Below are positions 1 to 64,000 of a DNA stretch of 64,000 nt, piece by piece. Made by a program: the position numbers and the translations under genes. The stretch spans positions 149,455-213,454 of the forward strand of contig RHPI01000401.1 in NCBI GenBank assembly GCA_009103225.1, given 5' to 3'. The notes below the pieces were generated by a model, which did no database searches, was not told the origin of the DNA, and saw nothing but the letters and a program-made list of their open reading frames with translations. Numbering within the stretch: the stretch's first letter is position 1; each line of letters begins with the position of its first letter. The stretch comes from Chlorokybus atmophyticus (lineage: Eukaryota > Plantae > Mesostigma and Chlorokybus algae).

Positions 1-428
1 CAAGCTTGCAAGCAACCTGCTCACCTTTCAACAGCTAAAATCAACTGGCAAACAGCACAGCAGAAGTGCAAGTGTCCTGGCACCACAGCAAGTGAGCAAC
101 CCAAGCTGTTGACTGTCAACAGAGACTGTCATGCAAGCAAGCAAGCATCCAAGCTTGCAAGCAACCTGCTCACCTTTCAACAGCTGAAATCAACTGGCAA
201 ACAGCACAGCAGAAGTGCAAGTGTCCTGGCACCACAGCAAGTGAGCAACCCAAGCTGTTGACTGTCAACAGAGACTGTCATGCAAGCAAGCAAGCATCCA
301 AGCTTGCAAGCAACCTGCTCACCTTTCAACAGCTGAAATCAACTGGCAAACAGCACAGCAGAAGTGCAAGTGTCCTGGCACCACAGCAAGTGAGCAACCC
401 AAGCTGTCGACTGTCAACAGGGACTGTC
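1..428. repeat. 149-bp tandem repeat, ~2.9 copies, running off the window start
   Basis: CAAGCTTGCAAGCAACC restarts at 1, 150 and 299; each unit carries two GACTGTC motifs. Confidence 0.95.
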
Positions 429-748
429 GGACCAGTGCCTTACATAAACAACCGCACAAGCCGCACAAGCGTTGTGAGTTCGCACAAGCCACACAAGCCG
501 CACAAGTAGCGCAACAATGCAACTCGCCAAGAGAGCGACGCGGCTGTCGGTAAGTTAGGGTTGAACTCGCCTAGGAATTGACGGCTGTCTGTGGGTTAGG
601 GTTGGCGGCGTACACAAGCGTTGCAAGACCTTTGGCATGGTTGTTGTTGTTGTTGAGCAAAGATTGGGGGTGAAGGGTTTGGTTCAGGGTGCTGTTGGGT
701 AGGCGTCGACAGTCTCTTGGCACGGTGGACAGTCTCAGGCAGTACACC

Positions 749-3700
749 ATGGCTCGAAGGAGGTCGTCCACAGCGCCGCAGTTTATATGGGGCTGCCTTT
801 ACTGTATGAACAACGTGCATGCTGGTCACCGTAATGCAGACGGCCAACTTGGCATGGGAGAGACCAAGCCCACGAAAATCGCACAGCACTGGAACGGTGC
901 TCTGTGCCGAATGATGCGCGTGCTCAGCAATAAGGGAGGGAGGGAGGACAAGGCTACACTCGAAAAGTTGGCAGAGGAAATCCAGCAATCCATCAGGGTA
1001 CGAACCCTCAGGCATTCTTGATCCAAGTTCTTGCAACATCCTGCCTGGACTGTCAATGATGTGCCTTGCGCGTGCGTACAGCGCATTGGCTCATGGTGCA
1101 GATACCTGACAGCCGTTGCTTGAATCCTGCGCATATCGGTTGTACTTGACAGCCGTTGCTTGAATCCTGCGCATATCGGTTGTAATACGAGTGCAACCGT
1201 CGTGTTCTTGGACTACTTGAAGTTTCGTGACATGTTTGAACGCACAATGCAACTCACCAGCAGCGGCGTGCTGCAGGATGAGCAACTGCCCCCTTACCCC
1301 AATCCCACAGTCCCAAACTTGAAGCACTGCAAGATGGCAGACATCAAGGCTATTCCAGGATATGTGAGTTGCTGAATTCGCACAGCAGCAATGAAACCAT
1401 ACTGCAACATGCGTACTAACCCTGCCATGTTTCAGACCAAAGAACTATACGAAGAAATGCAACAGCTGGCGGCTATGCATACATGGACACGCAGAGCAAC
1501 ACGATCTCGAGGAGTAGGAAGATCAAGAGGAGCAGGAGTAGCAGGAGAACCACAGGATGAGGACGAGGACGAGGACGAGGACGAGGACAAGGACGAGGAC
1601 AAGGAGGGTGCGACACCCAGTCCACCGAAGCGGAAACCCTCAAGGCGTCGCCAAGCCGCAGCAGTGGATTATGCAGCGGAATTCGCCAGTGCTCTTGAAG
1701 AGATGAACAAATTCCAGATGAAACGCTACCCCTCAACAGGTTCCAAAGCGCCACCCAAACTTTCTGCTGACTACTTGAGGGTGAGAACATATTATGACAG
1801 CCTATGCCAATGTAATGGTCTGTGTTTATCTTTGCGCTAGAGTCTGATGGTTACTTATCACTGCATTAAACAGACTGACCGGGAGATACCAAACCTCAAG
1901 CTCATCCATCGTAGCGCTGGAGACAAGCACCAGCTGTGGAGACTGGATAATGTGGAGGATGCAAGAGCATCCACACGCATCCCAGTCAACGAGCAGTTCA
2001 AGTATCTTACGCACAACTGGTTGATCAAGGACTCAACCATCACTGGTGCTGGACTGGGACTGTTTGCCTGCGAAGACATTCCAAACGGTACGTGCACGTG
2101 TGTGCGTGTGTATCTTTGTGTGCATGTCTCTCTGTGTACTCGCGGATCACTCATGACTTGTGCGCATCTGTGCAGAGGCTTACCTGTTGCCATATGACGG
2201 CAAATGGTTCAAGCAACAGGAGATGGAGGAGGTCTTGCATCGTTACCAGCAAATCAGCGACATCCGACACCACCGGCGATATCACGTCAACCTGTTTCCA
2301 CCAGATACACCAAGCCAATATCAGGTTGTCATCGACGGGCACCCCCGCACTGGCTGTGTAGCGGCTTACATCAATTCCGCACATGGGCACACTCAGCCCA
2401 ACGTCATGTTCTACTCGGACTTCGATGACGTAGGCCACCCAGCTGTCACTGTGTATGCGACTAGGGACATCAAGGCAGGGGAGGAGCTACTCTTGGACTA
2501 CACCCCTTTCCCTGCGCCACCAGACGGGCAGACAGACCAAGTAAGTGTGATTGCATTGCTGCATGCCCAGTTTGCATGCCTTGTTAGTGCGACTGTCAAT
2601 GCGAGACTGTCAATGACTCCACAACTGTGACACTGGAAGCTAACTTGCCTTCTTTGCTGGCAGACCCAACTGTGGCAAACGGAGGATGCGGCGCAGAGGC
2701 TTGCGAGAAGTTGGAAGTTGACCACGGAGGACGCTATGTGGTTGCTTACCAGCAAGCCACCAAGGCAGCTGGGCGAGAGTGACTTCGCATATTCCATGCG
2801 TTTGGTCCAGCGTGTCTTCAGCATGCCCAATGCGGACGCAAAGACAAGAATGGTGAGTTGTACTGACAGTCTTCCAACAATGACAGTCTCTTCGACAGTC
2901 TTATCGACAGTCTGTTGTTTTGCATTCCTGTCGCAGTGCACTTGCATGCACTGTGACATGTATGCTAACAACCAAGATCACGTGCATGTGTCAACAGATA
3001 GATTCTGAAGCCCATATTCAGCGTCAAATATCTGTTCATTTCTGTAAAGCGGTTTATGATGCTGCCTACGAAATGAAAGAGGCCGCAAACAGACAAGTCG
3101 ACGCCCTAAAACAAGTCATTAGGGAGTTAGACCTACGGATAGAACAAGAGAACGTGAGGGTACGTCAGCATGTGGTGCACCTTTCACTTCACACATCTGC
3201 TTAAACTGTTACCTGTTTTTGCAGGAAAAGGTCGCTGGTATCCAGAGAAAGACTGCCGAGATGCACAAAACTCGGACAGCAGCTATTGCTACCAGAGAGG
3301 GGGCTCTCACCAGGCAGGCGACAGCATTGGCACTGAAGGGGGAGGACTGGGAAAAGGATTGGGAGAGAAAGATCCGGGGTATGCTGCAGAAGGGCTTCAA
3401 GGAGTCCAGAAAGGAATGGCTTGACGAACTCAAGCGGGACATTGTGCGTACACTTGTAAAAGAGCAGAGCGAAGCTGACACACGGGCGGAGGCACAAGCT
3501 GCAGCATCTTTATTGGTGGCGATCAACAACCCTGATACTCCCCATTCACACGACGATCATCTCCATCAGTTGAGAGTGCCCTTGCACCCCGCACCTCCAC
3601 CACTGAAGACCTGGCTGGAGAGACAAGCTGAGCATGAAAATCCTCCACCTGACACTCCACCTCCCCACAGTCCTAAGGACAGTCCACCTTATGACAGTCG

Positions 3701-5951
3701 CGCGGACAGTCCACCAGCCGACAGTCCACCTCACCACAGTCCACCTCACGACAGTCTCCATGACAGTCCCCGTCCATCTGCCAAGAGAAAGAGAGAGAGA
3801 ACAAGTGCCCCCATGTCTACACCCCCAGCTGAGAAGAAACGTCCCCTTCAGCCAGACACTCCTGCACGGCCAACTCCACCAGCTGTGCGGCCACAAGCTG
3901 AAGAGGAGGCTCTAGCAGCAGCGCGTGATACAATTGAAGGTTTCAAGAAGGCCCACGAGGAGCACCGCAAGGCCGTCAATGACGCATCGAAATTGAGCGA
4001 GGAAGTGGCAAACGCTGTGGAGATTTCTGCAGAACAGCTGTCATTCGCCCTCGGGCTTACAAGACAAGCATTGGTGAGAATAATTGCATCGCGTACAGTC
4101 TTTGTGGAAGAAGGGGGGGGGGGGCTTTGATAATCTGTTGTGGCCTCTGTACTTGATGTCTATGTGCGACAGCAAGGACAAGAGCGCGTTCTTGCAACTC
4201 GTGACAACCTGCAGACCAGCCTAGTCAGTGTGAACGAGGCGCGCAAGCAGTATTACCAGCGTACTCTTGACCTTGAAGTAGCGGAGTCGCAGCAACAGGT
4301 TGCAATCCTTCGCAAGGAGTTACAGGAGACGCAACAGAGGGCTGCAGATGCCAACGCTGAGGTCGCCCGGGTGCGCAAGGAGTTGGAGGAGACGATAAAG
4401 ACAGCATCAAGAACAAATGATGAGTTCAACCTACTCTTAGCCGAGCTGCGCAAGAGGTTCCAGGAGTCGGAGCAGAGGGCTGGGGCATCAGATGCTGTTA
4501 TTGCCAAGCTGCGCAATGATTTGGAGGAGACGGAGCAGAGGGCTGCATTAACCGATGCTGAGGTCAACAATGTGCGCAAGGATTTGGAGCATGCGGAGCA
4601 GAGGGCTGCAGCTTCCAACTCTGAGGTCGCCAAGCTACAAAAGGAATTGGCGGAGTTGCAGCAGAGGGCTGCCGCTTCCAACTCTCAGGTGGACAACCTG
4701 CGCAAGGAGAGGGAGGAGTTGCAGCAGAGGGCTGCAACCACCGATGCTGAGGTCGCCAAACTGCAAGAGGAGTTGGCTACAGCACTTGAAGCCGCCAAGG
4801 AGCGTGCGGCATCAATCGACGCCCAGATTCGCGGCCTCGAATTGCAAAACTTTGATTTGCAATCGCGCATGCTGGCAATGGCCTCCAGCTCCTCTGCGGG
4901 CGCCAAGATTGGGGAAGAGATGGAGAGTTCTCGGCAGCGCATTCGCCAGCTGGAGCAGGAGGTAGCACAGCAAGCGGCGAGGCAGTCAGCATCAGAGGCC
5001 GTTGGAGGGGCTGTCGATGCAGCGGCTGTCGATGCCGCGACAAGAAGAGCCAATGAAGCAGAGCGGCAGCTGGCAGAGGCGCAAACCCGCTATCAAGAGT
5101 TGGAGCAGAGGCTGGCTGCAGTGCCTTCAACATCAGAGGCTGTCGGAGGGGCTATCGACCCATGCGTTGACGAAAAGCTGAATGAAGCGCTAGCAGGTGC
5201 AGAAGCTTTAGACAAGCAGGTGAGAGACCTCAAAGAACAGCTGGACAAGCAGGTGGCAGATCACAGAGCACAGCTCCAGCAGGTAGCACAGGATCGTGTG
5301 CAGTACCTCGTCGGCAGAATCAGGGAGTGGGCGCGTGAGGTCTCCAACCAATTTTTTGCTCTGCGAAACTACGAACGTACAATAGTGTTGGGCCGTTTGC
5401 CAAACACTCAGCTCTTTGACGATTGGCCACAAAGATTTCGGGAGGACCCAGTCAAATGGCCGGGTATCTTCATACGGCGTGCAGCTCAAATCAGGCAGGC
5501 GTGGCAGCAATCACAACGGAGTGCCATTCCATTCACTGGCTTTCAACAAGGTGCCAGTGGGTTCTGGGACTTCTACAGGAACGCCGAGTCGCACTACACT
5601 GGCATCTTGCAGGAACCCAAAATCACAAGGCGCGCTACCCTAATTTCCATGTTTGACGTAATGGTTGTCATGCTATCAACGTTTGTGCACCACCTCCGTG
5701 AACTTGACGAAGGGATGGCTTCACTTCGAGGACCAGCGGCAGCGCCATTGTATCAGCTACAGCGTCCAATGGACTATGCCGCTGCATGGGCGTGGTTGCA
5801 AACCCCCGCAGGTGTATCAGCCCTCAGCAGCTACCGCGCTCAGTGCTCCATACCAAGACCTCCTCGTCCTCCTCCTCCTCCTCCTCCTCCTGCTGCTGGT
5901 GCTGCTGCTGGTCCTCCTCGTCCTCCACCTCCTCCTCCTGATGCTGGTTGA
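749..5951 (+). CDS. SET-domain plus coiled-coil protein, nine exons, ~1468 aa; frameshifted in this copy by a 40-bp duplication in exon 2
   Basis: Exons 749-997, 1102-1363, 1436-1780, 1841-2087, 2176-2540, 2664-2852, 2998-3159, 3225-4073, 4173-5951. All introns are GT-AG and phase-consistent once the duplication is removed, and several have CTAAC branch points. SET motifs: STITGAGLGLFACEDIPNG, AAYINSA, PNV, VYATRDIKAGEELLLDY. Confidence 0.82.
1107..1186. repeat. 40-bp tandem duplication inside exon 2 of the SET gene
   Basis: TGACAGCCGTTGCTTGAATCCTGCGCATATCGGTTGTA starts at 1107 and 1147. Confidence 0.95.
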
Positions 5952-5971
5952 TGTTTCCCTGGTTTATAGCT

Positions 5972-6960
5972 TTAGTGTAAGTTGCCTAGCAGTTGGCCTT
6001 TGCGCGCTGCAAGTAGATCTGCTGGTACGCTTGACCCTTCCTTGTGTACATAATCTGTGAAATGTACAAGTGTGTTACTCACAGTAACCAATGCGTGCTT
6101 AGTAATGCCTTGTGTAATGCCTTGTGCCAAAAACACACACTGATAGTGTTGTTACCCGACAGTCCTAGGGACAGCCGACTGTCCATGGGACTGTCAAGGA
6201 ACAACACTGATGAGACAAGTGATGCGTACCTGCCTCAGCCTCGCCTGCTTTGTAGTACATGATGTGCCTGTCGTAAAACATACGCGCAACCTCAGTTGTC
6301 GGCTGCTCTTGCCATCTGCCTTGATCAACTTGCTGCCAGTTGAGCTTCCTCTTGACCGCAATAGGTGACACCTGTTGGTTGCGACAGTCCTTATTGACCA
6401 CCCACCGTGGTAGGCCTTGGCGAGCACTCGCTGATCTAGGAGCAGGCTTCAGGTAGTCAACCAACATGTTGCCTTCATCGTCAACTTGAGGCTGTCGAAC
6501 AATAACAATCCATAGCGGTGGATCATCAGATACAGGTGCTGGTGGGTCAGTTGGCACGCGAAAGTCAAAGACCGACTTCTTCTCATCCTCATGTCTCACA
6601 AGCAGCACATCCCCGGTTTCAGGCCATACTGGCAGAGGTATATCAGCTGCTCGCAATCGCAGCTCTGGGTTGCTGAAATCGTAAGCCAGCATGTAGGGGA
6701 GCAGCCTTGGTCTCTCCGTCAGCATCCACACTTTGCGCAGCAGCTGGTGGCCTCGGACAAGAATGTTGGTGTTTTCCAAACGCCCCACATGCAAGGCACC
6801 GGAGTCTGCGTCCATGCATTGATTTCCAGCAGCATCTTTTTGCAGGCTGTAGCGGTTGACAGCAATGTACACATGGCACTCGGTGTGAAAGAACATGAAG
6901 ATTTTGTTGACGATGGCTGGCCTGTTTCCATCCAGCATCACAGCATCCTTGCAGTCGCGC
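5972..6960 (-). CDS. Second copy of the last two transposase exons (6960-6230 and 6054-5972), empty-site version without the Copia
   Basis: 6016-6980 closely matches 11475-12438 with scattered SNPs and a small indel. The last exon reads ..YVHKEGSSVPADLLAARKGQLLGNLH* with TAA at 5974-5972. Confidence 0.85.
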
Positions 6961-6980
6961 CTGTGTGTGAGAGAGAGAGA

Positions 6981-7119
6981 NNNNNNNNNNNNNNNNNNNN
7001 NNNNNNNNNNNNNNNNNNNNNNNNNNNNNNNNNNNNNNNNNNNNNNNNNNNNNNNNNNNNNNNNNNNNNNNNNNNNNNNNNNNNNNNNNNNNNNNNNNNN
7101 NNNNNNNNNNNNNNNNNNN
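6981..7119. other. Assembly gap (139 N)
   Basis: N run following a (GA)n microsatellite. Confidence 1.
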
Positions 7120-10100
7120 GTGTTGCAGTACTGGAACTCCACCTCCTTCCTTGTGACTCTGTCACGCACAAAGTGATGCATGACATCAATGTGCTTCGTC
7201 CTTGCCGAGGCGATAGGGTGCTTCAACAACTTGATGGCTCCTTGGTTGTCACAGTTGATGACGATGCACGCCATGGGGTGCTTCAAGTCTGCCATGAGCT
7301 TGCAAAGCCAGAGTGCCTCCTTCACTGCTGCTGCCGCTGCCATGTACTCAGCCTCTGATGTAGATGCTGCTGTTGTTGGCTGCAGCCTGCTGTTCCAGCT
7401 CACCACGCCTCCGTTCAGCTTGAAGACGTAGCCTGTAGTGGACCTCCTGCTGTTGAGGTCACCAGCAAAGTCCGAGTCGCAGTAGCCCTCCAACTCAGTG
7501 CTCCCGCTCCCAAACTTGATGCCAACTGTTGCGCTCCCAGCAACATAGCGTAGTACTCCCTTTGCTGCTCTCCAGTGCTCCATGCTCGGTGCAGACATGT
7601 AGCGAGCAAGTACTCCCACAGCATGTGCAACATCGGGACGTGTGCACACTGCCAGATAGAGCATGCTGCCTACCAGCTCACCATATGGATACTGAGCCTT
7701 GTCGAGTACCTCCTCAACCTTTGCCTTGATGAGGGCAGTGCCAAGTGCCAACGGTGTGGTCTTGGTCTTCGCTTCAGTGAGCCCAAACTTGGTGACGAGT
7801 CTTCTCACCATCTGCTCCTGACTGATCTTGATTGTGCGAGCCGCCCTGTCGCGCTCAATCACCATGCCAAGGAACCACTTGGCCTCTCCAAGATCACGAA
7901 CTGAGAATGCTTGCTGTAGAGCAAGTTTTGTCTCCTGCAGGTGGTGCACCTGCCTGGCGACGATGATGATGTCATCAACATACACGAGCAGCCAGACCTT
8001 GTTGTCTGCATTGATGAAGAGCCTAGGGTCTGCAGAGGATGCGGTGAAGCCAAGTGCCTCCAGCTCCTTGGTGAGCTTGATGTGCCACATACGCGGTGCC
8101 TGTCGCAGCCCGTACAGTGCCTTGATCAGCTTGCACGCTGTGCCTCTCTCCCCTTCTTCATATCCAGGTGGTTGCTCGATGAAGATCTCCTCCTCCAGCT
8201 CTCCGTAGAGGAAGGCAGTCTTCACATCCAGGTGATGCAGCTCTAGGTCTTCAGCAGCAACCATAGCTAGCAGTGCACGGAAGGTGGTATGCTTACTTGC
8301 AGGTGCAAACACTTCGTTGAAGTCCACACCTTCCTGCTGCAAGAAGCCCTTTGCCACCAGTCTTGCCTTGTAGCGCTCAATGTTGCCCTGACCATCACGC
8401 TTCACCTTGAAGACCCATTTCACTGGAATGGTCTTCACTCCTTGCGGTAACTGCTCCAGTGACCAAGTGTTGTTGGCATGGAGTGACGCAATCTCCTCGT
8501 CCATAGCACGCTGCCATTGCTCCGCATCTGGTGCTAACAATGCCTCCTCGTAGGTGCTTGGCTCCTCATTCTGCACACTGGCGACGTGTGCCTTGTGTAA
8601 GAAGTCAGGTGCCTTTCTCTCCCTCACTGGGTATCTCCGAGCTGCGTGCTCCTGCTGTTGGTACGGCTCCTCTTGGCCTGCTACAGCTGAGTCCTGCTCA
8701 CCCTTGTTATTGATGATGGCCTTGCCTGTAGCCTCCACTGTTTCAGGATGCTCCGGCTGTGCTTCATCTTCAGGAAAGAAGCCTGCTTCTGGTTGTGATA
8801 ATCCCTCGTGGAAAACCACCTCTCTGCTCACAATGATCTTCTGAGTGTCCTCGAGCAAGATCCTGTAAGCCTTGGAACCCGGTTCATAGCCAACGAAGAT
8901 GCCCTTCTTGCTGACCGGCTCCAGCTTGTGCCTGAGCTGTTTAGGCACTAGTGCATATGCCGTGCATCCAAACACACGCATACCACTCACATCTGGTGTG
9001 GCTCCATAGAAGTGCTCCCACGGAGTCTTCTGCTCTGAGCTCACCGGAGACCTGTTGCGGATGTAGTTGGCAGTGAGTACCGCCTCCTTCCACAGACTGT
9101 CTTCCATCTTTGTGTCGTTGAGCATGGCTCGAACACGCTCCAAGAGTGTCCTGTTGAGGCGTTCAGCTGCTCCATTCTGCTGCGGTGTGTAGGGTGCAGT
9201 TGTCTCGTGGCGTATGCCCTTGCTGGCGAAGAACTCCTTCAACTCCTTGTTGATGTACTCCCCTCCTCGATCACTCCTCATTGCCTTCATCTTGTTGCCA
9301 GACTGGGTCTCCAACAAGGCCACAACTGTGCGCACAGCTCCAGCAACTTCTGACTTGAGCGTCAATGGAAAGATGATGGACAGCTTGCTGTAGTCGTCGA
9401 GGAATGTAGCAAAGTACCTGGCCCCTCCCTTCGCCACAATGCGCATAGGGCCACAGACATCCATGTGCACAAGCTCGCAAGGATGCTGACTGCTAGAAGA
9501 GGATGATGGGAATGGCATAGCATGCTGCTTTGCAACCAGGCATGGTTCACAAAGTGCACCTGATGCTGTCTTGAGTTCTTCTGTGCTGAGATGGATGCCC
9601 TTGACCATCTTCTCAGCGACAAGGCGAGTGAGGTTGACGTAGCTGAGATGCCCGAACCTTCGATGCCACAATGTTGGCGACTCCTTGTCCTTCACCACCA
9701 TGGCTTGAATGTCTCTGTCTTGAGGCTGCTCCACGTGGTAGAGCCCTCCCGGATCAGCGATTCCAACCATGTGCACGACCCCATCAAGGATGACTGAGCA
9801 GCCACCCTTCCGAAATAGGATCTCCGCGCCTAAGCGCTCCGCAACCCTCACAGAGAATAGACTCGCAATAGCCTTAGGAACATGCAGGACGTTGCGTAAC
9901 AACACCTCGCGTAGTGTGTTACCAACCTTGCACTGGAGTCGTACGTTGCCAACTCCCTCAGCCACCAGTACTTCGCCACCGAAGCCCGCCACCTTGATTG
10001 TGGACGTCAGCTTCCTGTAGCCCTCCATCACCTCCTTGTTTGGTGTGAGATGCCGATCGCAGCCAGAGTCCACCACCCAGAAAGCTGTGCCCGCCCTCGA

Positions 10101-10922
10101 ACTGGATGCAGTGAAGGCGACATGTTTCTCCTTGTGTTGGTGCTCGTTGCCGCTGTTGCTGGTGCTTGCTCTAGGTTGCCCCTGTTGTTTCTTCCTACAG
10201 TCCTTCACAATGTGCCCCTTCCAACCACACCAGTGGCATGTGAGGTCTTTGTGACGAGGATTGCCTGGCTTGTTGCCCTTGTACTTCTCTTCATGGTTGC
10301 TCTTCTTTGCGTGCTTGCCGGTGTAGAAGGCGACGGCATCCGCTTGCTCGTCCTTCTTCACAACCCTCTGCTCCACGGTGAGCAGCTTCGGTAGCACATC
10401 GTCCAACGTCAACTCCGATGATGACGTCTCCAGCAGGGTTGCGACGACCTCGTACTCTGCTGGTAGCCCTGCAAAAATGGCCAGCACTACCTCCGTCTCC
10501 CCCATGTTGTGGCCGACATTGATGAGATCCGCCCACAGCTCTCTCGCGCGCGCAACATACTTTGTGATGGGTTCGGCTGCCTCCTTTCTGAGTGCGCTGA
10601 GCTGCTTGCGTAGATGCAACTTTCTGGCATTGTTCTTGGCTCTGAAAACGGCTGATAGCTTTTCCCAAGCTTGTCTACCATCTTCACATGCAGTGAGCAT
10701 GGGAAAGTGATGCGGTTTGCTGTTCAACACAAGCAAAGAGTGTGCTTCTGCTGAATGCTCTGACCACACAGTGTTTGCTCCTGGTGGTGGTGGTGGTGCC
10801 TTCGGATCAACGTACTTCCAGACCTTCTTGTGGATGAGCAAGGCCTTCATCTCCACGCACCATGTGTTGTAGTTGTCAGTGTCCAGCTTTGCAATCTGCC
10901 CCTTGTCGTAGGTCGCCTCCAT
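7120..10922 (-). CDS. Copia Gag-Pol polyprotein (Gag, zinc knuckle, protease, integrase, RT, RNase H), cut off by the gap
   Basis: CHWCGWKGHIVKDC; WVVDSGCDRH; HMDVCGP..RSDRGGEY..NGAAERLNR; HLDVKTAFL; LVYVDDII; GYCDSDFAGD. No stops from the ATG at 10922 to the gap. Confidence 0.97.
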
Positions 10923-11036
10923 CTTTGTCGAGCCTGCCTTTCTTGCAGTTGACACCCAAGGCTCTGCTACCAACAAGCTACCGTAGTGTAGAACTACTAT
11001 GCACACAAGCTAGTCTCACACTCCTCAAGCGTAGTG

Positions 11037-11049
11037 TGGGCCCATAACC
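11037..11049 (-). other. Primer-binding site GGTTATGGGCCCA (internal half of initiator tRNA-Met)
   Basis: Directly abuts the LTR end ..CAACA; complementary to the anticodon-arm TGGGCCCATAACC of plant tRNA-iMet. Confidence 0.9.
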
Positions 11050-11474
11050 TGTTGAAGGACTAGCATGCACATGTAGCTGAGGCAAGCATGGATACACACG
11101 GACAGAGCTACCGCCACCAGAGCATACACAAGTCACATCACATTCATCTATTACAAGTTGTCCGCTGGTTCTTATACCAGCCAGTTACACACACGTCTAC
11201 GTTTGCAAGCACTGCGTAAGCTATACTCAGCCTTTTGACGCGCTCTAAGCTGCGTTGTCTTTCTTACAACCAGAGCTTTCCAACAAGCTCTCACACGCCT
11301 AATATGAGTAAGTATACGCGGAGATACGAAGCAGTTAGTAAGGCTCCAGTCTGGAGTCCGGAGTCTGGTCCGACGATGCCATCTTGCTAAGTCCGGACCT
11401 AATGCTCGTCCTTACGACCTTCTACTCCTGTATGGAGGGTCGATGCTGATCGTATGTAGGAATGACTCTCAACA
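11050..11474 (-). repeat. 5' LTR of the Copia element (425 bp)
   Basis: Inverted ends TGTTGA/TCAACA. Host transposase sequence resumes exactly at 11475 (GATCT..). Confidence 0.9.
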
Positions 11475-14400
11475 GATCTGCTGGTACGCTTGACCCTTCC
11501 TTGTGTACATAACCTGTGAAATGTACAAGTGTGTTACTCACAGTAACCAATGCGTGCTTAGTAATGCCTTGTGTAATGCCTTGTGCCAAAAACACACTGA
11601 TAGTGTTGTTACCCGACAGTCCTATGGACAGCCGACTGTCCATGGGACTGTCAAGGAACAACACTGATGAGACAAGTAATGCGTACCTGCCTCAGCCTCG
11701 CCTGCTTTGTAGTACATGATGTGCCTGTCGTAAAACATACGCACAACCTCAGTTGTCGGCTGCTCTTGCCATCTGCCTTGATCAACTTGCTGCCAGTTGA
11801 GCTTCCTCTTGACCGCAATGGGTGACACCTTCTGGTTGCGACAGTCCTTATTGACCACCCACCGTGGTAGGCCTTGGCGAGCACTCGCTAATCTAGGAGC
11901 AGGCTTCAGGTAGTCAACCAACATGTTGCCTTCATTGTCAACTTGAGGCTGTCGAACAATAACAATCCATGGCTGTGGATCATCAGATACAGGTGCTGGT
12001 GGGTCAGTTGGCAAGCGAAAGTCAAAGACCGACTTCTTCTCATCCTCATGTCTCACAAGCAGCACATTCCCGGTTTCAGGCCATACTGGTAGAGGTATAT
12101 CAGCTGCTCGCAATCGCAGCTCTGGGTTGCTGAAATTGTAAGCCAGCATGTAGGGGAGCAGTCTTGGTCTCTCCGTCAGCATCCACACTTTGCGCAGCAG
12201 CTGGTGGCCTCGGACAAGAATGTTGGTGTTTTCCAAACGCCCCACATGCAAGGCACCGGAATCTGCGTCCATGCATTGATTTTCAGCAGCATCTTTTTGC
12301 AGGCTGTAGCGGTTGACAGCAATGTACACATGGCACTCGGTATGAAAGAACATGAAGATTTTGTTGACAATGGCTGGCCTGTTTCCATCCAGCATCACAG
12401 CATCCTTGCAGTCGCGCCTGTGTGTGAGAGAGAGAGAGAATATCTGTCAGTCGTTGTTTGACAGTGTCAGCATTGACAGTCTGCACGGCTGTCAATGCTG
12501 GGACTGTAGATATCAGAGATAGAGACCATATAACGGACAGTCGCACCAGTGACATTTTGTGTGACAGTCGTTGGTGGGACTGTCGATGACAACTGTGCTG
12601 CATTCATAATCAAGATATAAAGCACACCTGTATACCAGGCCGTCCCTCATATAGGCTTTGTAGTCGCGCACTGTTCGCCGTGTCGGGGTGCCAATGGCAA
12701 TGTTCTCTTGTGCACAGATGCTCTCGAACAAGCCGTCGCTCGCGACATAATGAGTGTTGCCTCGCCCAATCACTATGCCTTGTTCTTTGATGCGCCTGGA
12801 GTGTGCCAGGGTGGGGTATGCTTCCACAAGCGCCCAAATATCCTCTGCGTGCTTGATTGTGGCGACCTCATACCAGGTGGACCCGTTGAATTCTGTTTTG
12901 CAGATTGTAGACAGTATGTTGCCAACTCTATGGCAGAGCAGCAGGCCTGAACGCTGATCGTCACGCATGACGCCAAATAGTCGCACAAACCATCTCCTGA
13001 CAGAACGTTTTATAAAGCTGATCTCGTAATCCTTGCAGTTGGACGGGGTGTTGACATACAGCTTCACAGCGCGCTCAACGGCGTAGCACCAGAACACGTC
13101 ATGGCTGCCGTGTCTACGGATGTTGTCAAGCAGGTGGCAAGTTCCCGCAATGTGCTCCAAAATCTTTTTATTGGTGCCAAAGCAGATCTCGTTGTTGACC
13201 TTCCAGTACCTGAGCAATGCATCCGCGAGCTCCAGGCGGTCTGAATTCCAACCAAAGCGCCGTGAGATGTCAAAGAATAAGCGGAAGATCATGTGGAGAC
13301 ACATGACGAGATCTCTCCTTTCTTCGCTGAGCAGCTTGTGAAAAACATAGGGCACACCAAATTGCACGAAGAACTGGTGCTCCTGCGCCTTCCACCATCC
13401 AAGGCGACTGCTGAGGCCGTGTGGCCAGCGATTACCATTCTTCACCTCTCTTGGTCTTGCATTTCTCATCACGGACAGCCGACTGTCGATGTCAGCCTTG
13501 CTGACCTGCTCGTCCCCACCATCCATCAGAGTGCAGGCTGTCAAGCTCTTGGCCAGTCCTTCGGCTAGCGTGTGCATGGTATTAAAGACCATGTCCTGAC
13601 ATGGGTCAAACTTGTACATCCGCCAAAGCCTCCACAAAAGCGACAGCCCGTTGACGCCATACTTCTTGGCCTTTTCTTTCTTGCGATTGGGATCTTCAGT
13701 GCTTTCAACTTCATCGGCCAGCTGGTATGTGGCCTCTGCAGTTCTTTTGGCAAATGGATGGCGACTGTGGTAGCGGCTGCTAGCATAGTGGAAGTCGGTC
13801 CTGTTGCTCCGAGTTTCTTCAACAACATCGTTGCCAGTGCTGGGATCTTGAGTGACTTTTTTGGTGACAGTAGAGTGCCGGATATGAGTTGCCAGCAGGC
13901 AACAAGCCCTGCAACCGCATAAGCCGCCATTCTTGAATTGCCCCATCTCGCTTTGGGCTGGATTGTCACCGGCAATGTTCATGACCATGGCTCTCAGGAA
14001 AATCTTATCACCTGCAAACCATTGGAGGCATCAGGACTCATTGCTTCGTGCGCAGCAGCGCGCGTACGCGACTATGCACGGGACACAGCCGCGACTGTCG
14101 ATTTGGACTGTCGGACATGGGACCTGGAATGGACAGTCGCATGGACAGCCTTGCTCAAGCGAACTCATACAAGCATAGCAGTGGAGTGCATAAGATTGAC
14201 AGTCGCAGTTGACAGCGCAAAGACAGTCCTGAGCTTAAACAAGCACAGCAATGCATTCCATACATATGACAGTCGCAAGAACAGCTGCGTGCGCGTGGCA
14301 CTGCTAAACAGATGCATGCGAGCGTACCAGCCAATCGATGAGGGAGCTTGATGTCCACCTGGCTGGAGTCCAAACCGTAGTGCGTGGGGAAGCCCATGGC

Positions 14401-16558
14401 GTACAAATCCTCCAACTCATCCACCATGGGCTTCATGAACGGGTTCAGACAGTCCTTGTCCGCGTCGAGTAGCTCGTCAACTGGGACAAATACTACTGGC
14501 ATGATGGAAGACGCCTGTGAGCTGACGCGCTTGCCTCCATTGAGCACAACGACGTTGATGACAAGGGTGCTCCGCTTTGTAGTGGATGCGCAGCTGAAAC
14601 CATCACTGTGCATGAGCCCAATGTTGCGTGGGTCTCCAGTACACTGCTGCGCAGCCTCTTCATTCTCATAGGAGCACTCGCAATGCCATTTCTGATAACC
14701 ATCCTTGTGCTGCGACATGTCAATGTCATAATTGTAGCGTCCACAGTCGCATTTGTTTGGCAGAGGGATGGTCTTCGTGCAGTCCCAAAAAGCAGTCAGT
14801 TCTCTCCACTTGCTGCCATGCCAAGCTTCCCATTGAGGAGCTGGGGGATGGTTTGCTGGCACGTTGAACCAGGTGTCTTTGTCTCGCCAAGCAGCAAGGT
14901 TGTCATATGCGATCGAAGGAACTTGCAGCCACGGACCGAGTCTTGGACCAATGGGCGTGTATAAAAAATCTATACACTCCTTGCGCGTGCGCCCGCATTC
15001 GCCTCCGCACGGCTGTTCCCACAAGCGTTTCAGAATCTTATGGCGACTGTCGTCTTGGCAGCTGTCCTCGCAGTCACCGTAGCCTGATGGATAGGCATCT
15101 GGAAAGAGATAATTGCATCGTGTGCATGCTGTATATCTCTGTGACTCTGGCATTCCGATGGAAGTCAGCAATGCATCGACGGCCGTGATGTCAGCCGGCT
15201 CGGAGGGGTTGCGCTGGCCGAGCAAGGCATGGAGATCGTTACGGAGCTGACTGTGGTTGTAGGCGGGATCCTTGGCCAGCTGTACAATGGAGTCTTCGGC
15301 ACCAAAAACAGTCTTCAGCACGTTGTTGATCAGTGATTGCTGTGCATGAGAGTCCTCCAAGTCTGTCAGCAACGACATGAACTTGTCCAGCATTTTTTGC
15401 GTGGGTGTTTTCGAGGACTGTTGTTGACGAGAAATGCCGGGTTGAGGTGCATCACATTGCGCTGAAGGCATTGGCGGTGGGTGCATACTTTCTTGCGCTG
15501 CCTCGTCCAGTCGCATGTGAGCCAATGAAGTCTCCAACTCAACCCACTGCCCAATCGCAACATACGACTGTCAATGTAGGTAGCATGGATGGCAATGCTG
15601 AAAGTGCGCGCATGGTGGGCTACGGACGCGCATGGTGGCGCTACGGACAGTCGCAGGCATGCAGCATTCCCAGACATGGGCAGCTACAGTACGACAACTG
15701 TGCGCGCAACAAGTTCATTGCTCACCTTGCCAAGGCACCTTGGGCAAGAGCAAATTGTGTAGGACACTTCTTGCTGTTTTGGATCATCATCATTGCTACC
15801 AAGAGGCTTAAACATGTCTTTAATTGGCATGTCAACAGTCGGCTGTCGATCCGACTGATGCTGAAGTGGAGCAGTTGCGGCGCTGCTGGAGCTGGGCATG
15901 TTGACAGTCGGCTGTGGATCAGCCTGATGTTGAAGTGGAGCTGTCGCGGCACTGCTGGTGCTGGCAACATCGAAAATCGGCTGTCCACCTGACTGTTCCC
16001 TTTCGTGAAGTGTAGCTGCCGCTTCATTGCTGGTGCCGGCCAAATTGACAGTCGGCTGTCCAAGCACGGGATGCCTGAAGCAATCTTGCAGTCAGTGACA
16101 CACCACGTGCAATGGCACCATCGGCTGACAGTGGAGATCACAGCAAGGCAGCAAGTGCACTAAGGTGATCGACAGTCTCTTAGCATGGTGAAGGCTGTTT
16201 ATTTACATCATTCCTATTGTTAGTGGCATGCATACTGTCATGTATACTCAATGAAGAGCAGTACGCCAGGTACAACAGCGTGGTCAACTTACTGCTCATG
16301 CTGCTGGCTGATGTCGCTATGCTGCCCGAGCATGGCCGGATCTTCATGGGCGGGCTGAGGGTTGACAGCCTCAATGGGCTGGTCATCAACCACATGGTGC
16401 TGGACGACATCAGCCTGCTCCGGTAAGGGTAGGGAACTCTGTTGGCTGCGAAGGCGGTTGTTCCTACGAAAGGTGTTCCTCTTACTGGCTGGTTGCAAGT
16501 TGATTCCCAGCTTAGTACTAATGTCCTTGGCGAAGCGGACAGCCTTTTTACTGGCCAT
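11475..16558 (-). CDS. CACTA/En-Spm Tnp2-like DDE transposase, six exons, ~1350 aa; last exon interrupted by the Copia
   Basis: Exons 16558-16293, 16074-15726, 15567-14328, 14011-12628, 12417-11687, 11513-11475 (plus 44 bp seen at 6015-5972); all phases are consistent. Motifs: CSCPRC, DPRNIGLMHSDGF, PMVDELEDLY, NIAGDNPA, TMHTLAEG, WKAQEH, HLLDNIRRHGSHDVFWCYAVER. Confidence 0.9.
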
Positions 16559-16685
16559 TGGTACAGCTAGATTCTGCCAGCAAAGACACCGCCAACGAGG
16601 CCGCCGCCACCAACCAGAGCGCCGCCGCTCCCTCTCTGAGCGCAACCCTATTACGCAGACCATGTAGGTAGGAACCCTATTGTTG

Positions 16686-17690
16686 GCCCATGCACGTGAC
16701 TCGACAGTCGCACCATGCACGGTGCGACTGTCAAGTCTTCACTCCATGTAATTAGAATATGCCGACCGTTCGATACGCTTGAATCGACGGTCAGATGAGG
16801 CTGGGCTACGTTGTATCCCAGCGTCCGTGCAATCTTAGCTATGACGTGTATCATATACGAGAACATACCCAACACACTATCTTATGGCAATGGGAGGGAT
16901 GTGCTGGTTGGCCCTGTCAATGCATTCACTTGTCCGAATGCATGCACTAACGGGGTCAATGAGCACATCCTCCACTGCCATGATTTGCAGATCATTCTTT
17001 TTTCATCCGTTGCGCCGGTAGTGGCCAGTAGTGGCCCATGCATGGTGCGACTGCCCAGTCTTCACTCCATGTAATTACATAATATGCCGAACCGGAATCA
17101 TTTACGTGAGGACCAACCTCGAACCATGCATGGTTCAGCAATCATGTGGTACCGACCATGCATGGTCCCTACCCGCGGATACTCGGATTAGGAAGAGCCT
17201 GGTTGGGTTAAAGACCATGAATGGTCTGCAATCTTATGAAAATGTGGACCTGTATGAGCTTTCATGAGCCGCAGACCATGCACGGTGCGTGCTGCTTGTC
17301 AAAAGTGACCGATAAGCTCAGCGTGCACCAGCAATGGTCCGCCCAATGATTCCGGTTCGGACCAGCCACTTTGATGTTATCTACCGGAACATATATGGTC
17401 AGGCATTGATGTAGTCCGGACCATGCATGGTCCGTAGACCCATTGACAGTCGGACCGGGACAATGCCTGGTCCGGCTGCGAACCATTCATGGTCCGGACT
17501 TTCACGGCATATCGGACCGGTATATCACCTGGTCCGGCCGCGGACCATGTATGGTGCGCAACTGCTCGCCAGGTATCGGGGCCCCGAAAGGACCATGGAC
17601 GGTCCGTCCCCCGGGGACCAGGCACTCGTGGTCCTCGGGGCACGGACCATGTATGGCCCGCGGGGTCCGTGCAAGGACCATACATGGTCC
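16686..17690. repeat. Subterminal array of ~14 imperfect palindromes GACCATGCATGGTC
   Basis: Copies at about 17123, 17153, 17213, 17274, 17419, 17481, 17544, 17591, 17645 and 17676, plus degenerate ones. A ~45-bp segment is also repeated at 16722 and 17045. Confidence 0.9.
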
Positions 17691-17707
17691 CCGAACGTCA
17701 ATCCGTG

Positions 17708-18385
17708 TGAATGCAAGCACAGGTGTCACTCTCTTCCTTATGAATTACGGGCAACATCCATTGACACCGTTGACGGCATGGACACCGCGACGACATGACG
17801 TGCGTGTGGAGGCAGCTAATGACTTTCTTACAAAGTGCGCGGACATTAACAAGGCAGCTAGGGAGGCGCTATTGGTGGCGCAAAATCGGCAGAAGCAGTA
17901 CGCGGACGCGCATCGCCGACACCTCACTTTTCAGGAAGGCGACATAGTGTTACTCTCCGCGAAGCACGTACAGGTGCGTACGGGAGTTCGCAAGCTGAAT
18001 GAACGCTGGTTGGGACCGTTTAAGGTCAGCAAAGTTATCTCGGACGTGGCGTACAAGCTGGAGCTACCCGACACCATGCGTGTGCACCCCGTTTTTCACG
18101 TCTCCCTTCTGAAAGCATATCGAGGACAACCGCCAGAAAGGGTCGCCCCCCGAAGTTGGCACGGATGGTGAACCCGAGTGGGAGGTAGAAGACATCCTTG
18201 GTGAGAAGTTTGTGCATGGTGTACGCAAGTTCTTAGTGAATGGAAGGGCTATCCGTCGCATGAAGCATCCCGGGAGCCAGAGGCACACTTGACTAATGCT
18301 CAAGACGTTGTGCGTGACTATCTTGCTCGACGACAACCTCGCGAGCTTCGAGGACGAAGCTCATCTGGGGGGGAAGGAGTGTAAC
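17708..18385 (+). pseudogene. Ty3/Gypsy chromovirus integrase C-terminus (GPY/F motif) plus chromodomain, two frameshifts
   Basis: ASTGVTLFLMNYGQHP..RQKQYAD..RKLNERWLGPFKV..VAYKLELP..VHPVFHVSLLKAY, then EPEWEVEDILG..FLV.WKGY. Polypurine tract GGGGGGGAAGGAG at 18367-18379. Confidence 0.92.
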
Positions 18386-19045
18386 AGTCAAGACCAACTT
18401 TCGTGATTTTCATGGCCATTTTAGGCCTTATTTGTAAGGTATTATGTTTTTCATGACTTGTGGCGGATATCGGCGAGTTATGAGTCTGCCGCGGATATCG
18501 ATCGGGGCCCCAAGACCAGTCTGGAAGCCGCCAGAAAACGGAGGGCCAGTCGAGAAGGGCTCGACCAGATTTCTGGAAGGGCCTGGCGCCAAGTAGTATA
18601 ACTTGACCATATGAGCAGCACATTAATAGATCTTTGGTGCGTTGGAAAGGTCTAGAAGTGTACTACAAGATTCTGCAAGAGTATCTTAGCTTCTAGTTCC
18701 GTCTAGCGCTAGGATCGTCTAGACGGTAGCATGTGCAGATTGGTAGGTATAAAAGTGACATTCTACAATTTGACCTTTAACTCCCTAGTTTCTTGTGTGC
18801 AAGCTTGGTGGTGGCTAGAAGGGGTTGCTAGCGTGTGTCCACTGGTGTGTGCTTGCTTGTGTGACGATCCAAGGCGCTACACAAGTCGGTGTGTAGCTTC
18901 GAGCGCATGCGCGTGCGTACGCGAGTGGCGGGGCGCGCGTGTGTGCTTGGCAGAGGGGGCAAGGTTCCGGTGTGAATACCGTGTCTTGGTGAGAGGGTTG
19001 TGGATTGGACCAACTCACATGTAACAAGGCACGAGCACCGTCACA
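18380..19045 (+). repeat. Probable 3' LTR of the chromovirus (~665 bp)
   Basis: Starts TGTAAC right after the PPT, has TATAAAA near 18749, and plausibly ends GTCACA at 19045 (end inferred). Confidence 0.65.
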
Positions 19046-19628
19046 GGAAGCCTTAGCCTGGGCGTGGTCTGGACTGATCTGGTCTGGCGTGGTCTAATCT
19101 GGTCTTTTTCTGTTTGCACAGACGGTTTGAGGGCGTTGTGTTGTGTGTCTACGCCTATGAAGCTTGCATCTCAACATAGTCACCGATGCAGGATCCTTCG
19201 ACCTGTTGCTGGGACAAGATTTCAACTTCCCTGTTGGCATGGGGCTGAATCGCTGGACAAGAAGGCATGGTTTCGTTCCCATTGGGATAAGGAGGATGAA
19301 GAGGTTTAAGGATATCTGCCTCTCGAGCTGGTGGCTCGCATTCGCTCTCATTGAAGGTCAGCTGCAACAGCCACCTACAGGTCGATGTTGACAACCACTG
19401 ACAGGTCAGCTGCAACAGCCACCCATAGGTTGGTTTCGACAACCACTGACAGATCAGCTGCGATGGTCACCCACAACTCGGACCAAAAGTCTATTATCCC
19501 ATACGACAAATCTCAAGAAGACGCACCCACTAAAGAAGTGGCCCACAAGAAACCAGCGGAACGCCGCTGGCGCGCACAGGTGGTCGCACAATTACTACTA
19601 ACCAGACCACGGCTCACTTCACGGTTCC

Positions 19629-22180
19629 TGTTAAAGATATTCCTAAATCCAGGCGGACGGTCAGCTTGCCCTCTGAATAGGAATGGCCGCGAGAAGGCTC
19701 TAGGCGAGGACTCGAGTCGAAAGTTCCAGGCGCGTGAAGGTTCCAGGCGCGGAGTTGAGTCCGGAGTCTGGCGACTTCCAAACCTGCACGAGAACCGTCA
19801 TAACTCGGTGTTTAATGAACCGATTTGGGCGTTCTAAAGCTTAGTAGATAGCCCTTAAAAATAGCTACAAGATGTATCTTAAAACGCAGCATCAAATAAG
19901 TGTAGCGAACGTGGTGGCTTCTAAAGTAGACAGGTGTATAAAACCCGCGGACATGATGGCAATAGATGGTCTTAGTCTTGTTGTTGCAGCCTCTTGGCGT
20001 TGGTGTTGGGTGGCGTGCACACATGTGCATGTGTAGGTTTGTTAACGCATCTCAATAGGTTATGGGCCCACACATGCTAGTGTAGGGTGTAGTGAGTTGT
20101 TATCGTGTGAGTAGGTGCTTGCTTGGTGGGTAGGTTGCAGAGGCAACGGAGGTCACAAGCATGGACGGCATCAAGTTTACGACTGACCCACTGGACGTTG
20201 ACAATTACAACATCTGGAGGGTGAAGATGGAGCTGCTACTGACCCACAAGGAGTTGTGGAAGTATGTAGACCCGGCGGAGACAGTCCCTATAGGCGAGGC
20301 GAGTATTTTGATCGCGCAAGGGAAGAAGGCATTGTCGCTGATTGGCTTGCACATGGCGGATCATCACCTAGTGCTGGTGAAGGAGTGCAAAAGTGCAAGA
20401 AAGCTTTGAATAAAGTTGGAGAGCCACTTCAAGGCGCGCAACATGGCAAGGAGGTTGCAGTTGCGGTAAGAGCTTAACTCGTTGCGGAAGGACAGCGGAG
20501 AGCCTATTATCAAGTTCATTGCGCGAGCAAAGGCGTTGTGGAAGGACTTGGTGGGCGTCGGCCACGAATTGAAGGAAGTTGAGGTAGTGTGGGCTGTGCT
20601 TTTGGGATTGCCTAAGGAGTATAGAGTGGTGGTCACTATCATGGAGTCCAGGACTTGTCGCTAGATGGAGTGACACCTAGACTTTTTCAAGAGGAGAAGT
20701 GCTTGAGGAAGGAGGATGATGATGGAGAAGGAGCACTTGGAGGCACTATGGCATTCACGTCATCATCGAAGCATCATGTGAGGAAGGGCGTTGGAGGCAT
20801 CAACGTTAAGTGTTGGCACTGCGGGGAGCGTGGTCACATCAAGATGAAGTGTCCCAAGTTGAAGAAGGCTGATGGTGAGCATCGAGCGGTTGCTTTCAAT
20901 GCATCGGATGAGGGAGCGGAGTATCTTGGGTGGGTGCTGGACACGGGAGCGAACATGCATCTCACAAGCGATAGGAGCAAGCTCGCCAACCTCACTCCGT
21001 TGAGTAAGCTTGTCACGGTGGATTTTGGGAACATGAAGATGCTGAATGCTGTTGCAAAGGGCGACGTCAACTTGAGGTGCAAGGTTGGTAGTGCCGTGAG
21101 AGACGTTGTGCTTAAAGATGTACTGTATGTGCCAAGTGCATCTGCTAGCTTGTTCTCAGTACGTGTAGCCACGAGGGTTGGTGCTAGGGCTGTGTTTGAT
21201 GCGGACAAGGGTAGGATAGTCCTTGGGGACGTCACACATGTGGTAGGCATCAACAAGGGTGGGCTCTACTATGCTGAAGAGGAGGACATCGCACACAAGG
21301 TTGTCGCAAAGACAAGGGTGGTTGAGAAAGAGTTCAAGACACCACAAGGTTTGAGCAACAAGGAGGCACTGAAGGTTGCTATGAAGCGGACAAGCTCGGA
21401 GCCCGTGGGAGCTGCAAAGAGTTATAAGCAAGTGGTGGAGAGCACGGTGGATAAGGAAGAGCCAAGGGCTACCACCAGAGCTAGAGTTGCTGTTTCAGGA
21501 GGACAGGTGCAGCAGGCGCAGGGCCACAAGGAGCAAGATGCGAGAGGACGTCTCAAAGGCTCAAGTTGCTGCGGAGGACACATCTGTAAAACGGAACCGG
21601 TTTCAGGCGCTCACGGGAAGCATGGAGGAGGTGGAGGAAAAAAAGGTCACAGGCTTCGTCGCAATCGTACGCAAAAAGAGAGGCAAGGCTAGCATGAGAG
21701 CTAGCGGTGCATGAGTTTAAAGGGGAAAAGTGTGGAAGGCCAAGCTGCCCACAAGGGAGTGTTAAGAATATTCTTACATCTAGGCGGACTGTCAACTTGC
21801 CCTTTGAATAAAAATGGCCGCGAGAAGGCTCTAGGCGAGGACTCAAGTCGAAAGTTCCAGGCGCGTGAAGGTTCCAGGCGCGGACTCGAGTCCGGTCTGG
21901 CGACTTCCAGGCCTGCACAAGAATCGTTATAACTCGGTGGTTACTGCACCAATTTAAGCGTTCTACAGCTTAGTAGATAGCCCTTACAAATAGCTACACT
22001 TCTTAAGACACAGCATTCAAATAAGTGTAGCGAACGTGGTGGCTTCTAGAGTAGACAGGTGTATTCCTGACGGGTATAAAACCCGCGGACATGATGGCAA
22101 TAAATGGTCTTAGTCTTGTTGTTGCAGCCTCTTGGCGTTGGTGTTGGGTGGCGTGCACACATGTGCAACGCATCTCAATA
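19629..22180 (+). mobile_element. Non-autonomous Copia-type element: LTRs 19629-20057 and 21760-22180, PBS 20058-20070, TSD GTTCC
   Basis: Two diverged direct repeats TGTTAA...CTCAATA, PBS GGTTATGGGCCCA and purine tract AAGGGAG before the 3' LTR. GTTCC at 19624-19628 and 22181-22185. Confidence 0.93.
20161..21692 (+). pseudogene. Copia Gag, zinc knuckle and protease with stops and a frameshift; no integrase, RT or RNase H
   Basis: LDVDNYNIWRVKMELLL; CWHCGERGHIKMKC; WVLDTGANMH. Premature stops near 20407 and 20467 and a frame change near 20655. Confidence 0.88.
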
Positions 22181-24099
22181 GTTCCCTTTCTACAAGGATC
22201 AAGCTACGATCCAGGAGCAACACCAGGTGGCCACTGGAGTAGTCGAGTTTTATGTATTCCGTCGACAATAAGGCATCACCGTGTTGGAACTATTTGGAGG
22301 TATAGGTAGTGGCCTCGCCGGTGTTCTCAACACCGCCGCAACGGTCACCAAGTACTTTCACTGTGACCCTGATCCACACGCACAGAGTGCCCTGAGCCAC
22401 CACATATGGTATGGTTGCCATACTTAATCAGCCGCACTCAAGAGGCGCCCAATGTGTAATAAAGCGCTAGAATGCGAGATACAGCGCAAGCAAGTGTGCA
22501 AACCAACCAAACACAGTCCGCAATAAATACAGCAGTACACAAGCAATTTTTTAGGGGCGCCCAAAGCACAGCTGAGTATTCACAACACCACCTAGACCAA
22601 ATAACACTGGTGGGGCTAGGCATGGTAAGACTTGAGCACCACCTGCGCAGCAAAGGCGTAGGCGGCAGGTTCGGAGCAGCAGTAAAAGTCCATAACGACG
22701 AAGACAGCAACGCAGACGACGCTGACGACAAGCTAGCCCTCGCACCGCCATGCTTTGCGGGCTCCTCATATCCATGTCACGACACCATACGACCACACAT
22801 AATGGTTGCAGGTATTGCGTGGTGAGCGTCTGTATATAATTACGAGCAACAAACTGCACGGTCATTGTCAAGCCTGAGATACATTGCAGTGCATGATATA
22901 TTTAATTCTTGTCATTCCATGCATCAATAACATCATGGAACTATACAACCCGACAGCCGCCGCATGCGCTAACACCAACCATTCCGTAAGAACTTAAACA
23001 TGCACATGTCAAAAAATGCATTTTGCAACCACCTTGCCAATGAGTGTTCATCACACTATGCAAATCCAACTACACGAAGTGTTAATGTCTGCAGAACTTT
23101 GCATCTGTTATATACACATGGTCTGATGTCACACAGTGTTTGGTGGGGGCATTTATCCACAAGACACACTCACCGTCACTGAGTCCACATAGGGCAACAT
23201 CATTCATTTCTTGTAAATGACTACTTTTTAGTTTGCTAACATTGGGCTATGTTCGCGCGTATTTAAAGCTGGATGACTGGTAGTTTGTGGGTATATCGAC
23301 ACGGACGGCTCCACACCCTTGCACCGATATTGCCAAGCAGGCAAATTTAAGTGTGGTGGTTTTGCAGTGCATGCGGTTTCTAAGGTTGAGTCACAATAAG
23401 TACGGTATTTATTAAGGCCACTTTGTGACTGACATGACTGACTCGCTGGACAGCATGCTACGAGAAGGCTATGCATGCAGTATGTTGTTGTCCAAGCTGC
23501 GCAAGTGGATGCATGGACAGCGGGAATGGTATACAATACTACCTACAAGCTCCTGTTTCGACCGATATTGCCAAGCGGCGGAGAGACATGCCTAGCTAAG
23601 TGACAGGTACGTTACAGGTAAGCAAGTGTGGGGAGCAATGATACTGCCCGCATATATGTAAGGGGCTGCCTAATCTGCTGCGTCTGCTTGCTGACATGTC
23701 TGTGCAGGGGTGATGCTGTGCTCTATACTGTTATCCATGCTTGGCATGACTCTGGTGCTGTGCATACTAGCATATGCATGTGTTACAACACATCATACTC
23801 CTGGGTGCCGATGCTGACATGTCATGGTAAGGCCTAACCGCTCTAACCGCTGCAACGCGATCTGCTAACAGTATATAGCCTGCCGCCATTGTTGTAAAGC
23901 AATACAGTGCACAGGAGCATGCTTGTGCCAGCAAACCACACAAACGGCAATGTATTAGCAACAGGAAATTGCGAGGGGGCCCAGACCAGCGCCAGGACCT
24001 ACTTACACAACACCAAGCTGCCAACTAAGACCAACATGTAGGCCTAAGCACACAGCAGCAAGCAGCAGCAGGCAGCAGGGGACGGGGCAGGGAGAGCAA

Positions 24100-26300
24100 G
24101 GATTCACCACCTTTGCTGCAGGCGCTGTCGTGCAGGGTTCTTGCAAGAGCGCACCAGTGGCGGCCGGGGTCCAGTTAGTTGTCGTCGCAGTCGTCAGCAT
24201 TGGCATCGTCAATGTCGTGTGCGTGCTGCTGTGCCCAAGCCCGACCTAACTCCCCTGCCTCAGCTGCGCTGGTGGTCCTTCAACCTTCCTTCCTGCATGC
24301 TCCTTGCCTGCTTGAGGGTCCCGTCTAGGTCGAGGCTGAGGTAGTGTCTTGGCTTAGGTTGCTTGGTATTGAAGGGCTCTGGCTTGGCCCCCGTCTCGAT
24401 CGAGTGTGCTTGTGTGTATATAAGGGGTATGGTACGGTGTGTTGCTGCTATGTGCTTGCTACTTGTGCACATGCATTCTCCTAACTCCTAAAGAAGTGTG
24501 CTGTTCGCGCAACTCTTGAGTATGTTATGTATTGCCAAATTTATACAGTCTGCGTCCAATATGCTGTCCACTTGCAATTGTCGCCAACCATTGGGTTACT
24601 ATCTGCACAGCAATTCTACACATGCCCACCAACTGCAGTTCACAATCCCTGACACGCGAGCAACCGCAAACTTGCATGTGACAGCCTATCGACACACACC
24701 AACTACTCACAGCCTGACACCTGGCGAGCAGGTTTCTTGGCCATCACCCGCAAGACTTCCTGATGCATAATGCAACAGTTTTGGTGATCAGGAGACCAAA
24801 CAAGTCGAGAGTGCAAGCGCCATCACGACCAAGCTCTTGCATCACCAAGCGTTATTTGCCACCACCTCCTATTTATAAACAGCAGCACCAGCAAACACAA
24901 AGCCACCACCCACAACGCAGCAACTCAACCAGTGGCCATAGCTTCCACTTGCTGTTGTTGGCCTGCTTCCTCTGCACAAACACCGCAAATATGAATGGCA
25001 CGCACTCGCAAGAAAATGACAACACACTCACAACCAGCGCCAGAGTTGATGCTCACCTGTGCCGATCTTGCCAGTTACAGCGCGCCTCTTGGACTTGGGG
25101 ACCACCACACGCACTCTGCGCCCTATGCGTACGCCCTGCTTGACCACACTCTTTGTTGCTTTCGTCTCGTTGACAGCTGATGCAGACGCTGCCTCTTCAC
25201 CTGCTTGTGATAGAACACTGGCTGTTCAAGTTTGAATGGCCACGTTGCAAACAGAGAGCAGCCTGTTCACCCTGGAACAGATATCGACTTGACCAGCCCA
25301 AACGTACTTGCTTGATACAATCGCAACCAGCTTCAGTACGTGTTTCTCACCTGCATTGTCTGCAAGGAGCATGTCCACATCTTGTTGTGTAATCAGCCCC
25401 CTCTCCACAACCTCTTTCTGTGCCTGCGCAAACGTTGACATTCCTTTTCATCCATGCACAATGTTATCATTGTGCACACCCCTTGGATTGGCTTAACGTC
25501 GCCACCTCAACTGATTACAATACTAGACTGTAATTCAGCTGCTCGTTGCAAATGCAACCCATAACTGTTGGAAGCTGGCAGTGACTGTTTTTGTTTTTCG
25601 GCCCGGTGACTCTGAAGAACTGCTTGTATGGCTTGAGACACAACGCATCCTCACAGCTCAAGTCTTCTAAACCAATAACGATGATGTAATGATGATGTAA
25701 TTATACAAGAAATGCACTTCAATTGCACTCAATCTGTTATACAAGAAATGCACTTCAATTGCACTCAATCTGTTGCACGCAGAGGTGATCATGCAACTTC
25801 TCTGCTCATGCATGCCAGGTGCAACTTACCCGTCTATACTGTCGCAGCAGCTTGCGCGCATGCTTGCCCGTCCTCGCTCCCGACACCCCCGCCTTGGACG
25901 CCTCCGCTGCTAGCCTGAGAGAGGCGGCAAACATCACCATGCCAAGTTTGCCAGAATCTACAACCGCTATCAAGCAGTTGACACTTAGGTGAAATTCAGA
26001 CAAAGCGGTCTACAAACAGAATTTCTTCATTCGGGCAATGGGTAGGATGACACTGCCATGCTGCTCACCTGCCTTTGTCCCCGACCTGCTCCCGCTTATG
26101 TTTCCGGCGCTCCTGGCGTCGGTTGCGCTGAATGGCATTAAACTTATTCATGTCTCCAAACCAAAAAAAAAGAGTACCAACCCCACCCCCTGCCTTCGCC
26201 GCGGATGCCGCTGTTGTCAACCTCGCCGCCGCCGCCACCAACTCCGCTGCCGCCGCCGCAGCGCAGCGTAAACGGCAACTTGCGCCTGACGCCGTTGGAT
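24100..26300 (-). pseudogene. Spliced gene of unknown product, apparently decayed in its 3' part
   Basis: Phase-compatible exon-like blocks with GT/AG borders near 26129-26070, 25918-25830, 25440-25349 and 25201-25055 (e.g. EEAASASAVNETKATKSVVKQGVRIGRRVRVVVPKSKRR). Downstream blocks contain stops and no start ATG was found. Confidence 0.4.
25702..25773. repeat. 36-bp tandem duplication
   Basis: TATACAAGAAATGCACTTCAATTGCACTCAATCTGT at 25702 and 25738. Confidence 0.9.
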
Positions 26301-26360
26301 TGGATGCACAGATGGCTACGATAATTTCATCAGGCCCCAGCGGTGAGGATTGGAGGGTGG

Positions 26361-26381
26361 GTCCCAAGTCGGGGTATATAG
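26361..26381 (+). promoter_or_regulatory. snRNA promoter: USE-like GTCCCAAGTCG plus TATA box at about -29 (repeated at 32532-32552)
   Basis: TATATA lies 29 nt upstream of the predicted U1 start; GTCCCAAGTCG resembles the plant USE RTCCCACATCG. Confidence 0.55.
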
Positions 26382-26403
26382 ATTGGTTACCTACATGCGT
26401 AAG

Positions 26404-26563
26404 GCACTTACCTGGCTGGCGTCTATCCGCGAACACGAAGGCGGATGGCGTGGGCTGCGTGGCTTCCATTGCACTTCGGTTGCTGCAACGCCTAACAACA
26501 CTCTACGGAGTGTCTGTACAGCAAAATTTGTGCCAGAGGGGGCTTGCGCTTGCGCGGCCCCCA
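26404..26563 (+). ncRNA. U1: U1 spliceosomal snRNA, copy 1
   Basis: ACTTACCTGG 5' end, stem-loop I with GAACACGAAG loop, U1A loop ATTGCAC, stem-loop III ACACTC-TACG-GAGTGT, helix H GCTG/CAGC, Sm site AAATTTGTG and terminal GGGGGC..GCCCCC hairpin; 160 nt. Confidence 0.95.
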
Positions 26564-26639
26564 CCTCCACCCTCACCTCCACCCTCACCGATCCCCACAA
26601 CCTCATACACACGCACATGCCCACCTATCCGCACGCATG

Positions 26640-26903
26640 CACGCACCCACTCACTCGCTCTTCGTCGCAATGCCTTTCAGCCTCCCACTTACCGTGTCCA
26701 AAATCTCGTAAAGCACTTTCGCACACGCTGGATAGTAGGCTAGATGGTGATAGTGTGCTAGTGCAAAATGTCACGCACCCACTCACTCGCTCTTCGTCGC
26801 AATGCCTTTCAGCCTCCCACTTACCGTGTCCAAAATCTCGTAAAGCACTTTCGCACACGCTGGATAGTAGGCTAGATGGTGATAGTGTGCTAGTGCAAAA
26901 TGT
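26640..26903. repeat. 132-bp exact tandem duplication downstream of U1 copy 1
   Basis: CACGCACCCACTCACTCG starts at 26640 and 26772. Confidence 0.93.
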
Positions 26904-29551
26904 AGTGTACTTAAACCTGGTGGTTGTACGCTGACAGTGTGTTGACATGTTGAGCGTGTGTTGGCTGTATGCGACTGTGCATTCCCATGAAAGCGATAGC
27001 AAAGGCAATATTGTAGCATACTCTTTTTGTATAATTGTGCTTACATATTGCATAAACTCAACGCTCGCGCTCTTCCCCAAATGATATGTCTCACCCTCTC
27101 AGTATTGCCCTTCTCCATTGTATTTTTGCACAAGTGCGCCATATGTACACCTTGCTTGAGAGTCTTCACGTTGATCTTACATTTGCACGCTTGCAAAAGT
27201 GGTATAAGTACTCATGTATGTACATAAATAGAGTACTTTACCGGTGCATGCTTTTTGGTTACAGCACACTCCCTCTCCATGTGCAAGTCGCAATCGACAA
27301 TGGTAGACTGCAATGCTCTATGCTTTATGATATATCATAAGCATATCCGTACATTCCTCGCATTGCCATTATAGCCGATTTCAAATCGAAATGGGGCATG
27401 GAACTTACAATTAAGAGCCTAATGCAAGGCATGTTAAATTTACCTTGGCAGTTTGCCCTAAATCAATTTATGTTTGCAATCTGCGCAAAGCAATGACATA
27501 TGACCTCTGATCGCGCCCGCAAGATCGCGCCCGTAAGTCGATAAGGATGGTTAGTGTCAGCTCGGTAAAAAGCCGATTCTTAGCAGGGGTTAAAAAAATC
27601 CATCAGCGAATCGGCTGATCATAAATTCGTGGGTTAATGCCTTATGGGGGGGGGATGTTACAGAGTCCATCAGAGAGGAACCGTATTGAATTGTATACAT
27701 CGCAACAAACCTTACATAAAACAGCGACCTCTCTGTTAGCGACCTTTGCTAATGTAGGCTACTAATTGGAACCATATTTGTTACTAAGCTCGGCTTAGTG
27801 GTCTACGTGTCGACCAATTGTTTATTACTGATATGCCTCTACGATTATATTATGTTGTGTATGTATGTTTGTTCCCATCAATGTATCTTCAACTGTGCTA
27901 GCGCGATCCTACTCATAACACCTTGTTGCTTAAGATGGTATGTCATATGCTTGCAAATGTATATATGGTGTGCTACAACGTACGCCCATGCATGTAAGCT
28001 TGTTTTGCCTTAAACATTCCCTACTTGTAAAAATTGTATATTTCTTAATTGTAAAATTCTTTAAATAACATGATCACACCCTTTCACTACAACCGCACTC
28101 GACTTCCGTTAATGATTTAAATTGTTTTTGTGAATAATAAACTTGTTACTGGCAACACTTTGTGTAACGCTCTTCATAAAGATAACATGGAGGGTCGTTA
28201 AGTGTATCGCAAGCTTACAAAGATGTGACAATGCTAATGCATATGCTTCATGCTACACGTGAAATGTACAATACAAATATATTGCTAGTAGTAGTTATCG
28301 TCCGGAGAGCATCACTTTGTTACATCATCTGTTGGTTTACATGCCATGTTTAGATCTCTATAGCATAACTCACACGGCAAGCAACTAACTGTGGCGCCGC
28401 TTCTCAGGTCATCGTGGGTTGGGATTTGCTGGCTGAATGGCCCACACTACATATAAGACACCTTTGTTCAGGATTGAAGCTTCAAGGGCTTATGCAATTG
28501 AAAGTTCATTGAACGCAAGTTAGTTCCAAACTTTGCAGAAGAGGCTACAGTCGGCTGACATGTGCAATACGTAGTTGAAAACAAGAGCATTTCCCACTGA
28601 CCATGCCATTACATCACAGATAGGGTTTGCTTCTTGCGCATCACGACTACTTCCTTTTACATATACGCTGCAGGTTTGTTATGCCATTGGTGGCTGCTGC
28701 TGCCGCCTCCTATTACACGACACTTGCATAGCACATAGGTGTCGATTAGGTGAAGGCCCCGAGCGTAATAATTGTGTTTGCTTGTTTATGCTAACTTGTT
28801 CCTGTATGTTGTGTGTTTGCACACTGAGCATGTGTGTGAGACTTGGAATTACTAAACCCTATACATGTGCGCTTCGGGTTGATTGTGCGCTTGCTACTTG
28901 CCAATACTGCCTGCTGCCCCGCCCTGCTTGCATTTAGCGATCATAGAGCACATAATACTAAAGGCCCATGTTGTTATTGATGTGGCCGTCTCTTGCCTGC
29001 TAGCCTGCCTTGTGTTTGCCCTTTGTGACTGTTGTGTGCTTGTGCCTTGTGTCTGCCCATAACTGCCCATGACTCATACCTTATATCTAGCCAAGCACAG
29101 TTGTAATTGTCATGCCATGGTACCCGCAGTAGCGTATAGTACTCACTGACCATGCATCAATCATCATGTCACACCCACATACATGTGACACCCACTGCCT
29201 CGTTCATTTGCATTGTGTTGGACAACGCAAGGAGCACAAAAAGATCAACACAAAGACATTGCACAACAGATCAAGAAGCAGGCGCATCAGCCGCTGTTGG
29301 ATGCTGTTCTACTTGTGCCACTGCACAGCAACCACACAGCCACTTGCACAAGATGCATAGCAATCCGCAGGTATATCCAGGGTGCTGCCTGGAGCAACGC
29401 CATGCACATGTTGACAAAAGCGCATGTATCATCATGAACAAGCCAGCTATGCCATTGCTGTTGTACAACTTGTAACTGCAACCGTAACTATAAAAAGCAA
29501 AACAAAACTGAACTGACTCTGCAAGCAGCCATCTATAGATCAAGGCACAGA

Positions 29552-31459
29552 TTAGCTGTTGACCAACTCCCGTCCCGGATCGTCATCGTCAATGGAACCG
29601 AGTGACGTGCCTGGCTCGTCGGCCGTGCTCTCTATAAGCTTCTCAAATCTGTCCGCATCGAACTCTCCAAGCGAAGTCAACCGCAAACCGTTTGCATCTG
29701 ACCTGCAAGTTAAAGCCATACAAGTTGATTCAGCTCCTAGTCAATGGACTTGATGACTCTGGTCGCAGGGCATATGTTCATGCATGCACGGCCCTTATTT
29801 GGCTTCAGCTATGCACTGCTTACTCGGTTGCACCGAAGATGCCGATAATGTCCACCATCTGCTTGGCAGGACTGTCAGGAGCTATCAACTCCTCCAACTG
29901 TGCCAGACAGACACCAACCAGTGCGAAGTCAGGTCCTTGTTTGCTTGTGCGTTGATAAAAGTACAATACAGTTTGAGACAGACAAAGACCTTTGCTCACC
30001 TCAGACAGGTACAGCAGTTTCTGGAACAGCGCGCGGCCCATTGCCTTACGCTGCAAACCCTGTGCGCTCATCCCTCGCGGGTTGATCATGAGCACACCTG
30101 CAAAGACATTGTGTTTACGTGAACAACCGACGGCACAAGTTCCGCTCAGCAACTGCGCATGCATGCACATGCACGTGTGTGCAAGGTGTGCCAGGCACAT
30201 GCAATCTGCAAGCGTGCACACCTGTCTTCTCGCACATCTTGCGTGCGCTCTCATTAAGAACATCAGCCACCTGTTCGTCTTTCAGCCCGCACACGCGCCG
30301 CAACTGTAAGATGTCCGCAACCTCCTCCGTGTCGAACGGCCTCTCGTTCAAGAGATACCGCAGGTACTTCCTGAAGATCTGATCCTCTGTGAAGCCAAGC
30401 TGCGCAGGTAACAACTGTCAACAACGCCTGTATGACGCCAATAGTGATATTGATGCTGCGGCTCTGATCAATGTACTTGGGTGCGAAGCGAGGCAATGAC
30501 TGCGGGTGTGAGCTGATCTCGCTGTTCTGGCAGGTACTTGTTGAGCTCTTGTGCCAGCGTCAAGTTCTTGTTCACCTGCAATCACGTAGCCGTTGTTCAC
30601 CACAGTTGTGGATAGCCGCCCAACAGCAAGGAGCACAGTTTCATTACTGCAACTTCAATTGAAGTTGAGTGCTGTCGCCAAATTGCACAAACAATCATGG
30701 GTGTTCTAACCGTTGGTTTTGTGTAATCTCATCTACCTTTGCCAAGTTAATATGGGGACTACTGCGCAATGAATGCACCAATCATGAATGACATGCTGTC
30801 ATCTCTTGCACTAAGCATACCAGGCGTTTGCGTTTCTGGCGTGGTGAGAAGTACTTGCGGAGGTACTTGTAGGTTGAGAAGGCGAACGTGCCTCCGAGAA
30901 AGGCGAGTGGCGCCGCGACGAGGACGGGCCAGTCGCCGCCGCCCACGCGCGGGCCAGGCACCAGGTCCATCACCGCCACCACCGCCTCGTACACCGTCTC
31001 CCTGCCCCTCTCCGCACCCGCCTGCATGGAACATGCAGCGGTGTGCATTGAGCATACACATGCAAAGCAGCATGCACTTTGAGTCAAGGAGTAATTTGCT
31101 CGGCTGAAATGTTGTTGAGAGCTGATGTTGTGCATGGCAAACTGTTTTGGTTGTGTGTGCTGAGATCAAAGGAGTACTAGAATGCATGTGTGCGAGCGCC
31201 ATCGTACTTGTGGCGATACGCCTGTTGTGTTGGTGCTGCTGCTTCGCTCTTTGCCGGAGCCAGGAGCTGCCGCCGCCGCCACGACGGCTGTCCTGGGCTT
31301 TCTCCTGGTCGCCAGCGTTGTCGCTGGTGAGGGCATGGCGCACGGCATTGCCCGTCGCCCGGCCACGGAGGCTAACCGCAGACCGGCGTCTCCCCTTCTC
31401 GTCTCCCCGGCGAAGGATGCCGCAGCGGCGGACGAGGACGCCGCCATGGCTGACGCCAT
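29552..31459 (-). CDS. Conserved plastid-targeted, membrane-anchored protein (resembles Arabidopsis At5g08540-type proteins, from memory)
   Basis: Ala/Ser/Arg-rich transit-like exon 1, hydrophobic PVLVAAPLAFLGGTFAF, then VNKNLTLAQELNKYL, FRKYLRYLLNERPFD..VADILQLRR, RALFQKLLYLSE; multi-exon, GT-AG. Confidence 0.75.
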
Positions 31460-32084
31460 CGCCGCCGAAGTCGCCGCCAAGGCTGAAGGGACGAATGAGC
31501 ACAAAATGTGCCCGCAGCGCTACGGTGCAACTCTCTCTCTCTCTCTCTCTCGCTCTCTCTCTCTCTCTGTGTGTGTGCGTGTGTGCAATGACTGCATGTT
31601 GGATTTAAACCATGCACAATAGCACAGTATCAAGTTACAATAAAAATACAATAAGCATATACGAAAATAAGTGTTGTACAATGCAATGTGCCTCCGTAAT
31701 TGCAATGTGTGCGTTGGCCCCAATAGCTTGCGTTTGCGTTTGAGCGTGCATTGCACTTCTGCGTCCGTACTACTGAAAAGCTTGCGTAAGTTACAATAGT
31801 TTGAGTCGCAATTTAACTCTCCCATGATAAAATTGATAGTCTTAATTTGTATTCTTTTAAAGTGACAGAGGAAAAAACGGCATACGCGAGGTGCACACTC
31901 GTATATCACATGTGTAGAATGCACACTCGCATATTTGTAATATAAATGTTCATTGCATCTTTCACACCCATGTAAAAATGGTTTGCACACATTACATAAT
32001 GTTACAGATATAATAAATTCATTTTGCTTGCGATATATGCACATATCACGTTTCATGAGCAATTGAGAAAATAAAAGAAAGCCT

Positions 32085-32365
32085 TGTTGAAGCGGCCATC
32101 GTATGCTGCATGCATTATGCACTATAGTTAATGTGTAAGACTCTTTTATAGATGATGCAAACAAACACTCGTAGGGAGAAACTGTATTGCACAACCGCAA
32201 TGGTCATCCGAGATCTGAAAAAATATAATGAAACTTTATTGAAGCGATCATAGTATGCTGCATGCATGTTACGCACTATAATTACTGTGTAAAACTCTTT
32301 TATACATGATGCAATCAAACACTCATAGGGAGAAACTGTATTGCACATCCGCAATGGTCATCCGA
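32085..32365. repeat. Diverged tandem duplication, period ~154 bp
   Basis: TAGGGAGAAACTGTATTGCACA..GCAATGGTCATCCGA ends at ~32211 and ~32365. Confidence 0.8.
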
Positions 32366-32480
32366 CAATCGGAGTGATGAGCTTCATACTCAGATTGAAC
32401 ATGCTCGCTCCTTTCCCGCACAAGCCGTACTTCAAACCAGCGTGATGAGAAATAAGCGTCAACATGAAGTATTGTGCGTA

Positions 32481-32799
32481 CCGTATTTGCCCGGATCACC
32501 CCTCCCTCCAGCGGTGAGGATTGGAGGGTGGGTCCCAAGTCGGGGTATATAGATTGGTTACCTACATGCGTAAGGCACTTACCTGGCTGGCGTCTATCCG
32601 CGAACACGAAGGCGGATGGCGTGGGCTGCGTGGCTTCCATTGCACTTCGGTTGCTGCAACGCCTAACAACACTCTACGGAGTGTCTGTACAGCAAAATTT
32701 GTGCCAGAGGGGGCTTGCGCTTGCGCGGCCCCCACCTCCACCCTCACCNAATCAATGGGGTGCTGGACTCGGGCGGGGGGTGTATTCGGGCAAATACGG
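32481..32799. mobile_element. Tc2/pogo-like non-autonomous TIR element (MITE) containing a U1 gene; one N at 32749
   Basis: TA|CCGTATTTGCCCG...CGGGCAAATACGG|TA: a 13-bp perfect TIR extending imperfectly to ~30 bp, with a TA target duplication. Confidence 0.75.
32575..32734 (+). ncRNA. U1: U1 spliceosomal snRNA, copy 2 (identical to copy 1)
   Basis: Block 32508-32748 matches 26337-26577, including the promoter. Confidence 0.92.
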
Positions 32800-32968
32800 T
32801 AACATAACTCATGCCACATAAGGCATTCATGTGTGTCGTAACATGCCGGAAGCTCAGAGCGTCGTGCTGTTCATGGGAGCACCAAGTGAAGGGAAAGGCA
32901 TGAGAGGTGCCTCATGTCATAAGGACGTCTCGCAAAACATTACTCTGGTATAGAAGCAGTGCCCTATC

Positions 32969-33067
32969 CATGAATGCAAAAGCAAATAAGAAGGCACACT
33001 GTATCCAGTCCAGCCAATTCATGAATGCAACAGCAAATGAGAGGCACACATTATCCAGCCCAGCCAA
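32969..33067. repeat. Two ~51-bp diverged units directly downstream of the tRNA
   Basis: CATGAATGCAA starts at 32969 and 33020. Confidence 0.8.
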
Positions 33068-33140
33068 CGACTCCACTGGGGATCGAACCCAGAATCTCCA
33101 GCTCCGTAGGCTGGCGCCTTATCCATTGGGCCATGGAGTC
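33068..33140 (-). tRNA. tRNA-Arg(ACG)
   Basis: 73-nt cloverleaf GACTCCA..TGGAGTCG, anticodon stem CCAGC/GCTGG, loop CT-ACG-GA, T-loop GGTTCGATCC. Confidence 0.97.
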
Positions 33141-33520
33141 CTGTTACATCAAGGTTGAGAATTGTAAATTACAATTCGTCTAAGCAGTTTTGGAAGTTCC
33201 GCTCATTTGAATCTAGCTTCTTCCGGAGCGCGCGGGAAGCTTGGAGCTAACGTTCGTCGGGGATAACAACGAGCTCATTGGCCCGCAGGCCCGCCGCCAC
33301 CATGGCAGCATGCGGACGGACTGCCGGTCAAGACCGGAGGGCAGGATGCTTACTAGCTTCTTATCCAGAATTTCCCTTACCAGAACTGTAGGTTTGGCTT
33401 CTTTCCTTGCTCTGTAACTTTGGGCGTGATTCTTTGCTTCGTATTGGCTTTTTGCACTCGTTCAGCAAGGATGCCGCTTCCACTCTGACTACCGGTCTCG
33501 CTCCGTGTCACTTCGCGACA

Positions 33521-35264
<1,744 letters not shown>

Positions 35265-35721
35265 ATGTTGTTTAATCTGCGCTTAGGATACGTGTAGTAT
35301 AGTTTTTGGATGATTTGGTAACACATGATGCATGCGCTGTCCCTGCATTGAGAGTACAGTGCACACTGCAGACTGATGTTCTGACCAAAGCAATGAGTCG
35401 AATGGAGGCTCCAAGTTTAAGTGCAAGTGATGGACGTTTTCGCTGGGAGTGCCGTCTACACGTTGTTGACTCAATTGGCAGCAGCTCTGAACTGCTTGCC
35501 ACGGACTTCCATAGCAGTTGGGTAGGTGGCTACACGTTTGTAGCTGTAATCGGTGTGGTTGGGGGCTCTGGCTGGTGCATTTGTGCAAGGAGTATGACCA
35601 TGACATCATGTTTGGCGTTCTCTTCTCTCTCTGGTTGGCGTCCATATCCTTGGAGCTGGTGCGTTCGCTGCATGGCGATCACATGCACTCAGAGGTGATA
35701 GCATGTGATGGTGTCTAGGGT

Positions 35722-36422
35722 TGTGTACAAAAGGGGTGTGCTACTATGCTGGCATGCATCGTGTGCTGAGACATGCAAGTGACAAGCATCACACTCATGG
35801 GTAAACACATTGCATTCACCACCGGGCTAGTATCTTCTATGCTATGCCAACTCTAGCCTGCCCCGTTAGCCATGCTGTCAGCATGCAGAATTGTAGTGAC
35901 CTTTGCAGCGGTGGTAGTCTGCGTCATGTGTAGTCCTCGTAGTTGACACGGGCAGAGTTCACTGCTCCCATGTACTTGCACGTATGGATTCGCCTATCGT
36001 GTGGTCTTCGCTGTCTGTCATCTTCAGCACTGCCCTGCATGACCAAACAGGGCTACGCATGCAAGGTGCTCCCGGTCATGCACCCCTACCACTATGACAG
36101 TCACACACTCCCAGACCAACCATTGCATTCGCATTCACCACACGACATGCACCCCTCTGCAAAGCAACAGAGGGTAGAAAGGAAGCTATCCCAAATATCG
36201 GGTAAGCTTGCCCTGCTTGCCGCTGGCATGTGAAATGCCGTAGACCGGCCAGGGCGTGGTGTGTACAAAAGGGGTGTGCTTATGCCGGCATGCATCATGT
36301 GCCGAGACATGCAAGCGACATGCATCACACTCATGGGTAAACACATTCCATTCACCACCGGGCTAGTATTTTCTATGCTATGCCAACTCTACCCTGCCCC
36401 GTTAGCCATGCAGTCAGCATGC
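35722..36422. repeat. Two ~165-bp direct repeats (35722-35886 and 36260-36422)
   Basis: TGTGTACAAAAGGGGTGTGC...CCCCGTTAGCCATGC occurs twice with scattered mismatches. Confidence 0.85.
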
Positions 36423-38529
36423 TTGTATTCACCTGCACCATGGCTGCGGTTAGCGGTCAGCCTCCACAACAATGTCGACAGCAACAGTAGACTGTAGGAC
36501 TCCCCCCGCCCTCCTCTCCCATGTTGAGTGGTGTTGTGATAAAAAGATGCAAGCTGCATCACGCATGCAAAGCACACTGCATGCAAAACACACTCACATG
36601 TCACATACCAACTCAGCACACCGCATGTGATGTATAAGCTTATCTGGTAGTCCAAATGCAAAGCATTAGCACTACAAAAGGCTAACTAAGCGCACAAGGC
36701 AAAGCACAAGCACAAGCCAGGCAAGGACTTTATTATAATAGGGGCAATGCAAACTTAAAGCTATGTGCACTGCCTAAGTGCGTGCAAGTGGGATGGAGGA
36801 AAGTGGGGCAGGCAGGTAGCAACAACCAACCAACCTGTGGCAAGCAGCGCCTGGGTTTGGAGAGGTAGGCAAGGCACATGGCAACATGCAGCAAGAGCAA
36901 CAGGCCAAGGCATGAGCGCATGTGAGCGTGGGGATGCGATGCTGTGCAGTGCTGAATATGTATGCGGTTAAGCATGGTGGGCAAATCTGACAGCCACCGC
37001 TTGCATGTCAATGATAAAGTATTGTGACAACGTTATCTTAGATGCGGTAGTATGCCAATCACATCTGCTCAACCCACTTTTATAGCTATGAATCCTGTGG
37101 TGCATTATTGTTTAACTTGGCATGGCGTACCTCCTACTGGTTTCTTGTGCCGTTAAATGTTTCCCTTTTATGTTAAGCCTCCTACCATACACCTCAGTAT
37201 AGCATCTGACATGATGCTTGGGTCGTGGGTGTGCGCTTGCTGCGGGTCTACTAATTAATTAAGCTTACAGCATCATGCACATGCGAAACGGTTGACCTCC
37301 GAAAGTGGTAACATCATGAGAGTGGTGATATCATGTGGAATGTGCGTTCTCTTGGGATTTCAAACAAGCGGTTTGCAACCACCTCATCACGCGCACGCGA
37401 CTCGCGCTCGGAGAGAGGGAGAGAGAGGTAAAGAGAGAGAGAGAGACAGAGAGGCGCGAAACGCTAACCATGGAATAATCATGGTATGCTAACCGCTGCG
37501 CTTTACATTTTTATACACATTAAGCTCCGGCACACGTGTGTATGTGTGTGTGCATGTGTGCATGTGGTATAGGAATTAGGAGTGCGTATATGTGCGTGTA
37601 GGCAGAAAAAGTGTGTGTGTGCGCGCGCGCGTGCTCGTTCTGCTGACATGCAAGCTTGCTGGTAACTCTGTCCATAAGAATGCGCGCATGTTGGCTTATG
37701 TACCACAAATGCAATGCCGTGTGCGCGGTATACAGAAGATGTCGAATAGCTTCGGGCTCGAATGGACGGCTTTTTATCTACTTTTGTAATTAGTAAATAC
37801 AAAGAATGGTGGCAGTTGCCCTAGCCGACCTCATACACGAATTAATACAAGTTAAGTGGTAACGTTGCATTCAAGTCAAGCACGGTCATCCGACCATTCG
37901 GCTGACCGTGTGTACGGCGAGCGGCCAATCCGTTTAAGACTTGGACTGCAAGACATTAACTTGGTCCAGTTGAGTCAGAGGCTACACTTGCCTAACTGCT
38001 ATGTTCCTTAATGATGAAGCTATTGCAGTAATACATGTCTAAGTAAAAAATGTTTCACTCGATAATGTTGCCTCACTTCTTATAAACCTCAAGTAATCTA
38101 TTACATATTTTACTACCTACGACTTAAGTATGTGCAAATATCCATTATAGACAATGTTATGTTATTACGTTAAGTATCAATATATGTAGTATTCGTTTTT
38201 ATATTTGGTGTGCGAAAGCGCAAAATGAGACAAAGTACGTTATATATGCATACTTAAATTTTCTATGGCTCATGCAATTCCTGTCTTATACTGACATACT
38301 TACTCTTTACAATTAATCACCATCATCACATATGTATACATTTTAGATTAAGTTATAAAAATATTTCACATCAGATTAGTGGAACAGAACAAATACCACA
38401 CTCTACAATACAATGGCGTGGGTGATTAACTCAGGAAGTTTACACATATAACTACTTCATGCGCGCAAAGCGCGTAATATACTTTGAATATTACGTACAG
38501 TGTTTTATCACATTGGTCTTCTTTATTAT

Positions 38530-38901
38530 ATATCTTTATAACTACGTTATGTTAATAAAGCGGGTTATAGAAATACAGAACTTGATCGCGACTTGCTACC
38601 TTAATAAGCTTATTTATCCTAAACATATATGTTTCATCAACTTTAATATGCATTATTATAATCGTATGGCACGCTGTTGCACCACGTCTCCTCGACTGCC
38701 ATATTACCTTGATGCATATCTTTATAACTACGTTATGTTAATAAAGCGGGTTATAAAAATACAGAACTTGACCGCGACTTGCTACCTTAATAAGCTTATT
38801 TATCCTAAACATATATGTTTCATCAACTTTAATATGCATTATTATAATCGTATGGCACGCTGTTGCACCACGTCTCCTCGACTGCCATATTACCTCGATG
38901 C
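38530..38901. repeat. 186-bp near-exact tandem duplication in an AT-rich island
   Basis: ATATCTTTATAACTACG starts at 38530 and 38716. Confidence 0.92.
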
Positions 38902-41526
38902 ACCCATTAGCACATGTCGACCATGCTGCTAGTTATACACAACATTGCAACTTCATGCAATGTATGCTCCTTTTACTTATACATTAGCATGTCTAGCTAC
39001 ATGTGTAATGAACAGGCTACACGAGGGTGATGATGATGACCTCCTCTTTGTAGATGTACTTGCTAAGCATGGCACAATGGTAGGCGCTAGTGTCACACGC
39101 TTACACAATAACAATCTCAGCTAAGGCACCAGTTGCATACAACACACGAAGATGTATTGCACTAGTGTTATGGCACTTGTATGGCACTTATGGTAACTTG
39201 CTGACCAGATAGCTACATCTGTTCAGTCACACTATTTATACTATGAACAAGTCAATGACACATGTCTTAATCTAGCACAATCAACTAAAAATGCACTAGA
39301 CCATGGTCAAAGCTACTTAGACTTGCTCTCCTCCAGCTCCAGCTCTAATCCACGCCTCCAATGATGAGTAGATCGTCTCCACGACCAGCTATTGACTGCC
39401 ACATGGATGCCCACTTCTGCCACCAGTCCTTCTCCACTCACAACTTCCGAACTAGTTTCGATTACACCCATCAGATCTGAGTTACACTGATGTCCGGTTA
39501 CATTAACTGTAACTCGCTAAATGCACTTCCCCTCACTCAATAACATCCTCATCTACCTTCCCCATCATAAAACCCAATAAACATTATTGTCTAAATATGC
39601 TTCTACAAGCATATCTAACTACCTCATGCCTACAATCAGCCCACAGTCTGTTGTTCCCCTGCATTTAGTCATATCACGAGACAACATAGCTCAAATCCTT
39701 CACTAGCATAACAAGGCTTAAGCATAGTATATGCATAGTCACACATAAGCATCAATACATATTCAACGCAATAAATAAACGCACGCATGCTTTTTCACAT
39801 TTTACATGCCAGATGCACATCCATCTGTTTCGAGTTCATTTATTACAACAGTTGCTTGCTAAACGTTGTTGAAAAGATCACAAAGATAACGATTCGTTTT
39901 TATGTGCGTGAAGCGCGCAAGCTTTTGCACATCTTATATGCTATATAAGTAGGAATGTGTAAATGCATGAAACGCACTTTCTGGTCGTTTAAAGGGTTGT
40001 TTCTCAAATCTCTTCAAATAATGTGTTTTGGTGAAGTAGATGTATAAAGCTCTTGCAATTGTCATTGCAAATTGCTAACACATGCATACACAACTTTGAT
40101 GTTATTGTATTATATACTATGTATGAAACGCATCGGTACTACATGTAACCATGTAGTCATCTTGATTATATATTGTAATAGGTTATGACAGCGGCTTGTA
40201 AATTGTGTAAAAAGACAAAAAGTAAAATCTTAGACGTGCGTGATACGCACAAGCTTTAAAACACCTTATAACCGCAATGCATCGGATTTGCTTTTTGCAT
40301 GGGCTGCTTTAACTTGGCAAGCATGTGTACCATGCATATACTAATAGTGCCATATTTGGTTGAGACGTTACTGTAAACACTTGCGAATGTTAACGTCCGC
40401 CGTCAAGAATATATTGTTATTAGAGCGGCGACCATAGTAGTTTACTGCAGTCATGAGCCGGACAACTTGAACAAATTGAGGTTCGCCCCGAAAACCTTCC
40501 AGTCGGTGACCCGCAGTGCACTGAAAAGCGAAGCTTCGTTGCAGAATTGCTTGTTTCCCGGCGCTGTGTTTACTCGAAGTTGGGCCCGAAATACTAAATA
40601 AAAGCCCACACGGTGCGGCAGCGTTGGGTCGGGGTGGATTGTGACGAATTGTCACATTGACTCGACATGAAGAACATGTACCGGTACTCACCTTGTGTGC
40701 GTTATTGAACGCACCACCACGCGTGCCCTTGGAATGTCCTGTACGCCGCTGCCAAGCCGCTATTGGTTACAGCACGCACGGTACGCCGCGGCGGCCTCTC
40801 AAGTGGCTAAGCACGCTTTCCACGTCACCTGAGGCGGGCTTTTCGCGGGCCTTTTTCGGCTGTTTTTCCTTTCCAATTCTTCGTGCGTGCTTATCCCTGC
40901 CAGCCGACACGGCGGCGGCAGGCTGTCGGCGCCCGTGACAAATTTTTGTGCAGCGAGGATTGATTTGTTTCCTCGCGCAGCGTCATGCTCCAACACAGCT
41001 TAGAGTCAAGCAGCATGACGCTGCATGACGCATATCAGTGTGGGCCTAGGCCAGGCTAGCGCAGCCTATACAAGACTGCCTTTGATCAAACTACGTCTTC
41101 ATGCCAGCATGGTCCATGACTTATCGCACTCCTTGAGTGTCTCGCTTCGCGCCCGACAAATGTGTCAAATTTGGCGGTTATTGTCCAAAAAGTTTGCGCG
41201 GGAGTGAGATGCTGAGCTGAGCTGAGCTGAGCTGACGGGTCCGTAGCTTAGCAGGCTGCGGCGTTGCCATTTTGGCGCAACTGCACTGCTGCGTTGAGAG
41301 AATACAGCCGAGGCACCCCGCCGCCGGCGGCGGCTGCCTCGGTCGGGGCGGCGGGATGATGTCGCTGACAGGTTGTTGGAAGAGCTAAGGGGGTTACTGT
41401 GGAGAGAGAGGCTGAGCGATGGGCGTGGAGCTGGATCGGCCTGGGACAGCGGTGTTTGGCAGGTCCATGTGAGGGGAGCAGTGCAGGTTGGATTGGCTTA
41501 GCTTGGCTTGCTTCAAGGGAGCCAGC

Positions 41527-42807
41527 ATGGGAGTGCACAGGCTTGACACGGGTGAAGCACGGGTGATGGAGGGCCCGGCCTCACTAAGCATGACACAGAC
41601 CCAGCGCTGCCGAGTGCTGGATGATGAGCGAGAGCTGGAGTTGGGCGGAAAGACCTCCCCGCCCCCTCGCCGGCGCACGCCGCCGCCCTCCCCGCGCCAG
41701 CCTCAGCGACAACAGCAACAGCAGCAGCAGAAGCAGCCGCATTACGCCCTGGAGATGGCGGGCGACCTCGCCTCTGCCGCCGCCGCCTCATTCGCTGTCT
41801 CTCCCTTCATCGCCATCGTAGACAAGAGCATCGTCAGCAATGCCAGCGGTCGCCAGGTACTTGTCGGTAGGCTGTCAATGCACCCTCATTGGATGTAATA
41901 TCACAAGCCCTATGTGAGCAGCGCCATGATGTTGTAGTCTATGAGTGCATTGGAAGCCCTGCTTGTTGATTGCAGCTGATTGTCTGTTGTGCAGGCGTTG
42001 TGGCCTGCATTGGTAACTGGAGCTAAGGACGCTTGCCTGAGACCGCACAAGTTCTTGCGCAGACCGGAGTTCTGGTGGATTGCTGGGCTTTACACGGCAA
42101 CGTAAGCACGCGCCTGTTCGCGGCATTGCCTTCGGCAGCTGTCTGATGGATGAATGTCTCTTGCAGCTACATGGCCGCCAACAGTGTGGACACTTTCTGT
42201 CGGAGGCGCAAGGTGGAACCGACACTCCCCAAGTTTTTGGCCACAACCGGTGTGAACATGCCTTTCTGCATTGCCAAGGACCGCGCCTTTGCAAGACTGT
42301 TTGGGGTGATCGCTGCCAAGGTACAATGCAAGTCTTTTGCACCAGCTGTATATGCGGTCATGGGCTTCTGCAAAACCTTGCTGTGTTGTCTGCATTGAGG
42401 CCAACATGTTGTGTCTGTTGCAGCCGCTGCCACTGCCATCTTACGGGCTCTTTGCCGTGCGCGACTCCATGACCATCGCAGCTTCCTTCAGTGCCCCGCA
42501 GCACGTGTCCGGCTGGCTTCAGCAGAAGGGTGTGAAGCAGCAGCACTCTGACGTGATCGCGCAGCTGCTCTGTCCAGCCATAGTGCAGGTTGTGTCCACG
42601 CCGCTTCATCTGCTCGGCCTGGACCTTTATAACAATGGACAATCGTCGGCGGCTGCGCGCTCTGTCTTTATTCAAAGGGAGTACACTAAGAGTGTGCTGG
42701 CGCGAGTGGCGCGTATCGGTCCGGCTTTTGGTATTGGTGGCGTTGTCAACAAGCGGCTGAGAGACATGACACGGAGTTCCATTGGGGCAGCACCCCCTTT
42801 GAGGTAG
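41527..42807 (+). CDS. Conserved hypothetical multi-pass membrane protein, probably mitochondrial
   Basis: Exons 41527-41856, 41995-42101, 42167-42320, 42424-42807, phase-consistent. AVSPFIAIVDKSIVSNASG, YTATYMAANSVD, IAKDRAFARLFG, LFAVRDSMTIAASF, STPLHLLGLDLYN, RIGPAFGIGGVVN. The start codon is uncertain. Confidence 0.8.
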
Positions 42808-43826
42808 ATTGAAAGAAGTGTCCAATTTTCATGCAGGGGGCCTGTTCAACTGCAGTTGAACACAGCTCCATGCCATCCAGTTTTGTTTATAATTTTGTTT
42901 TAGCTATTCCGGATGTTCACTCATTTTATGGCCGTGCCAAGTTTGTGACCATTGCATACGTCTATGGCATTGGCTCTTCTGTCAGCTATCTGTATGCCAA
43001 GAGCAGTATTCTCGTGGGGCATGTGTCAGTACATGTCAAGGCGCCTAGGTTCGGTTTGTTCAACCAACCAACGGTCAAACACAACGACATTGCCAGGATT
43101 ACCCTGCAGGACAGGAGCCAATGTCACAAAGCTAGTCAGGTTGGAACAATCAGGCCCGGAAGGTGTGCACGAACCAATGCAGCACCTATATGTAATGCTT
43201 GCCATATTTGCACACTGTGACATGAGGCATGGGCGCGGAGATAGTGATGTAAAGAGCAATGGCAGTGTTATACTTCTGGTAGCAAGCCCACCAGACCCAA
43301 GCAGGCTGGTGAGGAAGTAAGTCCCGATTGGTTGTAAGGCGTCATATGCACAAGTAGTAAGATGATGTGCAGCAACACCACCTTAGATCAAGTTTGCGTT
43401 CTGGCTTCAATCAGAACTCACTAACCCAAAGAAGCATGAATGCGTACTCAAAACCATACAATACTTCACCGGTCTTGAAATGCTGCAACTATACTGCAAC
43501 AACGTCTTCAATTTTATGTGCACACGCTAGTTTATACCGCTCTAGAACAGGGCACGAGATGATAAACCACTGAATCCACTGACCTTGAAAACTCAGCAAC
43601 GGTGCTGCACATCAAGGTCCCACTTGACTTTATGTCTGCATGTAGACACTGTGCATAGACAGCACGATGCCTTGACATGCGCTTGGCGTTTGCAAGTTGC
43701 ACGCAGAGCACTGCACGCGACAACTTGTGCCAAACCTCCCCCGCCAGCCGTCATGGTCGCAATGACTGTACACCAGCGCTACAAGGTCAAAACGGAACCC
43801 CCACAAACTACACAGCCACTAAGCCC

Positions 43827-45708
43827 TTATCGCGCAGGCGCATTCTTGGACATGGCAATGAACGTCACCACGAGTCCCGTCAGCACAACCCAGCCAATGA
43901 TGTCATACTTCAGTGTGGACTTCTTTTTGCGCCCCTGCACATTGACCCGAATGGCACTCTCAGCTTTTGAATCACTCGCAGCCCTATACCATGCTGACAC
44001 TGGCACACAACAACAGCGTGCTAACAGCAACGTACCCTTCCACCAGCTCCGCTCAACAGACTCCCAAAGCCCCCCGCGCCAGCACCCTCACCGCCGTCCC
44101 CGAGCTGCAAATGATGCTGTTGCTGCTGCTGTTGCTGCTGCGCAAGAGCCCGTTGTATCTCCATGTGTAGGGCAGGTGCCTATAAACAAGAACGACAGCT
44201 CAGTGAGGAGCAGCAGTAAACGCAATGCACCAAGGGAGGGCGATGTTTCCTGTTTCATGCAAGCAACACGCTGGGAAGACAATTACGACAATATACACCA
44301 CTTGTATGCCTTGCAGACGACTTCACTTGCACCTCACCTGTGCACAGGAGTCCAGTGACTTCTTGTAAAGCTCGTTGGATGGATCCTGTCGGACAGTTGC
44401 GAGGCAGTCAGCATTCACAAACTCGCAAGCAAGCATGCAAACAGGAGGGCAGCTGATGGCGAGGTGATCAGCGCACGCAGCAAGCACCCATGCAACCATG
44501 AAACAAGCGTGTATGCCTGCTGCGAGGTGCCAAACAGCGTTACCTTCTCCAGCGCCTTTGCAAAGCAGTTGCGCGCTCGCTCAAAATATCTACCAGCCCG
44601 CGACGGCTCCGTGTACATGAAACCCTGCGGGACGGACATCATGTGAGGCGCCTGGCCAATGCTGCTACCTTCTGCCTTGCATGGCTGAGCAATGCAACTA
44701 CATGCCTGCGCTGTTAGGCAGTTGCCCATGCACCACAATGCATCATGCTTGTCGGCCTCAATCTTCAAGGCCTCATCCAACCGCTTCTCCGCCTCTGCAA
44801 CACAAGGATACCACATCAACACATGGACGCAACTTGTAGCACTGGTCTAACTTACAAGTGCACTGTATGCCATGAGTACGACACACAGCCGAGCTACATG
44901 CATGCACCACTTACCTTAAAGATGACATGCATGCAGCAGTGCAGCATTGTGGGGTAGACTTGACGGTTGCTATTATGCAATGCTGGAAAGCAGAAACCAA
45001 GAAAAAAGACTGTCTCATGTTGCGTACCTATAACCAACTCCAGTGCATCGGGTCCCTGCCGAAAATGTGCCAGCTCCAGCAAGGCGCCGCCCCATCTGGT
45101 CAAGTTCTGACCAAAAACAACGAGATAAATGAGTAACATATGCACACAAGCATGATTTGCAGAGACACCAACTGCAGTCAAGCCACACTACCACCTGCAC
45201 TTATCATTACACAAACCGTTGCTTTGGCAGTTTCCCCCATGCGCATTAAATATGTTTCACAGTGCATGTGTGCAATGTGTAGGCTTTCGTCAGGTGATCA
45301 CAAGCCTCCCACTCTTTGGGGGGGGGGGATAGCCACTGACATAGCTTGTGATGAGACAGGTGGGGAGCAGCAAGACAGCAGCAATTGAATTCAACACTGC
45401 ACACAACAACCAGGACAACAACTGCAAGCGAACATGCTTCTGACAGCATCGTCATCACCATCACCAATATCATCATCAACAACACAGACATCATCACCGC
45501 CGGCACGCATGCAAGCAAGCAAACGTGTAACTGTAGAGTACGGACACAGCGCATGTGCATGGCGCTAGTGTGCGCGCAAGGAGACAGACAGCCGGACGAC
45601 ATTCACCTCGGCGTCCTTGTCATTGCGGCGGTACTCCTGCTCCGCCTGCTCGCGCACATGCTCAAAGAATATCAGCCTCTCCAAGTGCTCCCTCGGCAGC
45701 GCCTCCAT
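43827..45708 (-). CDS. TOM20: Plant-type mitochondrial import receptor TOM20
   Basis: LERLIFFEHVR, NLTRWGGALLELAHF, ALWCMGN..GF, DPSNELYKKSL, APALHMEIQR, C-terminal anchor YDIIGWVVLTGLVVTFIAM; seven exons, one GC-AG intron. Confidence 0.95.
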
Positions 45709-46232
45709 CCCAGATCAAGCTACAATCTACCACTCCACAACCACACGTCTCTGGCCACAGCTGAGGCACACTCCACACCACTCGCGTCAAGCGATCCCAA
45801 GACAGCCAAGCCGCTGACAATCACACACGCAGCCCCCGCGTATATCCCCAACAACCCGCACGTCGCCGCCGCCGCCACCGCCGCCGCCGCCACGTCAGAC
45901 CGTGACGGTGGAGCCAAGAAAACCCTAGATAACCAGTACATAACGCTACCTGAGCACGTTGACTGACCTTTGTTCGCCGCTGCTACGCACGTGAACGTGA
46001 CTCACATTTGCAAATCTGCAATAGCGCACCTCATCGAGTAACCCAGCTTGGGTGACGTGATCAGTGCTGCGAACGATTACGATGATCTGGATGACGTAAC
46101 CAGAACTCGTTTGGTGCTATTTTCGGCAACACACAAAAGAAGGCGGCGGCGGTGTCGTCGTCGCTACCCTCCTCACTCATCTCTCGGTGCTGAGGTGAAA
46201 GAGACATATCAGCCGACACACGCACGCGTGCG

Positions 46233-48297
46233 ATGCTGTCTGCATTGTGGCGGTGGTTGCTCCGTCGCCGTGGCCGCCGGCGTCCTTGCGGTGGTCGCCG
46301 CCGCCGCCGCCGCCGCCACCCACCTGCAGTCCTTCTCTTAGGTCTCGACGGCGCCGGCAAGACTTCCCTTTTATCCTCCCTCATACACTCCTCCACACAC
46401 TCCTCTTCCTCGTCGTCCTCGTCCTCGTCCTCGTCCTCCTCCTCCTCCTCCTCCTCCTCCGCCTCCGTCGCCCCCGCCTCCCTGCCCTCCGTGGCCCCCA
46501 CGTTCGGCTTCAGCTGCGAGAAGGTCAAGGTCGGGAAGAAGCAACGAGTGATGGTTTATGACGTGGGAGGAGCCGCGAGAGTGAGGGAAGCGTGGCAGAC
46601 GTACTACGCAGAGGTGGGTGCGGGTACACACACACACACACACACACACCAGTGCAGTCCAAACACACATGCACAATCACATCTCGTCGGACTACTAGCT
46701 CACCAGCAGAAATCACTCCAAGGAGCATAGCAACTCACACTCAACTGCATGCATGTGTGAGATTCAACCTACACTTCACCAGAGAGGGGCTGTCTCAAGT
46801 AGTCTTGTCAGCTGGGGGAGAGCGCTGCTGCTGGGGAGCGTGTGTGCACACATGCACAACATCGCGTTCATTATCTGTGGCTGTAACACATCACGCTCCT
46901 GGCAGGTGTTTGGCGTGGTGTTTGTGGTGGACGCCTCCGACCCCGCTCGCTTCCCCGAGGCTGCCGACGCCCTCAAGGCCGCCCTCGCCGACCCACGCAT
47001 CGCAAGCAAACCCCTCCTACTCCTCGCCAACAAACAGGCAAGGCGCTGGGACTGTACCACTCAGGCTGCAACAATCAGAACAACAACAGCAACTATAACA
47101 ACAACCATGTGCAGGATGTCCTCGGTGCCGTGTCAGCCGAGGAGGTTGCCTCGCAGCTTGGTTCAGCTGGAGTTTCGACCAACACTAGAGTTGTGCCGTG
47201 CGTGGCGCTCATCTCAGACCAGGTGCGCCCACTTTGCTTAACTGCTGTATCGGACAACAATCTCTCCTCAACCTTGTGCTTGTTGTGTGTACGTGATGTG
47301 ACGATGGATCGTACACAGACGGATGCGAAGAAGAAGGGTGGTGAGGGTGAGGCGGGGACGCTGAGTGCCGGCGTGCGATGGCTCGTTGAGCGCATCGATG
47401 AGGAGTATGTGGAGCTGGCTGAGCGCGTGCAAAGCGACACGGCAGCACAGGTGAGTCAGCAGAGTTGAGACGGAAGTAGGGAGAGCGAGCGTGTGTCTTT
47501 GTGTGTATTTCCATCGCGCATGCAGATGTGCGTGGGGTGCGTTCGTCGGTGTGTGCATGCATGTATGTGCCGGCCCACTGTGCGTGCGCGCATGCGCGCG
47601 TGAGTACTTGCTGGAGTCAACCTTCCCTCTTTGCGTCCAGCGTGCTGAGGAGGGGCGCAGGAAGTTGGAGCGTAAGGCCCGCGTTGACGCCATGAGGGTG
47701 AGAAGCGTGGTCTCCCAACAGCGACATTGCGGCTTCGAGCCAGTGTGCTGATCGAGTGTTTGTTGACAACCTCATCTCACGCAGGCGGAGGAGCGGTTAC
47801 AAGAGCAAGCGCTGCTGTCCATCGCGCCCAACGCCGTCGCACCCGAACCCAGTGCCATCAGTGATGCACCCAATCCTGTACATAAACCAACCAAACCCGC
47901 AGTCACCATCGCCTTCGCTGAGACAACTTCCAACCCACAACCACACCCACATCCAACAACACATTCAGAGCAGCGTCCCACCCAACATCGGACGCACGAC
48001 GTTGACACCCACAACGGGGATACCACGCAAGTGGTGTATGTGGACAACGACGACGACGACGATGGCGCTAGGCTGCGATCACTATCAATGCCAACAACAA
48101 CAACAACAGGAGTTGAAGAACATCATGGTGGTGATGAGGTCAACAATGGTGGTGTTGGTGTTGGTGTTGGGTTGTCGCTGTTGCTGCGTGTAGATACTAT
48201 ACCGGGAGCGGCGCCCACCTCGCCGTATGGTGAGAAGGGTGTGCTCTCTCCAACCCACAGGACACCTCATCTGTTGTTGCCTCCATTGGTGAGGTAG
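46233..48297 (+). CDS. ARL13: ARF-like ciliary GTPase ARL13
   Basis: Exons 46233-46613, 46906-47037, 47115-47222, 47319-47450, 47641-47697, 47785-48297. GLDGAGKT, PTFGF, YDVGGA (no catalytic Gln, as in ARL13), DPRIASKPLLLLANKQD, then a coiled coil (GVRWLVERI..LAERVQSDTAAQ). Confidence 0.88.
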
Positions 48298-48745
48298 CAG
48301 AAAGATACGTGTTGTGGTGAGGTAATTTGTCAGCGGTGAGATAGGCTAGAGCTAGGCTAAGGCAATCTGCATGTATCAGAACCAAGCAGTTGCAGTGTCA
48401 CGACGAACATCACCTTAGAGCAGGTTGGAAACAGTGTTGGTGTGACACATACAAGCACTAACAGGTCATCTGAGATACAGCGATTGAACCACGCACGGAC
48501 AAGGCAGGGTTGCGTGCGTGCATGCATGCATGCGTGCGCGTGTTGCACACGTGCAACTGGTTCGCATCCACAACCATGGCAGGCTTGTGTGTGGTCATCA
48601 GAGCTCCTTCATCTCCAGCATCTATTAGTCGCCCTCTCCGTGCAGTATCTCAACCCGCAATCGAGTATCTATCCCAACAACCAAATGCGCTCGCTCTCAA
48701 ATCTCCTCAACACGTGCTGCGACCTAGTCAATACTCCCAACCATG

Positions 48746-50581
48746 CTATCGCATGGCCCCGGCACGCAGCACGTCCACCATGTCATAAATCTTCTTCTCA
48801 GCACCCTCCTTTATCTGCGACAACAAAGACACACATAGCACACATGGTCAAGAGTAGTAGTAGCGCAAAGCCAACATGTCATCGAACTCCCTGCTCCCAC
48901 CCTGCTCACCCGCTGATGGAGGAACAGCACGGCGTCGACGGTGCCCTGCGCGTATATGCTTCGTCCGCACACGTTGTGTTGAAACTCGAACGTCACGCTG
49001 CGTGTCACAACAAGACCGGTGAGTGTCTTGCACGAGGCGACAGTGATATGAGTTAACACATGCGTGTTGTGTACCTGCCGTCGGGGGCGACCAGCTGATA
49101 CGTGTGGAAGGCGTGGCCGGTGAGGTGCTCCTGCGGCACCTTCATGCGCTCCTGCTGCTCGACGGGATCACGCACCATCTCGATCTGCGAACAAAGACTA
49201 CATCGGGCACAGCAAGATGCACATGCACACATGCACGCACGTGCGCAAAAGTGCTCACGCATACGCACACGCATGCGCACCTCCTCCACGTCGAATTCAA
49301 CTCCCAGCTTCTGAAACGACGCGACGATGGCTTTGGCTGTGCCCGAGGTGTCGACCTTGGTGCTCTGGTGCGACTCCGTCACGTGGAGGGCGTAACCCTT
49401 GAACGCGCCGGGGAAGTTGTCGGCCATGATGGACATCGCGGCCTGGAACGCAACGACCTGGGAGGAACTGTAGAGTGAGACTCAGTGTCGACACACGCAC
49501 ACTTGCACGCGCACGCACGCGCACGCGCGCATACACGCACTTGTTTCCCCATTTGCGGTGCGACGACGGCGTATACTCCGGACTCTTGTACGTTGCGCAT
49601 GAGGCGCGCGCGGTCCCCGCCCGTGGTGCCCATCACGAACGGCACTTTGTGCTGCACGTAGAAGTCCGCGTTCTCTGGCATACGACACAGACACAATCAG
49701 TACGCACACGCACACATCGTGCATCGTGTTATAGATCTGCACCAAAGTGCATTGTTGACTTCAACCCACCGTTGACGGCTGCGGGCAGCGTGAAGTCGAC
49801 GACGACGACGTTTGGGTACTCGTCCCTGACGGCTCTTATCACCTCCTCCTTGTGCTTCGCGTTCTTGCAGCGCACGGCCACGCCACCACATGCCACGACG
49901 CTGTCCGAACCACCTGGCATGGATCACTTCCACCGATGAGTTGAGACGTCCGTCGCGTGCGTGCGTGCGCGCGTGCAAGTGGGCAGAGGCGTGAACACGT
50001 AGATGCGTGTGCGTGTGCGTGTGCGTGTGCGTGTGTGTCTGTCTCCCTCACCGGTGATCGCGTGCGGCACGAGCGTGAGTCCCGCCTCAACGGCGGCCTC
50101 CGCGACCGCGTGGCCCATGCGACCGCTGCAGTCGTTCACCATCACACACACCTCGCTCGCGGCAACAACCGACGACGACATCATCACCGTGGCAGTGGAG
50201 GATGATACCGCTCTACTCCTCCTCCTCCTCCGGATGCTGGTAGCTGACCACACAAAACGCGTTGTGGCCGTCGTTGTTGTGACTGTAAACTAGCTTGCTG
50301 AGATTCAAGTATTTTAGCTCATTGTGTAAAGCAGCATTGCACATTGGACACACATTGTTGCTTTACTTACTCTCCATGTGTGATGAGTGAGAGGGCGAAA
50401 GGGAGTGGAAGCTCTTGTGCGGGTATGATGATGATGATGATGATGATGATGATGGCCGCCGCCTGGCCTGGGCCGTGCGCCTCGCCAATGGTGGAGCAGG
50501 AGCAGCATGACACGTGGCATACGCTGCTTGAACGACGAGTCTGCCGCCGCATGCGACGGCGACACCGCCGCCGCCAACCAT
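48746..50581 (-). CDS. DAPB: 4-hydroxy-tetrahydrodipicolinate reductase (plant type), plastid
   Basis: VMVNDCSGRMGHAV, VVDFTLPAAVN, PFVMGTTGGDR, APQMGKQV, ESHQSTKVDTSGTAKA, GHAFHTY, QHNVCGRSIYAQGTVDAVLF, IYDMVDVLR. The start codon is uncertain. Confidence 0.96.
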
Positions 50582-50675
50582 CCCGCCACCGCCGCCGCCA
50601 CCACCCACTGACTGAAACTTCCCAAAACAAAATTCCGCGAGTGTTTGTTTGAGCAGGTAGGCGGGGGGCGCCATC

Positions 50676-52009
50676 ATGGCGGCGGCGGCGGTGAACGAGG
50701 AGGTGGTGGAGGTGAGCAAGGAGGTTGCTGGGCAGAGGCGGCGGGAGCTGCGTCGCGCCGTGGCGGATCTGCGACGACGCGGGCTCTACGAAGGCGCCAA
50801 GTGGTGGGTGCATACACAAGCGGCTTGTTTGACGTGACGTGAAACAGTTGCGGTGGTGTCTGTGGATACATCGTGTAAGTCCAAGTAGTAGTAGTGCAGT
50901 GTCATCCATCTGTATCATATGAGAGCAAGCAACACCTGATGAGAGGAGTGATACTGAGAGTCGCATGATATATCTGCATGCATGTTTGTGACACTCGCTT
51001 AGAGGGCAGTGATACAATCAGCGTGAGCGTGATTGACAAGGAGGATGCTGTGACACACTCATGATCATAGCGCATACGCATAGACAGAAAGCAACGCACT
51101 TCAGGGCTGCGGAGCAGCTGGTGGGTTTGGGTTTGCCACAGCAGCAGCGCGGAGTGGATGAGAGCGAGAAAGCCAGCACGGCGGGTAAGGCCGCATGTTG
51201 GGGGGGAACACTTGTTGGTATGTTGTGGATGCACGCACAGCGGATGATAGATCAAGTACCACATGTATGACAGAGCGGAGTAGCGGTGATGATGTTGATG
51301 ATGATGATGACGATGACGACGACGATAGCATGCTGCTTGCGCGCGCGTACTTTGACACGCGCGAGTACAGCCGCGCCGCGCACGTGCTCAAGAAGAGTAG
51401 CCGCCTCACCGGTCGCGAGCACCCGGCGGCCGTGTTCCTACGCTGCTACGCGCTCTACCTAGCAGGTGGAGTGTGTTTCCTGCTTGGCCCCAATGCTGCG
51501 TGTGCAACAGTTTCACGCACAGGCATGTCGCGGAGCTGTAGTTACACCCATGGCGCGGAAGTGTGAACACATGTGGATGCGCTGATGCACATGCACATAC
51601 ATGCACTGACCCCCACCCGCATGCTCGCGTGTCACATGCGAGAGAGAGAGCCATAGGGGCACGCGCATGTGGGTGTGTTGGATCCGACGCATGCGATGCT
51701 CTGTCATGCGCAGGCGAGAAGCGAAAGGAGGAGGAGGTAATCGAAGTGGCCGGTCCCACGGGGCGCGGAGAGGTGAGAGAGACGGTTAGCCAGCATCACA
51801 CTGTCGCAAGCAGTCACGACTCTCTCTCTCCCCTCGACACAGCAATCACTCCAGCTCTGTTTGCGCGCAGCAGAATGTGGTCAACCGCCAGCTGCCTGCG
51901 CTGGAGTCTGAGCTGACCCACCTGCACAAGACGGGCCAAGCCGACGCCTTCTGCACGTTCTTGTGCGTGTGCTGCTACCACGCACCATGTAAACTCAACA
52001 CGCTGACAC

Positions 52010-52046
<37 letters not shown>

Positions 52047-54114
52047 CTCGCACATGATGTTCTCTCCCCATCCAATCTCCCACCTCCCACCCCTTCTCTT
52101 AGGTACGGTCTTGTCCTCCGCGACCTGGGTCGTTCTTCGGACTCCCGCTCCGCCCTGTGCGCCTCCGTCTCCGCGTACCCCTGCAACTGGCCGGCGTGGC
52201 AGGCGCTCACGGGACTCCCCGCCACCGACAGGAGGGTCGTGGAGGGGATGACGCTGGAGAACCACTGGATGAGGGGGTTCTTCACGGCGGCGGTGTGTGT
52301 AGGCATGCGTGGTGACACGAGAGTGGCTTGCCGTACGCACACGCGTCCGCATGCGCGCGACTCATTCTCACTCACCCACCCCACCCCTCACCTCCTCAGG
52401 TCAGCTTGGAGTTGCAGCACAACACGGAGGGTCTGGCGCAGTACCAGGCTCTGAAGGAGGAGTTCCCCGGCAGCGACTACGTCCTCGCGCAGACGGCCGC
52501 GGCGCACTACCACCTCAGAGACTTCGACCAGGCGGAGGTACGGGTGCATGTTTGAGTGGGATTGTTGTTACAAACAACATGTACTGATTGTCTTTCCCCG
52601 CAGGTGCTGTTTCAGGATCTGCTGCAGAGCGATCCCCACCGCGTGGAAGGGATGGACACGTACTCCAACATACTCTATGTCAAGGAGGATCTACCGGCGC
52701 TCTCGCACCTAGCGCACCGCGTCGTTGTTACGGACAAGTACCGACCAGAAACTTGCTGCATAGTTGGCAACTACTACAGGTAGGAGTGTGGACGGGTGCG
52801 TGTGTGTGACGTATACACGCACATATGCCCGCGCAGGGTCGCGCGTGCGCACGCATGTATGCATGTGCATACGCGTGAAGATGTGTGCGTCTGGTGTTCA
52901 CGTGCGTGTGTGTATCTTGTGCCGGTGATTCGGCTACTATAAAAACTCACCTTGGTGGCACTGACACCACCTCCATTGCAGCTTGCGGTCGCTCCATGAG
53001 AAGGCTGTGACATACTTCCAGAGGGCTCTCAAGCTCGACCGGCGTTACCTCTCCGCGTACACGCTGATGGGTCACGAGTACGTGGAGCTCAAGAACACCG
53101 CCGCGGCCATCGAGGCCTACAGGTGCGGGTTGGGCTGCTGATTGAGGCTATGGGTTGTTGTGTCGAGTTGCTTGATATGTGGGCATGTGGGCGTAGGCGT
53201 GCGGTGGATGTCAACGCCCGTGACTACCGCGCGTGGTACGGACTCGGACAGACGTACGAGCTGCTGGCCATGCCGTACTATGCGCTGTACTACTACAGAA
53301 GAGCAACGGAGCTGAGACCTCAGGTGGGTGGCTGTTGGTGGGTGGATGCGCGCACGTGTGTATATGTGCATTTGTGCGCGGATGTGGGTGTGTGCATGCG
53401 CCCCAACCACTTGTGTGCATGGACGCGGCGTCATGCGTCTGAGGTGAACAGAGGGTAACGAGACAAGCACATCTGTTGTGACAGGATGCGCGCATGTGGT
53501 GTGCGATGGGTCAGTGCTACGAGCACGAGCAGCTCGGCATGCACGCCGCCGCGATCCGTTGCTACCGTCGCGCCCTATCCCACGACGACCGCGAGGGCCT
53601 CGCCCTCCACAAGCTGGCGGGTCTCCACGCCGCCCTCTCCCAATCCTCCCACGCCGCCTTCTACTACAAGGCCAACCTCCGCCGCCTCGACGCCCACGGG
53701 GCACACGGGCAGGACCTCGTGGACGCACTGAAGTACCTCGCCGTGTACCACCGCAACCGCACAGACCTGTCCGAGGCGGAACATTACTGTTTGAGGTTAC
53801 TCGATGCGTCTGTTGGGGCGGGTGCGGGACCGGAGAAGGAGGATGCGAAGGCGCTGCTCAGGGAGATACGCAGCATACAACAACATGGTGGACACGCTGT
53901 TTCGAGAGGGGGAGCCACGCCGACACGGCTCATGCTGTCGCCGCTGCCGGATCATGCGGCGGCTATGATGATGCCTGTGCATGGTGGGGGAGACAACATG
54001 TACAGCCATGTCACGCCCGTGCGAGGTGCGGGAGGAACAACCGGGGAGGGGCTGTCACCAGAGGGGTATGTTGGCTCGCCTGTGCCTGACATGGATGAGT
54101 CCTTGTCGCCGTGA
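50676..54114 (+). CDS. APC8: Anaphase-promoting complex subunit 8 (CDC23), TPR protein
   Basis: [90 protein letters not shown]; multi-exon. Confidence 0.97.
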
Positions 54115-55622
54115 GAGCGGGTACACAATGTGGTATCGGATGTGATTTTGTGTACAGTGGTGGCTGTGTAGTGTTGCGCATTGGTCGCATGTGCGAGTAA
54201 GCTGTTTATGTTGCAATTGTGATTGCAGCAGTCACGTGCACTGTCATGTACATGTGATGCTATGAAAGGTCACAATGACAATTGCCAACAACATATGGTA
54301 GACAACAGAGAGCCATTGCATGGTGTGGTTGCAGCGGCTACAGCTACACAGTATACGTAGAGCAGGGCACAGTCAGTAATGTCGTTTACTTACTGCGATG
54401 CAATGTTCCATGCAATTAGGACGACTTCCATGCAACTTGTTCCATGCAACTCGTTTGCAGTGGACATAAGTCCTTTGCCTGCTTCACCTCTTGCTCAAGC
54501 TGTTGCACACGGCCCTTTTCACCATAGTGGATGCTTGGTACAATTTTATGAATGCATCCAAGAATGCGTTCATAAAGATTCATGTGCGCCCCATTCCAGA
54601 TAGTTGTATCTCTGATTCAATGCATATGAATTGCGTAAGGTACCATATAGGCTGTAAGCTCGTGCCAGCATATCGCTTATTGCAATTCAGAAAGTGCTGT
54701 TTTCACAACCGTAATGCATGACCCTTTTCATGTGCTGTTGTTGCACACACACAGACACACACACGCACGCACACGTACACGCCTTGCATGCATGATTAAT
54801 ATGTACGTCGACCATTTGTACGCACGACACTTCATCACAAAACGAGAAGAGTAAAGTGGTCATGGAAAATGTCTTCAAGAAAAAATTGGATATGACTACA
54901 TCGTGCATGATTGAAACCCGAGCCCTGTTGTTAATAATATTATATATAAGTTTATGTGTGCGTATGGCAATTGCACATTGCCAAGGGGATTCGTCAGCGA
55001 AAGACAGTGGTAAGCTACAGAGATACAGCAGACTATAATTAAGGCATGCGCATTGGCTATATGTGTATCAAAGCTACTAGCGTGATATCTGCGTGTAAGT
55101 GAGGCGGAGCGAAGCAGGCAGCAGGAAGGCAGTAGTACAAGGCAGTAGTACAAGCAGTGCGGAGTGATCACAACAAACCTGCAACACACGAGGCTAATGT
55201 GACATAACATGTGGATCCACGTAAACTGTACCTATATACATTGAATCAAATAGCTTTAAAGCTTGCCAATGTGATGTTGCTCTTCCAGTGATTTCAAATA
55301 CATAACATAACATAGCACGAGCGTTTCGCGTATGTGCTACCTCAATGTCATTGCTTGATTTATGAGTCTTTATTGCTCATGCCATGATTCACACGCCTGC
55401 CGTGCTTAGGATGTTTCACACCAGCGCCTTTACCAACACCACTCTACACCAAGTCTTGGGAACTTGACAGCGATGGTTGAGGCTTTTCGGCCCAGCCAGT
55501 GCCGTAGGCCTATGCATTTCCCCCTTCAGCAAAAAGCAAAAAGGTGCTCGCTCACTGCTGACGTGGACCTCGCTCATAGGGCTGCAAGTCGCTCTAAGCC
55601 TGCGCGCGCGCAGAAAGGCAAA

Positions 55623-55631
55623 TTAGGGTTT
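55623..55631 (-). promoter_or_regulatory. Telobox (AAACCCTAA) upstream of XRN3
   Basis: TTAGGGTTT ~300 bp before the XRN3 ATG; an established plant promoter motif. Confidence 0.45.
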
Positions 55632-55922
55632 CACCCGCCCCTGATCCACCCCAACGCCGGCGGCGGCGAAGGACGAGGGGGAGGAGGCCTTGGAGGAGCA
55701 GGACGAGGAGGAACAGGGGATCGAGTAGGGAAGAAGCGGAGCATGGGCGGAGCGTTGTTGTTGACAGCAAGGCGACGGGGTTGTTGTTCTTGGAGGAAAG
55801 GAGATGTGCGGCAGTGTGTAGTGGTTAACAAGAACAGTGGTTGAGGCGTTGGGTCTGGTCGTTGTTGCTGTTGGTGTTGTTGTAGGGCGTGTTGCTGGAG
55901 GAGGAGTCCTTGTCGCTCCGAC

Positions 55923-58900
55923 ATGGGTGTGCCGAGCTTTTTCCGATGGCTGAGCACGAGGTACCCTCGGACTATCGTGGACGTGGTGGAGGCGGAACCT
56001 CACATGGTGGAGGGTGTCGCTGTTGCGCCGGTAGACGGAACTCTGCCCAACCCCAACGGCCTGGAGTACCACGCCCTGTACCTTGACATGAACGGCATCA
56101 TCCACCCTTGCTTCCACCCTGAAGACCGTCCCGCCCCCACCACCCTGCTGGAGGTGTTCAGCAACGTGTTCGACTACATCGACCGCCTCTTCCTCATCGT
56201 CCGCCCCCGCCGCGTCCTCTTCATGGCCATGGACGGTGTTGCTCCCAGGGCCAAGATGAACCAGCAGCGTGCGAGGCGATTCAGGGCGGCGCAGGATGCA
56301 GCGGAGGCGGCCGCGGAGGAGGCGCGTCTGCGGGCGGAGTTTGAGGCTGCTGGGCATGGCCCTCCGCCCCCAAAGAAACCCTCAGAGGCGTTTGATAGTA
56401 ATGTCATCACGCCGGGTACGCCCTTCATGAGCCAGCTAAGCGTGGCGCTGCAGTATTACGTGCACCTGAGGTTGAACCGCGACCCCGCATGGAGAGGGAT
56501 TAAGGTTCTACTCTCAGACAGCTCTGTGCCTGGCGAGGGCGAGCACAAGATTGTCCAGTATGTTCGCCAGCAGCGCAACCGCCCCGGACATGATCCCAAC
56601 ACGCGGCACTGTCTCTACGGACTCGACGCCGACCTTATCATGCTCTCGCTTGCCACGCACGAGGCCCACTTCTCTATCCTGCGCGAGCTGGTTGTGTTCA
56701 AGGGTGGACCTGGCGGTAACAACAATGCACAACGCTGTTTCCTATGCAACCAGGAGGGACACATCGCTGCTGAGTGCACCGGTGCGGCCGCCGCGCAGGA
56801 TGGGGAGGATGGGGATGGCAAACCTGTCATTGCAAAGAAGCCCTTCCAGTTCCTGCATATATGGGTGCTGCGCGAGTATCTAGAGAAGGACATCAACGTC
56901 CCCGACAAGGATGCCCTTGGGTTCCCGTATGACCTCGAGCGCATCATTGACGACTTCGTGTTTATGTGCTTCTTTGTTGGCAATGACTTTCTGCCTCACA
57001 TGCCCACGCTAGAGATCAGAGAGGTATGGAGCTTGGCTTGAGCATTTTCTTGCATGCTGGCAGTAAAGTGAGTAGCTGGCATCACTTTTCTGGCATACGT
57101 TGTACACGTGTGTTGGTAATGAACACAGTGTCACATGCATGATTATGCGTGCATGAGGCAATACTTTGAAAAACTTTGATGTTGGCTTACACCTGATGTT
57201 GATGGCCAAGGCGTGTGTGTTTGCAGAATGCCATCGATTTGCTGATGGCCATCTACCGGGGTTCGCTGAAAGAGATGGGCGGGTACTTGTGCAACAACGG
57301 TGACGTGCACCTGGACCGGGTGGAGTACTTCATGCGCAAGGTGGGCGTGCATGAGGAGGCCATCTTCCAGAAGCGCGCCGCCCAGCACGAGCGTTCGGCC
57401 AACCGCGCTCGCAACCAGAAGGCGCAGCGGCAGCAGCGTGGGTCCGATGCTGCCCCCACACGCATGGTGACCGTCGCACCAGTTGCACGCTACGATGGCT
57501 CACGCCTAGCCTCTGCCAGCAACGGGTCCACGTACAACAGCAATAACAACAGCAGCGGAAGTGGCAGCAACAAAGCTGCAGCTGAAGCGCTTAAGGCGTC
57601 GCTTTTGTCAAGAACGGGTGGTGGCGACAATGCTGCCCCGCAGGGCCACATAAAAAGATTGAGGTTGGATGAGAAGGGCGAGGCTCTTGACACCGGCGCT
57701 GCTGCTGAGGTACTGCTTGAATTGCTTGTCTCACGCGTTGCATGCTTGCCAGTTCTAATGTGTCATGTTGCCTTTGTATGTGTTGTTGTTTGCCTGCTGC
57801 TGAGACTTGATGTCTGCTGACAGTGGTGGGACATGTTGAAGGAGTCCAAGGACGAGAGGAACCGCAAGAAGAATTCTCAGGCGGCCGCGGAGTTCTCCCT
57901 CAAGCTCAAGAGCGCGCTCAATGACAAGGCAGACCTGCTGGACAAGGGCTACGAGGACGACGTGCGGCTCGGCCAATCCGGCTGGAAGGAGCGCTACTAC
58001 AAGGCCAAGTTCGGCTTTGCATTGGACGAGCAGGAGAAGGTGCAGGACGTCGTGAAGAAGTACATTGAGGGGCTGTGTTGGGTGCTCAAGTATTACTACC
58101 AGGGCTGCGTGTCGTGGGGTTGGTACTACCCTTATTACTACGCGCCGTTCGCCTCTGATCTTGTGGGCCTTGCCGACTTGGATATCAGCTTCACGCTGGG
58201 CGAGCCGTTCAAGCCGTTTGAGCAGCTTCTATCAGTGTTGCCCGCAGCGAGCGCGCATGCGCTTCCCCCGGCATACAGGCGACTGATGACAGATAGGGAC
58301 TCCTCCATCTTAGACTTCTATCCTCTTGACTTTGAGGTGGACATGAAGGGCAAGCGCTTTGCGTGGCAGGGTGTTGCGAAGCTCCCTTTTATTGACGAGC
58401 AGCGCTTGCGCATGGCCATTGAGCCCCTCGAGCACACTCTCACCCCGGACGAGCGGCGGCGCAACCGCCACATGTCGGACTTGCTGTATCTCCACAGCAG
58501 CGACAAGCTGGCACCCTACGTGTACTCGCTGTACGATACGTTTGAGCACCTGGAGGATGGGCCTGAGCGCCGGGCCGCCTGCATTGAGCTCGACCCTGAA
58601 GCCAGCCAGAGCCTCCTTGGGGCTATCTATCTCTGCGAGGGCGGGTCCTCGGCGAGCGTGCTGCGCTCCCCGCTGGCGGGCTTCGAGGACATCACCGCCA
58701 ACCGCGTGCTGGTGGCCGTGTACAGAAACCCGTCAACCCAGCCGCACGTGGCACGCCTGCAGCCAGGGGCGATTCTACCTGAGAGGATATTGACCGATCT
58801 TGACACGCCCGAGCTTCCTGTATTATGGCATGAGGACAGGTTTGGCAACAATCGGTCTCCAAGCCCATATGGCAGAGGAGGAGGAGGTCCTGGCTCTCGC

Positions 58901-59552
58901 TCGCCCTCACCCACACCCTACAACCCTGCTGTCACGCTGGCCAATGGCGCCCACCGCATGCTGCAGCACAACCTCGGCGCGCTGCCGCAGCGGCCCGGCA
59001 TGGCAACGGCACAGTTTGCGCAGGGACCCTCGGCGGGGCAGCCGGGCTTTAGTGGCGGGCGAGGGCGCGGGGGCGTGCTGCCTGCACCGCTTCACGGTCA
59101 GTACGGCCAACCTATGCAGCCTCCTCCATATGGGTATGGAATGCCTGGAGCATCACAGCCACCACTTTATGACCAGTATCATGACAGATCAATGCAACGT
59201 CCACAACAAGACCGCTATGCCTGGCAGGGCGCAGGTGTGTTAAGTTGATGTCATGCATTGCCTAACGTGTGCCTCTGGCTGTGTGTGGTTGTGTACACGC
59301 TTACTAACTCATTGCCATTGTTCAACAGGGTCGCCGCTTCCGTATGGGCCTGTGCCACCATCAATACCCAACGCAGGATACCCCCTGTTGCAACCACAGC
59401 AGCAACATCCGCACCAACAGTTCCAGCATCAACAACAAAGACCCGGGTTTGCACGACCTCCTCCGCACGCAGGCATCGGTAGCAACAACTACTACAACGC
59501 ACTGTCACGACCACCGCAGCAGGGACCGCACTACCCCCAGGGACGTAGGTAG
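55923..59552 (+). CDS. XRN3: 5'-3' exoribonuclease, XRN2/XRN3 type with zinc knuckle
   Basis: Exons 55923-57023, 57227-57709, 57824-59234, 59329-59552. [73 protein letters not shown]. Confidence 0.96.
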
Positions 59553-61129
59553 CACCCACTCAACCCGTGTGGGGTTAGGGTTACTTGCAGACAGCATGTT
59601 GATTGAGATAAGGGTGGTTGCGTGAGCACATTGCGAGGTGTACATTGCTATGCAGCGACGCAATGTGGTGTTTCAAAATTGCACACTTGGTTGGAAACTG
59701 CTCAACCACTAGATGTGGTTGGGAAAAAAAACCAGCACTGAGTACAGCACAATATAAAAATCTGAACCACTGCCAGCTGCAAGAGGTGTCATGACGCTGT
59801 ACCTTTGCCTCTCAATGTGCCAGCAGTACGGGCACGGTTACTTGACAATATTCACGGCAATGGCAACTGCCTGCGCGCAGAGGCGTTGCATTTTGGCAAT
59901 ACTCTTATTTTCAGTTGGATGGACGCGGTGGTTAGCAGGCACTAGACTGCATTGGATCGTCCATATTCGGCGCCAGCTCTGACTACTGTTGCTGTGGTTT
60001 TGACGTTGGTTGCTGACCATCACGGTGCACAAAGGGAACTTGGCATGTAGGCCAGCTGGAAGGCCCCGAAAGTAATTGTTGTGTTGCCCTGCCTGTCTTG
60101 CTTGCTAGGGGCTTGTGGTGTTGAAGTTCTCAATGCATGGGATGTATTATACATCATGTATACCCTATGCACATTTTAGCATGCCATCTTTTGTACACGC
60201 ACTTTGTAATAGTGTGAGTGGATGCAGTGTGTTGTAGCAACACGGGTATATGTGCAATCATGCCGTGTATTGTTAGCCGAGTTCATACTGCATCAAGGTG
60301 CACGTTTGCAGGGTATGTGAGCAACTGTTATGAACATGCATTTGCAAAGCATCAAACGAATAAGATACAATAAATGGGGCCAATGGGCAAGGCAATGCAG
60401 GTTAGGCAAGACGTTGCAGCCGGTCACACGCACTTGCATAAAGTGTACAAGTCATATAAGAAGAAGGAACCAAACAAAACAAGCAGCACCACAAGGAGCA
60501 AGCAGAGTAGGCATAGAAATAGGCAAGAGCAGCCTTTCGAATTCAATTAAGGGGCTTTACCACTACGTGCGGCAATAGGATGCGGTGGCAAGCAGCAAGC
60601 GAGCACACACGCACGTTGCATACATGACCACCAGGCTAGCGCTACTTATATGTCTACTTATATCTCTACTTAAACCTCTACTCTCTAGTCTACCGCTGCT
60701 CCTACCACATGTGCGTAGAGTTTGAGTACATTGCTGTAGGTCGAGTAACAGCGACCTTTTTACACTGTAAGTTATAGTGCGAACGAATATTGCGACATCG
60801 TGAAGAACGCATACAGTAAAATGGAGGGCCTTGAACTTGATCCTTGTCCTATCTATGATAGACTTTCCAATGAGACAGATGCAAAGAGGTCATGCGTCAC
60901 GCATCGCACAGTCCAGCGACATACCGCACGCCAGCCGTGGGATACGGTCAGCTCGTCACGCTGATTCAACGGCTCGATCCTTGTCATCGTGGTGGCACCA
61001 GCGCAAGGCGCACCACCAACACGCACCCAAACAGATAGGCCTGGGCAGGGACAGCGGCGGCAACGTTGTGGTGCACACCAACGACATCAACGACAACCTC
61101 CGCAGGCAACGACGACCACGACAACGAAC

Positions 61130-62771
61130 ATGGCGGCTACGGCAGCGACCATGGCGGCGGTCAGCAGCGGAGCAGTTGCTTACTGCGCCCAGCCCACTGA
61201 TTCGCGGCTAAGGCAAAAAGTTGCTCCGGCGCCGGCGGTGCCGTTGAAGGCATCGTCGTCATCCTCCTTCCTGTCTCTGACAGCCTCCCGGCCCAAGCGG
61301 CGAGCACTGGCCGCCCGCGCCTCAGCGCAGGACACAGCCTCAGAGTCAGGTATGCTCGCGATTGTCAACTGCATTGTCAAGATGTAGAGATCAAACCTTA
61401 CCTCACCAATACACCCACATTTCCTTGATCAGGCAGTGCGCCCACTGGTGAGACAGCATCAGCAGCGGTAGCAAAAAAGCAGCTGGGCAAGGAATGGGTT
61501 GCTGCCGCCGATATTCAGGACCTGCCCAAGGGTGAGAGGCTTGTGGTGTCCGCGGGTGGCCGAGACATCCTCCTATTCTGGTTAGAGAATGCTATGTTAT
61601 TGCATCACTGTTGTGTTTGTTGTGTTTCTCTTGCCTCATCCTTGCATTCGTGGTGGTGCGTCCACACAGGTACAAGCAGCAGATCTACGCCATAGAGAAC
61701 CGGTCTCCCGCAGAGGGAGCGTACAGCGAGGGGTTTGTGAAGGGTATGCTCACGCAGGACGGCTGCATTGTCTGCCCAACCACAAACAGCAGCTTCTACA
61801 TCAGTAACGGAAATGTCAAAGACTGGTAAGTGCACCTGCACACGCACACGCACACACACGCGCATGTGCGCCCGTTGTGGCTGAGAGAATGGTTTCTTGA
61901 TGGCTGTCTAGCTGTGTCTCTGTTTTGCAATTGATGCAGTATCCAAAGTTTCATATGTCATAAACGCAGGTACCCTGGTAACTTTGTTCTTGCTAAGCTC
62001 ACGCCAGAGAGCAAGCTGCTCACTTTCCCGGTGGAGATTGATTCGCAAAACATTTACGTGAAGGTCAGCGGGGGCAATGCTGTCTCCTGGGCCGCCAATG
62101 CAAATGGTATGTTATTGCTCATCTTCAGTTGGTCTAATGTGCCTATGCCACTATGCACATGTATGTGAAGTAAAGTAGAGTAGTCAATTGCGCTCAGCAC
62201 TAATGTCTGTACTGCAGCAATGACCAGCTTCAAGGCGTCATTTGGTGGCAGCGACACATCCATCGACAAGAACAATGGTGAGTTACAGTAGCTGCTCTCA
62301 AATACTTTTGCAAGTATCGTGCAACCTGCATTGCAGGCCTAGTAGAGGAAGTTTCTGCAACCATGTTCAATTTGTGTGTACGCTTTTGAACTTTGTGTTG
62401 CACAGTCTATGCTGTGGAGCCAACCGTCTACATTGAGGGCACCACGCCCGAACAAGGCGTTTCGGAAGATGTTGACGTCAAAGCCACGGTTAGTGTGTTT
62501 CAGCAGTCTGAGTGATACTCTTCGTCTACTTGAATGTTATCAGAAAACTTGCATTGCATGAATGTTGTTCCAAATGTTGTTATGTTCGCAGGTCAAGCCG
62601 GCGACCGTTATCACGGGGACGGTGTCTGTGGCCGTGGTGGCACTTTCTGGCACAGTGACGTGCATCTACTATGAGCAATATGTTGGGTTGGGGCTGTTCT
62701 GGATTGGGCTGTTTGCCGCCATTGCCTATTATGTCTCACAAAGCACAGACTTGTTAGGCGATAGAAAGTAG
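61130..62771 (+). CDS. PSB33: Thylakoid Rieske-like protein PSB33/TEF5
   Basis: Transit peptide, then YAIENRSPAEGAYSEGF..LTQDGCIVCPTT..KDWYP, NVYAVEPTVY and a C-terminal transmembrane hairpin; multi-exon. Confidence 0.9.
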
Positions 62772-64000
62772 GCTCTACTTTATCTCCAAAGGTGATTATA
62801 CACAAGTTTTGGTCATATCAATCCAGTTGGCAGTTTGTCAATGTTGATGGCTTGCATGACATTGATTGTGCCAGTTTCCTGTTGTGCCATTGGTGTTGGA
62901 TGGTGCTGGTAGTTGCAGGCTGAAAGTCTACGCCAGTACAAACAGCAACACCAGCACAGCCCAAAGAGTTTGCAAGCTTTGTGACTTGTTGGTCATGCTA
63001 CGCACTGTTGATCTTCGCCAGAGCTTTTATTTTCCATCCCATTTGGCGAGGAGTACATGCGGGCGGTGTTGCTGTACTGCCTTTGCCTGTGTTTATTTTT
63101 AATGTGCCAGTAGTGTTTCAGCACTGCAACCCCTGTGTCGCGAGGGCACATTGCACTTGACATATCTTGTGAATGTCAGCCCAGTCGTATTACTTGACAC
63201 ACAAGCCTTTGAATTTTTCCAGCTTCCTTTCTGCAGTTGCTGCAAAGAAGGGGTGGTGGCATCATATATAGTACAAACGCGTCGACAGGGTGGTTTCCTA
63301 ACTACAGCACACCAAAAGTGTTGTCCACATGCAGGACCAACACATTCACTGAACAACATGATCAGTATGTACATCAGCATCCAGGGTAGCCATGCTTTGT
63401 GCCAATCGGCTAACACGACATCAACAAGTCTATGTACGCCGACACCGACAGCAGTTCTGATAAGTACCTGCCTCACTCCAGCTATGCACCCATAGAACAG
63501 CACGTGCATGTGTGCAAGAAACAGAAACAGTTTCCCCGAGGAAGGGGTGATTAATGGCTGAATTATGGCTGGATGTCGTGGGGTTCCCAAACATCAACTT
63601 TGAGTGCTACAACGTTGTCCTTCAGAGACCCTCTGCTCGGGTCCAAGATCTCCTGCATCGTGACCTTAGGGAGCCTCCCAAAGTGCCAAACTCGGAGCAG
63701 CCTTACTCAACACCTTCTCCCTAAGCTCTGATGTCGCCGCATGCCAGCATCTTAGAGCAATGGTTACGGGGATGTGTCATTGCAAGCACCCAGAATGCAG
63801 CTGATGCACGATGTTGAGACGCCCATCCTTGTCATTGACATGGGTGAACACGCGTCTTGACACGCGGCGTGACCAACCATCCTGTAAAGCACCACTGCTG
63901 GTGGCAACAAGAGACGTGCAACTGCCGCTGACATGCACCCGCCTGTCGGGAGGACACACTCAGTTACTGGTACACGATATGCCAACAAGTGTCCATGTGA

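Follow-up and report, generated by a model that had tools for sequence, protein, structure and literature searches.

Dense interior array of a seven-letter palindrome in a putative CACTA-like transposon of Chlorokybus atmophyticus

The palindrome GAC(A/T)GTC (GACWGTC) occurs in 46 non-redundant, exact copies within the 12.25 kb of one element in the window analysed here, a 64-kb stretch of DNA from Chlorokybus atmophyticus. The element is likely a large CACTA/EnSpm-like cut-and-paste DNA transposon that carries a SET–coiled-coil gene, an assignment for which the Transposase_21 matches are sub-threshold. With moderate confidence, we read the heptamer as an array of putative sites for a dimeric DNA-binding protein that serves the element, most closely comparable to the VANC21 system of VANDAL21.

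Enrichment and specificity of the heptamer

The window contains 56 exact copies of GACWGTC, 51 of them within 1-17707 and 5 within 17708-64000; in 100 dinucleotide-preserving shuffles of the whole window, the mean is 9.5 and the maximum 17. As 6015-6980 duplicates 11474-12437 (motifs 6158, 6177, 6189, and 6383), the non-redundant count, after removal of this overlap copy and of a nested Copia retrotransposon, is 46. The preliminary description had estimated about 50 copies in about 13 kb; the enrichment stands, with the figure corrected to 46 in 12.25 kb. Its further observations are all borne out: a single copy in the Copia (at 9095, in 7120-11473), few in the remaining 46 kb (5, roughly the shuffle level), copies in the 149-bp repeats (each unit has a GACTGTC pair, 13 bp apart), and clusters at 2865-2912 (four), 11615-11652 (three), 12475-12584 (four), and 14093-14274 (six).

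When the element is compared with the remainder of the window in an unbiased scan, no 7-mer is more enriched than GACWGTC (42 vs 5, 30-fold). It also ranks first against an order-2 Markov model, which predicts 3.1 copies and places the observed 46 at z = 24.4; in six control windows of 12 kb, the best non-simple 7-mers attain z values of only 5-10. Part of the count is supplied by local tandem duplication, in arrays of 149 bp (2.9 units), 15 bp (3.5 units), 12 bp (2.7 units), and 69 bp (2 units); with each cluster counted once, there are 22 events where 3.1 single motifs are expected (P = 3e-12).

The enrichment requires the whole heptamer with a central A or T. Central-S words and the 6-bp and 8-bp spacings are at background (GACSGTC occurs twice, GACGTC not at all, and GACNNGTC twice), and other NACWGTN palindromes, of the CAC-, AAC-, or TAC-WGT type, are no higher than background. 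The ratio of exact to one-mismatch sites is 46:56 inside the element and 5:103 outside, and variants of the form GGCWGTC or GACWGCC are in excess by about 17. The flanks of the motif are nearly free of information, so that the sites are not copies of one longer repeat; the exception is G at +1, found in 34 of 92 half-sites as compared to 19% after other GTC. A TALE-homeodomain site, TGACAG, was considered and rejected, since A at the +1 position, or T on the opposite flank, is at background, in 24 of 92 half-sites.

These properties bear on the possibility that the word has spread without function, through replication slippage, template switching in gap repair, and gene conversion, and persists because the copies are young. 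Several clusters are indeed tandem arrays (of 149, 12, 15, and 69 bp), and conservation in excess of neutrality is not detectable (see below); however, the 22 clusters are separate and have unrelated flanks, the selectivity for the full 7-mer with its central W is extreme, no control window attains a comparable z, and the word stands in frame in two different coding repeats, as DSP in one and as PTV in the other. We thus regard functionless spread as very unlikely.

The central base of the heptamer, read on the sense strand, is T in 25 and A in 21 copies, with no bias relative to transcription; the signal is therefore symmetric, as expected for DNA. This symmetry counts against a signal at the RNA level, either a splicing element or hairpins that feed small-RNA pathways, as do the 11 copies that lie beyond the coding span of both gene models (promoter, leader, subterminal). 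GACUGUC and GACAGUC on one strand could pair, the motif at 15566 overlaps the inferred intron 2 acceptor, and the predicted fold of transposase intron 4 is more stable than those of its shuffles (z = -3.7); but transposase intron 3, with six motifs, shows no such effect (z = -0.33), and the fold of SET intron 6 (z = -2.4) is driven by a motif-free hairpin. RNA hairpins were rejected for this inconsistency in the z-scores, and a branch-point or splice-signal role because the putative branch sites of the SET introns inspected (2, 5, and 6), which read CTAAC, do not coincide with the motifs and because strand bias is absent. An RNA-level signal in general appears extremely improbable.

Architecture of the element

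The features of the element are listed in Table 1; the intron calls of both genes are GT..AG and open-frame models made from the sequence. Contigs from two runs that cover the stretch are DNA-like, with the introns kept, and showed no sign of splicing or expression.

Table 1. Features of the element and of the sequences nested in it, in window coordinates.
Feature	Position	Strand	Remarks
149-bp tandem array, 2.9 units, truncated by window start	1-447		six motifs; 5' of SET gene
SET-gene promoter / 5' leader	448-748	+	motifs 708 and 728, 20-40 bp ahead of ATG 749
SET gene, nine exons inferred	749-5951	+	frame-consistent GT..AG models; Pfam SET E = 2e-8
Six in-frame motifs, SET exon 8	3678-3768	+	GAC AGT CNN = Asp-Ser-Pro/Leu/Arg
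Second copy, 3' part of transposase gene	6015-6980	-	97.7% identical to 11474-12437
Assembly gap	6981-7119		transposase intron 4 to left, Copia pol to right
Copia-type LTR retrotransposon, 4354 bp	7120-11473	-	gag to RT/RNase H; 3' end lost in gap
Transposase gene, six exons inferred	11474-16558	-	putative distant Tnp2/Transposase_21 relative
Transposase intron 4 cluster	12475-12584		four motifs and one GGCTGTC variant
Densest cluster, transposase intron 3	14093-14274		six exact motifs and one GACAGCC variant
Right subterminal region	16681-17707		14 copies of second palindrome; only three heptamers
Perfect palindrome, 12-bp arms, GACAGTCGCACC-ATGCAC-GGTGCGACTGTC	16703-16732		~150 bp 5' of transposase ATG

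The right end, at about 17707, reads ...AATCCGTG; the other strand would be CACGG.... The subterminal region is marked by a second palindrome, with the core ACCATNNATGGT and the full form GGACCATGCATGGTCC; the form ACCATGCATGGT marks the terminus. With up to one mismatch, ACCATNNATGGT occurs 14 times in 16712-17688 and 17 times in the whole window (whole-window shuffle mean 2.4), and these 14 copies form a subterminal repeat array of the CACTA type. The palindrome at 16703-16732 joins two heptamers with one palindrome of the subterminal type.

Relatedness of the transposase to the Tnp2/Transposase_21 family is putative and distant. Exon 3 matches PF02992 with E = 0.02 and 14.5 bits, under the curated cut-off of 28.6. 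For exon 4, the representative search gave 264 relatives, with identities of at most 39%; the PF02992 matches obtained in four of nine scanned relatives are under the cut-off as well (17-26 bits), but point the same way. With respect to a TnpA-like DNA-binding domain, which has two helix-turn-helix motifs, an AlphaFold model of transposase exon 3 predicts helices at residues 54-135, at an unusable confidence (mean pLDDT 38.5). Pfam was searched exon by exon; beyond SET and the weak Transposase_21, the exons gave only weak, sub-threshold matches (E ≤ 1), and at this threshold neither a DNA-binding nor a VANC-like domain was found in any window exon of either gene.

The predicted product of the SET gene has a Cys/His-containing N-terminus; exon 5 encodes a divergent SET domain and exon 9 a long coiled coil, and the C-terminal part is helical. 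It has been proposed that the reader of the heptamer is this protein, which would bind as a coiled-coil dimer and write a histone mark on the chromatin of the element. The SET domain is real by its Pfam match, the coiled coil would account for the dimerisation expected at a palindromic site, and two motif classes stand beside two element proteins, with the subterminal palindrome as the natural partner of the transposase. However, all SET-gene exons are among those in which Pfam found no DNA-binding domain, and the assignment would proceed by elimination alone. The CxxC..H..C zinc module which the preliminary description had placed at the N-terminus, as the candidate reader, is unsupported: exon 1 has zero Pfam matches at E ≤ 1, and its single-sequence AlphaFold model, of low confidence (pLDDT 55.8), has three helices and no zinc site. 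For the C-terminal part, the look-alikes in the Atlas are uninformative. We therefore judge the SET–coiled-coil protein to be an unlikely reader of the heptamer.

Where the two genes converge, at a point equivalent to 6014/6015, lies a Copia-type retrotransposon, with its 5' LTR at about 11007-11473. The duplicate at 6015-6980 comprises exon 6, intron 5, exon 5, and the start of intron 4 of the transposase gene, and stops at the gap in a run of (GA)n. Judged from their sequences, the flanks of the gap are discontinuous, and the ORF that spans it is an artefact, because Copia pol begins on the far side. An interpretation of 6015-6430 and 11474-11887 as motif-bearing Copia LTRs was rejected, the repeat spanning 966 bp to the gap and encoding transposase exon 5.

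Distribution of the sites

With respect to the inferred gene models, 23 heptamers lie in about 2.0 kb of introns (11.4/kb), 11 in other non-coding sequence, that is promoter, upstream, and subterminal (5.6/kb), and 12 in exons (1.45/kb, 13 times background); outside the element the density is 0.11/kb. The earlier statement that the motif is concentrated in introns thus holds by density, but half of the copies lie elsewhere, in exons and other non-coding DNA. All introns longer than 120 bp contain the heptamer, and it is absent from all five of the short ones (57-99 bp). In the transposase gene it is present in all five introns (1, 2, 6, 4, and 3 copies, 16 in total), with 6 further copies in exons; in the SET gene it is found in intron 1 (one), intron 5 (two), intron 6 (four), and exon 8 (six). 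The stretch of exon 8 that contains the latter is of low complexity, rich in Ser and Pro, and in part a 15-bp tandem array. Close pairs have a preferred spacing, 13 of 21 being 12-15 bp apart, and the motifs of 12475-12584 form the base of two local hairpin-forming inverted repeats.

Site pairs precede both start codons, 708/728 that of the SET gene (ATG 749) and 16703/16726, at ~150 bp, that of the transposase (ATG 16558). Such pairs would fit a heptamer that is bound by a host transcription factor and was gathered by the element to build promoter and intronic enhancer modules, and the outcome of the Pfam search of the window exons, in which no element-encoded DNA-binding domain was detected, also agrees with this. 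However, the 5 sites in the other 46 kb are about as many as in the shuffles, so that there is no sign of host use in the window (with one window read, this is a weak test), and the in-frame copies in coding repeats, together with the ~16 copies deep in transposase introns, exceed what promoters need. A host factor as the reader is thus rather unlikely.

Copies and relatives

Of 178 differences in other copies, 40 substitutions are listed, and one of these strikes a motif base (16047 G>A), which equals the neutral expectation. The 966-bp duplicate keeps four of the four motifs of the homologous stretch (P = 0.5 by chance). One contig is without transposase intron 3, and hence without its six motifs. 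No same-family copy was found by homologue searches (with transposase exon 4 and with a 135-aa frame of exon 2) or by a metagenome scan; in the representative search with exon 4, the relatives are all at ≤39% identity. Among the distant transposase relatives of GCA_022343405.2, one motif is present in a 21-kb locus (L001), and neither of the two loci of this assembly has a comparable palindrome.

Discussion

In the reading we prefer, the ~46 exact copies and the ~17 excess variants would be sites for a dimeric, sequence-specific protein that binds double-stranded DNA. They would fill sequence that is free to vary, namely the longer introns, both promoters, the upstream tandem array, and two low-complexity coding stretches, and the separate terminal palindrome would probably serve the transposase. 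Specificity for the whole element could then arise from the density of sites, not from single sites, and the likely gain for the element would be to keep its own genes active or to recruit a chromatin activity to its own copies. The original idea of an address label is consistent with the exact palindrome, the strand symmetry, the arrays, and the scarcity of the motif in the Copia and the other 46 kb; an element-encoded SET reader, which was part of it, is unsupported.

TnpA of maize En/Spm recognises subterminal motifs. With Spm the element shares its putative superfamily, CACTA, and, by analogy, the feature that an element-encoded regulator reads dense, family-specific motif clusters, the protein here being putative. 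TnpA requires such dense clusters; in Arabidopsis, TnpA(Spm1) binds them (CCVTCGCAAA) at the element termini only, its effect, unlike that of VANC, does not spread through the element, and TnpA-like proteins are reported only from flowering plants (bioRxiv 10.64898/2026.08.24.746577). The premise that the motifs of both Spm TnpA and VANC21 are spread through their elements thus applies to VANC and not to TnpA (bioRxiv 10.64898/2026.08.24.746577). In the present element, a different palindrome occupies the terminus, and the heptamer is spread through the interior; with 3 of 46 copies in the right subterminal kilobase, it is not confined to the terminus.

The closer parallel is the anti-silencing system of VANDAL21 in Arabidopsis, where VANC21 binds YAGTATTAY, a motif that its family carries at high density in introns and between genes, in arrays that grow by tandem duplication (Hosaka et al., 2017, PMC5735166). 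As there, a short motif is very dense in a single transposon family only, lies in the introns of the genes of its element, between these genes, and upstream of them, in arrays that are partly tandem duplicates, and would confer specificity through its density. The differences are that VANDAL21 is Mutator-like and the present element CACTA-like; that the 7-bp palindrome is without orientation, in contrast to the uniformly oriented arrays of VANC21 motifs; that copies here also stand in frame within coding repeats; that a counterpart of VANC is missing from the Pfam matches of the window exons; and that a protein which would bind the motif and lower the methylation of the element is putative here.

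DNA transposons with SET cargo are on record from Phytophthora, as HarbingerS and MuDR families (Kojima and Jurka, 2014, cited in PMC12730594). These are likewise cut-and-paste elements with a SET-domain gene, in another host and of other superfamilies; PMC12730594 mentions no interior motif array for them. One may envisage two separate codes in the present element, with the terminal palindrome recognised by the transposase in transposition and the interior heptamer by a dimeric SET–coiled-coil protein, whose histone mark would be limited to members of its own family. We consider this combination distinctly unlikely; if true, it would represent a transposon-borne, sequence-addressed chromatin writer.

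To our knowledge, transposons with sequence-specific self-recognition have so far been described in flowering plants, through VANC in Mutator-like elements and TnpA in Spm. GACWGTC offers a practical marker for annotating this transposon family, and the element, which combines a single 7-bp word with two candidate proteins, a simple test system for self-directed chromatin change by a transposon. To find a comparable array here, in a CACTA-like element from a streptophyte alga that diverged early, would hint at an ancient or a repeated origin of address codes of this kind.

Enrichment of GACWGTC in the element

The palindromic heptamer GACWGTC occurs 56 times in the window by exact search, with 51 copies in the probably CACTA/EnSpm-like transposon at 1-17707 and 5 in the other 46.3 kb; whole-window shuffles that preserve dinucleotides average 9.5 copies and never exceed 17. 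The saturation reported in the preliminary description is thus borne out, as are the individual clusters it named, all recovered in place. When the element is compared with the rest of the window by k-mers, the heptamer is the top-ranked 7-mer (42 vs 5, 30-fold) and its 8-mer extensions are absent outside; its choice is supported by these scans, beyond selection by eye. At 41708-59957, CACGCAC is moderately over-represented (32-33 copies vs about 7 expected), probably as a simple repeat of 4-bp period.

The count must be read against an assembly gap in the element. The segment 6015-6980, which abuts the gap at 6981, is 97.7% identical across 966 bp to 11474-12437; translated on the minus strand, it matches transposase exon 5 at 96% identity, and it terminates in a (GA)n run, the opening of transposase intron 4. 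Beyond the gap, the minus strand from 7120 codes for Copia gag-integrase-RT; no second Copia LTR was found in the window. Because the left side is a transposase copy leading into the (GA)n of intron 4 and the right side is Copia, the flanks are discontinuous, and a 1613-aa frame spanning the gap (6165..11006) is therefore rejected as an artefact. The scaffold may here join two copies of the element or contain a misplaced contig: possibly a single element carries the Copia at the equivalent of 6014/6015, between its convergent genes, and the scaffold also took in a fragment of another copy; possibly 1-6980 and 11474-17707 belong to two separate copies. Under either scenario 4 of the 51 matches repeat homologous sites in the 966-bp overlap, and a non-redundant count of 46 motifs in 12.25 kb is used. 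An order-2 Markov model expects 3.1 (z = 24.4); in six control 12-kb windows, the top non-simple 7-mers lie at z 5-10. With each cluster counted as a single event, there are 22 events vs 3.1 expected. The enrichment is real and striking.

Placement and properties of the motif

Inferred genes, and motif density by sequence class
Feature	Position	Strand	Structure	Motifs	Length	Density
SET gene	749-5951	+	nine-exon GT..AG models, frame-consistent			
Transposase gene	16558 to ~11474	-	six inferred exons			
Introns				23	about 2.0 kb	11.4/kb
Promoter, upstream array, subterminal DNA				11	about 2.0 kb	5.6/kb
Inferred exons				12	8.3 kb	1.45/kb
Outside element				5	46.3 kb	0.11/kb

The concentration in introns described earlier holds by density, but 12 motifs are exonic and 11 lie in promoter, upstream and subterminal DNA; exonic density alone is 13x background (Poisson P = 2e-10). 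Introns divide by length: all those above 120 bp contain one or more motifs, and the five of 57-99 bp contain none. Two low-complexity repeats contain 8 of the 12 exonic motifs, all in frame; the repeat of SET-gene exon 8 encodes the motif as GAC AGT CNN (Asp-Ser-Pro), and in transposase exon 2 the 69-bp repeats give CCG ACT GTC (Pro-Thr-Val). Found in introns, promoters, subterminal DNA and in-frame repeats, the motif thus occupies any sequence free to vary and is not tied to a single regulatory position.

Both start codons have a motif pair shortly upstream, and at 16703-16732, some 150 bp ahead of the transposase ATG, a pair builds a perfect palindrome with 12-bp arms (GACAGTCGCACC / GGTGCGACTGTC) around ATGCAC, a core of the subterminal type. 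Such pairs fit the site of a host factor, which is nevertheless unlikely, as the other 46 kb of the window show no excess and the coding and deep-intron copies exceed the needs of a promoter. Neutral spread by slippage and conversion accounts for the tandem arrays, but it leaves both the 22 clusters with unrelated flanks and the strict specificity for the word unexplained, and is very unlikely.

The specificity is for the full word: there are 2 copies of GACSGTC, none of GACGTC and 2 of GACNNGTC, and the remaining NACWGTN palindromes are at background level. Exact and one-mismatch copies stand at 46:56 inside the element and 5:103 outside; a single symmetric variant, GGCWGTC/GACWGCC, makes up most of the near-miss excess (23 copies, 4x background density) and often adjoins an exact motif, as in GACAGCCGACTGTC. 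The flanks are nearly uninformative, except that 34 of 92 half-sites have G at +1 (vs 19% after other GTC), giving a weak wider consensus, CGACWGTCG, with a CpG at either side. Of 21 close pairs, 13 are spaced at the preferred 12-15 bp. Read on the sense strand, 25 copies have a central T and 21 a central A; the signal is therefore symmetric, as double-stranded DNA predicts, and this lack of strand bias, together with inconsistent folding z-scores, leaves an RNA-level role exceedingly improbable.

These properties fit an array of putative sites for a dimeric protein that recognises a specific DNA sequence; this reading, with the array serving the element, we regard as an even call.

Conservation among copies

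Homologue searches with transposase exon 4 and the exon 2 frame, and a metagenome scan, returned no same-family copies; contigs of two runs contain many, of 90-99% likeness and with introns retained. One of the 40 listed substitutions falls in a motif (16047 G>A), which equals neutral expectation, and in the 966-bp overlap all four motifs are kept (P = 0.5 by chance). In run X2, a contig passes directly from 14018 to 14321, skipping 14019-14320 (transposase intron 3, six motifs); at least one family copy therefore lacks this intron and its motifs, or has something else in their place. At the loci of distant transposase relatives in another genome, the array is absent.

Genes, ends and candidate readers

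Exons were searched singly, by reference, and matches apply to separate exons, not to joined proteins. The Pfam SET match (E = 2e-8) is in SET-gene exon 5, at 2178-2540, and covers the C-terminal half of the profile only, with NSAH in place of the usual NHSC stretch and the ELLLDY stretch retained; the domain's catalytic competence is uncertain. A long coiled coil makes up exon 9. The 491-aa transposase core has no close relatives in the protein collections searched and 264 distant ones (top identity 39%), several of which, like transposase exon 3 itself, hit Transposase_21 (Tnp2) at scores under the curated cut-off. The 69-bp tandem repeats (15826-16062) within inferred exon 2 have two frames open throughout, and their coding status is therefore less certain than that of other exons.

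A second palindrome, with core ACCATNNATGGT and full form GGACCATGCATGGTCC, has 14 copies at 16712-17688, restricted to the subterminal kilobase at the right end; GGACC half-sites or the heptamer directly border several of them. The window takes in the right end of the element, and the left end falls beyond it. Directly past the right end, at 17708-18171, begins the C-terminus of a Ty3-type integrase remnant (SH3_Tf2-1, Integrase_p58_C); the transposon is therefore inserted into an older retrotransposon.

No exon of either gene, searched individually, matches a Pfam DNA-binding domain, and Atlas searches for look-alikes of the element proteins gave nothing useful. The structure model of SET exon 1, which has three helices but lacks a zinc site (pLDDT 55.8), is unusable, as is that of transposase exon 3 (pLDDT 38.5); the N-terminal zinc module of the SET protein, earlier proposed as the reader, thus finds no support. 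The SET-coiled-coil protein is a reasonable though improbable candidate reader, whose case is one of elimination plus the dimeric state expected of a coiled coil.

Comparison with known systems

SET cargo of DNA transposons has been described (PMC12730594). The premise that Spm TnpA and VANC21 bind short cognate motifs spread through their own elements and promote demethylation needs correcting for TnpA, as it is VANC whose effect extends through the element: Arabidopsis TnpA(Spm1), of the CACTA superfamily, requires dense motif clusters, and its binding and demethylation are limited to the termini (bioRxiv 10.64898/2026.08.24.746577), whereas interior and terminus of the present element have different palindromes. 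VANC21 binds YAGTATTAY, a motif at high density in VANDAL21 introns and intergenic sequence; its arrays expand via tandem duplication (PMC5735166). This is the closest case; the GACWGTC array would likewise be bound by a sequence-specific protein and would serve the element.

Follow-up and report, generated by a model that had tools for sequence, protein, structure and literature searches.

A U1 snRNA gene apparently captured as DNA between the terminal inverted repeats of a TA-flanked transposon remnant in Chlorokybus

snRNA genes are dispersed and multicopy, and new snRNA loci have mostly been put down to segmental duplication or retroposition. Among DNA transposons, derivatives of Ds, P and Mu show internal deletions together with filler DNA, which arise through abortive gap repair. 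Several described systems come close to what we report here. Pack-type capture is known for the Mariner/Stowaway-type elements of rice (Gisby and Catoni 2022, PMC8903248). The Dada DNA transposons target the U1 and U6 snRNA genes; they insert within U1 at a fixed site, generate duplications of 6-7 bp, and are without terminal inverted repeats (TIRs) (Kojima and Jurka 2013, PMC3706591). Finally, the SINEU are SINEs that derive from snRNAs (Kojima 2015, PMC4494074). Here we examine a locus within a 64-kb stretch of the genome of the alga Chlorokybus (hereafter the window) at which a U1 snRNA gene lies between short inverted repeats that are themselves flanked by TA. The reading that we favour, and that we hold to be probable with real room for doubt, is that this is a genuine TA-flanked transposon remnant carrying a captured DNA copy of a U1 locus. 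The features on which this reading is built are listed in Table 1.

Table 1. Positions of the putative element, of its parts and of the second U1 block within the window
Feature	Position	Strand	Basis or remark
Left TA, putative target-site duplication	32479..32480	.	read directly
Left arm	32481..32507	+	perfect TIR 32481-32493; weaker match to right arm until ~32505
Putatively captured block	32508..32748	+	67-68 bp 5' of U1, the U1 gene and 13 bp 3'
Promoter-like motifs	32532..32551	+	resemblance to USE consensus and TATA
U1 snRNA gene in element	32575..32735	+	Rfam RF00003, 117.8 bits, alignment
Single N	32749..32749	.	exactly at right junction of captured block; assembly gap
Right arm	32750..32799	-	perfect TIR 32787-32799
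Right TA, putative target-site duplication	32800..32801	.	read directly; pairs with left TA
Second U1 block, apparent donor	26337..26577 (U1 26404-26564)	+	identity; without inverted ends

Rfam finds two full-length U1 snRNA genes in the window, one inside the element and one in the second block, and each of them spans model positions 1-166 of RF00003 with 117.8 bits (gathering score 69.5). The alignment to this family shows ACUUACCUG, which recognizes the 5' splice site, at the 5' end of U1. The Sm site AAUUUGUG, the motifs of loops I and II and the terminal stem-loop can also be made out, and stem-loops I-IV are present with every helix. The gene within the element is intact and uninterrupted. 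A preliminary description of this DNA, made from the letters alone, had reported that the two genes sit in identical blocks, and we could confirm this base for base: the blocks, which lie ~6.2 kb apart, are 100% identical over 241 bp. That description also spoke of a complete gene, a term that applies to the element's copy with some doubt, as its 3' flank amounts to just 13 bp and may or may not contain the signal for 3'-end formation.

The two blocks have a feature at their edges that deserves a separate mention. An imperfect inverted repeat of 20 nt, 70% complementary, joins the two edges of each block (26342-26361 with 26558-26577, and 32513-32532 with 32729-32748); it is G-rich on the 5' side (GGTGAGG...GGGTGGG) and C-rich on the 3' side (CCCCCACC...CCTCACC), and its end coincides with the right end of the block. 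This repeat could be a chance product of low complexity, or it could bear on where copying stopped. A unit of 132 bp follows the 26-kb U1 copy at a distance of some 60 bp and is present as a perfect tandem duplication (26640-26903).

The element itself is intergenic. A tRNA-Arg(ACG) gene follows 270 bp downstream (33068-33140, minus strand), and beyond it lies a multi-exon gene for porphobilinogen deaminase (HemC; 33400-35264, plus strand), whose first exon starts near 33520. Protein matches to the last HemC exon all have at most 77% identity, and the top-scoring ones, at 67-69%, come from plants and streptophyte algae. Directly upstream of the element, two tandem units of ~152 bp that are 81-92% identical occupy 32064-32368. 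We considered these units as a paralogous empty site and rejected them, as their alignment score was no better than that of shuffles; no other paralogous empty site was found within the window. Elsewhere, Pfam matches indicate that transposons are abundant in the first 22 kb of the window, and at 55923-59248 (plus strand) there are two long ORFs with XRN_N and XRN_M, domains of the XRN 5'-3' exoribonucleases, which are probably exons of one XRN gene.

The DNA upstream of U1 is part of the duplicated block and contains two motifs of interest. TATATA (32546-51) lies ~30 nt before the U1 5' end, and GTCCCAAGTCG (32532-42) agrees at 9/11 positions with RTCCCACATCG, the consensus of the seed-plant snRNA upstream element, or USE (bioRxiv 10.64898/2026.10.23.761446), an agreement that has to be read as a resemblance. 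In Arabidopsis, the spacing between USE and TATA selects the polymerase (bioRxiv 10.64898/2026.10.23.761446); here the USE-like motif and the TATA are much closer together than they are in land plants. We regard the pair as putative promoter motifs, and the earlier proposal that a promoter was captured along with the gene stands at this level of resemblance.

The upstream DNA also speaks to how the U1 sequence was copied. SINEU and retroposed U1 pseudogenes are comparable to the present locus in that U1 sequence has been spread by the machinery of a mobile element. They are, however, RNA-mediated and start at the 5' end of the RNA, whereas the copy in the element includes upstream DNA and is bounded by TIRs. 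Because 67-68 bp upstream of U1 were copied too, the cargo was copied as DNA and not retroposed, and we rejected a retroposed U1 pseudogene or a SINEU as the identity of this locus. Dada is the other obvious comparison, as it likewise physically ties a DNA transposon to a U1 gene. The topology is the opposite one: in Dada the transposon lies inside U1, while here an uninterrupted U1 lies inside TA-flanked TIRs. With U1 uninterrupted and with TA and TIRs as its flanks, the locus departs from the published characters of Dada (PMC3706591), and we rejected this identity as well.

We then considered the inverted ends. The left end reads TA-CCGTATTTGCCCG (32479-32493) and the right end CGGGCAAATACGG-TA (32787-32801), which together make a perfect inverted repeat of 13 nt with TA on both sides; the arrangement is as previously described, and it is unique in the window. 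A repeat-finder gives longer arms of 27 nt with 81% complementarity, and a gapped alignment against composition-matched shuffles puts the inner-arm similarity past the 13-mer at p ~0.06. Because the longer similarity is thus marginal, we take the perfect 13-nt TIR with a TA on each side to be the secure feature. No further copy of the TIR occurs in the window at up to 4 mismatches in 15, and no termini lie inside the element, between the TIRs.

How much can be made of a 13-nt repeat? The locus could be an ordinary dispersed U1 paralogue, with gene conversion accounting for the identity and with an inverted repeat around it by chance, in which case there would be no transposon. snRNA genes are, after all, multicopy and often homogenised, and chance alone should produce ~0.5-2 perfect inverted 13-mer pairs, no more than 1 kb apart, in 64 kb. 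The window in fact contains 36 such pairs at most 1 kb apart, and just one of these 36 has TA on both outer sides. First-order Markov simulations (30 in total) yielded no TA-flanked perfect 13-mer pair at all. Moreover, this one pair fits tightly around the U1 block, with arms of 27 nt on the left and 50 nt on the right, so that the TIR goes together with the block, unlike a chance pair elsewhere in the window. When these observations are combined with the presence of the same terminus at the ends of TA-flanked elements in other contigs, which we turn to now, a chance repeat around an ordinary paralogue becomes extremely unlikely.

We scanned metagenomes, viral contigs and prokaryote genomes for the 18-mer that consists of the TA and the terminus. 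This 18-mer matched at 67 metagenome loci and at 17 in prokaryote genomes, none of them algal; the viral contigs gave no match, and a 24-nt pattern of the terminus found none in the metagenomes. Nearly all matches of the 18-mer are solitary and lie within bacterial sequence, at a number close to chance expectation, and the contigs labelled 'human gut' hold one recurring single-match sequence without an inverted partner; no contig that we retrieved had the look of human DNA. The motif sits at the tips of inverted-repeat elements in just two settings. In the first (L010:476-932), it is the left end of an element of 457 bp, the right end of which is the same 16 nt inverted. The second is a group of termite-gut metagenome contigs, represented among others by L005:703-2172 and L060:1203-2658, in which the motif ends a TA-flanked element of 1.47 kb; the partner end of this element, which the search pattern did not include, matches the motif with 2 mismatches in its first 13 nt. 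Related single ends with differing flanks are found at L046:981, L061:4463 and L067:3706. What the algal element has in common with L010, L005, L060, L046, L061 and L067 is the terminal 16-18 nt. None of the related metagenome elements contains U1, and we found no notable ORF, and thus no transposase, in L005, L046 or L067. A separate detail of L010 is that CGAATATAAGCCG is repeated subterminally in both of its arms.

The recurrence of this terminus at the tips of TA-flanked elements in unrelated eukaryote-type contigs supports the view that it is a genuine transposon end of the Tc1/mariner-pogo type, with a conserved terminal motif. We found no paper that gives any part of it as a string in the context of a transposon. 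The anatomy of the locus points the same way: TA is duplicated at the two outer ends, as in Tc1/mariner-pogo elements, and the TIRs that also mark these elements are present (perfect for 13 nt and weaker to ~25 nt). Its sequence thus supports classification as a putative non-autonomous element of the Tc1/mariner-pogo type in the broad sense. Neither the window nor the retrieved metagenome loci contain a matching autonomous element with a DDE/D transposase. The narrower label of Tc2/pogo, which the preliminary description had derived from a terminus starting with CCGTA, found no support. It would call for a pogo-type transposase (DDE_1 with a CENP-B-like DNA-binding domain) or for termini that match a pogo or Tc2 element; we found no literature source for such a start of Tc2/pogo ends, and a phylogeny paper on pogo gives no such terminus. 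The term MITE, used in the same place, implies many homogeneous copies, and the 64-kb window has one.

A caution about the right side of the element is needed at this point. Two runs of N occur in the window, one of 139 N at 6981-7119 and the other the single N of Table 1, and we confirmed that the latter marks the right junction, where identity to the 26-kb U1 copy stops exactly. SOAPdenovo at k=85, followed by GapCloser and Pilon, produced the published Chlorokybus assembly (PMC7027972). If the window is from this assembly, the lone N marks a gap left open after gap filling, and a two-copy repeat of 241 bp, being longer than k, would break contigs. Two consequences follow from an N at the right junction: 241 bp is the minimum size of the cargo, and the continuity from TIR through U1 to TIR rests on scaffolding. 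The assembly method further suggests that the 100% identity could be slightly inflated, if both copies were filled from one pool of reads.

These considerations raise the alternative that the structure is an artefact of assembly, in which the U1 block does not in fact adjoin the right arm or in which the gap hides much more sequence. Two points speak for it. The N stands at the very point at which the identity to the other U1 copy stops, and the published assembly was made with a short-read de Bruijn assembler and GapCloser (PMC7027972). A repeat of 241 bp exceeds the k of 85 and would break contigs. The left junction, on the other hand, is continuous sequence that has just 2-5 nt in common with the donor-like locus, too little for a false join by the assembler to be likely there. 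On the right, a wrong join would have had to place a perfect, correctly oriented and TA-flanked partner terminus within 307 bp, and this is very unlikely to happen. We therefore judge an artefact to be unlikely, and continue with the reading that the TIRs and the U1 block belong to one element.

Where did the cargo come from? The most likely source, to judge from the sequence, is the identical copy 6.2 kb upstream. Its flanks look like the parental context, since the C-rich 3' flank there runs smoothly past the end of the block and continues into a second TCCACCCTCACC unit, while in the element the sequence changes abruptly at that point. In agreement with the earlier statement that the apparent donor is without TIRs, a search around the 26-kb copy at up to 4 mismatches found no match to the TIR. 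It is nevertheless an apparent donor, since fixing the donor needs the other U1 loci of the genome. The direction of copying might also have been different: U1 could be the native cargo of the transposon family, or the copy in the element could be the older one, with the 26-kb copy derived from it. The blocks are identical, so that the direction cannot be read from them. Yet the 26-kb copy has no traces of the arms, its 3' flank goes on into the second TCCACCCTCACC unit as a parental context would, and the related elements of other organisms are without U1. On balance, we find native cargo or an older element copy quite unlikely, and an origin of the cargo at the 26-kb locus remains our preferred view.

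The route by which a copy of this locus could have entered the element can be narrowed down further. Gisby and Catoni have proposed, for Pack-TYPE elements including Pack-Mariner, that two neighbouring insertions are mobilised jointly together with the DNA between them (PMC8903248), and two insertions flanking U1 might have done the same here without any template switching during repair. Such an event sits poorly with arms of just 27 and 50 nt, with an element that has no internal termini and with a 26-kb copy that has no TIR remnants nearby, and we consider it very unlikely. With retroposition and Dada excluded and joint mobilisation argued against in this way, what remains is the replacement of the element's interior by ectopic sequence during the repair of a break.

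We propose the following course of events. A small non-autonomous cut-and-paste element of the Tc1/mariner-pogo type, with its TA duplication and TIRs, would have suffered a double-strand break, either after excision, with repair from the sister copy, or through an internal break. Repair synthesis may then have moved to the nearby U1 locus as its template, with the ends rejoined at short stretches of homology. What would be left of the original element is a left arm of 27 nt and a right arm of 50 nt, with an interior of at least 241 bp of U1-locus DNA. The outcome would be an intact U1 gene with TATA and USE-like motifs between apparently intact transposon ends. From its sequence, the element's U1 could be transcribed, and the element could be movable if a matching transposase exists.

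The left junction offers some indication of such a short homology. Identity to the other U1 copy begins there at CCAGC, and the right arm has TCCAGC at a comparable depth, which weakly suggests that, before capture, as many as 5 nt may have been common to the left arm and the sequence upstream of U1. The CCAG microhomology that had been noted at this junction finds weak support in this correspondence between the arms, and it depends on the same marginal arm resemblance (p ~0.06). As a separate observation, the join itself (32500-32532) creates an 11-nt hairpin from the element arm CCCTCCCTCCA and the U1 upstream sequence TGGAGGGTGGG, 91% complementary and with a loop of 11 nt.

How does this element compare with those described in the literature? 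Like the Pack-Mariner elements of rice (PMC8903248), it is non-autonomous, has TIRs and a TA duplication, and is low in copy number, and, as in Pack-TYPE elements generally, its TIRs and target-site duplication enclose host DNA for which a parental locus (26337-26577) can be named. Pack-TYPE cargo, however, consists of fragments of protein-coding genes (PMC8903248), whereas this element carries an entire non-coding RNA gene together with the DNA upstream of it. The definition also asks for mobilisation after capture, and at this locus we see one copy, no sign of movement after capture, and a host that is not rice but an early-branching streptophyte alga. In its working the element resembles a Pack-type element, and it falls outside a definition based on coding DNA. 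The suggestion of Pack-type capture by repair agrees with the anatomy and with a cargo that was copied at the DNA level along with its upstream region, the 26-kb copy being the apparent donor. The filler-bearing derivatives of Ds, P and Mu provide a second parallel, since they too keep both termini around an ectopic interior with very short homologies at the junctions. They differ from the present case, in which neither an empty form of the element nor an autonomous partner was found in the window and the right junction falls on an N. Overall, the architecture and the likely mechanism are known from Pack-type and filler-bearing elements, and what is unusual is the cargo, a Pol II snRNA gene together with upstream DNA; in the open-access literature, we found no description of an snRNA gene inside an element with TIRs.

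A single copy that spans an assembly gap is a lead, and falls short of a demonstrated mobile gene. It is also quite unlikely, in our estimation, that the element belongs to an active family in which a complete and working U1 is spreading functional copies through the Chlorokybus genome. If that were nonetheless the case, the family would provide a DNA-transposon route for the dispersal of snRNA multigene families, and each of its members would be a small, naturally formed cassette for Pol II snRNA expression, enclosed by transposon ends. If the capture itself is as we propose, DNA-level capture by a cut-and-paste element would constitute a third route by which new snRNA loci arise, and the range of Pack-type capture would come to include both a complete non-coding RNA gene as cargo and a deep-branching streptophyte alga as host.
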